59,673 nucleotides of DNA, from the NCBI GenBank assembly GCA_000165425.1, contig CT868036.1, positions 186,001-245,673 of the forward strand, read 5' to 3'. Origin of the DNA: Paramecium tetraurelia (Eukaryota). Position numbers and translations under genes: made by a program. Below, one piece after another: positions 1 through 59,673 of this stretch. How positions within the stretch are numbered: the stretch's first letter is position 1; every line of letters starts with the position of its first letter. A model generated the notes under the pieces. It was not told the origin of the DNA. It saw nothing but the letters and a program-made list of their open reading frames with translations, and ran no database searches.

Positions 1-903
1 CTTGATTTGATTATTCTGAATTTATTCATCTTTTTTTACAGTTTCTTCTTAATCTCTAAAAATTTCATCAATATCCCATTCATCAGCTGTACTTGATTAT
101 TATTTAACTTCAACTTGCATTTGTCCAATGGGAAAGGTTTGACAGATGGCTTTTGCAATGCTATGTTGAATTTTGAATCCCTCATACAATTCAAAAGATG
201 GAAAATCATAAATAGTTTTGATGGATGACTATCTTCTTAGCCATTGAATTTTAAAGGTCTTAAGTTTAGGGAATTATTAATCATATACGACAAGTTGATT
301 GATCATTTTAGCACAACCAACAAATTCATCATTATTAATAAAAATCAAAATAACATTTGCAGGGATATTGCATTCTTGCGCTAATTTAAAGTACGTGATT
401 TCTTTGACTGTCCAAACTGAGAATCTTTTGGCATGAGCTAAATTATTTTTATTTGATTTCATGAGGTAGAAGACAGAATTGAATGTAATGAATTCATTAC
501 AGGGAGGCTCTGGTACAAATGTTTGAAATGATTCTGTGTATTTATAATGACATTGGGAATTGATATTGAAGAAACATTTGGATTTCTGACAAAATATATT
601 CTCACAAGTGGAGCAGATGAATTTTTAACAACAAGGAGTTGAAATTTCAAAATCTCTAGAGAAACAGGAAAGACATATATTTCTTCTTTTTGGAACTCGA
701 ACTAATATTATCATTTGCTTGTTTCTAATTTCATCACTAATATTCAAAATCTTTTCTTCATAAAGCATTTGGATATCGTCTTTCTTGGATGTGAACATTT
801 ATTCAATTTTGACTCTTAGGTCTCTTACTTAGATTTTGATTCCTTAAATTGGTATAGTTTAGACTTCTGAGCTGTTTTCCCATTTAAAAGTTATTGAATT
901 CAT
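1..903 (-). CDS. DWNN (ubiquitin-like) + RBBP6-type RING + YTH domain protein; 3' end lies beyond the window
   Basis: Open ciliate-code frame of 301 codons from ATG 903 to the window edge. DWNN-like MNSITFKWENSSEVQTIPIQGIKIQVRDLRVKI...IILVRVP; RING-like CLSC..PCCQKFICSTC..C..C; YTH-like FYLMKSNKNNLAHAKRFSVWT..VILIF..FVGCAKM..FKIQW..EGFKIQHSIAKAICQTF. Confidence 0.8.
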
Positions 904-998
904 TTTAAATTAATTATTAGGTAATTATTCAATTTTATTTGAATTAAATAAATGAAAAAAATGTATGTAATATTTTGTACAACACCTTTGAAATATAA

Positions 999-2626
999 TC
1001 AATTATAAATAAAATTGAAAGAACGTTTTTCTGTCATACCTACTGATGGACTCTTGACAGAGTTGAAACTCTTTTCGCTTGGAATGAAACTAGGATGAAC
1101 AGTCAATTAGTGAGGATTCTTTTTCTAAGATAAACCTCTACTAGATTCAAAACTATAAGATGATTGTCTTTCTTTAGATAGTGTAGGTTATCTTTCTTTG
1201 GAATGAGTGGTGGTGTGTCGTTCATTTTTGGTAAGAATTCTATCAACTTTAAAAAACTGAGGTTCTCTTTGTTTGGCTTAAGCATTTGTAGTAGTGAAAT
1301 AACTAGGTTTTGGAATGATAGCCTAAGTTAAGAATATGAATACTTTAGTATTATTTTATTTGGAGTTGTTTTTAAGATGAGAGAAATCAAAATAAAACTG
1401 TTGCTTAATCTAACTAGTAGGAGTAATATAGGACATATTTTTGGTGATTGTATTGAGATCTTCAATTAAATCTTCAGGCAATTTATGTTTCTTCTTGAGT
1501 TCTTCTGTTTCCAAATTTTATTGATATTTTTTAAACCATGGATAATTCAGCAATTCCACAACAGTTGGTCTTTCATCTGGATCAATGGTCAACATCCCAT
1601 ACAATAATGCAATAGCTTCTTTGGATATATCATGAATGATGGTAAATTCTCCTGATTGGATTCTACTATACAATTCTTAATCAGTGTCCCCTTTAAATGG
1701 AAATACTCCTTAGAGCATAGTGAATAGCACAACTCCTAATGCCCAGACATCTGACTTGTCTCCTCTGTATTCTTATCTTGTAACTATTTCTGGAGCCATG
1801 TAACTTGGAGTGCCACAAAACATTTTGACTTTCTTATCAATGGGAAAAGAAGTTGAAAATCCAAAATCTATCAATTTAGGAGTAAGTCCGTCTAACAAGA
1901 TATTTTCTAATTTGATGTCTCTATGTGCAATGTTCTTGGAATGACAATATTGAATTGCATCTAGAATTTATTTGAATATTCCTTTGGCAATTTCCTCTTC
2001 CAATCTTCGTTCCTAAGATTAGAATTAATGTGTACCGGTTACTTTCTAACCAAATGGTGTAATGAACTACCGCTAACGTATTCCAATATTATATTCACAT
2101 GGTTATTTGATTCCACTGTGTCTAGGATCTTAACAATATTCGGATGATCTAATTTCTCCAATATTTCAATTTCTCTTCTCACTCCTTTCCTCCTCTGCAA
2201 ATCTTTAATCTTAGTTTTTTCATATATTTTTATTGCCACTTTTGTATCACTCTCTATTTGGATAGCAACTCTCACTGCAGCATATGCACCTTGACCTATT
2301 CGACTACCCACCTTATATTATGCCTTGAATTATTCAGTTTTATTTGTATCATCGTCTGGTTGATTGATTAAGAACTTCACTCGATCACAAATGTTCTGTT
2401 GCTTGAAATCAAATTTGAAGTATTCAACATTGTCTCGTTTCTCTACTTTACAAAATTTCGATTGTAGAATTTAACTAATTGCATCTAAATTCTTCAGTTG
2501 TTGATTCTTCAGGTTCATCAGTAATTCCTATTGCAAGGGTGGTCTGGACTTGAGGGCATATTGATTCCCAATGTATTTCTCGTTCTCCTTTTGATTTAAA
2601 CTATTAGTTGCAGCTCTATGCTTCAT
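999..2626 (-). CDS. Ser/Thr kinase, CAMK group (AMPK/MARK-like), ~534 aa
   Basis: GQGAYAAV, VAIKIYEK, HRDIKLENIL, DFG, FCGTPSYMAPE, DVWALGV; one 23-nt intron 2013-2035; TGA at 999-1001. Confidence 0.93.
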
Positions 2627-3382
2627 TGCAATTTAAAATAATTAACAGTCTCATTATAATTAAATATTGTATAAAACATTCTTTCCTTTTATTGCATTAA
2701 TACAGGAATGATAATTCACTCTTTTCAAAATGCCTACTCACTTCTAATCAATAAGCAATCAATGTGACACCTTCAATAATCATCGAAATATGATAAAATT
2801 TATAGATAATACTTAATTAAATGATGTCAACAGATCCATTAGATGTGACCTATTTCATCAATATCTAATATCAAAAATATTAAAATAAAGTTGCTTATAG
2901 TATACACTTCCATCAAATAATTAAATATTATAATATAAAATCTATCACCACACATTTTATATTTAATATATAGATTTAACAATAGATCAGAATGTTCACT
3001 AGGAAAGCTTATAATCAGAAATAAGAATGTTTCAACTTAAAATTATTTTATAATATTATCAAAATGTCTAATTCTCTCAAAAATGCAATTTCAACTAATG
3101 CATTTTATATAGTCTTAGAATAAAGGGGGTCTAAAATAATAGATACACTAACTATTAGTTTTATTTATTTTTTTATTAGTAATTTTATTCTCTCATTCAA
3201 CAAATTAATATACATAAATATTATCCAAAAATATTTATTTTTTGTTGAGCATCTTTGTAATTCTGTAGACTCTAATCATAAGATGATATTAGAGAAATTG
3301 AATTTATTAATTAATTGATTTTGAAATTTCAAAGGTACTTAGCATAATTCACATTATAATAAACCGAATATTAATTAATCTA

Positions 3383-3670
3383 ATGAACAGTTTAGGGATT
3401 TAGAATAATAGATTCCATCGACAGGCCATTGAGAATCGTACGAAAAATGAATGCAGTGAGTACTACTATTTGAACAATGTAAAAAAGAAACAGAAGAATG
3501 AATATTATGAAAAATGGCTGAAATAAAGAGAGATGCAGTCTAATGCATCTACAGAAACATATTTGGATATCATAACACCCAACCTTCCTTAAGCTAAGAT
3601 TCCTAATACCTTTTAAGTTAAGTTGATGAATGACATTTTAAAAGAAAATAAGCAAAAAATGCATTATTGA
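3383..3670 (+). CDS. hypothetical protein, 95 aa
   Basis: ATG-to-TGA open frame in ciliate code (MNSLGIQNNRFHRQAIENRTKNECSEYY...KMHY), purine-rich strand; no family recognised. Confidence 0.6.
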
Positions 3671-3865
3671 TTATTAACATACCTTATATATAAATCATTT
3701 AATAAATATATTTAAAAATAACTATTGGACCTTTATCAAATTATAATTCTTGATTGTTGTTATTTTAACTGTAAGAAGATATCATCTCTTTGTAATTAAA
3801 GTATCCAGGATTTTCATTATCCTTTTGGTATAAACATCAATATTCTACAAAATAATAAATTAAAA

Positions 3866-4546
3866 ATGAATCAAATTAAAATATTTGAAACCAGAAAACG
3901 AAAGAGTCAATCCGAATCTGAAATAAAAAGCATTTGCCTCATAACCTTTGAATATTAGTCAATCAAAAAATATTCAAATAAAAGATCACAATCCCAAGAA
4001 TAATTAATAGACTATTCTAGTACAATCCACATTTTATTAAATATAGGCGATGAAGATAGTGTAAGTGATTAGGAAAGCTAATTGGAATGCCAAATCAATT
4101 CAACAACCCTTATGAATTATCAATAGGTGCCATCTCTCTTATCTATTTACACATCTGAAAGCAATATAAGTGCCGAAGAAGAATTCGAAATTTGGGATGA
4201 CAACTAAGATTTAAGAGTCTTAAAAATTGTCTTGGAAGACTAATAGCCATCAATAAAATAATTTTTATAATTGTACAAAGCAAGATTCGGGTATTTTTTA
4301 ATAGATAAGCTTAGTGCATTTCCAGGACAGTAATAATGCATAAAAAATGAGGAAGTAATTAAGACTGCTATAACTTATGCCTCTAGTAGTAAATAGCTAT
4401 TTAAGAAATATTTTCCATCAAAAAGGATAGTTTTTGAAGATGATATAGATTATTCTGAACCTTATAAAATAGAAGAGGATCATCATTTTTAAACTTTCAA
4501 TGACTTTTTTAAACATAAGAAAACCAAAATCTTGATGGACTTTTGA
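3866..4546 (+). CDS. hypothetical protein, 226 aa
   Basis: ATG 3866 and TGA 4544-4546 are in frame (MNQIKIFETRKRKSQS...KILMDF); no family recognised. Confidence 0.7.
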
Positions 4547-4599
4547 ATTTGATTATTATATACTCATTTATTTCATACTTTATCAATTAAACCTTAATC

Positions 4600-5287
4600 C
4601 TTATCATTCCTTCTCTAAATTAATTTTTTTTCTACAGTGGTACAATTACACTCATTTAATGATAATTTTAGTTTGCATTTTTGTTTTTCACCTTCATTCT
4701 TCGAACTTAAATTTGCCCATCTTTTAGTTTTTTAAAGTTAAATACTCTTATTTTACTTTTTTTGAAATTGTGCATCTATGTCATCCTCAAATTGTTTTAA
4801 CACCTTCATCCTCAAACTTTTTCATTTGACTTGAAATTTCAATCATAATTCCTGCTGGTTCTAGAGTAAATACAGTATATACTGATTTGTAATAAAGGTT
4901 TATGGAACTCGATCAATTAATATCACAGACTATTGTATGAATATTCTCTCATATTGATGGGTTGGCTAAAAATTAAAGTCTGATTTCTCTCTGGAATATT
5001 CAACTAAAATTCATGTTTTAGGGAATGAATCTGAAGCAGTGTATGCAACGTGTAAATATAGGTTATATCTATACTATTTAATTCCAGGAGAGTCAAATTT
5101 AATTTTATCTCTCCAACCAAACTAACTCCATCATCACTTTATTTATCATACTCTCAATTTAGTTATTTGCAAGATAAACTCGATTACAAATAGACAAGTT
5201 TTTGGATGTGTTGAAACTTCTGTCATAATCAGTTCTATTGAAACAGATTTCCTTATTAAATACATTAATCCAATAGGAATTATTCAT
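4600..5287 (-). pseudogene. possible decayed minus-strand gene
   Basis: Coding-like purine bias on the minus strand, but each frame I traced is cut by TGA and I found no consistent intron model. Confidence 0.25.
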
Positions 5288-5301
5288 TTTAATAATAATA
5301 A

Positions 5302-6884
5302 TCATTATTTTGGCAATACATATGTATGTCCTGTCATAAAAATTTAGTTTCCACTACTAGGATCAATCTACACTTATTCCAATTATTAATACAAAGGTCT
5401 TGGATCATTCTGTAAATCTAAAATTATAATTAAATAGATTACTTCTTCTAAGATCTACATCTGGAGTCTAGAGTCCACTGATAGATCTACCAGGAAGACG
5501 AGTCTCTGAATCTCCAAATTGATATGATTAATCGAATTGTTATTCTTATCTCTATTGAGCTTCAGGTTCTTCCTCTTCTTCCTATTCTACTTCAGCTTCG
5601 TCCTCCACTTCTTCTATCTTGCCCCACAATGATTTATCCACAGGAGCATCAGCCTACAATCCTGTTTTTTAGGATAATTCATTTAGATCTTCCTCATCAT
5701 AATATTTGAATGTAGCATACAGTCCTGGCTAGTCTGCTTTTTTGCATGAATCCTCAATCACTTATTTCACTGAAGTGTGATATGAAGAGGGCTCAGCAAA
5801 GATACTAGCCATTCCTATAAACCTCATATGAGGATAACTTGGTGGTGGTCCATATCTTTACATATTTGGTAACCAAGGAGGTGCTTAGAAATCAGTACAG
5901 CCTAATGCACTTCTCAATTCAGCACTCATCTTTCCAGGACAAAAGTTCTTGGCTCTCATCTCCTCTTCTTTACCTTCAAAATAGATTTCACCATGTTTTG
6001 TCATTGAAGGTTTTGTTTAGTATTTGAAGAAAGCATCATGTAATATTTAATAATCGATATCCAATTTGCCTTATTTTGGATTCATTCTTTCTCTCAATTT
6101 CTATCTAACCATCTTACCTCCATCTCTATCTACAAATGGATCTCTTAACTTTGCAATTCCTGTCTTCTCTATGTAATCTGGTAATTGAAATGGCTCTTTC
6201 AATATTCCTCTTTTGTTTTACAAATATTTTCTCTTTTATGACCAATGTCTAGGAACAGTCACTGAATTACGTACACTCTTCAATTAAATTAGAAACATGG
6301 GATCTGGAGATGTGATATCCCAAAACTCAACTAGATCTGGTCTCCTTACTTTCTACTTCAATTCAGCTACTTTCAACCATCTTAATTATTTTCTTTATTT
6401 CTTTGATAATTTAGCTTCTTTCTTTTTTCCCTATTATAAATAATTTTAAATTGTTTAATTTGGTTCATTAATTTATTATTGAATTTATTATTGCTATTAT
6501 TATTACTGCTATTCTGCTGCTTATTATTCTTCCTATTCTTTCTCCTTCTCTTTTTCATTCTCATAAACCTTCTCATAAGTCTTCATCATCAATCTTTCAT
6601 TATGTTGATTGAAATTATCAAAAACCTGTTTAAAATTGTCATAATGTTTTCCCGTAATTAGAGCGTCTATCTACACTATTCAATCTGATATATACTTCTA
6701 TCTCTTAAAAGGTCTCCTCATCATAAACAACCTGCTCCTCTTCTGCTTTGACTACCTCCTCTATAATTTCTTACTTTTCTTTAGTGCATTTCTTTTTGCT
6801 CTTGTTGTTCTTTCTCCTCTCAGCTCTCTTGAATTTCTCATACTCTTCCTTTGACATCTTACTCTTAGTTACTTCTGCCTTCAT
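5302..6884 (-). CDS. SF3B2: splicing factor 3B subunit 2 (SAP145/Cus1), ~510 aa
   Basis: LKVAELKQKVRRPDLVEFWDITSPDP..VPRHWSQKRKYLQNKRGI (DUF382) and QRYGPPPSYP (PSP domain); two 25-nt introns give an intact frame. Confidence 0.93.
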
Positions 6885-6960
6885 TAATAAATTAATTAAT
6901 ATATTAACAATAGTAATAATGAATGATAAAATATAATAAAATAATAAATAATAATTCCTA

Positions 6961-8130
6961 TCAACAATTATACACATATAATTTATTAGTCGATCCTCCA
7001 AATAGTATTTTATTATCTATCCATGTACAAGCCATAGCTTTTCCTTCTCCATTCAATTAATACAATGGTACCTCTCCTCTTAGATCCCACAAGTAAGTAT
7101 TTCCATCCATAGAACTCTAAAATTGATTTATACAATGTATTACCACTATGATTTATCCATTAGCATTAGCAGAAATGCTAGTTAACTAAGACAATGAACT
7201 CTTATATATTTTAATCAATTATTCACTCAAACTATCCCACAATTTGATATATCCATCCTCATGGACTGATACAATTTATTAATTGTTTTCTAAATAACAT
7301 AATCCAATTATTGCTGAATCCTTAGCAAACAATTATTTGTTTATTGATTCTGTTCTCTTATTGAATAGGCAAATTGAGTGATCATAAGACCCAGTCAAAA
7401 TAGTGCTATTTCTAATCCATTGACAACAAGTTATTTGTTATTAATGCACTTTAAAGTTCTAGACCATTTCAATCACCTACTTTTACACTGCACTAAGATC
7501 AAAGAATACTAGTTCTCCATTGGCAGTACCAACACAAAATTCATTTGTATTCTTCTTATTAATACAACTGCATTCTCCATATGATGGCAAAGAACCTTAT
7601 GCAATCAACTCCAAATTGTCTGTAATCCTTTACACTCTGACAGTGCAATCCCAATGAGTAGAAATTATTATATTTTCATAAATGGTAAAACTCTTTGCCA
7701 ATTTATTTTTGTATGTTTTCAGAATTTTACCCTTTTCAGAACAAACCACAATGTCTCCATTAGATAAACATGTAAGGATATGATTATTTAATCTACCTAT
7801 TGCTATGATCCAGTCATTCATATTTATAGTTTGCTTTAATTTAGGTTCTGGGACAGCAAATAGATATTCTATTTACAATGTTTTTTCAGTTGCGATTTCA
7901 TTTGATGTAATGAATTCATGTAGAGTAGATCTCAAACTGATTCCATTAATAAAGAAATCGAATAATTAATTATATTCTTAATCAGGGTTCTCAGCTAGCA
8001 GTAATTATTAAATTAGAGAACTAAGATCCCCTTAATTCATATCTCCTTGAACAGCTATTTCATTGTTGCTTATCTGATATTCTTATGGCAAGCTTGTGAC
8101 AAATTTCACTATATATTCACTATTGTTCAT
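6961..8130 (-). CDS. WDR12: ribosome biogenesis protein WDR12/Ytm1 (NLE domain + WD40), 389 aa
   Basis: Intronless frame; NLE-like VKFVT..FDFFINGISLRSTLHEFI..EKTLQIEY..PEP, then NDWI and WD40 repeats. Confidence 0.85.
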
Positions 8131-8143
8131 TAATAAAAATTTA

Positions 8144-9062
8144 ATGCTTTTCTTTATATTAATTTCATTGGTATAATCTATTGATGTGAGACCAAATGTC
8201 AATCTGACCATCGGCTTAGATTTTATGGACAACTCTCACCTGCCATTCTTTCAGCAATTTCAATCGTATTTCTTAGATTTCAAATAAAAAGGATGTAATC
8301 TACTCCATAATATCAATTAGTAAATCTAATAATAGCATAACACCTATTGCCATGTTACAGTTGCAATACTAGACATCAGTACAAATAGCCTGAACAAAAT
8401 TGCTTTGGAGGAGGTTAGTATTGTTGTATGAAATATAAATATTGCAAGAGTTTTCTGAATCAGTCTCAGGTCAAACTATATTGACAGAAATGCTCAGATA
8501 ACAATGTGTATTAGAAGAATAGCCTCAATTCTATTTCAATTACACTATCTATTTCTCTCAATAATGCATGCAATTACCAAGCGAAATGAAGTCATGTTCT
8601 GAAAACTACTTTACAAACAATAATATTTCTACTCAATCTATTGACAATTGCATTCAAAATAGTTTTGAAGGACCATCAGAACAAATTCAATCTCTGAAAA
8701 CTAATAGAATCTTAGATCAATACAAATAATTACAATACAATAAAACAAAATTTGCATTAAATTTAGACGATTAAGATTTGACCAATACTCCATTTAAGTA
8801 AATTATGAACTAACTTTGCAAAAAGTTTGAATATGCATCTATTCCAGCCTGTGGAGTCATTAAGGCAGATTCAATTCAAAAAACCAATCTATTGGAATAA
8901 ATATTTTTGATTCTTTTTGCGATCATTATTATTTTGATTATTGTTCAAGGGTCTTTACAATTGCTTTAGAATATACAATTCAAAACATTCTTTACTCCTA
9001 AAAGTAGAATTACAATCCCCAAATTAGAGAAAGATCATATCATTTAGGAAGATGATGTTTGA
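8144..9062 (+). CDS. type I membrane protein resembling the vacuolar sorting receptor central (thioredoxin-like) region, ~289 aa
   Basis: Signal peptide MLFFILISLVQS; NCFGGGQYC..SGQTILTEMLRQQCV..YFNY..FSQQC..CS..IDNCIQNSF; TM IFLILFAIIIILIIV; 26-nt and 23-nt introns restore the frame. Confidence 0.7.
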
Positions 9063-9251
9063 TAATATTTCAAGTTTAATAAGATTTCATATTATATTTG
9101 TATTATCATTTCCATACAAAAATATTAAAATCAATATTCTAAACTCTTAGGATGATGTTATTAATTTTTAGTACTTAAAAATTGTGAATAATTAAATTTT
9201 CTTTGAATTTATTCACTTAATTTTTGTGATTATTTACTTTTTATAAATTAA

Positions 9252-9746
9252 ATGATAAACTGCCAATAAAATCAACGATAAAATTTTTACAATTTTGTAT
9301 TTGGATTTAATAAGGAACAAAGATCTACTTCAATGAAAGTTGAAAGACTCAAATAAACAACAGAAATCAACGAAATTAAACAGGATCTTTACAAAGGATT
9401 GTAATTAGGAAAGACAAGTGAAAATGCATTGAGAATTATTCATTTGAAATTAGAAAAACAAAGATTTAGAAGAAAATCATTTGAAACAAAGACAGAGGTA
9501 GAGGATGAACACCTTCCTTAAGTGCAATAAGTCTCGAAACCTCCTCTCCCTCGTAAGACCACAATTGCTAATAAAGAAAATATAATTCAATTACCAAATA
9601 TCATTTCAAAGTAAAAAGAGGTTGCAAAATAGACATAACAAAAAAAGAGGAGATTATCTTAAAGAATAAAAATGAAAAAAAGCGAACCTACACTTGAATT
9701 TACCCCTTGGGAGAATTATGAAAATTAAGAATTCGATTTTTTTTGA
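9252..9746 (+). CDS. hypothetical protein, 164 aa
   Basis: Open frame MINCQQNQRQNFYNFVFG...EFTPWENYENQEFDFF*. Confidence 0.75.
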
Positions 9747-9774
9747 AAATGAATGTGATTATAATTAAAACTTG

Positions 9775-11273
9775 ATGCAATAATAATATTCTAATAGTTC
9801 AATATAGGATTTCAATATACTTGAGAAATTGGGAGAAGGCTCATTCTCTTCTGTGTATAAGGTATGATGAGAATTGATACCTTTAGGTCTAAAGAAAATC
9901 GGATGGTCAATATTATGCAATGAAGAAAGTGAATATTTCGCAATAGAGTTTGAAAGAGAGAGAAAATGCTTTGAATGAGATCAGAATATTAGCCTCACTA
10001 GATTCTCCATATATAGTAGAATTTAAGGATGCTTTTATTGATTAAGATGGAAGAATTCTTTATGTTATTATGGAGTTTGCATCTGGAGGAGACTTAAATC
10101 AAATTTTAAAGTAAGGAAAATTGTAGGGTGGAGTTTAGGAGGGTGAAATTTGGAATATATTAACATAGATCACACTTGGAGTGAAAATATTGCATGACAA
10201 TGGCATTTTACATAGAGACCTCAAATCAGCCAATGTATTTGTGTCCAAGACTCCTTAAGGAAACATTTATAAGATAGGAGATTTAAACATCAGTAAGGTA
10301 ACTCATGGGGCAAATGCAAAGACCTAGACAGGAACTCCATGTATAGATATCAATATTTATATTAGATTATGCTGCGCCTGAAATCTGGAAGGGTGAATAA
10401 TATTCATGGCCTTGTGATATTTGGTCAATTGGTTGTATTATCTATGAGTTAGCTACATTTCAACCTCCTTTCAGAGCAGGAGACCTTCTATCATTAAATA
10501 AGAAGATTTAAGCAGGTTATTATGATCCTATGCCACAAAAATACAGTTCAGATCTATCCGATGTTTTAAAGACTCTTTTACAAGTTGATCCAAAGAGTAG
10601 ACCAAATTGTGACTAAATTCTTAAGAATCCAAAGGTCATTAAGAATAGTGGATCGTTATTGGTGGAAGTGGAGTAGAATGGTGTTAAGTAAGCCAAATTA
10701 TTATAAACTATCAAACTCCCTTTTAATCTAAAGTAACTGAAGGATAATTTACCAAAATCCAAATATGAAAATAAGATGAAGAGATCAAACTCATAATAAG
10801 GACTTAAAATTGAGACTGACCATCCAATATCTTAATAACCTCGAATTAACATGGAAATATAATAACAATAATAATAACAATAATAATAATTAAGAAAAAA
10901 ATTGATCAGCGTCCCATCATAAGGTGCTCCATTAAAATGCAAACCTCCTTTGGCTAAACCTCAAATTGCCTAAGCTTAAAAAATAGAATACCATCCTTAG
11001 ACTCCATAATATTACGGATAAAAAATGTACCATCAGGATCAAAAACAGCAGTAATTAAATATTGTTAATTAAAGAATCAATGCATAATAATATTGTAAGC
11101 CAACATTTTTGAAACAGAATTACGGAATTCGAGACAATTCCCCTAGGAATCAAAATAATCCTTATTTACAATAAAGAGTAGGACAATAGCCTCAATATAA
11201 TGCTGGAAAGTAAGTACAACAAAAGAGACAGTACAGTGCAGGAATTTATGGAAGATAATAAATATATAAATGA
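9775..11273 (+). CDS. NIMA-related kinase (NEK/NRK, CNK2-like), ~482 aa, Gln-rich tail
   Basis: LGEGSFSSVYK, YAMKKV, ENALNEIRILAS, HRDLKSANVF, KIGDLNISK, QTGTPYYAAPE; two 25-nt introns. Confidence 0.93.
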
Positions 11274-11292
11274 ATGTAAGTAGTTATATAAA

Positions 11293-12163
11293 TCATAATA
11301 ATTTAATTTTAAAGAGTTTTAATTCGTTAACTTTAATTATTTATGTGGTTAATTGTTTGACCTTCAAGAATTGTCTTATTCTTCTAACCAACTTTTCAGA
11401 TTTAGTATTCAAGATCTTACTTTAAAGGTTTGCACTTCTTTTGTATAAATTATCAATATTCATTTCTAACACCTAATTAAATGATGAATCTTCATTTTAA
11501 CTTTTATCTCTAGAATGCCAGAGTTATTCATTGAAATAAGCCAAATAATGTCTATTAAAATTCTTTTAAGATCTAGTACTTTGAGAAAGGACATTCAAAT
11601 GACTTGATGGTTTGAAGATTGGATCATCGTTATTTGGTTTCATAAACATGTAAGCATATAATTTGGCATCTTTACTAAGTGGATCTGTTAAATTATATTA
11701 ATCTGGTTCAAAGGAATGAAATCTTTTGTTTCCTTTATTTAAATCCATGATTAGATTCCTTCTAGCCTTCAGTTACAAGTTCCTCTCCTAATGTTAATCA
11801 TGTTCTAGAAACTCCGTCAACATAGCATTCATCCTTTCTCTCTCTTTTTTCATCGTCTCATGTAAGGTTGACTATTATAGTAGGGTCTTCACTCGCATTT
11901 AATGAGTATTACCTTGCTAATTACAAGTATTTACTCTAACCCTTAGAGATCCTGTTGGATTTTTGAGTATTTGATTTAATCATATTCTCTTATTTCATCT
12001 GGTTTTTCAGATAGTAAATTTTTAGACTTAATTTTATTCATATTCTTTTCACATGAACAATACAATTAAATGATATTTAGTCAATGATTGGTTGAAGTGT
12101 ATCAAATAAATGTTTAAACATTTAAACATCTCTTAAAGAATCATTTTTGTTCTTTGATTTCAT
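11293..12163 (-). CDS. hypothetical protein; 5' structure uncertain
   Basis: Long open frame MRVKTLLQQSTLHETMKKERERMNAM...KLL* to TGA 11293-11295. The link to ATG 12163 has an unresolved TGA, so the start may be near 12000. Confidence 0.6.
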
Positions 12164-13422
12164 TTTTTATTAAATTAATTATTTAATTTTATTATATCTT
12201 TCTTATACTTTGATCTTACATTATAAGAGATCATCAGCAAATAATTTTACTACAACATAAACATTCTGATTGATGATCTTTATTTCAACTAAGTTCGAAA
12301 TCGATTTCCATTTTGAAATAGTTTAAATTGATCTATTTTATGAGTCTGACCAATTACATGATTACACTCGTTAACTAAGTTCAAGGCAGTTTTCTATTCC
12401 AAATAATCTAAAGCTATGTTTCAATTATTCATTGAATAGAAACGGATTTGGTTACTCAAAATGGCATTCATTTTCTAAAGGATCCTTGACGAATCTAACT
12501 TTCGATTATCTAGGAGTGCCTTATCTTCTGACACTCGATATCAAATCCTATTGTGTTCTATTCTCAATTGATGGCGTATTGTCTTATGTCACCTATATTT
12601 GATAATTATTTTTTTCGTTAAAAATATACATTTATTTAAATAAGTTTCATAATCGTATATCTCACTTCAGTTTCTTTTATTATTAATTCCCTAAGCAAAT
12701 ATCCTAAACTTACTAACATAGCTAAAAATTAATTATATCATCCTTCTCAGCTCAGAGTGAGTTTCTGTTTAAGTGTAATGATGCGAACTTATTAATTAAA
12801 GATACAATTTATTTAATTATAAGTTCACATCCATTTTTCTTTATTTTATGAAGATCTGCATATTAATTCAACTGATTAATAAATTGTTGATTCTTACGAA
12901 ATCATTGAAAATATTGTTCCTAATCTCTATAGAAGTAAGGCTCAATACTACAACACTTAAATTGATAGTAAACCAAGCTAATCATTTTACTAATTAATGA
13001 ATTTAAATTCGAGGAATGAGAGTGATCTTGGTTTATAATAATTATAATCACTAAATTATTGTTTATTTGCTTTCAAATGAATTAACAGTAAGGAAGTCTT
13101 CTTTTTATGACATAGATGTTGGAAACAAATAAAATTGTTTAATGAAGAGTATATATTACCAATTTATCATTGATGTCCTTTCTTGTGATTAGTAGCCTTT
13201 GAGTGGTTGGACAGTCAAGGCATATCCATTTTAATGAAAGTTATATTTATTTATATAAATAATGTAATTGAGTATTTATCTAATAATTATTATTTTGAAT
13301 TTGCAGAGATACAATAACAAAATACAAATTTTTATCATAAATTAAGTCATGCCTTTAGATTAAAATTGTATTATTAAAATATAATTATAATCTCACCGTT
13401 TTATACTAAATATATTAATTTA

Positions 13423-13816
13423 TCAAATGGTATCCTTGCAGGTATCAAATTCAAATGAGCCATCTAAATCTTCATATACTTACAACACTTTGGTTGATTT
13501 ATCAGAAAACTCAACTTGTAACTAATTAGAATACCATCAATAATACATTCCACAACATGCCTTATACTAATTGCTTAGCAACTTTTAAAACCTTTTTAAG
13601 CTTGACAGTTTTGCTCAATTTGCATTATTAGGAGGAGTTCTTTTTGGCAACTTCAACGACTTAAGTGTAAGTAGGGTTATTTGAATACTCTGAAGCACTC
13701 TTCCAGTCAAGAGCAGGCTCTTTCTTTGCCTTCTTACTTGCTAATATTTATTATTTAAGAATAGGAGCTGATAATGTGATATTGAGTATCACTATAACTA
13801 TGAGCAACTTTATCAT
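13423..13816 (-). CDS. secreted cystatin-like protein, 122 aa
   Basis: Signal peptide MIKLLIVIVILNITLSA; KKVLKVAKQLVQGMLWNLQVEF contains the QxVxG motif; 25-nt intron 13522-13546. Confidence 0.65.
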
Positions 13817-14139
13817 TGATATTTTAATAATATAATAATTATGCTGAATATAATTTCATTACCCTGAAATTTTTATGTATTCTTCTCATTAACTTTTTGA
13901 GTGATTTGCCATTTCAAAACACTAATATTAGATGTGTAAATGCTAATTTAAACTAATGAAGCAAAAGTAAATATCAAATATAAAATTACAATAACTTGTC
14001 TTTAATTATTATATACTTTGATCTTGCCTCATATTTTTTATGAAAAAATGTAAAATTCTCCAGTTAACTGATCAATGCTCATTTTAATCGTTGATAATTT
14101 GATTTTAATGATTTAAGCAAATAAAAATTTAATAGAAAT

Positions 14140-17100
14140 ATGTAACATAATGATGACTTTGATTTTCAAGGTGGCAACTAACCATAAAGTATGTTTGAAT
14201 ATTATTTAAGTTGAACAAGACTAAAAGGATATTAAAATACAAGAGCTTAATGATGATGATGATCCAGTATTTATGATTTTGTTGGAAGAATCAAATATCA
14301 CTGATTTAGAATATGCTATACTGCTAGATGATTTATTATTTTTCAAAAGAGAAGCAAGGCTCTACAATTATATTGCCTACTTATTCTAATTGACAGAGAT
14401 AGACAAATAAAGTAGACTATTCAAAATATATTATTATTAGATGCTCCTGAGCATATTGGCTAGTTAACTAAGTTATTGAAATTGCTCTTTTAGATTCATG
14501 AGATTGGATAACATTCAGAATACACTTAAATAATAGAATAACAACATCCTTTTGGATTGTTTATAAATAGTGATCTATCTATGATAGATTTATTGAAGAA
14601 TATAATTTTAAATCAAGAAATCAATAAAAAAAAAGATGATATATTCTTTTAAATCAGAATTTATTTGCCAAGATTTTTAATATTTTCAATTAATCCTCCT
14701 AAACCATTTGTAAGTAAAAACTAAATGAAATCATTACAAAACTAGATCATTAGTAAAATCAATAATTAAGTATTTGAAACTAATAATGTGACACCATGTT
14801 AATTAGATTTGTTGGCCTTTTCTTATATTTCTGATTCCAAGTTAAATGATTAATTGTACAATGAAATAATTTTTCTCCTGAAATCAACACTTGATAGGTA
14901 TATAATATATTTAAATTATTTAGTCTTTTGGAAGCCAATAGTGCAGAACAAGGTTATAATCAAAAAATCAAAAATCTATTGGAATTTTTCTTGGTATTCA
15001 CAACAAACGAAAAAATCTTGTAATCCTTTCACTAAATTACTTTTCACACTACCCTCTATAATAGTATCAAAAATAGTTTTTCTGCCTATGGAATTGATAA
15101 TCAACCCAGTTGGTTCTAAGACCCTTTGATTATAGACTATATGGTAAACTTAATTACCAGAATTCTTAGTTCTTATTAGGATAATTAATAGTTCACTGAT
15201 ATATTGTATGAGGATTTCATAAATTGTTTGAAACACAAAGAATTGGATCTGATAACCAAAGTGATCATACCTATTTTGAATAGTCAACAAGCGCCATTAG
15301 TACTTGTATGCTTCCACCCAAAAGTAAGTGTGTAAGAGAGAAAATTACAAAGTGAACTTTTTTTAGAAAACTATTCTAAAATGATGGAGGATAGTTTAAT
15401 CGAGTAGAATGTTCAGTCATTGGAAAAGAACTATTATAAAAAATTGAATTACTATTATTCTCAATTGAGAATGTAGCCAATTCATTTTATTCCAAAAACA
15501 GAAACATTAACATAATTGAGATAATTATATGATGAAAACATAAACATTACAAATTTGAGAGAGGGTTCAATTAATGATATAGAGGTGATTAACCCTGTTA
15601 CTAAGATACTTTATCTTAACAGTAATTATTAGAAGTCATTACTGGTTTCTTTTGGAAAATCGATGGGAGGCTTTTTAAGGTTATTTGATGAGATTAAATT
15701 GTATTTAGGAGAAGATAATGTAGAGGTTAAGGAATTATTGAATGAATTGTAAATTTTTTGTTAGATTGAGGAATTTCAAGAGGATATTGTATAACTTGAG
15801 GAATTCTAAAAATATTTAATTTCATTAGTTGAAATGAACAAGAATAAAGATATTACAGAGATATATGAAAAGCTCAATTCGATGATTTATTAAAAATTAG
15901 ATCAATTTTTTAAAGAAAAACCATATCTAAAATTCATAGCTATATTGAAATATCGAATCTTTGAGTAGATAGTGATTACTGCAGAAAAATAATTGAATTA
16001 TATTAATAAGAATTAGAGGATGGATTCTGGAAATCCTAAAGATGTTGGGAATGGAAAAGATTAATAATTCTAATAATTCAAGTAGAATTAAAATTATAAA
16101 AAAGCGAAATTTGAAAATATATTAAACTGTATACTTCAATTATTAGATCAGCCAGTTAGCATAAAAATACTTTAGCGCATATAATCATCGGATGTTATAA
16201 AATTTGTCATTAAATATTTATAAAGTATCAATTTAACATCATCAAAAAGTTAAAAAACACTTGGTCAAATAGTAAAGTTAATCTATTGTTTAGCATAAAG
16301 TGAGATGACATTGAAGTTATTCATATCAAATGAGAATATATGTTTATTTAGATAAATGGAGTCATTTAATAATAAACTAATAATGCGTTTATAAGCAGGC
16401 AGTTATATATTAAATACCCATAAAGAATTTATGTAATTGTATCAATATGTGGAAGCTAGTTTATATGCTGCACGATTAATTAATATAAAATTTTTAGATT
16501 TAGACCATAAACATAAAGAGGATGCTAAATTGAGTAAGCTTTAATTGTATAGTACCTTTATGAAAATATTGGCAGTTGGAAAGTGTGAAATAAAGACTGA
16601 TGCGAAATACTTGTCTAATATGAAAGAGTATTATCAATAAACTAAAAGTCGATCAGAATATAAAATTTAAAAATTTTTGAATCAGATATCAACTATTGAA
16701 TAGAACATACCCATTTAAGCAACTAATTCCATATTCATAAGACATGATAATGCTAGAATGGATTGTATGAGAATCGTAATTTTTGGTGGCAGTGGTACAC
16801 CTTATGCGCATGGAGCATTCTTGTACGACCTATATTTTGGAAATGATTATCCAGTTAGACCTCCAAAGATTAAATTGGCAACTCCTCGACACGATAAAGT
16901 AGGATTTAATCCCAATTTATATAATTTTCGAAGAGTTTGGTTAGATTTACTTGGTACATGGGATGATAGTTGGAACGTTGATTACTCCACAATATTAGAA
17001 AAATTATTTTCGGTTAAATCTCTAGTGATGAGTGAAAATTTTATGATTAATAAACCGGAATCTTAGATGGAAACTCTTAATGTCGGATAAGCTAATAGAG

Positions 17101-20100
17101 GATATTGCAATTTCATTAAGATTAATAATATTAGATATGCGATGATAGAATAATTACAAAATCCACCCAGAGGATTTGAAGAAGTAATAAAGAAGGGTTT
17201 CTATTTGCGTAAGGAATTGATAATGAAGGAGATTGAATTATGGATAGAATAGGCCGATTTGCCAGCAACTTACAATCAAATTTAGAATGAGTAGACTTAC
17301 AACTTACAACCTTCATTCTATAAATAAGACTTGATAAAAATATATGAGGAACTGAAAGTGGAATTAGAGAAGTTGAAGTTCGATATTGAAACAGATTTCC
17401 AAGTTAATCAAAGGAAGAAAGAAATCAGTTTGAATTTCGAAACTCCTTATTCATAATAAGAATAAAAAACTAAAAAACAGATGCTCATGCCTTAAGGTTT
17501 GAATATAAATGAGATTGATGTCAATTATAATGAAAATGTATAATAAAGACAATTCGATTTAAATGATAAGAATCTACAAAATTTGATGAGTAGATACATT
17601 GCAGTTGTGGGTCTAGATGCAGTCAAGAAGCAAAGCGAATCTACTATTTTTATTCACACTTTGAATGGTTTAGGCATTGAAATAGCTAAAAATTTAATTT
17701 TATCAGGTGTAAAAAGATTGATCCTGTTTGATTCGGAACTAGCTTAGATGAGTGATTTAGGTAGCAACTTTTATTTAACAGAACAAGATTTGAAAAAGAG
17801 AAGAGATTTGAGTGTTTTAAATAAATTGAGACATTTAAATCCATATGTCTAAATAGATGTTCTCTAAAATAGTCTGGATGAATTGAATTTGGATGAAATT
17901 TAAGTATTTGTCACATAGGATCCAGATATTGCAAGTAAGGTATCAACTAATAATAAACTTGCAGTTATTTTGGCATAAACAAGAAACATTTTTGCTAGAA
18001 TTGTAACAGATTTTGGAGATGAATTTATAGTGGAAGACAAAGATGGTGAATAATCGTCAGAAGTCAATATTGAGAATATATCTAATAATGTTGTAACTTT
18101 GTTTAAGAATCAAAATCATAATCTAAGTGAAAATGACTTAGTAATTATTAAAGAGGTCAACTAAGAATAAGGCATTGGAGAGAGTTACAATTAAGTATTC
18201 AAAATAAAGAATGTTAAAACATAATCATTTGAATTAGAAACCAATAGAGTATTTAATAAGTATGTTAGTCATGGTATAGCTTATCAATAGAAATAACCTA
18301 TTAGGCTGTAATTTGATCGAATTTAAAAGGCGATTAGTTCATTCAATCATTATTGTGATAATGTTGGAATTTTTGATGGAATTGATTTAATAAAAAGAGA
18401 TATCATTCATTTCTGTTTGAATACTATTGCAAAAGATTAATTGACACATAATTGGGACATCGAAAAAATCAAAATGTTTATAACATCAATGAGATTATCA
18501 GATCTAAACTAAAAACTATATTTTAAATACAACGAATGCGTGCTTACTAAATATCAAGAAGAGTTGTTACCTTTATTTACATTATTGTCAATGAATACAT
18601 AATTCTAGCCATTATGCGCATTAGTAGGTGGAATGGCAGCATAAGAAGTTTTGAAAGCCATAAATAAAAAATATTCTCCAATCCATTAAGTTTATGTCTA
18701 ATCATTTGAAGATGTACTTCCATTTAAACTGACAGAATTCAACTTTGTTTAAGTTAGTCAACCTAACAATCTTGAAATTAATTTAAAAAAATATGAAGAA
18801 TGCATGTCGAAATTAGGATTCTAATAGAATTAAAATACAAGATATACCGATTTGGCTAACACTATAGGAAATATCAACTAAATATTTAATGCTGATGTGT
18901 TTGTCGTAGGTGCTGGAGCCATAGGGTGTGAATTACTTAAGAATTTTGCAATGTTAGGTGTTAGTAAAAATGGGAAAATATATGTAACTGATCCAGACAT
19001 CATTAAAAACTCAAATCTAGGTCGTTAATTCCTTTTTAGAGAAAAGCACATTAGGAAACCTAAAAGTGTGACAGCAGCTGCCGTTGTCAAATATATGAAT
19101 CCAGATATCAATATAGTAGCAAGATAAGATAAAGTATGCCCAGAAACTCAAGATATCTATCATACTAACTTTTACAATTAAATGAAATGTATGACTACTG
19201 CATTGGATAACGTATAGACTAGATTGTTTATGGATTCTAAATGTATTGAGAATGGAGTGCCATTAATTGAAAGTGGTACTTTTGGATCAAAAGGACATGT
19301 ACAATCCATCATACCTTATATATAAACTGAAAGATATGTAAAAAAATAAGATCCTGAAGAAATCAATGACATACCATATTGCACTTTGAAAATGTTTCCA
19401 GAATCTAATATCCATTGTTTAGAATGGGCCCGTGACAAGTTTGAATAGTACTTCTTTAGAAAACCATAAGCTTTGTTTTAATTAATATAGGATCCCTCTC
19501 CATTATAATAAACTGTAGAAATGGCCATTAAAGTGTTAAACAAATATCCTACCTCTTTTTAAGAATGTGTGATAATGGGAAGATTAAAATTCCAGAAATT
19601 ATTCAATCAGGATATAATAACTTTGACGAGTGCTTTTCCATTAAATTCTGTAACTGAAGAAGGTCAACCTTTTTGGGCTCCTCCTAAGAGATCTCCTCAA
19701 CCCATTGAATTTGGTGAAAAATTTGCATTTGAATTTGTTGAAGATTTTGCTATATTAACTGCATAAATCTACAATATTGCAATTCCCAATTAATATGATT
19801 TGAATCTCATATTATAGAATGTTCAGATTCACAAGATGGACATAAAATAAAATAAGATTCAATAGATAATTGAGATATAAGATAAAAACAATCAATTATA
19901 AAAATAGATCGTTATTGAAGTCAAAAATTATGACCAACTTATTTAAGAGGCTAAGTCATTATTAAATAAGGTTTAACCGAAATTGCCATAGCCTCAAAAA
20001 TTTGAAAAAGATAATGACACTAATCATCATGTATCTTTCATTAAAAATGCCACTAATGCTAGAGCAATAAATTATGGTATCTAAAGAGTAGATTGGATGT

Positions 20101-20666
20101 GGACCAAATTAAAAGCAGGAAGAGTAATATAATATTTTATGATCTTTCTCTAGATTATTCCAGCCATGGCAACCACAACATCGTGTATTGCAGCCTTACA
20201 GACTTTGGAATTGATTAAAATACTACAGAAATCTACTTAATATAGAAATACATTCTTAAATGCTGCCATTCCATTTATGATGCAGAGTCAACCGGGAAAA
20301 GCACAAGAAGTAATTAATTTATTTATTATTATTAGTTCAAATTGAATAATGGTTTAAGTATTTCAATTTGGAAGAAGTTGAATCTCAACATTAAGAAATT
20401 GACTGAACCATTGCAATACATAGTGTATGAAATTGAAAAGATGGTAGGAGAAGAGATAATTAATCTCCAATAAAGGGGAAAATTGTTCTATATGAAAAAG
20501 ATGATACCTAAAGATGAGATAAAAAGATATGAGTATATCAATTCTCCAATTAACAATTGCATAGAGGTAGATTTTAATAATAATTTAGTTTATTGATGGT
20601 TTATCACAAATAAATGTGTAAATAAGTAACAATATTTCGTTTTTAGTGCTAATCACTCTAGTGTGA
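14140..20666 (+). CDS. giant fusion: long N-terminal region + BIRC6/UBE2O-type E2 domain (Cys lost) + UBA1/UBA6-like E1, ~2,100 aa
   Basis: E2 (~16700-17250): [66 protein letters not shown]. Frame traced open into the E1 (from ~17586): [91 protein letters not shown]. About 5 short introns. Confidence 0.88.
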
Positions 20667-20881
20667 TTTATCTTGATTTTATGATTATATAAGTTATAAT
20701 ATAATCGTTATCTTAATTAATTGTTTTGTATCTTCTAAATTATAATGATGATTACACCCAATTTTAGGAATAAAAGAAATTAATATTGAAAGATGGAAGT
20801 TTGCAACAAATATTTGGAGTAGTCTATAAAATATATAAATAAAATCAAATATAAAATCAATATAAATCTCATAATTAATAT

Positions 20882-22376
20882 ATGTTTAGAAACAGGAAAT
20901 ACTTCTGTCAGTCCATAACATTTTACCAATAAGAACAACTACTAAACAAAGTGCTGAAGGACTGCGAAGACTGCTTCAAATAATTGGATTAACATGGAAA
21001 ATCAATAAAGAGAGATACAAAAGACATGTTCATTAAATTTACACAAGCAAAAGTATTGATTCAATCGAATCATTAGTTATAAGACCAAAAGAAATTATTA
21101 GAGACTGACTCTGTTGGTGTGTTTTAGATGCTATTGGACATTATCGAAAATGTAGCACATGATAAACCTTTGATGACATATATATTGACCACCATTGATG
21201 CAATAATATCTGGTATAATTATGTAATGAGATCATAGAGAATCAGAGATTATTCAAATAATTCATGCGAGCATTGACACCACAGGTTGTTCCTAAATTGA
21301 AATAATTCTTGTTTCTTGATGGATATGACAAAGTGGTTTATGAAGCAGCAGCTAAGATAGTCACCATGATCATAGCAGATGAAGGAGGAAATGATGCAAA
21401 AGAATGGGTCATATTATTTATTGGAGGAATAGGTATATTATAATATTAATATAGGAAATAAACTAAAGATTTCAGATTAAATGATTATGCCAATTTGTGT
21501 GCATTTTCTGAAACACGATTCATTAGCAATATAATTTATAAAGAGTGGTGGAATAAAGATGTAATAATCTTATATCTATCTCTATAGAGTATCTAATCAA
21601 TTAACCAAATATCCAACAGACTTACATATAGCTTATTATACAATTTTAGCATTATGGTTATTGAGTTTCACTAATGAATCAATTCCATTATTCAATGACC
21701 CATAAATTGGTTTGATCAGAATGATTATAGAATCAGTGTAAAAGATTTCAAGAGAAAAAATCTTGAGAGTTTCTTTTGCTTGTTTCAAGAATTTGGTTGA
21801 CGTATCAGCTTAATGCATTGAATTGATGGTTGACAATGGATTAATCAAAGTGGTTGATTTATTGTTGAAAGGAAATCTCAAGGATTAAGATTTAATAGAT
21901 GATATCAAATATGTAGGAGAGATATTGGAGAAGAACATGAAGATTTTAACGTATAGTTATAGATTAAGAATGTTAGTTCATTTGAAAAATATGTAAAGGA
22001 ATTAAATGCTCAAAATTTAACTTGGAGTCCAGTCCATACTGAGAAATTCTGGAAGGAGAATGTCAAGAAGTTTGAAGAAAATGATTTCTTACTTATTAGG
22101 TAATTAATGTATCAGTAGAGTATAGGAAATTAGCAGAAATCTTGAAATCAAATAATAATCAAAATATTGCTGTGGCTTGTTATGATTTAGGAGAGTTTTG
22201 TAGATTCCATCCATTTGGTAAAGTGTAATATAATTATATGTAAATTCATTAGTGTTTTGGAATAATTAAATGCAAAATAAGAAATTATGAAATAAGCAAG
22301 GAATGATGATTAGATGATTAGAGAAAATGCCTTGTTGTCATTACAAAAAATAATGTTGCATAATTGGTAAGTTTGA
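20882..22376 (+). CDS. ATP6V1H: V-type ATPase V1 subunit H (start approximate)
   Basis: REKILRV, LTWSPVHTEKFWKENVKKFEENDF, VACYDLGEFCRFHPFGK, RENALLSLQKIMLHNW; several short introns. Confidence 0.92.
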
Positions 22377-22433
22377 GAGAACATTAATATATATATATAT
22401 TAAACAGTATATTCAAATATTTATTAATTTATA

Positions 22434-23826
22434 ATGTCTGAATAGTAATCAGGTTAAGTAATCAATTATTAGTAATTCTTTAGGATTAATTGGATGTAAC
22501 AGCAATGATGGATGAGTTGTATGACAAATTAATATTATTGAATTATGAACAAAGTTATTTAAAATAGAAGTAAGTGAAGTTCTATATTTATAACTAGAGG
22601 TGGTAAACCTTTGAATAGAGCATATTTTGTAAATCAAACTAATTCGAGTGAATAATTCAATTAATTTAAAACGTAACTTTTGAATTGTATTTGAATAGAT
22701 TAGTAAAATGGCTATTTCAATAAAACGATGTACAGACTAGTGATTTTAACAAACTTGATGATCCTGTGACTTTATCTCAGAATATAAGTAATTTCTTTAT
22801 ACATATGTAATAGTAAATGAATTGAAAAATATTGGGATCGAAGTTGACTTTCCGCCAATTAAATTAAAATAAGGATTTGGAGAATATGTTGTTTATGTGT
22901 TGCTGTAATTGGCAACCAAAGCATTGCAAAAAAAGAAATTCCAATACAAGAAAGCCAAAATTGAATAATAATCTTAAACGTAACTAATCAACCTAATCCA
23001 TTAGAAGACAAGATGATGAACCAGTCTAAGAAACAGGAAGTGTATCATCAGATTCCGATCCAGAGGTAGCATCAGAAGAAGAGCCTGAAGATGTATTTAC
23101 TGAATAGGGATTCCAAAAAGAGTAACAATATTGTTCAAATATGAAAGCGAAGACAAAATGGTTATTGAATCCAATGTAAATCCAAAGGAATGGGCAAAGG
23201 AAGTTGAAAGAGCAGCCTAGAAGATTAAAATAGTTATCAAACCAGATGCAGGAGAATGGAGATAACATTTTGATGCCACCAAATAATACTCAAACTAAAT
23301 TAAAACTATTCTCCCAGAGGCAAGAATCAAATTAGAGAGAATGGGTGATGAATTGGGAGAAATCTTGGATAGAATCACAAAAAGAGAATATAATATCAAT
23401 GAGAATATGAGTGAAATGGTAATAATCAACTTAATTCTAGAGCACTGAATTCAAAAAGAAAAATGAAGAATATAAAAAGATTGAACTCTAATATCAGAAC
23501 TACACAAATGCAAAAAAAGAAATGACTGATTAATACAAACAAATACAAGAGAAATTTGAAACTGTTCAAAACAAATTAAATGAACATGGTAGTGTCTCCA
23601 CCAATTAATCTCCAGTCATCAGTATCAAGGCTGCTCTCACTAAATTGAGAGTATCTACATCATACCTATTATTTAATAGTTAGAAATCAAATAGATGGAT
23701 CTAAGAATTGGAGTTCTATCTCACACAATCCTTCAAAGAACTTTTCATGATGCCAAAGCTATTTAAGAAAGAGACTTTCATGAACATGGACTCATCCTAA
23801 ATGAGTCTGATGAATTAACAGATTGA
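22434..23826 (+). CDS. IFT57: intraflagellar transport protein 57
   Basis: MDELYDKLILLNYE..KPLNRAYF..SEQF..DDP..DFPPIKLKQGFGEYV, W..EVERA, EWRQH, SPVISIKAALTKL..EIKQMDLRIGVLSH; multiple short introns. Confidence 0.92.
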
Positions 23827-24099
23827 AATATATATATTAATACGCCAGTCATATTATTAATTATTCTATAAATGCCATCATTGTTCAAAAAATACAATTT
23901 GGTCTAGTTGCAACCTTTATTTAACTTTTTTACTTTGTAATTTCGTCCTGGCTTAAGTACACTCGAAAAGGTTTAAAGTGCATTTGAAACTTCTATTATC
24001 TCTTTAGGATCATTCTTGGATATTTGCTGTCTATATATACATCATCTTATTATCATAAATTTAACAATAATTAAATACATAAATTTCAGTTTTATTAGG

Positions 24100-24460
24100 A
24101 TGGCAAAAGTTACCATTCAATTAAAGCAGCTCTGATACTAATTAGGAGTTAACCAAAAAGATTTGTGCAACAGAGGTAGGAAAAGAATTAATTTAAACTC
24201 AATGATGTGTAAGAATACGCAAAACACTAAAAACAAAAAGGCTATGAGCTGAGTCACTACTACTGAAAAACAAAAACCCTAATAAGTTGAAGATGACGAT
24301 CAAAGCTAGGAAGAAATCCTTAATAAAATCCAAGAAGATGGTTTAATAAGAAAAGTAATATAAGCTATAGCAAAGTTGATGCAACTTAAAAGCTGCAGAA
24401 AATGCTATAATTTCTGTTGTTTATTGCAATAAATACAGTAAATTGAAAATTGTAATTTTT
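24100..24460 (+). pseudogene. probable decayed gene fragment
   Basis: Coding-like run VTTTEKQKPQQVEDDDQSQEEILNKIQEDG preceded by an in-frame TGA; no intact model. Confidence 0.25.
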
Positions 24461-25094
24461 AATTTAATAACAATTTTAATTTTCATTTACTTATTGTTAT
24501 TATAAGGAATATGAGAGAAAATCTAATTTCATATATAATCATTTCTTAATTTTCAATTTTTCTTATTATTACACCTAATCTTTACTATTATTTTGTTCTA
24601 CCTTTTTTTAGGATTTATTTAGTAAATTTACTTGAACTCAAAACTTCTTTGTGAATATTGATCCTAACACTTCAATATTAATTCTTTTTTTTGCTTAAGA
24701 TATTAAACCGATTATGAACTTATTGATCAGTCTGGACATTGAAGTTTATTATTATTAGGTGATTACCCCTTAGATTAATTTAAAGACAATTATTATTTAA
24801 AACTAGAATTATCATGTCTATTCTATATAATATCAGACATTTCAGTTTTAATAATTATGTGTTGATTAACTTCAATTTAATTTTAATAAAAGGATATATA
24901 AAATTAATCTCTTTCAATATTTTGTTCGACTAAAGAAAAAGGATTTAGAATGTTCAATTCTCATTTCGAGTCCATAAATAATCAAATTATATGAATATTT
25001 TAGATTTAAACAAAATATGTTAAAAGAATATCTATTCTTAGATGAGACTATATCTTTATTATTATTATGTAGTTAAAACAAAATTAATACAAAA

Positions 25095-27175
25095 TCATTT
25101 CTTACGAGATGTTTCAGATTGCATAGTTCCTTGTTTTCTGATCTGAGGACTTGATTTTTATTGTGGTTGTTGGGATGAAACTTTCTTATTGGTGGGTGAA
25201 GAAGATTAATTCAATTACAATTCATTTGATGGTTTAATTAAACACCTAGGATGGTGTACCCAAAGTAAGTATAGTTATTCAAAGAAATCCTCATTTGATA
25301 CTACTTCTTCTTGTTTCTTATTTATCATCGATCTTTAATGAGTAATTATCAATTACCAGATCTAATATGAATAACAACTAAATACCAAAAATACATCGAT
25401 ATTGTAGAATGGTTCAACTGTGTCTAGCCGATAACTAAATTTATTGATGTTGCTCAAATAAAACTTAGAGAAGGAATTCCATTTCAGTCTCTCCTGTTAT
25501 TAGAGGAATACAATAGCTAGGTATGTGAAATTTATCAGTCTGATATTGGATTGAGATGAAGATTCTACATATTCATATAATTATTGAGGCAAGATGGTTG
25601 AATAACTACAGTTTATAGAACATAATTAGAATACTTTGCTAAATTAATTTCTAATTCAAAATCGATTGAACTTGATTATTTGAGAAATAAGCTCGATCTT
25701 TATTAATTTTAATTAGGGGATGTTTACTACAAAAAGGTTAGTTCTATAATTTTGATATATCTGAGGGTTTCTTCTATCATCTTGTGAGATAGAGGATATT
25801 ATGAATTGATACCAAGGATTTATTAACACACATTGATGTAATAGTCATTATTGTTATTTTGATTCAATTTATTCAACAATTCTATTCTACTATTGACAAA
25901 TTGTTATTCATCAGCATGAATCCATAAGGAAAAGAGTTCAGGGCCTGATTGTGAGGAATAAAAGTTGAGATTTTGGAATAGAAACTAAAGAAAATCACTT
26001 GCTAGTTATTTCTTGTTGAATTGATCAACATGATAAAACTCAATTTCAATTTAGGATATTAATGGATTGACCATCAATTCAATACAAGGTTTTTATTCTT
26101 TAAAACTGATGTTCAATTGCTCATATTTTTATTGTACAAATGATTTTGGCAGTATGGGTTTGATTGTCAACAATTTAGCTAGTTACTTAATAGAAGTTGA
26201 TGCTTATTAATGAGATTCATAGATTTCCTTATTGAATCTCATGAAGTTTAAGTCCATTTCATGTAATTTTTGATTGATATTTTGGAGATCTCCTTTGGCA
26301 TGTTCAATATTACTAAGTTCGTTCATTTGATCTTCTAAATTGTTATATTGTTGACACATCTTGTTGTTCTCTTCTCTTAATGCCATATTCTTCTTTTATT
26401 CAATTACAAGTTTTAATTAATATGCTCGTAACTGCATTTGATACTTTTCTTCCAATTATTTATATTCACTTTTCATTTATTCCAATCTCTCCTTATAGCT
26501 TTCAATCTACTCATTGACTAGTGATTAAAAACGATCTTATTGCCATTGAGTATTCAAATCTAAGATGATCACTATGGCTTTCCAAATTTATTCAATAAAT
26601 ATTGCAATAGCTTTGTCATCTATGGTCTTTAAAATGCTAGATACTATTTCATTAAGTATTTCAATGCATTTAATTTGAACATCAAATCTAAAGTGATGTT
26701 TAGGATGTTGTTTGTTAAGATCTGAGTTATCCAATTATTATTTTTTATCGAAAAGATCCTAAATGATAGTTTGATCTAAGTTTATTAGAGTCTCATACAT
26801 ACGAAACAACAATTTAGGATCTTTAACCTAAAATGAATATTATTAAGGAAGTTCTTAAACTTAGATAAAATTATACTGTAAATATTTCCTTACCTCTCGA
26901 GACACATGTTTTAAAGTGGAAACAACAGTCTAATGATTCTTGATTAAGTAACCTTCTTCTAAGTATTTCTCGATTATCTTTAAGGGAACATTTGATTTCT
27001 CTGGAATAACAGGTATAACAGATTCTAAGATGAATGCTAAGGGACTTTGATTGAGAGTTTTGTAGTTCGATTTAGATCTGGACTGTGAACTGGTTATTCT
27101 GCTTACTGAAGGTTTTATGGAGGATGAAATAACCCTTCTGTGAGCAGATAAACTGTGTATATTATGTTTATTCAT
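25095..27175 (-). CDS. coiled-coil protein of unknown function
   Basis: ATG 27175, long frame with heptad-like region (ERLEQMKVEYKQLEEKYQMQL..LREENNKM), intron near 26828-26860, TGA 25095-25097. Confidence 0.8.
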
Positions 27176-27381
27176 TTAGATTAAGTAATTTAATTATTAA
27201 ATAAATTCATAAGAAGGTGTTAGAAGTTCTGTTATAAATTCCTCAAATAAAACCCATTTTAATTCTCTATCGATTGATTCCACTCCATTTCAGTAAGTGA
27301 TATTATGTTCTGCTAATCATTTGTTGAGTAGAATAAAAATACTAATAATAAAATTATTTTATAAATTCAGAGAAGGTAATA

Positions 27382-29087
27382 ATGAAATCAAGCATACAAT
27401 CATATGGATTTCAAATAAGTATTATACGCTTCGGAGATGAAAAAGTATACGAGTACAAATCGATCAACAACAACATAGCAGAGGAGTTTTTGATGTGTGA
27501 CTTGTTCATACACTCCCCGTATTTGCGACAACATACTAAAATGATTAATAAGGAAAAATTCATATTCAAATTTGAGACTGATAAATTACTTTCATCTCTT
27601 CAAACACAAGATGAAAACTTATTGGTAAAGATAGCACGTATTTTAAATTATTAATAACCATAGGATAGTTGTTAGAAGCAATTTAGATTTTACATTAACA
27701 CAACATCCCAGGGAGAACTTTCAATATTAATAATATATTGTGGAATGAAACCTAATAAAAAATCACTCTAATGGAGTTTGGCTTATCCTCTCCACTAATA
27801 ATCTACCCTCCAGAATTGCTCAATAAAAAATATCGATGTTATGGAATTGAAATTGATTAATTCTTGATAGGGTGTGTACTTTACCAATTGTATTTTCGAA
27901 AACCTTTAGAATTATAAGAACAACTATTAGATATGAACTTTCGCGATTTAAATATGGAATTATCTAAAATTCGATCACCGCTCATTAAAGAACTCTTGAT
28001 TGGACTACTTCAATTTAATTTATCCAAAAGAATGCAATTTAAAGATCTGGCTAGACTCCTTAAGAGCAATCAGGGTATACAAGAATTTTATTCTTAAATT
28101 AAAACATTCAAACCAAAATAGAATATTATTGACTAGAGGATTTTCTTCAGAGAATCAAGATAAGAGAAGAGTTCCACTTACATTCTCACTGATACTGCCT
28201 TATAAGAGTCTTTGATTATTCCACTAGATTAATCTTTAAGCTCTTTTCAATCAACAACATAAGAATCCTTTAAACAAGTAAAGAAATTTTCAATTGTTGA
28301 AAACACCTTGATGGAGTACCAATTTAAATTAGAGGTAAGTAAATTCCAATGTTTCGATGAAGTTATAAGTATTCTGAAAGATTACAACCAAGACATAGTC
28401 CCTGAACTATGTTTAACAATATTGGCACTTAATTTTGGAAAAGTCTACTTTCACCTATATTTGATTAGAGAACTAGAAATTGAAAATTCTACTTGCTTCT
28501 CTAAAGATGATCTAGAAATGAAGTTATGGAAATCATATAAAACTTTTAATTCCAAAACAATAAACGATGAAGTTTAAAAATTAAAAACCAATGCAAATAT
28601 GTTGAAAGTGTCATTTGATAGGGAAAATGAAATAAAATGCGTTTAATTACAGATTAATAAGAATGAAGTCGATAATTTAGATTTGTTGTAATTATAGTTG
28701 TTTAATCTTTAATACTTCAATAATTCTTTGAGTAATTAGGAACAATCAAACAAATTTCTTGATGCATATCGAACTTAATGTTTGATTCAATTGCAAATAA
28801 TAAATGAAAATCTTGATTTTACAATGAATCTCCAAACAGCTCAAAAACTAAGGTAGGGCTTGATTTTATGCGCATTTGCAGATATCCTCTTTAAACCATA
28901 ACTTGAATGTCATAAATATATTTTGGAAACCTTGAATATCAAAGAGATTTCAAATTATCAGCAATTTATTGAATACATTAAACTAGATATCAACTCATTC
29001 AATGAATGGTTCTAGTAGGTGGTTAATTACTTGATGAAGCACGAAATAGGTAGAAAATATATCAACTATTTGAATTTAATATTATGA
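27382..29087 (+). CDS. pseudokinase-domain protein, ~559 aa
   Basis: LHQHNIPGRTFNINNIL (HRD lost), LMEFG (DFG lost), YPPE, DQFLIGCVLYQLYF; 26-nt intron 27638-27663. Confidence 0.78.
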
Positions 29088-29168
29088 TTAATAAATAATT
29101 ATAATTTTTGGGACCTCCGCTTCTATTGATCGAAACTATATTAAAATTATCATATCTCAATTTAAATA

Positions 29169-30965
29169 ATGAATATTAATCAAATTGGGGAGCCATCCAG
29201 AATAAAGTCTTGTACTTTTGATATAAGAGAGGTATCCATTTAAGGTCAAAAATATTTTGCTTATTACAAGAAAAATACGATGAATCAAGACTTAGATGAA
29301 TATCTAGCTCTGGATTTAAACTTAGTTCATAATTGCAAGTATCTCAGAAATTACAAAAGGAGTGCAGATGGGCATAATTATAAAGCCTTTGAATATCCTG
29401 GGGAATACAAACTATTAAGAGATCTCATTAAACCCAAAGAAGAAACAATATTGAATATTGTTTCTGATTTAGTGTCTGCTTTAATGATTTTACATTCTAA
29501 TTCACTTCTTGGTAGATGTTTCAATATTGATAATATTATTCTGATTAATGGAACGACCCCAATGTTAATGGAATTTGGATACTATCCAAAAATGGATTAC
29601 AAAGTGCCTGAATAAGTAATCAGCACTCAACTGAATGAGAAGGTAGACTTGTTCTTGCTAGGTAGAGTGATCTATTATCTAACTGTTGGTAAAGAGTTGC
29701 CAAATTACACTCTTAATAATTTTGGTGAAAATGAAGATAAAATTAATCTTGCTATTGCAGAAACAAACTACTCTTAAAAATTAAAAATATTTATTTAAGG
29801 ACTACTCTAAAAAAATAGATCTTAAAGAACTGATTATTTAAAATTGGTTTAGATGTTTGATACTCCAAACAGTTCAATATTGTTGAGTTTTTATTAGAAT
29901 GAGTTTTAGAATTGCAATATAATAATCAATGAGCAATTATAAGCAAGATAAAACCAAGATGTTGAAATTGAAGAAATAGTTCCATTTATTATTGTCCCTA
30001 TTATTAATCCTAACAAAATTAAAGGACCTTATGTTTAATAAAGATAAAAACCTAATATTATAGGAGATAATTTAGAACCACCGGAATCGCCATCCTTTTT
30101 AGGTGATGAAGACAATTTCAATCCTCCTATTTTAAATACATAGCACCCATTAATTAATTGTTTTGAGGTGGATTCAGAAGAAATTAATAGAGAGCTATAA
30201 AATATATTACCATTTTATATTGAGTCTTTTGATCAATAATCAATCTGGAATAATATATTCTTTTCTTTATATCGTTTTGGTTTGGTGAAAAAATTGAATG
30301 AGATGATCAAAAATTTTAAAAGATTAAGTGATGATTTAACTTTATGGAAGACCAGCTTTGCCTTAAGTAAAATACATATAGTTTTGCAAATAGAATTTAT
30401 TAATGACTTAAATTAGGACAAAAATGTATTTGGTATACACTAAGGCGATTGGGTTTAATTTATTTCTAAGAATAAAGATTATAAAATAATGAAACACAAA
30501 TTGCAATATGAATTGGAAAAAGATCAGAAACTCTTCATTGGTCTTACATTCTCTTAATTATACAAAGGATATTCAATATTTAGATAAAATCCACCATAAA
30601 ATGATCATTTTTTAAACAATGTAATTATAATACTAAAATAATAGAATTTGCAATACGAGACTTTTGAAGAATATAAATTAGCATATAGAGGAATTTTAAG
30701 TGAATCTTTAGCATTCTTTGAAAAATGTTAGGGAAGAGAGTATTCTTTAATTAAATTATTTCTTCTAATATGCCTGAAAATAAACAACATATGTGACATA
30801 GACGCAATTTAAGAAAATTTTAAATATGTGGGGCAAGTCTTAAATTTACCATAAGTTAGTTCAATTAAAGAAATAGAATACTTTTTCAAAAATAAAAGTG
30901 AAACTAATTTTGATGAATTTTATAACATAATAAAAAGTAAATTCTTTGCTTAAAATCAATAATGA
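29169..30965 (+). CDS. pseudokinase-domain protein, 598 aa; paralogue of the upstream gene
   Basis: Intronless; LHSNSLLGRCFNIDNII, LMEFG, KVPE, KVDLFLLGRVIYYL. Confidence 0.82.
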
Positions 30966-31244
30966 ATTATTATATAATCTATTTGTCATTAAATTTCATT
31001 GAGATTTATTTATCAATATTATTTATATAGGTTGAGCTACTGATAAGAATTATTTACATTAAAAAACTTATATAATTGCATTATAGTTTAATAATAATAT
31101 AAGAGAACGTTTCTTTCTTGTCATTTTCTTAAATAGATATTTTTTTAATATATTGAAAGTTGTAAATATTACAAATCATACTTTTGGATAATTTCTGATT
31201 TAATAGATTATATAATAAAATAATTTAATTATAAAAATAATAAT

Positions 31245-32703
31245 TCATTGAGTACATTATATCTTTTGATTTTTGGGCGATGTCACATTATTTGGATCTC
31301 CTTATAATCCTAACTAAAATGCGTGCCATTTTGATGGTAGAGGAGGTTCCTATGCGTGTAGAGATTACTTATCCGATATTTTATCTTAATTTTCAGATTC
31401 TTTATCTAGTTCAATTTCTATCTCCTATTTGATCGCCATATCTTTTTCATTTATTTAGTCTTCTTTGGCAACTACTTATTCGACATTATAAGGTAATCCT
31501 AATACATGACTATTTTGAGGACAGTGATTCTGATTTTCATTATCAATATCATCTTCATCAGAACTTTCATTTAACTAAGGTTCTGAATCTTCAACTATCA
31601 CTTGATTATATATCTATTTGTCTTTCAAGTCATCCAAATCTTTTGGTTTTGACAATTATTTAATCTATTGTTTTTTATCTTAATCATTTCCAGGAGTAGT
31701 AGGTTTAGAAGTGAATAAACTAGGAATTTATGTAAATTATTGCTAAGTCTATTAATTGTTTTTCTTACCATCTTCTTATTTATTAGAGAAATAATTTGGA
31801 TTAGATTTCTTTGTATCTCCAGTCTTTAAAGATAATTGTGATTTTAAATCGAAACGCTTTGATGTTGATAATAATTATCCATAACCAGTACTACTCTCAT
31901 TTTGTATCTATTTATTTTATACATTCTATGTTTTCATCACCTTATCCTTAGATTCTTTTTTGGCTTTGATATATTCATACGTAGATATATTATTCCATCT
32001 AACATAAATGATATTTGATTACTTGAAGTATAAGTGCATAATTAATAAGTATGCCAACACAATAAATACTGGTGGGTCTACTGCTATACAAATATACACA
32101 AACACCTCAAAATTGGTATGCAGAACAAGTAATTTGATATCTTAACCAATTCTAAATATCTTGAGTGCAACTAATGACAATACTAAGACAAAGAAGTAGG
32201 AATAATTCTTATCTCCAATACAATTATTCAACCAAATACAATGATGATCGAATTTTGATACGCATCTAATTACTACTCTTTAATACTTATTGCAACTCCA
32301 ACAGTGTTTCGTTTTCTCTTGAACATGTGCTTAGCATACCAAACAATATGATTTAATGTCAGTCTTAAATTCTTTTCTTCGAATAGCAATATTTAATTAT
32401 ACCCTTGTAGTTTTGATAATTTTTCTTCCTTTACTAGAGAATCAGTAGGATCTATTAATGTGGCTCTGAGACATGAATAAATAATGCAAGTAGCTATTGC
32501 TGTGAGAAGTATTAATTGGAGTTCCTGAATGAAAACATCAATACCTTCATTCCTGTTTCTTCAAATTCAAAGGCAAAAAAATTTGCCACAATTATATCAT
32601 ATAGAGTGTATATCCAACTAAGTGATTGGTAAGGGTTGACTCCATTAATCAATCCATTTCTGCGGACTGGCCTGAGACGCCCTTGTTTTATATCAACGTC
32701 CAT
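31245..32703 (-). CDS. DHHC palmitoyltransferase
   Basis: RRNG..PYQSLSW N-terminus; [44 protein letters not shown] segments; LTYEYI motif; short introns. Confidence 0.93.
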
Positions 32704-32982
32704 TATTAATATTTAAAATATGCATATGAATCATAATTTATTGAGCAAGTAAATCATATGTGTAATCTCATTTATTTAACCATTTCATTTTTCTCCTCCT
32801 CATTACAATATTAATCTTTGAAAATTACATAACTTATAGTACTCTTATAGTCAGGCTTAATTTAAATTAATAATTCGCTCAATGTGATAAATAATTTCTG
32901 ATAGAATAATTGAAGCTCATTACATTATCATAACAAAAACTTTGAAAATACATTGTTTTATATTGATATTATGATAAAGGAC

Positions 32983-33336
32983 TCATTAACTCAAATATGT
33001 TGCCATGCTTCCAGTTGCACCTGTACAGAATCCTTATGAAACATATTTTACAAATCCTTCTGGAAGATATGCTACCAGTCCTGTTGAATTAAACATTCCT
33101 TGAATAGTTTTATTCGGTCCAACTTGTAACTGTGCAACAGGTGTCCAATTATTTGACAGATTTGATATAGAAGTAGCAGTTGTTCCGGTGTCAGGCATAT
33201 TATGGACTAGATAGCTGCCAGAATCATTAACAACTACAATTCCCCAATGTCCAACAATATCAACAACTTCTAAAGATCCTTCTTTAGGTCTTTTATAGAT
33301 AGTGGCTGAATGAATTTTATCAAGGAGGTATGACAT
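32983..33336 (-). CDS. small permuted papain-like (NlpC/P60; LRAT/PPPDE-like) protein, 117 aa
   Basis: Extends the ORF-track peptide through TAA=Gln to YVSQGFCTGATGSMATYLSQ*; GHWGIVV..YLVHN..GFCT gives His-His-Cys order. Confidence 0.6.
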
Positions 33337-34155
33337 ATATTTAGAAAATTATTATCATAAAAAAATATGAAGAAAGATTTTAATAAATAAAGTGGAGGGT
33401 ATCTTCCACCATCCCCTTCTTAGAATAATCAAAATGTTACGTATTAAGGAACACTCAATTAATTATTAAGTAAAATTTTTCTCTACTATACAGATCCTTT
33501 TAATATTTATAATAGATTCGATATTCTTCTTTGTAATCCTCTCAAGTATAAACATCTTCTATCTTCAAAATATCTTGATGTCAACCTATATTACTAAAAG
33601 TCTAATTAATTTATGTAACTCTAAGATAAGGGCACCTATTTTCAGTCTACTCCTTTACTAATAACATGAATTCTATTAGGCGTAATTCTAGATATTACTA
33701 TTATTAAAATAGGTTAATAATTTTTTGCTTCTGCTGATTAAATATATATTGCATAATAACCTAAAAACGACAAGGTATATTAATGACTTTATAGAGATAA
33801 TTAATAATAATCTATCTAATTTATTGATTACTTTATTACGATTTGTATCCTCATTAATTTATTTGTATTCCTGTCTATAAACCAGAATATAACCTGAATG
33901 AGTTGAATGCACGAATATATAACACATCAATATTGCAAATTATATATAGATACTAAAATAATATATAAAATATATTTATAGAATAGTAGATCAAAAATAA
34001 TATTGTTTATTTTGATAGAATGTAACAATCTCTAATTTTTGGAATTGTGATTATTCATAGTTATATTTATTTATATATTTCTTATTAATTATATTTATTT
34101 GGCGTAGATGATAATAATAATATAAAGTAAAAGTGTAATAATATTAATTATTAAT

Positions 34156-35539
34156 ATGGATCACATGGAGTAATTGTGTTAGTCTGAATAATAGAAACCT
34201 CAATACCAATAACTTGTATTGCCAATTTACTAATAATAACTGTTCGTTTCTCACGGACCAAAATTGGGAAGAAGTGTACAACTTAAATGCAAGGGTTTCG
34301 ATTAAGTTGATTCTCATCAATCTGGCGATCCAAATTATCATCAAATTTCATAGAATCAGTAATCCTTTAATGGCAAAACAGTTCATTCCTAAATGCAGTC
34401 CATGGTATCTCAAGAAATAAAAACTGAAGGTTTAAAAGTTTTGGTAACTGAGGAAGCAAGATAAAAAAAAATAATCTTAAGAGGAGATTCTGGATTATCC
34501 TGGTAATCAGAACTAAGACTTGAGATTAAACCTGAAGAATAATCAAAAGAATCAAAAGATTTATAAGAATGTCAAATCTGCTATGTTGATAAACCCAAAG
34601 AATAATTCATAGCCCCACTAAATTGCAAACATGACTTCTGTAGTGATTGTCTCTCTTAACATCTCACTTAAAACATTTTGAAGGGCAACGTTCTAAGTAT
34701 CACTTGTCCACAAACTTCGTGTACTGTAGCATTTAATGATGAACAAATTAAAGGGCTAGTTTAGGAGAAGATATATGAAAAATATAAGAGATTCTATAAC
34801 AGACAAGTAATTAGTTAGAACAAAAATGTGAGATGGTGTCCAAAACCAGTAATATATATTTTTTATAATAGGATTGTGAAAATTATGTAATAGGAAATGG
34901 AAATGATTTACTTACTTGCATTTGTGGATAATCTATTTGTTTTCAATGTGGGAATCAATATCATAAAGGAATGAATTGCATTTAAGCTATGGATGCTCAA
35001 TATTTGTAAGCCAGAAAGGATAATCTAATATTTGATTGTCCCAGTTGCAAGGCTCCTATCCAAAAAAAAGGAGGGTGCAATCACATGACCTGTTACAAAT
35101 GCAAATATTAATTCTGTTGGCTATGCAGAGGCAAGTATTCCTCATATCATTATGTAATTTTCAACGTATTCGGATGTGTCTGTAATTAATCATTTCAATC
35201 ATAGTCCCTGGTGGATAGGGATCCAATCTCTAACCTTTCAAAAATCCTATGTTGCTAAGAGTTATGATGATCATTCCAAAAATATTACTTACTATTGTCC
35301 TCGTTTCAGTATTATTAGCCCTTTTGCCATTCTTCCTCATGTACTTAATAGTTGCAGCTCCTTATGAACTTTCTAGAAGACTATGTGGATTTAGATTAAG
35401 AAGATATAGATTAGGAGGCAAAATAGGTTTTGGAATACTTTACTTCTTTTTGGGAGTATTATTATCCCCTTTGACAGTTGCCATTGCCATACTGGTCAGC
35501 CCGTGTTTTTTGATATTTTATTTGTTGGATAATATCTGA
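34156..35539 (+). CDS. RBR (RING-IBR-RING) E3 ubiquitin ligase with C-terminal TM segments, ~445 aa
   Basis: [67 protein letters not shown]; hydrophobic C-terminus; two ~23-nt introns. Confidence 0.92.
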
Positions 35540-35594
35540 TTTATTATACTAATTTTATATATTTTTTATTAGCATCTTCCTTTATAATTATTAA

Positions 35595-36281
35595 TCATTA
35601 AATGTCCTTAAGATGAATAAATATTTCGTTAACTCTAATACACTCCAACTGACATTTCTCACATGTTGTTTTATCCTCATCCTATTTCTCCCTGCATTTT
35701 GGACATATTTTCACTCCTTGACCTTTCTTCTCAAAAAATATGTAATTTGTTTAACAATTCTAACATTTCGGATTTTCTATTGATTCTCTAGGTGTCATAC
35801 AAGCCAAACAATGTTTCAAATAATCTAAATTTAAAATTTTTAGATTGATAACCTTAATTCATAATTGGATCAAAAAGTTTGAAATCAATTAACAGTTGTA
35901 ATTCATCCATTGATCCAATATATACTTTGTGAATGAATATGAAAGGCAATGGGTCTTAATTTAATCTTTATTGCTTCACCCATTATTAACACATTGGATT
36001 ATCACACAAATTAAATCCAAAAGATTTTAACTTCTTGTTTTTTATAAAAGTCAATAATCTAAATTTATATCTGAGTATATAACCTTTAAGTGGATGTTGT
36101 TGCTTTCATGTTGAAACTGATGCTCGAATAATAGAAATGAAATTTCTCCCTTAGTGAAGGAACAACTTGTCTGGAAGCTTTAATGTGCTTTCTTAATCTC
36201 CAAAACTTTTAAATTGTCAAAGCATTAATTTCTTATTCCTATTTTATTATTGAATTATACTATTTCTTGATCTTAATCCAT
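35595..36281 (-). CDS. hypothetical protein with C-terminal zinc-ribbon CxxC pairs
   Basis: CLAC..CQNC..CPKC..CEKC near the C-terminus; ATG 36281, TGA 35595-35597; at least two short introns, exon model not fully resolved. Confidence 0.65.
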
Positions 36282-36321
36282 TGATAAATAATATAAAAAA
36301 ACTATAATATTTAATATCAAT

Positions 36322-37440
36322 TCATGATTTTTGTAGTGCCTTAAACATATTACTAATATCAACAGAGCAAGTAGTATTACCTGACCTTGGAATAAATGGA
36401 TGATTCATTAATTTTATAACATTCCATCTCTTATGGGGTTCTTATCTATTATAATTTGACTTTTCAATTTACTAAAAACAATGTGCTAGAAATTCTTTTA
36501 TCTAAGAGCTTAAGTTTGGTGGGAAGGCTGGAGGCTATCCTTTCATGATCTCCATAATAATTTGGTATTAATTTTTGGTTTCATCTGACCAAGGAGGTTT
36601 ACCTGTGAGCATCTCAATAATTGTGCATCCCAAAGACCAGATGTCTGCAAATCTCCCATGTCCCTTTCCACTAATCACTTCAGGTGCCATCCAATTAGGA
36701 GTTCCTGTAAAAGTCTTGCATTCCTCTTTGGCAAATGACAACCTTTTACTGGAGCCAAAATCAGCCAATTTACAAACTCCAGCTCCATCTACGAGAATGT
36801 TCGCTCCTTTAATATCTCTATGAATAATTCCATTTTTATGTAAATACTCAATCCCAGAGAGTATTTATTTGGTGTAGATTTGGACTAGATTCTCTGGGAA
36901 TTTGCCATACCTTTCTAATAATGATTTAATAGATCCACCGGACACATGTTCTAGAAACAAATTAATATGACTTTAAGTTTGTTCCATTCCTAAATACTTT
37001 ACAATGTTTGGATGATCTAATTTTGATAGTACTCTTATTTCCTATTCAAATTAATCAATTTTCTAACTACTTCAAGATTCAATATATACAGCTTAAATTT
37101 GCTTTGGATTGAATCCTTTAATAGACAATTATTTCACAGCTATAAATTATCCCTATTCGATATCCTTGGCTAATTCAACAGAACCGAATGAACCAGACCC
37201 TAAATACTGATTTAAAGACTGCCATCTTTGATAATGATTTTAATTTTACTTAATACATTTATTTCCTATTTTTTAAACTTTAAATTCTTTATTTTCTAAC
37301 TCTTTCAGCTCTCCATCATCAAAATATTTATCATTGTTATCCTTTACTTCTGTGTGATTATCATCTATTAAGTATGGATTGGGCACATCAGCTAAAGTGC
37401 TGGGTGGACTTTTTTTATTTGTACAAACTACCGATCCCAT
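36322..37440 (-). CDS. STE11/NPK1-like MAPKKK-family kinase
   Basis: [73 protein letters not shown]-terminus [10 protein letters not shown]. Confidence 0.93.
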
Positions 37441-37478
37441 ATTTAATATAAATTTTTATATATAATCAAATGAAATTC

Positions 37479-38131
37479 TCATTTTCTATGAGACACTTTA
37501 ATAAATTAAGTTTAATCAATATCAATTTTGTGTTTTTTTAATGTACTATCTATCCATTCAATTAACTTCCCAATGGATTCATCTTAATCTTTTGGATCAA
37601 TGTCCATCCATAATTCAATTCTTATTCTATTTCCTTATTTGGCATTAATTTTATCCAAAACTCTCAATCCATTAATCTAAATAAATAGATTTAGTTACGT
37701 GTCTTAATTCTTCTGTTGCTTATCCTATAATTTGCAAGAGAATATCAATATAAATCTAATCATAAACTGTATAATATTGTGTTGAAATGTCAAATTGAAC
37801 CTCTCCTCCATTTTTATTATTTTCATCCTCCCACCAAGGCTTGATGTCATTTTTAAAAAATTATATCGCTTCAATTTAAGCATCTGCATTCTCATCAGGA
37901 AATTGTTTAAATCTATACTATTAGATTGTAATACATCTTGCATTTTTAAGGTTCGCTTAAAATATCTGATAATTTTGAATATATAGTCTTTTTCATCAGA
38001 AATCCTAACTCCTCAACAGTTGAAAAAGAACAGATATCAACAATAGTTCTCTTATAATCTATGTTTTGACTAGCATTGTATTTCTCTGATATCGTCCATT
38101 TACTACTCAACTTATGAAATTTATCACTCAT
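37479..38131 (-). CDS. divergent eIF4E-family cap-binding protein, ~200 aa
   Basis: HKLSSKWT, FSTVEELG, FFKNDIKPWWEDENNKNGG, INGLRVLDK, RIELW; two short introns. Confidence 0.82.
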
Positions 38132-39580
38132 TAATATTATTTATACAGATCACAATTAATAAAAATAGTTTTCGTAGTTCAAAAATGCTAAATAGTGCGA
38201 ACAGATTTCCTGCGTTTCTTGACCTAATTCGTCATTTATTAGTCCTTGAACTCATATATAAGTTCATAAATGAAAGATTATATTAGGACCTGTCTTGAAA
38301 ATTCAGAGTAATTATTTAAGGTATTTCAGTAGTATCCTCTAGATAATTGAATAAATCGGATTATTTAAATTTTAAAATATTATTTCAATTTCTCTTATTT
38401 CAATATAACCATTGGTTAAGTTGTACAATAAGGTACCTTGTAAAACTATAATTCTCAGTCTTCTTTGAAGCTCATATATATCTATAGAATATCTATAGAG
38501 TATTTAAAATTCTTCTAACTCCAACCAACTGATGAAGATGAAACGCAAATTAAATCCTTGAGTTCAGACATAATCAAAACTGCTTTTCAAATTAATTAAA
38601 TGAATAATATGGTTTCTATCTATACATTATTTCATATTTTATCGCAAAGATCCATTCTCTTTTCAAGAATCAAATTATTTCCTAAATTCAGAAATTCTAA
38701 CATATTCATTGGCTATATGAAATTAGTCATTTTTCTATAAGTTATCTTTAAATAGCATTACGACTTAATAAACTTTGCTGCTTAATATCATAATATACTT
38801 TGTGCTAGTTCGATTATCAACTTGCGCTTTAAAACTCCAATATTTAAGTTTTAGTTATATAATGGTTTCAGATAAATAACTATATTAATTGAGATATTTC
38901 ATTTGCAAATAATTACGCTGAACCATATCAAATATATATATCAAAATCTGTATATAAGAAATTAAAACATGATAAATATGTTCATAAAATTATTTCAAAT
39001 TCATTATAAGGTAAGACTTTTGAATTATGTGATTTATTTATACTTAAATGTTAATAAAAAATCATAAATTGTATTTTGTATAGAAATTAAATAAATTTAA
39101 TATTTATGAATTAAAATTAAAGTTACAAAAAGAATAATACAAAAAGAAATTATGTATGTGATCATAATTACTTCTTATCTGTGGAAAGACCTCACACATT
39201 AATGGTCAACATAATTGAAGAAAAATTTGTCTTACCATCTATTTAAATAGACCCAACATTTAAATTAACATAGCAAGTAATCTGAAATTAAAATAATGAT
39301 CAGTTCAACAAGATTAGTAGTTAAATAGAAATTAACTTTCTAATAGACTTGAGATAGGTAATGAATAATTTTTAAAGAAGAGATTATAGAAAAAAGATAT
39401 AATTTCTTGGTCTATTGGATCCTTTTCTTTAATAGTAACTCAGGTTGGTTTTATTCATAAAGAAGAATTCGATTTGGATATTTTTCCGCAATGAGCTAAT
39501 CATTGAATATCATTAATTTACGTACTTAAAAAAAGTGTAAATCTTCCAAAGTTTGATATTTGATTTTGTTAATATATAAT

Positions 39581-40661
39581 ATGCTGAACAATCCAAACTC
39601 AGAAAATAAAAAGAGAATCCCTTGGTCAAATCGAGTACAAGTATTTTCTATTAAAGGAGGATTCCCTCTTGTAATCTTTTGTTGACATGTATGCAAGTAA
39701 AAAATAAGGTTGGAAATAAATCTCTGAATTGCTTATATAATAAGGCTATGAAAGGAATCCTAAAGATTGTAGAGAAAGATATTAAAATTATCTAGACTCA
39801 AAATTCAATAAAACAAAATTAACAGAGCAAGAGGTCGATATTCTTTTTGAACTCATTATGAAATATGGGAATAAATGGGTATTAATTCCTTATTAATAGA
39901 CCTCAATTGCTGAAAAGCTCAATCATAGAACTGATTAAGATGTCAAGAATTAATTTTATGCTATTGTTAAAAAGGTGTTTAGAAGATTATTGAAAGCAAC
40001 TTTACCAAAAGATCAAAGAAATAAATGTTTAATCATTATTAATATTAGGTTCAAAAATAACAGCCTCTTTACGTCCTGCCCTTATTTCTCATATATTTTC
40101 TAATAATAAAGAAAATTCTCCTAAATAATTCAATATTTCTAAATAAATGAAAGACCTTTTCAAAAATTTAATACTTGATAATAAATCAATTTAGTTGGGA
40201 GATGAATTAGATGAAAAAGAGAAAAAAAGAGTACGAACAGTATCAGATTATTTGGGGAAGTAGAAGTAATTGTGTTGTTTAATTTAAGTTAAAAATATCT
40301 CGATAATAAAAATTTAGGAAACATAAATTAGAGAAAAATCATTAAGCCAAAACATAATAAAAAACTTAAGCTCTACAGCAATCAGAATCATCAAAACAAC
40401 ATACTATAACGAATTTTAAATAATCAACATATTTTTGATAATAATTTCTAGACCTTTTTTCCAGATTAAAATGTTGTAAATGAAGAAAAATAGTTTACAT
40501 AGACATAAGATTAATATAATTTACCACAATTATTTATCAGCTCCAGACCCCCATTTTATCTGCTTTCGTGCTATAAATAGAAATAAAATAATTTAAATTT
40601 ATCATTAAATTATTCTCCATTATATGAACCATACTAGGACACAAGCAACTTAAATATCTGA
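39581..40661 (+). CDS. Myb (two-repeat) DNA-binding protein
   Basis: RIPWSNREDSLL..GWKQISELL..RNPKDCRERYQNYLD..KYGNKWTSIAEKLNHRTDQDVKNQFY; several short introns. Confidence 0.88.
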
Positions 40662-43449
40662 TGGATTGAATAAAATATTTTTGAAAAAATATTCAATTTA
40701 TTTTATTAACTCCTATTTGTTAATTAATTTCTTGATTTATGTCATTTTTGCATGTAGATATGAAGATCAATATAACTATAAAATAACACAGAAATTCATA
40801 GATTTTGAATATGAATATTCAATAATTCATTTAAAAGAGAAGAGACTAAATACATGATTTAGGAAGTAGACTCAAATGCTAAATAATTTTGTTTATGTAA
40901 GGTCTAATTATTATTGTAACAAATTATATATTTTTAAAAAACATGATCTATTTAGTGATTCAAAAAGTAGTTAAATTTAATTAATTAAAATAATCATATA
41001 TTTCTGTTTGATTCATGCAAATTTACTAATAATAAACATTTTATCATTTTATATGGATATAATACAAATTTCAATAGTAAACCTTGATTTTAATTTTGTT
41101 TAGTAAATATGATTATTATTCTCTAATAACGATAACTAATCATATTTTATTTCCATTTTTTATGATTAGGATAATCATTGATTTTTTTTTATTTTTTAGA
41201 CATCATTTAAATAAATGATACTAAATGATTTGAAATGGAAAATTTTTCTTCTTCTGAATTTTTAATTTAACTACCTTATTTAAGACTCTGAAACAAAAAA
41301 GCACATAAATCATAATAAAATTGAGATAATTAAAATTCAATTTATCCATCTTTCTTTTGATGTTGAATTCTACATTAGATTTGATAAACTACAATAAAAT
41401 TAGGTTTGGATCAAAGAGAATAATATATAAAATGGAAATTAATAAATTTTACATAAAAATAACAATTTATTTTGTTATTCTGATAACACTAAGTTTAATT
41501 TTGTATTTAACTGTTTTTTTTAAATAAACCACAGCTTAAAAATATTTTAATTTTTATTATTTTTACTTTTATTTAATTAATACTTATAAGTATTATTAAA
41601 GTACTCAAACACATAATTAATATTTTGATTTGCGTTTCTTTTTTATCATATTTTTATATAAAAAATTGTATAAATATTAGAATTTAATTAGAATTTTAAA
41701 TACTATTAATAAACTATTCACCTTATGATTCCTAGAGTGGATAGTACGATTCATCAAAAATCTTCATTAAAATAATTACAAAGTGATTAGTTTGCAGTTT
41801 AAGTTGAAAGAGCAACAAAAATATGGATATATAAGGAATAAATAGAGAATGAAATGATAATCTATAAAATGCAAAGGTTTCTCAAACTAATAAAAATCAC
41901 TACGGTGATAGATCAAATGGAGATTGATCTCAAATTACTGCACTTATTTTGCAATACACAGACATAAATTTTATAAACCTCTAGAAGTATTTACTCGAGA
42001 TACAAAAATTAACTGCAATTGCAATTATTTATAATTTTGAAATATAGAAACATCTAGAAGAACCTAAATTCACATTAATGATACTATAACCAAAATATAT
42101 TTCCAATTTATTCTAGATATTAATTGCATTTATGAATTAAGTTTTGGCGATGAGATTTGTCTGAAATGTATAACTTATTACACAAGATTCTATATCCTTT
42201 TACTCTTGAAATTAATTTTAAAATTCGAACTCCTGTGACTGTGGACTCTTTAAATTGGTATTTTAGTTTAAGTGATTGATAAATTGGCGATTGATGACTT
42301 AAATTTAAATTGGATTACATTGAAACTTACAAAAATGAATTGTTATTTGATTTAATTTAAAAATTTGAGTTAATAAAACAAGACATCATTGTTGAAGCTT
42401 TGAGTTATGATTGCGCTCATACACACAGTTGAATTTCTCTTAATTTATAGTACTAATAAATTTTAGAGATGCATATCAAAATATACAAATATATAAGACT
42501 TAATGAACATTGCTTAATGTAAACTATCGAAAGTTACTCATCAAATTATTTAAATCTAGAAGCATGCATTAATATAAACTCAAACCATGTATTTACGATC
42601 GTTAAAATAAGATCAATTCATCAATACATAAATTCTAAGATATACTAATAGCAATATACAAATCTTAAAATAATATCCTCAGAATTTAATAAACTTCAAG
42701 AAAATATTAAATAATCTAATCAACAAAACAAATACTCAAGAAATGAATAAATTTTTGAACATTAAAAAGTCGCAATAGTTCTATGTGCTATTTAGAATAA
42801 TATAAAATATTATCGTTGGCGTGTTTTCTATTCAAATTTTATCTAATTCTGTTATTTTTCATCCAATTTAATTTCTTTTACTTCTATGTTAAATGAAAAT
42901 GATAAATTCATTTATATTTTAATAATTTCTTAAATCTAATAAATTTCCCAACACATTTCCATTTAATCTTAATTCTCTATTTTATCAGTGTCTATAATAT
43001 TCTTATTCTCTCAAAGTTATTTTAATATATTCTCTTTTCCTCATATAATTTTTCTGATAATAAAATTAGTATTTCAACAAATTATTCTAAACATTTAAAC
43101 TATTTATATTCTTACAAAATGGCTTTTTATTTATTCTTATTTTTTATTCTACTTGACATATTTTTCTTTAATAATGTATTTGTATCTGACGTTGATCTTT
43201 CTATGCTTTTAAAAATTTACAAAACAATATATATATGTCCTCTATCACATTCTTGATTGAAATTTTTATTAAGTTTGATTCGTCAGTTTAAAAATTATAT
43301 ATAATTTATATTTTCTTCTTGGAATTAGGTAGAAATTTATTATTTATTGACGAAAAATTTATATCCAATTCCATTCTTATAATGTTTTTTCAAAAACCAG
43401 TTAGGATGCATTAAAATTAAAATAAATAGCACGAAAAATGCATAAAAAT

Positions 43450-44050
43450 ATACCTATATCTATTTCATATTTGGAATGTCAAAAAATAATTGCAGCAGAT
43501 TTAAGATAGCATATAGATGAGTGATTATTTATTATAAGATTACCTATTTACTATCGAAGCATAACATTTAACTTGGTTGAATGAATGTGTTTGAATTACT
43601 AAAATCCTAAGAATCTTTGTTCTTTAAAAATATATATAATGATTCTTTTTAAACATTTAGATTGCAAACTGACAATTAGTCCCTTTAGAGGTTTTTAAAG
43701 GACATGGATACACATAAAGTTATACATCTAAGTTCAACTTTAAAGCCACTACAAAGGAGAATAAAAAAGCAATTCCTGTATAGATTTTCATTTTTTATCA
43801 CATATCGGAGTATAGAGAACCAATACATATTGATCAATCAGGAATTGGGAATGAACATTACAATTTAAAAATGTGGTGAAAAAAATATTTACATCGAAAA
43901 ATTGACAAAGCTTAAATTAAACAAAGAATTTATATTATTGGTGCAGGAAGTTAGGAGAGAATTGATACTCACTTGGCTAAATAATATTATAGAACAAACC
44001 TTAACTATATTTTAAGCTTTGTGATTCCGTATATCCAAAAATATTAAAAT
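43450..44050 (+). mobile_element. decayed IS630/Tc1-mariner (DDE) transposase remnant
   Basis: Frame from 43682: FKGHGYTQ..PIHIDQSGIGNEHYNLKMW*KK..RIYIIGAGSQE, with in-frame TGA 43877-43879; a frameshifted HTH-like GMSK../IAADL near 43470-43500. No TIRs identified. Confidence 0.55.
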
Positions 44051-44881
44051 GTTTAGAAATATCAGAATTATGATTTATAAAAATACAAATTTGATCTAAA
44101 TAATAATTTTTATTTTGAGCCAAATTATTAAGTAAATAAAGTATTATAATTGCTTCCAATTTAATTAATTCATTTTAATCATGATCATTTTCATTGAACA
44201 CACAATCCTCTAAAATTATTTATACTTCTAATTTTTTCTCGATTCAATTAATTTAAATTAGAAATAATTAGAATAATGACTAAAAAAGTATGCTCAATGT
44301 ATGTAAAAACTTGAATGATAATTTATGTGTTAATTTTCATAAAAATCACATCATAAAATAGAAATATCATGTTTACATATTTATTAAGGAAAATAAAATG
44401 ACTATCACATATAACATCATAAAAATAAAGACTATTTCCTTCATTTGGCTGTTTTTTTTTAAATTTTTCAAGTATAGATATCATTTAATGACATTGTGTT
44501 AACATTTATACTAAGGAAAAACTTTTTATAAATACCAATATTCTATATAATACCCAAATATATATAATATTCCTTCATTTAAAAAAATGTACCATATGTA
44601 TTCTAAAAATTATATTTTTATAATTAAAAACAATCCAATTTTCCCTAGTTTCTATCTCATCATATATGAAATGTTATTAATAAGAGTCCAATTGAAACCA
44701 CATGATCTGAAGAGGAATTCTTTTTAATTCATCTACTGAGTAGTTTATTTTTGGATTTAAACCATTTCAAATAGTAAAATGTAAATAATATTATTGAAAT
44801 GATTAATAATAGAATTTGAAAAGTCATTTTGAAAAATAATAAAGAGGGGAAAATAATTTAATTCGAAATTCTATCAGACGT

Positions 44882-46569
44882 ATGACTAACATCTAAGTTG
44901 TCTCATAGTATAGAATTTATAAGGATAGCCTTATTGGTGAAGGTCAATATGGGAAGATTTATGCATGCGAAGATACATAAAACCTTAATTTAAAATTATG
45001 CGCAAAAGTAATTAATATTTAGATTAGATTATCGAAGGTTAAGTAGAAGACCCTAAGACTGGTAGAGAAATGGAACTTATGTAGATGATTATGGAACAGG
45101 GAAGGAATAATAAACACATTGTAGGAGTCCATCATGTAGATATGAATAAATAAAGAATTATTTTAATATTGGAAAGATGTGAATGTGATTTGCAAACGCA
45201 GTTCAAGGAAAGGAGGAAAAACAATAAATATTACACTCCTGTGGAAGCTATTAATATTTTGAAATAAATTATCAAAGGTTATAAACTACTCTATGATAAC
45301 AAAGTGATACACAGAGATATTAAACCTTAAAACATTTTATATTTGGATGGTGTATATAAAGTAGATATAGTTATTAAAAAAGATTGCTGATTTTGGATTA
45401 GCCAGAGTTTATCAAACAAATGATGAGCTTACTAAAGCTGGAACACCAAAATATGCCTCACCTCAATTATTTGATTAGGGTTCCAATTTTACAAATTCTG
45501 CAGACATCTATTCGGTAAATTGAAATAATATTATAAGCTTGGAATCGTTTGCTATGAACTTATATTTGGAGGCCTGCCATACTAAGTAGGCAGTTTACCT
45601 TAATTGATAATGAAGCTAAAATAATTAGAATCAGACCCAATAAAAATTAATCTCTCTGCTGCTGGAGTAAGTACAATTTTATTTTATAGATGACTTAAGA
45701 AATAGCTAATTTGATAGAGAATATGTTAAAGTATGATGAAAATAAAAGAATCACTTGGAATAATTTATTTTCTCACCCTTTATTAAAAGACTAACCATCC
45801 TCTTAAGTCACTCAAATCACTAAAACTTCTCCAACGCCTCAGATGATTCAAATCCCTTAATTCTAAATCAAGCCTCCATAGTTTGTGTAAAGTGCTAATC
45901 CACAAAAAATAGATAAACTTCCATAGTCTCCCTCTCTACCCTGCTTCTAATCAACCCTAGAAATATCAGATCAACTTTATTAAATAGCTACCTTTATGCA
46001 TTTTGTTTTAGATTCTCTAGATAAGCATTTGTATATTCATATTTCATTTTAGGAATCAATAAAGATAAATACATGCCGATGTAATCAAAATAAAGTAACA
46101 ATTATACTACCTTTCATCTTGCTTTTATTAGCATAGCAAAGCAATAAAACATAAATCCTAACATAAATCTAACACCAATCATTCTTTAGCAGATGTTGAA
46201 AGAGCAATAATATAGCTTGAGACAGCTAAATAATTACTTGTAGATTAAACAATCAACTATGGTTTATCGAAAGATTTTCCATTTAGAGAAACTTTGGCTG
46301 ATTTTACAGGCTATTTCGTATAATTGAGCAATTTATTAGCAATCTAATTCCTATTTCCATACACGAATAAATTTAGTTACTATTTAGAATATTTGCAGTA
46401 AATTATAAAGATTTATTTATAAAGGTTACTCTTTTGTTTGACAAAATTAAAAGAATTAAAAGAAGGAAAAGATACAACAATAATTCATAAATATATTGTT
46501 GATATTTAGATCTAATTACAAAATGAAATTGTTATTAAACAAACCTTGAATTCTAAAATTAATAATTGA
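44882..46569 (+). CDS. ULK/Atg1-like Ser/Thr kinase
   Basis: IGEGQYGKIY, LCAK, ILERCECDL, IHRDIKPQNIL, IADFGLAR, AGTPKYASPQ, RITWNNLFSHP; several short introns. Confidence 0.88.
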
Positions 46570-49504
46570 TATGATTAATTACAAAATGTTGTTACACTAT
46601 TTAACAATTTCTTCTTAATATTTAATGTTAAATATGGAGATTGTTGCCTCCTTTTTATCATAATAAATCATCGTTATATTATCATAATCAAATCAAAATC
46701 TTATATATTATGACATTTTAGGAAATTAAATAACATATTAATTTTAAACGAGTTATTGTTATAATAAGATTGAGAATGAGATAGACTATGATATCAACTT
46801 TTTATTCCTATTTTTTAATTACTCTGATGTGTAAAAACAGGAATATCAAATGTAATATTAGAATATAAATAAATGGTATTAATAAGAAATTTAATTCATA
46901 CTTTGCTATAATAAAAGAAAAATAAATTGAACATGGAAAAAGTGTGAATTATGAAACTAAATCAATATTATTTTAGGAGCAATTCATTCATCTATGCTAA
47001 GAAATTGAGCCACTCTTTCAATAACAGGTATCTTTTGTAAATTGAAAAATCTTAAAAATTACCTATATATAGTAAATTGTCTTAATAAACTTATCCAAAA
47101 AATAATTTGATACCATCCAAGATTCAATTTATATATATACTTTAAGAGCGAAAATTAGGATATTGAAAATAAAGTTTAACTTGAAATTTCAATACATATT
47201 AAACATCTTTCTAGTTAAAAATTTATGAATAAATTATTGTCTATTAATATGATTTATATTTTCTACTATTTATTAATCATAAGATACTAATTTTATACAT
47301 TTCAATAAATTTATGGTATCGATTTTTATCAAAAGGTTATAGTAAATAATGAATTTAGAGGATTGATAAATTGTATCATCGGATTCCAGTTATAAAACAA
47401 GTATTTTATTTTATGAACAAAGCACAAACAATTCTTAAGTATAGTAAAATGTCTCTTAAAAATCCTTGATTTGACTATTCAAAAATTTAGAAATAACTTT
47501 AGCAAAAGTTTTATTTAAAAAAAGTGACAAATTGAAATATTTACTTTATATAAAACAGGTTTCTACACTCAATTTACTTTGCGATTGATCGTAATTAAAT
47601 ATTGGTTCATATGGTTCCTCTATTTTAATTCATTCCTTTTTTGAATTTGATATCTAGAAAAAAAATATATCAACACTGAAAGAACATATTAGGTTAATTA
47701 CATTTTATTTGAGAGTTAAAATAATAAAAACCTTCTAATATTAGATCATATGACAAGAATATTATATCATAAATTCCTGTTGGACTTGTACATAAATAAT
47801 AAGCGAACCCTTAGATAAATAAATTCAGTAGATTATCTCTAAACAAGATGGTAAATAAATGATTAAATGTGGTAGAGACAAATAAATCTATAAAAGGAAA
47901 ATCTGCTGATGAATTTTGTTTGTGAAAGAGATTAATTTGATCTATCTTTTTTTATATCAGATGATTTTGCCTTCCAAATTTTGATGGAACTCATATATTT
48001 CTAGCCGCATTATTTATTCCTATCCGCATAGAATCTTGCAATAGACTTTCGCAAAATCAAAAGAACTTGCAGTTTCTAAAATTGAGTTGACCTGTTAGTA
48101 TTGTAATGAATGGGATGATAACAGGAAATTTAATACTTTAAACTTCAACTGAAAAATGTAAAGTGGGAATATTATTTAATAGAAGTATTTAATTACCTTC
48201 ATAAATTAGTAATGACAATTTCTTTTTCTCTTGGAATATGATTCTATCTATAAGAATTCAAATTTTATCTTATTTTTTTATTCTTAAGCAGCGATTTTTT
48301 AGAAGCTTTGAACAGAAAGAGTGGGTTCATAATGATGAATATGGTAATTCAGGCCTATTTAATTAAAACACACAAAAATATCTATGGTCTCCAAATTGAA
48401 TTAATTAATTTTATTAGCAAGGGTTAATCTGAGAGTTAACGATGGTCTGTAATTTATTGGTATAATTCAATAATCAAAATTTCTAATTAAATAAAATATG
48501 TGAGCTAGAATTAATCAATACTATATGAAAAAATATTTGAATTTAAATACTAATGCTCAGCTTCGTTTATTATGGCTTTTATCACAATCAAATTTTTCAA
48601 ATTCTGAAATAATTAACTTTAAAAGCAAAAAACCCTAATTCAAGAATAAAAATTGTATTAAATTTTAACGAATATGCAATTAGAAATTTAGAGAAGTTAA
48701 TGCAGCCTTGGGTCATTAGATTGAACCTGTAATGAGGTTAAATTGAAAAGATATTACCCTCCTAAAAGTTCAACCTCTATTAACACTACAAAATATTTAT
48801 TTAAAATAATTAAAAATCCATAAATAATGCCGAATCAAATTTTAAGATATTAGAATAGGGCAATTGTTTGAATTAGCAAAAGAAAAATGCTATCCGAAAG
48901 CCATAAAGTATTTATGATTAAGTCTCGCACTAGTTTAGATTTCTTTCTATATTCATTTTTATTTGTTGAACTAAAGGTATTTATATAAATATGAAAAAGT
49001 CTTATTGGAGTTGAGAGCTTTATATAAACAAGCAATATGGTAAATATAAGTTAAACTCAAAGTGAATAAAAGTGATAAATATTGAAAAATTTACATGAAA
49101 TTATTATATTATGAATTATATAGTAAATATTAAGTAATCAAATCATTAATATTAAGAAATATTTAAACTTATATTCGAAGATATATTTAGAAATAAACCA
49201 AAATTTCAATAAGCTTAAAAGTTAGAAATAATTTATGGTTCAATAATAATTCAATTAATGCTAAATTTTCTTAATGAACTGAAATATACGTTTATAGTTT
49301 ACATTACTAGAGTTTAAAGATAATGATATATTATAATGATACCATATTGATTTTAATCATATTTCAATTTAGACTATTAATTTTATGTTTAAAAATTGTG
49401 AAATTTATATTTGAATTATATATTAAATTTAATGTTATTTTGAATTGTAAAAATTTTACTACTTTTTTGTCTCATTTCTTTAGTGTTCACATAACTTAAT
49501 TAAG

Positions 49505-51366
49505 ATGCTCCAAAGGCAATCACTAGTAAGATCTTATAACCTATTTTTTATTAGTTAGTTCTGGAAACTCTGATTAAACATAAGGTCCCCCTACTGGGCA
49601 ATAACTGCAATAAAATACAACAGATATCTATAAGGTTTATGGTATTTAGTTGATTAATAACCATGAAATACATAATAAGGTGGTATGTGGATACTCAGGA
49701 GGTCCACAAAAAGGTGGAAAGGCGAAAAAATGTTCACCACCACAGCGCAATAAGGTCAAATGGGTCCAAATTAAGGATAGATTGGATAAGGTAAAATGGG
49801 AATAACCAAGGATAAATTGGATAAGTTTAAATGAGTCCAAACTAGGTATAAATGGAACAAGGATAATTGGGATAAGATTAAGCACAAATGGATCCAAATT
49901 ATGGATATATGGGATAAGGACAGGGTTAAATGAGTCCTCCAGGCCAAATGGGTCTAAATCAAAGTTAAATTGGATAATAAGGACAAATGGGTCCAAATCA
50001 AGGGAAAATGGGAAGGGATAAGGTTAAATGGGTTCAAATCAAAGGATAAATTGGATAAGGATAAGGATGAATGAGTCCAAATCAAGGATTAATGGGATAA
50101 GGATAAGGTCAAACTGGTGCAATTCGAGGGTAAATGGGTTAAAACTAGGATGGATGGGATAAGGTTTAGGCCAAGGATATAAACCATAAGGACCGTCTTA
50201 ATCAAAAGGATAATGGACTCAAGATAAATAAGAACAAGAAAAATGCGTTGAGATTACTTGTGCAGATAATTAGATTGTTTTCAAAGATAGATGCGTAGCT
50301 TAGACTTGTGAAAACTTTGATAAAGTTTAAGCTAAATAAGAAGGTGGCTAGAAGAAACCTCCTTTGAAGTTTGATTGAAAAGTTGATTTCTTAGAAAATA
50401 AGGATGTTGTAGTGTAATTAGCATTCCCTGATACCAAAGACTAACCTATAGTAAAACAGGATGGAGTGCCAAAGTATATATTGAGAGATTAATATACGGA
50501 TATATGTCTAGTTTTCTAAGTGAAACATTAGATGATTCACAAATTACAAGCAGCTATAATGACAATAAATAATTAAGATTTTGGGAATTCAACATCTTAA
50601 ATGCAGACACTGATTGCAAATTATTTAAAAATGAGCAAGCTGCTAAAATTGTTTATACGTGCTACTATTCAGTCAAGCTAAAAATCTAAGAGAAGAAAAT
50701 AGCTTAATTCTTTTTCACTTTTTTTATAGCAGTTGATTTGACTGGTAATGTCATAACAGCCTAAGCAAAATCTGAAGCTTAAGATGATACTCCAGCTTGT
50801 GCATCAGAAGATAATTGTGTATCGAGGGCAGACACTGAAGTAGGATTCTGCAGTGACTAAACCTGCTCTACTCTTATTGATTAACTTTAAGTTTACGCTG
50901 GCTAGAACTTCTATGTTGTTCAGAGAGTCAAATAGACTGGATTTGAATAATGGAAAGTTGGAGATGCTGATATTACCTTTACTGTTGATGGAGTCTATAA
51001 AAATTGAAGCCAACTAAATAGGAATAGTAACCCGATTGAATTATTATACACTGAATAGTAATATTCTTGATAATAATGTTGAATTCTCAGTCAATAGTAA
51101 ACTCGAAGATCCAAAAGCAGCTCGAAGATTTAGGTTTTTAGAAGCATCCACAACTACTGACGGTACTGAAGTCTCTTTGGGCAACGCTGTTGGTACAACG
51201 ACTTTAGAATTCATTAAGAAAGATGCAAATTCTTCATGCCAAAGCACTGAAGAGCAAGAACCTACAACTAACAAGATTGTGGAACTATCGGATAAATGGA
51301 TTGTGAAAGCAGTAATGAAAATAAACGGTTTTTTTTAATTTCACCATAATAGTACTCTTATAATGA
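49505..51366 (+). pseudogene. pseudogene of a Gln/Gly-repeat, Cys-containing probable surface protein
   Basis: GQMGPNQGQIGQ-type repeats with frameshifts near 49800 and 50010, in-frame TGA at 50068-50070 and 50376-50378, and an out-of-frame hydrophobic tail FTIIVLLQ* resembling a GPI signal. Confidence 0.7.
49754..50185 (+). repeat. imperfect coding minisatellite (GQMGPNQGQ-like units)
   Basis: Recurrent ggtcaaatgggtccaaatcaagga / ggataaggataa variants. Confidence 0.85.
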
Positions 51367-54053
51367 CAAATAATTTCATTTCTAAGATAATATAAAATTA
51401 ATCATTATTTCTTTTAATATTGATTATTTACCTTCATAATTTATATCTTAAAAGACTCTAAATGTTTTAAGAAAGTCAAGTATTTTTATATTGATTTCAA
51501 ACACTTATTCTTTTATCTCTAATATCTTAAAGGAAAGATATTATTAATTTGGGTTGTATAATTTTGAGATTCTTGATTTTTATTGAATTCTTCGATCTAC
51601 ATTAACAATCCCTTAACTAAAATAAATATAATAAATTTTTTGTTTCTTATTCTATTGACCCAAAAGTGAATCAAATCTGCAATACTTTATCAATATATAA
51701 AAGTATTTTGTATTCTAATTTTTAAAATGATAGTGTTGAATTCTCCTTACAAAAATTTATTTATTTTCTAAAGTTTTTCAACCTATCTTCTTTTTCCAAA
51801 AATTAAATAATGCAATTTCTCTGAGAATATTTAACCATCCTATTCTGCCATAATTTGATATATTATAATAATCACTTTCAAATTTTTTTAAAATCGCAAA
51901 AAAGTAATATTTCCAGGAAAATAGCAGTCTAAAAAGGCTTTTTAAATTCAACATCACCTCAGAGGGATAGTAAGAATGTCTCTCTGCTGCCAAAAAATGA
52001 TGAGGATATTAATAGAAGAGGAGATATGGGTGTTCCCATAGTAAAGGCTCTATTTATCGGAATACTGGAGGTTCAGGGGAATCTCAATTTACGAGAGACT
52101 GTTATAATTTTGGACTGGTCAGAAGCAAAGAGCCTATGGGTGAAAGAATATATTTGTTGTCTTCTGGAAAATTGGGAATTAGATACATTTAAGATAAAAA
52201 ATGGTCAAAACCTGATATTAGTTCTATTATAATAAGTAATAAAATGTGTTTTTTTCAAAACAAAACGAATTATCTATGAGCAAAATTTATCAGAAGGGCA
52301 GTCAGAATCTAAAAGTCAGGTTACTTGCTGGTGTTCAAGTTATTAATTTAATGTCATAAATCATTCATCAAATAAAATCTTCCAAATTTGAACTCTACTA
52401 CTTATAGTGGTCAATGCAATACTATCATTTCTTATCAATAAGATGAGAACTTTGCACACATATCCTATAGGGAAAGTATTATTAAGAATAGATATAATTG
52501 GCATAATAACATTGGTCTAGTTACTATTAGTTAATATAAAGAATGGATTAATATAGTAGAAAGAGTTAGCTACATAAAGAGATATAAAGGCTTCCTTATA
52601 AATATAACAATATTAATGATGAAAGTATTATAATAATAGGTTCAGTTTCAGAGTCTGTAAGGAAGTTTGCAATTTAAGCAAAGGGTTGCCACAGTAAATA
52701 TCTTAAGTTGGTAACTCCCTCAAGAAACCAATCTAGATTAGCAGATCGGAGTTATATAATAGGAATGTTGAATAAATTTTTGAAGAATTAGGCATGAATC
52801 AAGTCTTATCGTACAAATTATCTTTCATTTTTTATATGTCCCTAATCCAAATTTTAGAGTTTACAATCGAAGATAATGTAGACTGTTTTTATCTTAAAAT
52901 TCGAGACTTTAATTCATCCAAAGGGATGAAAAACTCATCGCATATCTTAAGGAGTTTCATAAATATAATTCTATAAATTATTTCACATTCCTCTTTGTTT
53001 GAACTCTTCTCACTGTTTAGAAAACTTCAAGCACTTGTCTCAACTAAGTGTGGACCTTATTAATCACGAAGTGAGCCATACTGACAAGTAATAATTGAAT
53101 ACTAACATTTTTCTATCAATAATCTATATAATCATGTAAAAGAAATTTTTATCAGAAATTCTTGATAATGTCTTCATTGGAGCGTCCACAGGAATGTATT
53201 CCTGCCCACCAGGAAGAGTGTGAATAAAATACTGATGAGTAGATGGAGTACCATGAAGTCTAGAGAACTCAGGTATCAATTAAGGGAGGGAAAATGAAAT
53301 TTAAAGATGAAAGCCCTAACTTTTCTTTTTACTCAAGCCGCTTTGAGGATAATGTGGAAGGTATATTCAAGTTTATTAAGTGCATAATAATAAGGAGGTC
53401 TAATTTTTTATTATATCTTTTTTCCATTTTAAATATATTTGGATAATTTTCTGAATACTTTAATCTTCTTTTTTGTTACTGTTTTTAATAATATTACAAT
53501 GTTTTTGTTTATTCAATTTCTAATCTGCTAAACTTACTTTTCAAAATTATAAAGGTTTATCTTTAATAAATTATGAAAGGGTTTATTATTTAAAGGCAAA
53601 AATTAAGAGTGTAAAAATAAATAAAATCTATTCAAATGATGGACATTTTAATTACTAAAGGTATATGCAAAATCAAAATAATATTAAAATTATAGAAAAG
53701 CTGATTTATTAAGATTATTTTTATTTTTTTACTTTTTAGATTTAAAATATGACCTACATACATTCCTAATTGGTATAAATTTTTTTTTGTGGAATTTTTA
53801 GATTAATTTGTTGTTTATTCTTAAATATCAAAGCTAAATGGTGATATAAAAGATAAACTTGGTATCTATAAGATATCTACCTCTAGATTTAGAAAAAGAA
53901 GGCTAAAATTAATTTATAAAAATATAAAAAGCTTTGTTACATATAGCGAAAAAAAAATTTTGGAAAGTATTTTCAATAGTTTCCTTTTTCTTAACAAACA
54001 GAAAAAATTAAAGGACTATTCATAATTATATTTATATAATCCATCTTTAATAT

Positions 54054-57000
54054 TCAATTTTAATCTGTATTTTGTGAACATTCTAAATTTGATTCCAAAA
54101 TTAAACCTCCTCTTTAACTAAATAATTTCTGTAAATCTATGCCTGAATGAGTTTGCAATTCTCCTTTAAATATTTTAGCTCCTTAAGCCTAAAATAATGG
54201 TTATTGGGATATTAGAAGAATAGTAATAATTTGGTTAACTAAATATAGAAAAATTGATACTACCTTCTACACTAAATGGAAGATTTTCAAGAGATGCATG
54301 AAATTTATTCTTAGTATCACAATTGATATTATTCAAGGGGTAAATTTATTGTTCAGACGAAATATCCCATAAGCGAATAGAATTATCCATGCTACCTGAA
54401 GCTAATAAAGTACCTAAAGGAGAAAAGCATACTGAAGTGACGTTTCTATAATGGCCAACTAGTTTAAATTTTTGCTATCCCGTCTTAACATCCCATAAAA
54501 GAATATTGTTGTTTGCACAGCCAGATGCTAATATAGTGCCATCAGAAGAGAAGCACACTGATTAGACAGCATCATCAAGACTATCTAATTTATAAGTTTA
54601 TTGTCCTGTTTCAGAATCCCATAAATGGATGGATTTATCTCTACTACCTGATGCTATCAGGGTACCATCAGGAGAAAAACATACCTAAAACACCCATCCA
54701 CTATTTCCAGATAATTTTGATTTTTGTTCTCCTGTCTTAACATTCCATAAACGAATAGATTCATCTGCGCTACAAGACACTAATGTAGAACCATTAGGTG
54801 AAAAGCAGATTGAAAAGACCCCGCCATCATGATTAGTTATTCTAGATTTTAGTTGTCCTGTGTTAACCTCCCACAAACGGATAGACTCATCTCCACCACC
54901 TGATGCTAGAATAGTACCGTCAGGTGAAAAGCATACTGAATATACTCCTTCAAAATGACCATCAAGTTTATATGTCAGTTTCCCTTGCTTAACATTCCAT
55001 AGTCGCACAGACATATCTCCACTGCTAGATGCTAATGAGGAACCATCAGGAGAGAAGCATACTTAACTGACATATTTACTATGACCATTTAATTTAACAT
55101 TTAGTTTCCCTGTCTTAACGTCCCATAAACAAATAGAGTTATCACCACTACCAGATGCTATTTAAGCACAATCAGGAGAGAAACATACTGAATAAACCCC
55201 ACTAGCATGACCAACTAAATTATATGGTTGTTGTCCTGTAATATCCCATAAACGCATAGACATGTCCTTACTGCCAGATACTAATGTAGCACCATCAGTA
55301 GAGAAGTTTACTGAACAAACCTAACTTCTATGACCTTTTAATTTAGATTTTAATTGCCCTAACTTAACATCCCATATACAAATCAATCCATCTTCATTAC
55401 CTGAAGCTAATATAGTGCCATCAGGAGAAAAACATATTGTAAAGACCCCAATACCGTTATTTTAAAATTTAAATTTTTATTATCCTACTATAGTATCCCA
55501 TAGACGTATAGACTTATCTTCACTACAAGATGCTAATGTGATACCATTCGGGGAATAGCATAATTACTGAACATGCTCAGTATGGCCCTCTAATGTAGAT
55601 TGTTATAGTCCTGTCATAACATCCCATAAGCGAATTGATTTATCCCCACTACTGACTGTAGCATCGCTAATAAAACCGGTGCCCGCCTTGTGTCCGCCTT
55701 TGTTGCGGTNNNNNNNNNNNNNNNNNNNNNNNNNNNNNNNNNNNNNNNNNNNNNNNNNNNNNNNNNNNNNNNNNNNNNNNNNNNNNNNNNNNNNNNNNNN
55801 NNNNNNNNNNNNNNNNNNNNNNNNNNNNNNNNNNNNNNNNNNNNNNNNNNNNNNNNNNNNNNNNNNNNNNNNNNNNNNNNNNNNNNNNNNNNNNNNNNNN
55901 NNNNNNNNNNNNNNNNNNNNNNNNTAATATCCCATAAACGGATTGTCCAATCATCACTACTAGATGCTATTTTTGAACCATCAGGGGAGAAGCATACACA
56001 TAGGACCCCACCTCCATGGCCAATTAATTTAGATTTTTTTTTTCTTGTCTTAATATCCCATAACCTAATAGAGTTATCTGCACTACCAGATGCTAATGTG
56101 TTACCATCAGGAGAGAAACTTATCGAATAAACTTAACTACTGTGGCCTATTAATTTAAATTTTGGTTGCCCTGTCCGAAAATCCCATAAACTGATAGACC
56201 CTTTATCATTGCCAGAAACTACTGTAGCACTATCAGGAGAGAAACAGACTGAAGAAATAGCGCCACTGTTTGAGTCTAAGTAATGTAACTCTTCTATTCT
56301 TATATTTTTCCATTTACAATACAACAATTAAGTTCCATTCAAGTTTATTCCACTTATATCTACGTTTTCAAATTCAGAACCACTCAAATTACATTTTACA
56401 AAATTACCTCCAATTAAAGATGTATTATGAATTTTGATATTTTAAAAACATTTTTTTGTTAAATCAACCTTCATTTGGACCAATAAATTAAGAGAATTTG
56501 ATCCACATTATATGAATTTATTATCAACAGATGTTAATTGGATAAGAAATAAAAAAAAATCTATATTCTTATTTTCTTTTGAAATTATATTTATGATTTT
56601 TTATCTACATTCTGTATATGTTTCAGTCGAATAATTATTTTTATTAAATTCATGTTCGTGGATTTATTTGAGAACATTAGTAACTTTATTAATATTATTT
56701 TAAACAGCATTTAACTTATTTTGGTTTTAGAAATTTTGTAAATTTTAATCCTAAAAGAAGTATTATTAGTAATGATTTTGATTTTGAACTTTAGAAAGAA
56801 ATTCTATACAATCTGAAATGTTTTTCTTCTTACATGATTTCAATTATCAAACTGAGTATTTACATATCAATATCTTTTAAGCGGAGTAAAAAGCTCGTAC
56901 AAATTATCTTTTTATTGATTTGGTTGAATCCTTGATTAAATTTATTTCTTACTTAATTAATGACTAAATTTCTTTCATTTTTTCAATTGACTTTTATTTA

Positions 57001-57515
57001 AAAGCCTTAAATTCTTCTTCCCATTAATTCTTTGCTCGTTCTAGCTTTAGAAGACAAGAGTTCTCCTAAGAAATCCAATCATTTAAAGTACTTGCTTTAA
57101 AAATTTGCACTAATGTCTCTAATTCAGTATATGTTGCATCTGCTAAATTAATATTATTGTTAATGATATTAAAATATGATGCACTTTCCATTTCAATCAC
57201 ATCTTATATCTAATTAATTGATTCTGATAATTTTTCCCAAAATTTTTTCAGCATACTTTGAATTTAAGAGAGCGCAGATTTTAAATTCATCTTCTGTTTG
57301 ATTAATTCTTATATCCCATCAAGTTTATATTCATTTAATATCTTAATGATCATTTCCTTAAAATTTTCAATCGTTACTGTCTATTCAACATCTACCCCAT
57401 GATCATCAAGGCATTACAAACACAGTTTCCTTAAAAACTACACACTTGTGAGAGAGCTTTACAAATATATGAAAATTGGATTTTTAAAATGAATAGGGCG
57501 CAACATCATTTTCAT
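54054..57515 (-). CDS. pentapeptide-repeat + WD40-repeat protein of the expanded Paramecium family; spans an assembly gap
   Basis: N-terminal RKLCLQCLDDHG; CGSNSLNLL..NTSLIGGNFVKCNLSGSEFENVDISGINLNG; about 14 visible GH..VCFSPDG..LASGS.D.SIRLWD repeats; TGA 54054-54056. Confidence 0.85.
54360..56290 (-). repeat. tandem WD40-coding repeats, ~126-nt period
   Basis: The LW[DNE] motif (cccataa/ccacaa on the + strand) recurs about every 126 nt. Confidence 0.9.
55710..55924. other. assembly gap (215 N)
   Basis: Run of N inside the WD40 array. Confidence 0.99.
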
Positions 57516-59673
57516 ATTCAAAAATAATGAATTTCAATAACTTTTTATTATTATACAATCCAGAAAAAGTATCTTTAGCATTTTAGAAGAAAAGTAAATT
57601 CGTTCATGATAAATAAGACGATAATTTTCTTAAGTTGATTTTTTTAAACGAATCTTACATTTCCATGCTGTTATGTTGTTTGCCTAGCTATTCTTATAAT
57701 AACTAATATGCAAACAAATAATAAAATTATTTTCTCTAGATTCATTTAAGGTATTATATTTCCACAGCCATTTCTTAATTATATAATATAAACAAGGTTG
57801 CCATTTTGAAGTCACAAATAATATCTTTATTCTCTCACACACTCCTTAATCTTATAAATCAATATTACACTTGATAACTAAGTTTTATTATTATTACCAA
57901 TAGTTGATATTCTATTTGAATTTAGAATTTGATTTCAATGAAGATATAAGATAAAAAGATTCGCTGATTGAAAAGGAGAAATTAAATCGTAGAATATCAT
58001 AAGCATGTGAGTTACATTTGGAGACAGAATTAAGTTCATATGAAAAAGAAATTGAAGCAGTGAAGTTGGGCAATTTGGGGGAAAAATTAATAACTAATTA
58101 CTAATTTACTTTCATAATTAATAGTAAGAAATAAATATTTTGATAAAATAGTTAATCAATTTAGGATTATTTTTTTCAATATATAAAATAAATAGCTTCT
58201 TAAACATTATAATTCATATATTAATTTTAGATGTATGATAGGATTTTATTTTATTCGAAATTGTTGTTTACAAAATGCTGTCAATAATTAAAAATAAAAT
58301 TTGAAGAAAGAAATGTCTTTACATCTAGTCCTTATTGTGCCATAATTTTGAATTCGCGCTGAAAAAATTTATATCCTTATGTAGAACAATTTATTGATTA
58401 GTTCAAACTAATGGTTTTAAATAGATCAATTATCATTACAATAATTTATAAATCTTTAAACAATGAGTTATATAAAATGGTTACTCTTTAGGAAAAATGG
58501 AAATAATTTATCATATGGAATTATGAGGTTGAAATTACTCAAATAATAATTCGATAACAGAAAAGATGTGAAGCATGAAAAATTACATGAATAACTTTTA
58601 ATACAATGGAGATAAGAAAAAAGAAAAGAAGAAACATTTAAAATTTCTACACCAATTTCGTTATAAATGGTATGCTGTTTAGATAATGATTTAATAAAAT
58701 ATAAACTTAAAATTTGTTTGTTAAAAAGGGTATTAGACCTATTTTTGTTGAAATGAGCTGAAATTATAATATGCTTATAAATTATCAAATATGAATAGTA
58801 ATCATAAAGAATAATCATTTAATTTATTATATTTTATTAATCGCTTTAAACCTATTTTTGATATTTTATAAAGGTTCTATTCTGATTGGTTAAATCATTG
58901 GAGGATAGAATGCTGAATTTTATGAAACATTATTGCATAATGTCAAAGATAGTCTTATCCTAAAAATGGTATCGTGTTTTTGAATCACTATTTTAGAACT
59001 CAAAAAGACATTTCAACATTATCAATTCTTATAATAAACAACAAGGTTTAAAAATGAATAATACACATTAAAATATTTGTAATGAATAAATGTAAACTTT
59101 TATGGATAATATAACTTTAACTATCTGATCATAAAATCTAATGAAAATATATTTTAGTATTTATTTAACCATAAATTACTTTTGAAAATATCTAATTATT
59201 AGACCCAATTTTTCGAAAAATAAAGTTTTTACTATTCTTTTCTATGTCATCTAGATTTTTTAATTTGTCTTTAAAAACCAACATTTTAAAGGTTATTGTT
59301 ATGCCCTAAAGAGCTTTAGCGGTTCCAATTAATTAATCTATCTTTTTGAACGATATTTAAAAAATTTCATTTCTTTCATCCTATGTATATGGCATTAGTT
59401 CATGACTATTAATTGATTATGGTTTTTTCAAAGAAAAATAAGTGAGCTTTATAAAATAAAGAATATCTTTGGGCTTATAAAAACACATATATCTTGGAAT
59501 AAAAAATTGAAAATGATCTCCTCTGTTAATGATTTAGCATAAGGAATTAATAAAAAAAACAAAAATGTGGAATTTAGGTAAACTCAATCATATCTTAAGA
59601 TTTTTATAAGCTCTGCTATTCCAGAATTCATTATAATAAAAGGCAAAAGTGTAAAATCATAAGATGAAATAGG

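Follow-up and report, generated by a model that had tools for sequence, protein, structure and literature searches.

A Paramecium gene joins a YTH domain to a probable DWNN domain and a conserved eight-cysteine module, suggesting a link with mRNA 3'-end processing

In plants and apicomplexans, the machinery for mRNA cleavage and polyadenylation includes a YTH reader as part of CPSF30. In yeast and human, the CPSF73 nuclease is held by the DWNN domain. To our knowledge, the RBBP6/Mpe1 lineage is the only family in which a DWNN domain has been described. The YTH domain also serves in other ways, as in Mmi1, which contacts RNA through a different surface of the domain. The ubiquitin-like domain (UBL) of Mpe1 binds the nuclease domain of Ysh1, and the pre-mRNA sensing region of Mpe1 comprises roughly 60 residues in yeast (PMC9380774). 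The RING of RBBP6 follows the consensus C-X2-C-X11-C-C-X-[NS]-X2-C-X2-C-X12-C-X2-C (PMC1360078). Among alveolates, an RBBP6 homologue and CFIm25 were recovered together with Toxoplasma YTH2 by co-purification (PMC8354455), and Tetrahymena has METTL3 and METTL14 orthologues together with measurable RNA m6A (PMC7145601).

The window analysed here is a stretch of 59,673 nucleotides from Paramecium tetraurelia, and the gene under study occupies positions 1..903 on its minus strand. A sequence-only reading had described there one uninterrupted frame with DWNN-like, RING and YTH-like parts, and this observation is confirmed as real. Under table 6, the ciliate code, a single frame opens with an ATG at 903-901 and runs to base 1, giving 301 residues with 12 TAA or TAG codons read as Gln. 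The frame is open past base 1, where the window edge cuts the gene, and the window holds the first 301 codons, the 5' two-thirds, of a gene whose orthologues encode 490-493 residues. No second copy of the protein was found by tblastn in the whole window (next best E 0.15). A stranded oligo-dT run (X19), from which 200 reads were placed, covers 28 of 30 bins with every first mate on the plus strand; coverage by these poly(A) reads is unbroken from 1 to ~930 without splice joints and falls to zero depth at 941-1034, the gap between this gene and the next. The short 5' untranslated leader lies at 904..930 on the minus strand (the transcript contig extends to 927, and depth is ~1 in the bin 894-940), and contains no upstream ATG. 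The locus is one gene with one intron-free transcript, transcribed and polyadenylated, and the domains belong together in it, as both the joint-free RNA coverage and the ungapped 490-aa P. sonneborni orthologue (254 of 301 residues identical, 0 gaps) indicate.

Orthologues from three Paramecium species are 490-493 aa long, 84-92% identical and ungapped, the 493-aa proteins of P. pentaurelia and P. primaurelia being 91-92% identical to the window protein; UniProt labels them just 'YTH domain-containing protein'. The layout of the family is a DWNN-like domain, an eight-cysteine presumed zinc module, a YTH domain of YTHDC1/CPSF30 type, then a short motif that is conserved and, last, a tail rich in Lys, Ser and Arg. 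In the window protein the YTH domain is followed by an acidic, Gln-rich linker (residues 259-301, positions 1..129, minus strand) that runs into the part beyond the window, where the orthologues carry the conserved G-[KQ]-IPG...Y-x-HP motif and the basic tail. A phmmer search over 1.84 billion representatives returned 6 matches at E <=0.001, five of them Paramecium or Paramecium-like proteins or fragments; the sixth, a repeat protein (P0007), was judged spurious. Word-index searches, a method that needs shared 5-mers, gave matches for 1 of 176, 8 of 2503 and 9 of 2317 candidates and recovered no other ciliate genus, the sole outsider being a plant YTH protein (P0025). The sequence-only reading knew of no description of the architecture, and a literature search found no paper on a DWNN-YTH protein, but the 94-protein Atlas cluster nearest to one branch of the family, clade A (mostly Ciliophora, with YTH in 100% and DWNN in 96%), has already been named automatically 'DWNN/YT521-B-like domain-containing protein'.

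The family has two old clades in Paramecium: clade A, with a complete YTH domain and all three cage positions, and clade B, which includes the window gene and is the degenerate one. The YTH score is ~101 bits in clade A versus 30-35 bits in clade B; in the latter, the first cage Trp and the half of the domain with KSN...N...AK..VW are retained, 8 cage-loop residues are lost, and the YTH model goes unmatched over its last third. In two species, the same scaffolds also carry extra shortened copies (P0005 and P0016). A metagenome scan reduced 134 pattern matches to one confirmed locus, a contig (L001) on which a relative lies in synteny, beside the same kinase, with 55% identity over the best segment. 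Several frame changes and a TGA in frame interrupt this relative; they look like contig errors because the neighbouring kinase is frame-shifted too. Judged by the presence of this relative, clade B is older than the aurelia complex.

The window protein certainly contains a YTH domain, of DC1/CPSF30 type, although a divergent one (residue 144 to ~255-258, positions 130..474, minus strand). The domain that had been placed at ~475-130 was borne out by a Pfam PF04146 match with E 1.8e-8 and 34.7 bits against a cut-off of 22.1, covering residues 144-225 (positions 229-474) and model positions 2-93 of 135, and the same Pfam family was matched in 12 of 12 members scanned. When a profile of the family was compared with the PDB, the YTH domain of CPSF30 (5zuu) came out on top with E 2.1e-15; the scores were 60 bits for CPSF30-YTH, ~46 for YTHDC1, 42 for a CCCH zinc-finger chain (7ng2), 33 for Mmi1 and ~27 for YTHDF. 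A PDB search with the window protein as a single sequence placed Mmi1 chains first (E 0.014), tied with CPSF30-YTH. The AF2 model reaches pLDDT 58-78 over the YTH part, and a Foldseek search yielded 151 matches at E <=0.001 (best 2.4e-6), the 42 listed of these 151 all being YTH structures.

The methyl-binding cage is less complete in this gene than in its sister clade. The Trp of the VWT motif that the sequence-only reading had singled out is W164 (codon at 412..414, minus strand), the first aromatic-cage Trp; it corresponds to the 'vW' in the CPSF30 and YTHDC1 chains, and no other column of the 15-sequence alignment is invariant. The earlier caution over the second cage Trp was well placed: the cage loop (residues 202-217, NQLVVYDQQFPKLKTF, positions 253..300, minus strand) is Trp-free and 8 residues shorter than in the sister clade, the gap position differing between two MAFFT runs, and the second Trp is absent, with VVYDQQFPKLKT in the window protein versus RDPKWQWCGTSTIQLADN in the sister clade. 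The 8 extra residues of the sister clade include the Trp pair of KWQW and the Leu of QLADN. By the residue numbering and roles of the cage in YTHDC1, the three-residue cage (Trp, Trp, and Leu, Trp or Tyr) is reduced in the window protein to W164 beside a shortened loop that lacks Trp. In the model, F211 or Y206 might act as a stand-in, at pLDDT <50 in that region. Reading of m6A is likelier for the sister clade than for the window gene because the window copy is the degenerate paralogue.

The N-terminus is probably a DWNN domain, a ubiquitin-like fold, at residues 4-71 (positions 691..894, minus strand). The window protein matches Pfam PF08783 with E 0.002 and 18.8 bits, under the cut-off of 26, over model positions 1-74 of 74. 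Of 12 members scanned, 10 have such weak matches and the remaining 2 have no N-terminus, so that all ten proteins with an N-terminus have one, at E 0.0007-0.011 and 16.4-19.6 bits, each below the Pfam cut-off of 26. They lie at the extreme N-terminus in both clades, which are ~37% identical to each other, and cover the full 74-position model in the window protein and 3 clade-A members scanned singly, and less of it in the clade-B orthologues. DWNN is the sole ubiquitin-like Pfam family matched by the window protein and the members. With Atlas, whose scores here stay <0.9, a range that the tool itself describes as giving no more than leads, the model of an orthologue (P0002) had a DWNN cluster as its first-ranked structure match (TM 0.52, residues 1-92), and by features the orthologue's N-terminal 130 residues lay nearest to 'ubiquitin + RING' clusters (0.88 and 0.87), with MPE1 behind (0.83). 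Searched against the PDB up to E 10, the family profile retrieved neither RBBP6 nor Mpe1 chains. AF2 gave a mean pLDDT of 32 from the single sequence and 45.8 with the 15-sequence alignment, where the YTH part alone is usable; a DWNN fold and a RING cross-brace are not seen in these models because residues 1-140 are unusable (pLDDT <50) in both. The DWNN-like domain proposed at ~903-690 is favoured by its recurrence in 10 of 10 N-termini and by the leading DWNN cluster in Atlas, but not by any Pfam match above the cut-off.

Between these two domains lies an eight-cysteine module (residues 77-118, positions 550..675, minus strand) with the pattern C-x2-C-x10-CC-x4-C-x2-C-x9-C-x7-C, found in 13 of 13 members; C77, C80, C91, C92, C97, C100, C110 and C118 each show conservation of at least 90%. 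The module is presumed to bind two zinc ions. It had been read as an RBBP6-style RING at ~675-550, and of that claim the eight cysteines stand, six of them near the RBBP6 spacing, but the strict consensus is present in 0 of 13 members and neither profile nor structure searches support it. The first six cysteines are one residue off the RBBP6 spacing (x10 versus x11), whereas the last pair (x9-C-x7-C) and the absent [NS] depart from it. No Pfam or PDB match to a RING was better than E 0.4 (Pfam, one member), the best PDB entry being RNF123 at E 4.2. The identity of the module as a RING is therefore unproven; since six of the eight cysteines show a partial likeness, descent from the RBBP6 RING may be possible. 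Matches to the ADD_DNMT3 zinc finger (E 0.022-0.055 in 3 members, DNMT3A in the PDB at E 2-3.4, residues 49-107) were judged a coincidence of cysteine pattern. The absence of a zinc knuckle noted from the sequence holds across the family: none of the 13 members has a CCHC knuckle, whether as C-x2-C-x4-H-x4-C or in a looser form, and there is no zf-CCHC Pfam match. Free residues are few, with ~5 between the DWNN-like domain and the cysteine module and ~25 between that module and the YTH domain.

This combination of domains suggests a link with mRNA 3'-end processing. The reading we prefer, to which we would give a little under an even chance, is that the family is a nuclear adaptor derived from RBBP6/Mpe1, docked on CPSF73, that uses its YTH domain as RNA contact and steers the 3'-end cleavage machinery. 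The N-terminus would descend from the RBBP6/Mpe1 lineage, and its DWNN-like domain would bind the CPSF73 nuclease in the way the UBL of Mpe1 binds Ysh1. Contact with RNA, made in Mpe1 by the zinc knuckle and the RNA-sensing region, would fall to the YTH domain, and the adaptor would bring or regulate the cleavage machinery on selected nuclear transcripts. Clade A may pick these by m6A; the clade-B protein may rely on partners or, like Mmi1, on an RNA feature that is not methylated. Because the knuckle is missing and only 5 and ~25 free residues are present, the contacts of Mpe1 with the polymerase module would be impossible in the known way (PMC9380774), and because two defining features are missing, the knuckle and the space for an RNA-sensing region, the protein is not a plain RBBP6/Mpe1 orthologue. 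The earlier suggestion that a YTH reader was linked to 3'-end processing via RBBP6 gains from the association of Toxoplasma YTH2 with an RBBP6 homologue (PMC8354455), but loses in that this is not a canonical RBBP6/Mpe1. A bolder version, which we consider quite unlikely, holds that ciliates lack a canonical Mpe1 and that the DWNN-Cys8-YTH family replaces it, its YTH domain acting as the RNA sensor that licenses CPSF73, with cleavage gated by m6A in clade A and by a different, unmethylated signal in clade B, whose cage is broken.

N6-methyladenine is abundant in ciliates in the single-stranded DNA of transcribed genes, and the family might instead be an adaptor of the ubiquitin system or chromatin, unrelated to CPSF, whose UBL and zinc module signal on targets chosen by the YTH domain, such as methylated single-stranded DNA. 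We regard this as unlikely. YTH domains can hold N6mA DNA, as the titles of PDB entries 6wea, 7l4y and 9szp indicate, the readers of DNA 6mA in ciliates are reported as yet to be identified (PMC12695648), the orthologue N-terminus sits nearer to 'ubiquitin + RING' clusters than to MPE1 in Atlas features, and the knuckle and RNA-sensing region needed for Mpe1 action are missing. DWNN, however, is the only ubiquitin-like Pfam match, the YTH domain comes nearest to those of CPSF30 and DC1 type, which act in nuclear RNA processing, the Lys/Ser/Arg-rich tails of the orthologues resemble those of RNA-processing factors, and the damaged cage of clade B speaks against methyl-adenine reading by the window gene. 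Another reading is that the YTH domain alone is real and the DWNN and 'RING' likeness is chance or generic, the protein being a ciliate YTH protein that has diverged and whose N-terminus is unrelated. Sub-threshold DWNN scores throughout, the lack of RBBP6 or Mpe1 matches in the PDB, low AF2 confidence and UniProt names that mention YTH alone would all fit such a protein, but we hold it to be improbable: the weak DWNN match recurs N-terminally in all 10 members and across clades 37% identical, a DWNN cluster leads the Atlas structure search, DWNN is present in 96% of the 94-member ciliate cluster, and the eight cysteines are kept in 13 of 13 members.

A further question is whether clade B has a role of its own or is a decaying, redundant duplicate of clade A that is losing YTH function. 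Decay would agree with the fall in YTH score from ~101 to 30-35 bits with the last third of the model unmatched, with the shortened cage loop, with the shortened copies P0005 and P0016 on the same scaffolds in two species, and with the frame changes and in-frame TGA of the metagenomic relative. It is nonetheless very unlikely in our view, given 301 codons free of stops and indels, 84-92% identity among four aurelia-complex species, a gene that is transcribed and polyadenylated, and a clade that predates the aurelia complex, with the defects of the metagenomic relative looking like contig errors.

Were the family a nuclear adaptor docked on CPSF73, as we prefer, the joining of DWNN and YTH in ciliates would show a second wiring of YTH to 3'-end processing; the replacement of Mpe1, if true, would amount to a third, independent wiring of m6A to 3'-end formation beside the CPSF30-YTH of plants and apicomplexans. 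The family would also serve as a 'Rosetta stone' for the Toxoplasma YTH2-RBBP6 association, and the natural pair of paralogues, with intact and broken cages, would probe the part of m6A reading in poly(A) site choice. RNAi by feeding is routine in Paramecium. Even without a tie to CPSF, the family would be a candidate for the readers of adenine methylation in ciliates.

Compared with known systems, the family shares the fold and the N-terminal motif set KSN..N..AK..VW with YTHDC1, which differs in having a full cage and in lacking a ubiquitin-like or zinc domain. It resembles S. pombe Mmi1 in its divergent YTH domain, Mmi1 selecting nuclear RNA without m6A (unmethylated DSR RNA), but Mmi1 has no DWNN or zinc module. 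With CPSF30-L of plants and CPSF4 of apicomplexans it has in common a YTH domain of the same subtype, attached to a 3'-end-processing-related protein. The partner in the family is a DWNN and Cys8 module whereas that in CPSF30 is a set of CCCH fingers, no zf-CCCH appears among the Pfam matches of the window protein and members at E up to 10, and the YTH domain of the window gene is shortened in the cage loop. The likeness to RBBP6/Mpe1 lies in an N-terminal DWNN-like UBL followed by a Cys-rich module, with six cysteines near the RBBP6 spacing, and in the basic, Ser-rich tail of the orthologues. Unlike RBBP6/Mpe1, the family has no CCHC knuckle or space for an RNA-sensing region and has an added YTH domain, its last cysteine pair is C-x7-C rather than C-x2-C, the [NS] is missing and the DWNN score falls below the Pfam cut-off. 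Toxoplasma YTH2 and its RBBP6-like partner are likened to the family by domain content; there a YTH protein and an RBBP6-like protein share one alveolate complex as separate polypeptides, and the ciliate family would join both in one chain (PMC8354455).

The window is AT-rich (GC 0.22-0.29; GC is 0.215 at 40001-45000 as against 0.25-0.29 in the rest), and reading of its DNA is open only with the ciliate code. With this code, a minus-strand frame runs without a stop from an ATG at 903-901 to base 1, where the window edge cuts it, and encodes 301 residues, including 12 TAA or TAG codons read as Gln. A word-index search returned a single relative, a 490-aa P. sonneborni protein identical at 254 of 301 residues (84%) with no gaps across all 301, and cluster look-ups provided two more of 493 aa, from P. 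pentaurelia (91% identical) and P. primaurelia (92%). These matches place the window in a species of the Paramecium aurelia complex, and, as the orthologues are 490-493 aa long, the complete protein is predicted to be about 490 aa.

To follow the gene at the RNA level, two raw oligo-dT RNA-seq runs and two contig sets with the same species label were aligned on window 1-1400. The 200 reads of one run (X19) span 1 to ~930 unbroken, depth is 0 at 941-1034 and coverage returns over the next gene. All first mates of this run within 1-1400 lie on the plus strand, which fits a minus-strand transcript in usual stranded libraries. Contigs of the two sets (X3 and X7) tile 1-927 and 1-899, two contigs extend past base 1, and no joints, insertions or deletions were seen over the gene in the 1-1400 alignment. 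This continuous, joint-free coverage places the DWNN-like domain, Cys module and YTH domain on a single polyadenylated transcript that is unspliced and has a ~25-nt leader, so that the refutation named in the sequence-only reading, domains belonging to separate genes, fails.

The next gene (999-2626, minus strand) encodes a Ser/Thr protein kinase, read in two frames (999-1823 and 1871-2626) with a short intron probably between them; at 1140 (A>G) and 1146 (T>C) the X19 reads disagree with the window, probably as strain differences. An SF3B2-like splicing factor (DUF382 and PSP, E 1e-54; 5405-6589, minus strand) and an NLE plus WD40 (Notchless-like) protein (6961-8211, minus strand) also lie within a few kb. 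Elsewhere, a 1734-aa frame at 15141-20345 (plus strand) carries UQ_con (E2) at aa 536-623 upstream of E1_FCCH, ThiF and UBA_E1_SCCH and looks like an E2-E1 fusion from its predicted domains. At ~55711-55926, close to where a long WD40-repeat protein begins within an ORF at 53632-55935 (minus strand), the bases are unknown (72 X), owing to an assembly gap or to masking.

The YTH domain proposed from sequence is confirmed and belongs to the nuclear DC1/CPSF30 type. Its Pfam match spans aa 144-225 (E 1.8e-8, 34.7 bits against a cut-off of 22.1). A profile built from five family members and run against PDB ranked the CPSF30 YTH (5zuu, E 2.1e-15) first, followed by YTHDC1 chains (E ~2e-11 to 7e-11), a CCCH zinc-finger protein chain (7ng2, E 7e-10), Mmi1 (E ~3e-7) and YTHDF1-3 (E ~2e-5); 7nh2, grouped with 7ng2 in this search, is titled 'Toxoplasma CPSF4-YTH'. 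An AF2 model from 15 sequences was poor overall (mean pLDDT 45.8) and reached 58-78 over aa 141-255; Foldseek with this model led to YTH structures, with 151 matches at E <=0.001 and a top E of 2.4e-6.

Exhaustive search and cluster look-ups identified a second Paramecium group, clade A, whose members include P0004 (502 aa) and the P. tetraurelia proteins GSPATT00035788001 and GSPATT00004230001. These are ~37% identical to the window protein, with the order of parts unchanged. Their YTH domain covers model positions 2-135 of 135 (~101 bits), as against positions 2-93 only (30-35 bits) in clade B, to which the window's gene belongs. The VWT Trp (W164, 412-414) is retained, as first noted, and is the sole invariant column in the 15-sequence alignment. 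Downstream of it, clade A carries RDPKWQWCGTSTIQLADNFSIEW, where the CPSF30 chain has Trp and Tyr in the profile-PDB alignment and where YTHDC1 has its second cage Trp and Leu; the clade-A-like fragments P0008, P0022 and P0024 retain Trp and Leu there. The clade B counterpart, VVYDQQFPKLKTFKIQW, is 8 residues shorter and has no Trp, so the doubt originally expressed about m6A binding was justified, specifically for this paralogue. In the modeled window protein, F211 or Y206 might substitute for the lost Trp, but pLDDT is below 50 at aa 203-207.

A metagenome contig with 39% GC (L001) carries a clade B relative, 55% identical over its best segment and likewise without the Trp loop, adjoining the same kinase gene as in the window. 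The gene pair is thus syntenic, and clade B is older than the aurelia complex. Several frame changes occur in both L001 genes, and the contig was therefore treated as error-prone. The sequence searches, which were limited by a word index or a single divergent query and do not imply absence, found no members in other genera; spread beyond Paramecium is indicated by an Atlas cluster summary. Short proteins of P. pentaurelia (P0005, 111 aa, 96% identical to the window protein across the matching stretch) and P. primaurelia (P0016, 127 aa) duplicate part of the gene on the scaffolds of the full-length orthologues, perhaps as extra copies that are truncated or as gene models that were split; the window holds no second copy.

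The Pfam DWNN model aligns along its full 74 positions with aa 4-71, with 18.8 bits (E 0.002) against a cut-off of 26, and taken alone this match would be weak; every member scored under the cut-off. However, the match recurs in 10 of the 12 members scanned, in both clades (E 0.0007-0.011), the other two being fragments without the N-terminus; no other ubiquitin-like family matched in the Pfam scan of members, and DWNN is described at the extreme N-terminus (PMC1360078), as here. An ESM Atlas structure search with residues 1-130 of the clade B orthologue P0002 ranked highest a cluster named 'DWNN domain-containing protein' (TM 0.52, aa 1-92), and the feature search gave ubiquitin plus RING clusters (0.88, 0.87) and MPE1 (0.83), all leads only, being under 0.9. 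Clade A's nearest Atlas cluster, 'DWNN/YT521-B-like domain-containing protein' (score 0.85), has YTH in 100% and DWNN in 96% of 94 members; its commonest phylum is Ciliophora, with phylum known for only 3 members. A DWNN homologue at the N-terminus is quite probable, the AF2 models giving no confirmation.

Eight Cys follow (C77, C80, C91, C92, C97, C100, C110 and C118; C105 varies), in the pattern C-x2-C-x10-CC-x4-C-x2-C-x9-C-x7-C in all 13 members carrying the region. The first six match within one residue the RBBP6 RING consensus, C-X2-C-X11-C-C-X-[NS]-X2-C-X2-C-X12-C-X2-C (PMC1360078). However, [NS] is lacking, the final two Cys are spaced C-x7-C, 0 of 13 members fit the strict consensus, and RING profile support is absent, the best RING-type matches being Pfam zf-C3HC4_3 (E 0.4, one member) and PDB RNF123 (E 4.2). 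A match to the DNMT3 ADD finger is of similar strength (E 0.022). Ordinary RINGs encoded in this genome are within reach of Pfam, as a 288-aa frame at 34108-34974 shows (plus strand; C3HC4, E 5e-6). The region is very likely a two-zinc module, and its descent from the RBBP6 RING is about evenly balanced. A pattern search found no CCHC knuckle in the 13 members, as first noted, and the spacers are short, with 5 residues between the DWNN-like domain and the Cys module and ~25 between the latter and YTH. In yeast, Mpe1 requires the knuckle for its attachment to the polymerase module, Pfs2 and poly(A) signal RNA are contacted by the region that follows, and all four parts are reported as important (PMC9380774). 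With no knuckle and short spacers, the window protein lacks defining features and should not be classed as an RBBP6/Mpe1 orthologue, although it may work partly like one via its UBL.

No description of a DWNN-YTH fusion was found in the main text of open full-text papers; relatives are nevertheless already auto-labeled 'YTH domain-containing protein' in UniProt and 'DWNN/YT521-B-like' in the Atlas. Judged by title, DWNN with YT521 led to a mouse P2P-R (RBBP6) paper, RBBP6 in ciliates to nothing relevant, and 'YTH domain' in ciliates and YTH in Tetrahymena (for the latter, among the matches listed) to no such description. The relevant paper for RBBP6 with 'YTH domain' was the Toxoplasma one. 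In the CPF/Mpe1 papers mentioning DWNN, 'yth' is yeast Yth1, and the Paramecium papers mentioning YTH that were examined do not treat a ciliate YTH protein. What appears new is the domain combination and a natural intact/degenerate paralogue pair; the component kinds are known.

A role in 3'-end processing is a tentative reading, with a probability somewhat under one half. The Mpe1 UBL is described as binding the nuclease domain of Ysh1/CPSF73 (PMC9380774); by analogy, the nuclease would be bound by the DWNN part and RNA by the YTH part. The tail of the orthologues, which combines the conserved motif G-[KQ]-IPG...Y-x-HP with a final stretch rich in Lys, Ser and Arg, would add nuclear or RNA-processing contacts. 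In Tetrahymena, orthologues of METTL3 and METTL14 are reported, as is a measurable level of m6A in RNA (PMC7145601). Clade A would read m6A, and clade B may recognize a different feature of RNA or have turned to regulation, perhaps in competition. An adaptor role in the ubiquitin system or on chromatin, independent of CPSF and perhaps with DNA 6mA as the mark that is read, is unlikely, with the ubiquitin plus RING leads and the missing knuckle on one side and the DWNN matches and CPSF30-type YTH on the other. That the YTH domain alone is real is less likely again; low DWNN scores stand beside recurrence of the match in both clades. A decaying duplicate is very improbable, the shortened cage loop being set against a transcribed gene of some age. 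Bearing on the 3'-end processing reading, in Toxoplasma CPSF4 itself has a YTH domain (PMC8354455; PDB title 7nh2) and the YTH-only protein YTH2 is described as co-purifying with an RBBP6 homologue and CFIm25 (PMC8354455). The simplest reading would be that ciliates fused two such interacting partners, a YTH protein and an RBBP6-like one, so that what are two proteins in Toxoplasma form one chain in the ciliate family.

Follow-up and report, generated by a model that had tools for sequence, protein, structure and literature searches.

A single Paramecium tetraurelia gene joins a predicted BIRC6-type pseudo-E2 to a UBA6-type E1

Within a 59,673-nucleotide stretch of Paramecium tetraurelia DNA (contig CT868036.1, positions 186,001 to 245,673; hereafter the window), positions 14140-20666 hold one real, expressed and spliced gene. 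Its product runs from a BIRC6-like helical arm through a BIRC6-type UBC domain and a flexible linker to a complete UBA6-type E1. The E2 catalytic cysteine is replaced by tryptophan in this copy, and we read the protein as a UBA6-type E1, probably active, with a pseudo-E2 attached to it, a reading that we put at roughly 55% with E1 activity judged solely by motif. The features are as follows.

14140..20666, + strand: whole gene, ciliate code (TAA/TAG = Gln, TGA = stop), 2123 aa, 7 exons
14140-14188, 14211-14411, 14441-14897, 14924-20123, 20154-20309, 20336-20566 and 20589-20666, + strand: exons
14898..14923, + strand: intron, 26 nt
14189-14210, 14412-14440, 20124-20153 (in frame), 20310-20335 and 20567-20588, + strand: other introns
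14140..16517, + strand: N-terminal arm, P0002 residues 1-767, mostly helical repeat
15387..15387, + strand: site of a missing arm segment
16518..17264, + strand: BIRC6-type UBC domain with C-terminal helical extension, degenerate active site (predicted pseudo-E2)
16938-16940, + strand: TGG, Trp at the E2 catalytic Cys position, within a 15-residue run at 16908-16952
17265..17582, + strand: linker from UBC extension to E1, ~105 aa, Q/K/E/N-rich
17583..20666, + strand: complete UBA6-type E1, with the inactive adenylation domain inside it
18081-18293, + strand: FCCH
18909-18926, + strand: GAGAIG, in the active adenylation domain
18990-19031, + strand: altered adenylation motif (14 residues), in the active adenylation domain
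19200-19211, + strand: ALDN, in the active adenylation domain
19371-19391, + strand: IPYCTLK, aligned to IPFCTLK of UBA6
19380..19382, + strand: TGC, E1 catalytic Cys (Cys 1722), in IPYCTLK
19398-20108, + strand: SCCH
about 20290-20663, + strand: UFD, across two introns

Gene structure and transcription

Under the ciliate code, a single open frame of 1816 aa extends from 14895 to 20345. As the initial annotation had stated, it passes from the UBC domain through the linker into the E1 without a TGA: none occurs among the 1733 in-frame codons of the long exon (14925-20123), whereas the two alternative frames contain 58 and 74. The spliced gene is likewise free of TGA across all 2123 codons, and its translation matches the annotated P. 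tetraurelia protein P0002 at 100%. All six introns begin with GT, end with AG and leave the frame intact when removed. For the intron at 14898-14923, exactly 26 nt are absent from an RNA-derived contig (contig 1 of run X3, 14815-15881); the other five are placed by their ends, frame restoration and the annotated protein.

Stranded oligo-dT RNA reads across 14134-20900 all have the orientation that a + strand RNA would give. A transcript break between the E2 and E1 parts had been named as a result that would speak against a single chain; instead, one contig (contig 3 of X3, 17214-18065) runs from the last part of the UBC extension through the complete linker and ~160 aa into the E1, and contigs 12 and 13 of run X4 also cover the linker. 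Contigs of both runs stop at 20120, adjoining the intron that begins at 20124. Expression is low, with 175 and 74 reads matched from ~19 and ~22 million records read, part of them paralogue-derived; reads that depart from the window sequence at 16926 continue into letters translating to GKVCLSL.

Domain architecture and the N-terminal arm

The initial annotation had proposed a Pfam scan for UQ_con, ThiF and UBA_E1_SCCH. On the unspliced frame (P0001) all three are matched, ThiF in two stretches, together with E1_FCCH. The linker was delimited by the ends of the BIRC6 and UBA6 alignments. The arm measures 767 aa when counted up to where the BIRC6-UBC alignment begins, or ~843 aa to the Pfam UQ_con match, in keeping with the ~850 aa first estimated. 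Its modelled fold matches human BIRC6 residues 3642-4502, directly before the BIRC6 UBC domain, so the arm appears to be the counterpart of the BIRC6 C-terminal arm and not the unknown recruiting arm that had been suggested. Alignment gaps and tblastn against relatives place a deletion of 220-265 aa at position 15387: residues 417-679 of P0003, 408-630 of P0006, 471-702 of Tetrahymena P0012 and 372-591 of Ichthyophthirius P0021 have no window counterpart, and the deletion is common to P. octaurelia P0009. When modelled from P0005, the missing segment is predicted to fold as a beta sandwich, with TLDc domains as its first 11 Foldseek matches, in a low-confidence model (pLDDT 64.4).

The E2 domain and its lost cysteine

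The best solved-structure match of the UBC domain is that of BIRC6 (phmmer E 1.9e-43), followed by UBE2Z and UBE2O at ~1e-16 to 1e-17, in agreement with the BIRC6/UBE2O type first assigned. Pfam UQ_con matches positions 16746-17009 with 44.5 bits, compared with 64-85 bits in eight relatives. Aligned residue by residue, BIRC6 reads gkvClsil and the window rrvWldll, and the TGG codon, read directly, is unchanged in contigs of two other runs (X3, 16047-17226; X4, 16433-17226). GKVCLSLL is kept by 70/70 other scanned fusion homologues. The family-invariant neighbours of the cysteine (GK and S) are also altered, and the second loop cysteine (NCGKVC in relatives) is Phe, leaving the active-site loop cysteine-free. 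Because its catalytic cysteine is Trp, the window UBC domain cannot carry ubiquitin; judging from these residues, it is a putative pseudo-E2 of the UEV kind. The initial annotation made no mention of this replacement.

Affinity and state of the E1 part

GAGAIG, ALDN and the catalytic cysteine were located as first reported, and FCCH, SCCH and UFD were found beside them, so the E1 had rightly been called complete. It had also been called UBA1-like. That it is an E1 is borne out by Pfam, solved-structure matches and trees; the UBA1 label gives way to UBA6, which both bit scores and trees favour. UBA6 is the best solved relative of the window E1 (E 4.8e-136), and the spliced protein scores 494 bits against UBA6, 475 against the Drosophila E1 and 466 against yeast UBA1. 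In the phylogeny that had been suggested against UBA1 and UBA6, the E1s of the fusion proteins cluster together (support 100), and this cluster is joined to UBA6-type against UBA1-type sequences (support 100). The E1 part thus groups with UBA6 rather than UBA1, and the link first drawn to the charging of BIRC6 by UBA6 was apt.

A divergent C-terminal UFD had likewise been noted. A UFD is present, the spliced protein aligning with UBA6 as far as residue 997 of 1052; Pfam E1_UFD gives no score on unspliced P0001, where most of the UFD is absent, and none on P0003 or P0006, two closely related Paramecium proteins. Kept in the window E1 are GAGAIG, SNLxRQ with its Arg, ALDN with its Asp, and PYCTLK. 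The adenylation motif reads DPDIIENSNLSRQ in the closest relatives, and the window copy differs from it, including a Glu to Lys change (P0002 E1597K). The alteration reported initially is real. It is better explained as one of 22 changes at near-invariant positions in a fast-evolving paralogue than by the non-canonical modifier it had been taken to signal.

A fusion family across ciliates and a fast-evolving copy

UBC and E1 domains are fused in 71/120 listed homologues, and among these 71 every one with a readable organism name is a ciliate. Metagenome relatives carry both domains in one unbroken frame in which no type of stop codon occurs, and the family keeps both catalytic cysteines, with P0006 as an intact paralogue in P. 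tetraurelia. The fusion is therefore not the lineage-specific module that had been supposed: the family is found across ciliates, and the window copy is a degenerate member of it. Because its E1 groups with UBA6 and its arm resembles BIRC6 residues 3642-4502, the family appears to unite the UBA6-BIRC6 pair in one chain. Our literature search found no paper that describes this eukaryotic E2-E1 fusion.

The window copy alters 22 of 224 near-invariant family columns, versus a median of 1, and 1-2 in the other Paramecium copies. Thirteen lie in the UBC domain (13/61), one is a gap directly after it, and eight are in the E1, including the adenylation-motif Glu and two residues flanking ALDN. The end branch measures 0.29 for the UBC part and 0.11 for the E1 part, compared with 0.03-0.04 and 0.04 in the nearest intact copies. 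Relative to P0003-P0005, its closest full-length relatives, this copy has changed 14/68 UBC columns that are at least 95% conserved, a rate near that of variable columns (0.24-0.38), and 14/200 such columns in the E1 (variable columns, 0.22). Between P. tetraurelia and P. octaurelia, the change rate is 0.26 in conserved versus 0.47-0.62 in variable UBC columns, and 0.09 versus 0.23-0.31 in the E1. These rates suggest that constraint has been lost at the UBC active site and that the E1 part is probably still under weakened purifying selection. The P. octaurelia orthologue, with which the window copy forms a fast-evolving sublineage, still has long open frames (1146 and 999 aa), and has lost instead the Asn of the NPN (HPN-type) motif. 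Its annotation divides it into P0009, whose end lies in the linker, and P0074, which begins with MSRY, a sequence also found in the window linker.

Proposed function and alternative explanations

In the family at large, the E1 would adenylate ubiquitin and load its own cysteine, ubiquitin would pass to the cysteine of the tethered E2, and the BIRC6-like arm may present substrates. The window copy would have retained ubiquitin activation as an E1, with the dead E2 and shortened arm serving as a putative docking or regulatory module; these could sit in the site where the E1 itself binds an E2, or associate with the intact paralogue. The eight altered near-invariant E1 positions, E1597K among them, count against this reading, as does the low expression, and the acceleration, deletion, active-site loss and low expression of this copy would also fit a duplicate heading for loss. 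The main rival, which we consider rather unlikely, is accordingly early decay: a transcribed open frame with no selected function, eventually to be lost while intact paralogues do the work. The long branch, the missing E2 cysteine with the 22 altered columns, the deleted arm segment, otherwise conserved, the shallow RNA depth, the intact P0006 in the same species, and an orthologue that lacks the NPN Asn and whose annotation is divided at the linker into two proteins all agree with decay. Set against it is the absence of any TGA, although 329 codons lie one mutational step away and neutral drift, at assumed divergences of 0.05-0.15 changes/site, should have produced 5-16 new stops. All six introns have kept their GT..AG ends and still restore the frame, and both species have maintained long frames since their split. 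Conserved E1 columns, moreover, are about three times less changed than variable ones, and even in the UBC domain the two classes still differ about two-fold between the species.

The same eight E1 changes, with a pseudo-E2 and arm retained as open frame, could instead describe a wholly non-catalytic protein, a scaffold or decoy binding to ubiquitin, to E2s or to partners of the intact paralogues but not activating ubiquitin. This we regard as improbable: a pure scaffold would have no need of GAGAIG, the SNLxRQ Arg, the ALDN Asp and the catalytic Cys, and the strongest constraint falls exactly at family-invariant E1 columns. The initial annotation had favoured a working conjugation module, in which a possibly non-canonical modifier moves from the E1 cysteine to the protein's own E2. 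An intact architecture, a UBC fold still readily recognised, and the two cysteines of the family as a whole would suit such a relay; for this copy it is contradicted by the sequence, since the E2 Cys is Trp, with TGG confirmed in contigs of two other runs, the active-site loop holds no other cysteine and 13 near-invariant UBC columns are altered, which makes it highly improbable. Equally improbable is a gene-model artefact, with neighbouring arm-E2 and E1 genes read together because TGA is rare. The two annotated P. octaurelia proteins (P0009, P0074) could be so explained, but the window has no stop, frame change or intergenic-type AT-rich gap between the parts, a single RNA-derived contig crosses the junction, and both domains share one protein in many organisms, and one uninterrupted frame in metagenome relatives.

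Comparison with known systems

Human UBA6 and BIRC6 (BRUCE/Apollon) form a dedicated E1-E2 pair, and the window E1 and UBC domain, respectively, resemble them most closely. Two reports state that UBA6, but not UBA1, charges BIRC6 (PMC12999496, PMC13623948). In the window protein both partners lie on a single chain, arm first, then E2, then E1; by Pfam, the BIR domain and large N-terminal part of BIRC6 are missing, and in the window copy the E2 Cys is Trp. The E2/E3 hybrids BIRC6 and UBE2O likewise combine an extensive non-catalytic part with a UBC domain from the same subfamily, UBE2O matching at ~1e-16. Those hybrids have an active Cys and no E1, and substrate binding by the ciliate arm is only putative.

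Cap2 of bacterial CBASS has a simple ThiF/MoeB-like E1 that is not known to carry FCCH, SCCH or UFD, and it conjugates cGAS-like enzymes. E1 and E2 modules of Cap2-type fusions share one chain, as in the ciliate protein, and act in cis, according to two sources (PMC10097602, 10.1101/2022.03.31.486616). The ciliate fusion consists of canonical eukaryotic modules of UBA6 and BIRC6 type; the two are independent inventions.

UEV-type pseudo-E2s (Mms2/UEV1, TSG101) have a UBC fold without the catalytic cysteine and serve in binding instead of catalysis. The window domain shares that condition; Pfam UEV, however, has no match at E 0.01 or better on the window protein (unspliced frame scanned). The domain does not belong to the UEV family but is a BIRC6-type UBC that was inactivated recently, and it is linked covalently to an E1.

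Gene structure and transcription

Read with the ciliate nuclear code (TAA and TAG as Gln), the window holds a single + strand frame, open throughout from 14895 to 20345 (1,816 aa). The long exon at 14925-20123 contains no TGA in 1,733 in-frame codons, whereas the other two frames hold 58 and 74. On both sides the frame is lengthened across short, AT-rich GT..AG introns typical of Paramecium, giving a spliced product of 2,123 aa from these exons:

14140-14188, +, exon
14211-14411, +, exon
14441-14897, +, exon
14924-20123, +, exon
20154-20309, +, exon
20336-20566, +, exon
20589-20666, +, exon

The spliced translation is identical to P0002, the annotated P. tetraurelia "UBC core domain-containing protein", and therefore the bounds proposed in the initial annotation, 14140 to 20666, are exactly those of the gene.

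RNA cover from two stranded oligo-dT runs was thin, 0.4-4.4 fold over 14134-20900, and all of it lay in the orientation expected of + strand RNA. In one RNA contig run (X3), the contig at 14815-15881 is missing precisely the 26-nt intron 14898-14923 and thus represents spliced RNA. This is the sole intron directly shown, by the contig; because depth is low, the raw RNA reads yielded no splice joint at the listing threshold. Two further X3 contigs cover the UBC core (16047-17226) and a stretch (17214-18065) that starts in the last part of the UBC extension, takes in all of the linker (17265-17582) and runs ~160 aa into the E1. The contigs of a second run (X4) cover the UBC and linker regions in the same way. 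No contig in these runs extends across the entire gene, and a contig alone is no proof of a single transcript. Stops, frame changes and intergenic gaps are all absent between the UBC and E1 parts. With a contig bridging the linker and the fusion recurring widely among homologues, the proposal that the E2 and E1 parts share one frame stands, and we regard an artefact of the gene model as highly improbable.

The raw RNA reads (runs X22 and X23) showed fixed alternative letters at 16567 and 16589, loose ends at 16555 and 16603, and variant letters also at 17196 and 17244. At 16926 a loose read end gives GKVCLSL in translation, which is the E2 site in its intact form. RNA editing at the four variant positions was rejected, as cross-mapped paralogue reads, betrayed by that loose end, fit best. 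Reads from an intact paralogue probably map in part onto the gene, which would mean that some of the depth over its UBC domain belongs to the other copy. At 19760, a T>A change occurs in every covering read of both X22 and X23 and is absent from the contig runs; a difference between strains may be the cause.

The following neighbouring frames gave matches, none of which has a link to the ubiquitin system:

10185-11273, +, protein kinase
21370-22185, +, V-ATPase subunit H
23411-24205, +, IFT57
25535-27289, minus, COG5 (weak, below the Pfam cut-off)

A fused UBC-E1 family in ciliates

We define the family here as ciliate proteins that carry a BIRC6-like UBC domain and a UBA6-like E1 on one chain, in that order. 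Among the best 120 of 146 significant proteins from a word-indexed search (residues 540-1000), 71 combined PF00179 (UBC) with PF00899 (ThiF). P0002, in which the UBC domain precedes a full E1, is one of these 71. Named sources comprise four Paramecium species, with several paralogues each, together with Tetrahymena malaccensis, Ichthyophthirius, Pseudocohnilembus and an MMETSP transcriptome ("Platy..."); the others are metagenome proteins and a transcriptome row, P0039 (GILK01 prefix). The fused Ichthyophthirius protein is annotated "ubiquitin-like modifier activating enzyme 6, putative". A HMMER search of 1.84 billion cluster representatives returned seven full-length fused proteins among its best 150, alongside two partial or ambiguous ones (P0241, P0173), the remainder being plain E1s. 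The make-up of the family suggests that the C-terminal third of some BIRC6-like protein was joined to a UBA6-type E1. Whereas UBA6 and BIRC6 are a dedicated pair of separate proteins in mammals, the ciliate family holds both kinds in one chain, and its E1 would hand ubiquitin to the tethered E2 in cis. The fused Pseudocohnilembus protein (P0062) also bears an N-terminal PP2C phosphatase domain (225 bits).

The E1 part appears complete, as had been claimed. Of the Pfam families proposed as a check, UQ_con, ThiF and UBA_E1_SCCH all score; in the E1, ThiF matches in two stretches (219 bits), E1_FCCH at 46.5 bits and UBA_E1_SCCH at 198 bits. This is the canonical layout of a ubiquitin-type E1, with two ThiF-type adenylation repeats and FCCH and SCCH insertions. 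The motifs named in the initial annotation are all in place:

18909-18926, +, GAGAIG, nucleotide-binding GxGxxG
18990-19031, +, adenylation motif including SNLGRQ, with the Arg of SNLxRQ kept
19200-19211, +, ALDN, with the Asp kept
19380-19382, +, TGC, E1 catalytic Cys within IPYCTLK, aligned to the same UBA6 motif (P-x-C-T-L-K)

The alteration noticed in the adenylation motif is likewise real and amounts to two departures from the family residues, Lys for Glu and Gly for Ser/Asn/Thr.

Similarity scores and phylogeny both point to UBA6. Spliced P0002 scores 494 bits with UBA6, 475 with Drosophila UBA1 and 466 with yeast Uba1, and its phmmer alignment spans UBA6 residues 43-997 of 1,052, reaching into the UFD and ending at P0002 residue 2076. 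The less derived relative P0014 reaches 653 bits with UBA6 against at most 602 with any UBA1, and 235 bits with the BIRC6 UBC domain. In a FastTree phylogeny of 97 E1 parts, 20 fused proteins form one group (support 100) nested in a 30-row group (support 100). The 10 other members of the larger group include P0105, which is vertebrate UBA6 by a 1,626-bit match, and P0133, whose best score is also on UBA6; UBA1 (P0101) is among the remaining 67 rows. A quick IQ-TREE of 41 rows separated 12 fused and 9 UBA6-like sequences from 20 UBA1-like ones (SH-aLRT 100). The comparison that the initial annotation had called for thus groups the E1 part with UBA6 and not with UBA1 in two unrooted trees. Assignment of the fused-family E1 to the UBA6 type is well supported by these sequence comparisons but not final, given that neither tree has a root and that only a minority of rows can be tied to a named organism.

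Over the C-terminal 100 aa, the Pfam UFD profile matches the fused family weakly or fails to match. Pfam E1_UFD did not score on P0001 (the unspliced long frame, which lacks most of the UFD), P0003 or P0006, and reached 16-28 bits in the fused proteins P0010, P0012, P0021 and P0062, yet with phmmer the region can still be aligned to the UBA6 UFD. It is only an idea, but a tethered E2 could make sense of relaxed UFD conservation in the fused family.

The N-terminal arm

In the window protein and eight relatives alike, no Pfam family matched the arm, and no BIR domain was detected anywhere in these proteins at E 0.1 or better. With 11 homologues as input, AlphaFold modelled 14925-16520 as mostly helical (pLDDT 70.8). 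Its eight best Foldseek matches are all BIRC6 (best E 1.7e-5), one entry being the "C-terminal arm of BIRC6"; the scores of helical repeats are inflated, and the arm model is of medium confidence. The window protein thereby shows the helical C-terminal arm before the UBC domain that characterizes BIRC6/BRUCE. Common descent of the modelled arm and the BIRC6 arm is the simplest reading, since the arm lies collinear beside a UBC domain whose homology is evident from sequence.

A segment of 220-265 aa is absent from the arm of P0002 (gap at about nt 15387 of the window) and from P0009, the N-terminal protein of its P. octaurelia orthologue. The segment is present in the closest full-length relatives (P0003, P0004 and P0005), a second Paramecium group (P0006-P0008), Tetrahymena and Ichthyophthirius, with the following extents:

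P0003, residues 417-679
P0006 (intact P. tetraurelia paralogue), residues 408-630
P0012 (Tetrahymena), residues 471-702
P0021 (Ichthyophthirius), residues 372-591

Modelled from P0005, the segment forms a beta sandwich whose 11 best Foldseek matches are TLDc domains (E 3e-4, target TM 0.53-0.58), including those of NCOA7, OXR and TBC1D24. The TLDc likeness is only a lead, because the segment model is poor (pLDDT 64.4). The TLDc domains of NCOA7, OXR and TBC1D24 are V-ATPase binders, and a TLDc-like domain within a BIRC6-like arm would be unexpected. Protein-atlas comparison of the segment gave scores of 0.79, at the level of noise, with SPRY and Neuralized as leads only.

Loss of the E2 cysteine

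The UBC core fold is recognizable from sequence, with UQ_con scoring 44.5 bits against a cut-off of 27. The closest solved relative is the BIRC6 UBC (E 1.9e-43 over ~250 residues, chain residues 4528-4781); UBE2Z and UBE2O follow at ~1e-16 to 1e-17. The window protein also has the C-terminal extension of BIRC6-type UBC domains and keeps the HPN-type motif as FNPNLY, as do BIRC6 and the whole fused family. At the active site, the BIRC6 catalytic Cys (...GKVCLSIL...) faces a Trp (...RRVWLDLL..., TGG at 16938-16940), and a second loop Cys (NCGKVC in relatives) is a Phe. The TGG codon stands unchanged in contigs of two other runs, so a sequencing or assembly error was rejected. A scan for motifs showed NPNLY..GKVCLSLL and the E1 motifs in every one of the 70 other fused homologues; the Trp occurs in the window protein only.

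With its catalytic Cys replaced, the UBC domain of this copy is, as judged from the sequence, a pseudo-E2 that cannot carry a thioester. Of the two catalytic cysteines of the family, that of the E1 is kept and that of the E2 is lost. This point escaped the initial annotation, which had read the gene as an active E2-E1 module. Although the E1 motifs of that proposal are in place, an active relay in the window copy has very little chance of being correct.

A degenerate sublineage shared with P. octaurelia

The P. octaurelia orthologue is annotated as two proteins, P0009 and P0074, split exactly at the E2-E1 linker. P0009 (1,146 aa) is collinear with P0002 1-1108 at 60% identity and ends in the linker; P0074 (999 aa) corresponds to P0002 1124-2123 at 82% identity and starts with MSRY, which is also present in the window. 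The split may reflect either a genuine fission of the gene or an artefact of annotation. Careful IQ-TREE analyses join P0002 with P0009/P0074 in both the E1 part (100/100) and the UBC part (99/99). The pair falls within P0003 (P. octaurelia), P0004 (P. pentaurelia) and P0005 (P. sonneborni) in the E1 tree, while its placement relative to these three is unresolved in the UBC tree. Treating P0003-P0005 as orthologues, with an acceleration specific to P. tetraurelia, was dropped: P0009 and P0074 are the sister and have the deletion in common, so the acceleration belongs to the two-species sublineage. By descent the window copy is a member of the family, but a degenerate one.

End branch lengths of the window copy and the nearest intact copies
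UBC: window 0.29; intact copies 0.03-0.04
E1: window 0.11; intact copies 0.04

Divergence extends to sites that hardly vary elsewhere. In a MAFFT alignment of the UBC-to-end parts of 71 proteins (faster setting), the window protein was off at 22 of 224 columns at least 97% conserved among the 70 other fused proteins, for which the median is 1; other Paramecium copies have 1-2. Similar or higher counts were seen in P0024 (44; a 1,202-aa protein) and P0073 (18), both of which look incomplete.

Near-invariant positions changed in the window protein
UBC: E823Q, L831I, T890P, G891R, R896G, G905R, K906R, C908W, S910D, Q928E, Q934K, V942F, E946K
Column gap: N1024
E1: G1129A, E1597K, N1661T, A1668T, S1709K, Y1807F, L2006A, E2015Q

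The P. octaurelia orthologue differs at 7 of 61 such UBC columns and 7 of 162 E1 columns, and five positions are common to both species. Its UBC domain keeps the Cys and changes the Asn of the HPN-type NPN to Lys (FNPKLY). Since the hits differ between the two species and five are common, relaxation of the constraint on E2 catalysis dates to their common ancestor, after which the two species disabled the site in different ways.

Selection or decay

Whether the gene encodes a working protein was judged from its open frame and from the distribution of change. There are 329 codons one step from TGA and no stops in 2,123 codons; at 0.05-0.15 changes per site, divergences that are assumed and not measured, a neutral sequence would be expected to hold ~5-16 stops.

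Change at conserved and variable columns
Window versus P0003-P0005, E1: columns at least 95% conserved, 14/200 (0.07); variable, 0.22
Window versus P0003-P0005, UBC: columns at least 95% conserved, 14/68 (0.21); variable, 0.24-0.38
P. tetraurelia versus P. octaurelia, E1: conserved, 0.09; variable, 0.23-0.31
P. tetraurelia versus P. octaurelia, UBC: conserved, 0.26; variable, 0.47-0.62
Intact P0003 versus P0004, E1: conserved, 2/202; variable, 0.14-0.20
Intact P0003 versus P0004, UBC: conserved, 0/70; variable, 0.12-0.19

By these counts the window E1 is still clearly constrained, though less than that of intact copies, and the UBC domain retains at most structural constraint. We favor, with a probability of about 0.55, a selected E1 with a tethered pseudo-E2. 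The principal competing account is a duplicate in early decay, for which the signs of relaxation speak directly: long branches, 22 near-invariant changes, the lost E2 Cys and the arm deletion. Low RNA depth, an intact paralogue (P0006) in the same species and an orthologue possibly split in two also fit decay. A decaying copy sits poorly, however, with the absence of stops where ~5-16 would be expected at the assumed neutral divergences, with P. octaurelia orthologue frames that are long too, and with change that is uneven, conserved columns evolving more slowly than variable ones. On this evidence we consider decay somewhat unlikely. A non-catalytic scaffold, in which the E1 too would no longer act as an enzyme, seems quite unlikely to us; the E1 retains its catalytic Cys.

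Taking a selected E1 with a tethered pseudo-E2 as the starting point, a broader proposal can be made, which as a whole is tentative and rather doubtful. The fusion of a UBA6-type E1 with a BIRC6-like arm and UBC domain would be a natural single-chain ubiquitylation machine of ciliates. The mammalian UBA6-BIRC6 exclusivity would then be ancient and predate animals, through either the ciliate-animal ancestor or an early transfer. The window gene and its P. octaurelia counterpart would be selected pseudoenzymes, an active E1 with a dead E2 decoy that gates ubiquitin or redirects it to the intact paralogues.

Relation to known systems

E2/E3 hybrids (BIRC6, UBE2O) and pseudo-E2s (UEV proteins) are textbook knowledge, and the fused proteins can already be found in public databases, domain annotation included, so that there is no novelty in the sequence as such. 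Charging of BIRC6 by UBA6 only is the question of several recent structural papers, as far as their accessible text goes (PMC12999496, PMC13623948). Bacterial E1-E2 fusions, CBASS Cap2 and related systems, are described in the available portions of PMC10097602 and 10.1101/2022.03.31.486616. The accessible part of PMC12999496 makes no mention of ciliates, Tetrahymena, Paramecium or "fused", and has "fusion" in two cited titles only; BIRC6 is treated within animals only in that of PMC13159474. We found no description of a eukaryotic or ciliate E2-E1 fusion in the full-text literature searched, which includes few subscription journals, and the fusion may be mentioned in older comparative work on E1/E2 domain architectures.

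The main interest therefore lies at the level of the family, a naturally fused UBA6-BIRC6 pair found outside animals, with the window gene as an instructive degenerate copy. A conserved fusion of a BIRC6-type arm and UBC domain with a UBA6-type E1 provides independent evolutionary evidence that the two work jointly, and the family gives a compact system in which E1-to-E2 transfer in cis can be studied. The trees also place UBA6-type E1s in ciliates, a range wider than that stated in the available part of PMC11864663. The window gene would illustrate clearly how one enzyme module can be switched off within a multi-domain protein whose remainder is under selection. The disabling changes differ between sister species, Cys to Trp in P. 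tetraurelia and Asn to Lys in P. octaurelia, which makes the pair useful for following the loss or repurposing of duplicates after the Paramecium genome duplications.

Short forms and unfused relatives

UBC domains of the same NPNLY..GKVCLSLL type also occur in unfused proteins, with SPRY in P0076 and with PF10408 in P0077, P0078 (Ulva) and P0082. Among the fused proteins are relatives of ~1,430 aa, encoded on L001 (compost metagenome contig, 1-5796), L004, L006, L007 and L009. Their UBC-E1 frames (1,388-1,431 codons, GC 0.33-0.46) contain no TAA, TAG, TGA or introns; the owners therefore do not read TAA/TAG as Gln, unlike Paramecium. Just upstream of the L001 frame, and in the same reading frame, lies a 5'-open frame of 489 aa, separated from it by a single TGA (1468-1470) and 30 nt. 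This upstream frame matches the Tetrahymena arm weakly (E 3e-6), so an arm is probably part of the short forms as well. For the lone TGA, candidate explanations are read-through, recoding, an error and the border of two separate genes. The neighbouring gene on the contig is cathepsin L-like.
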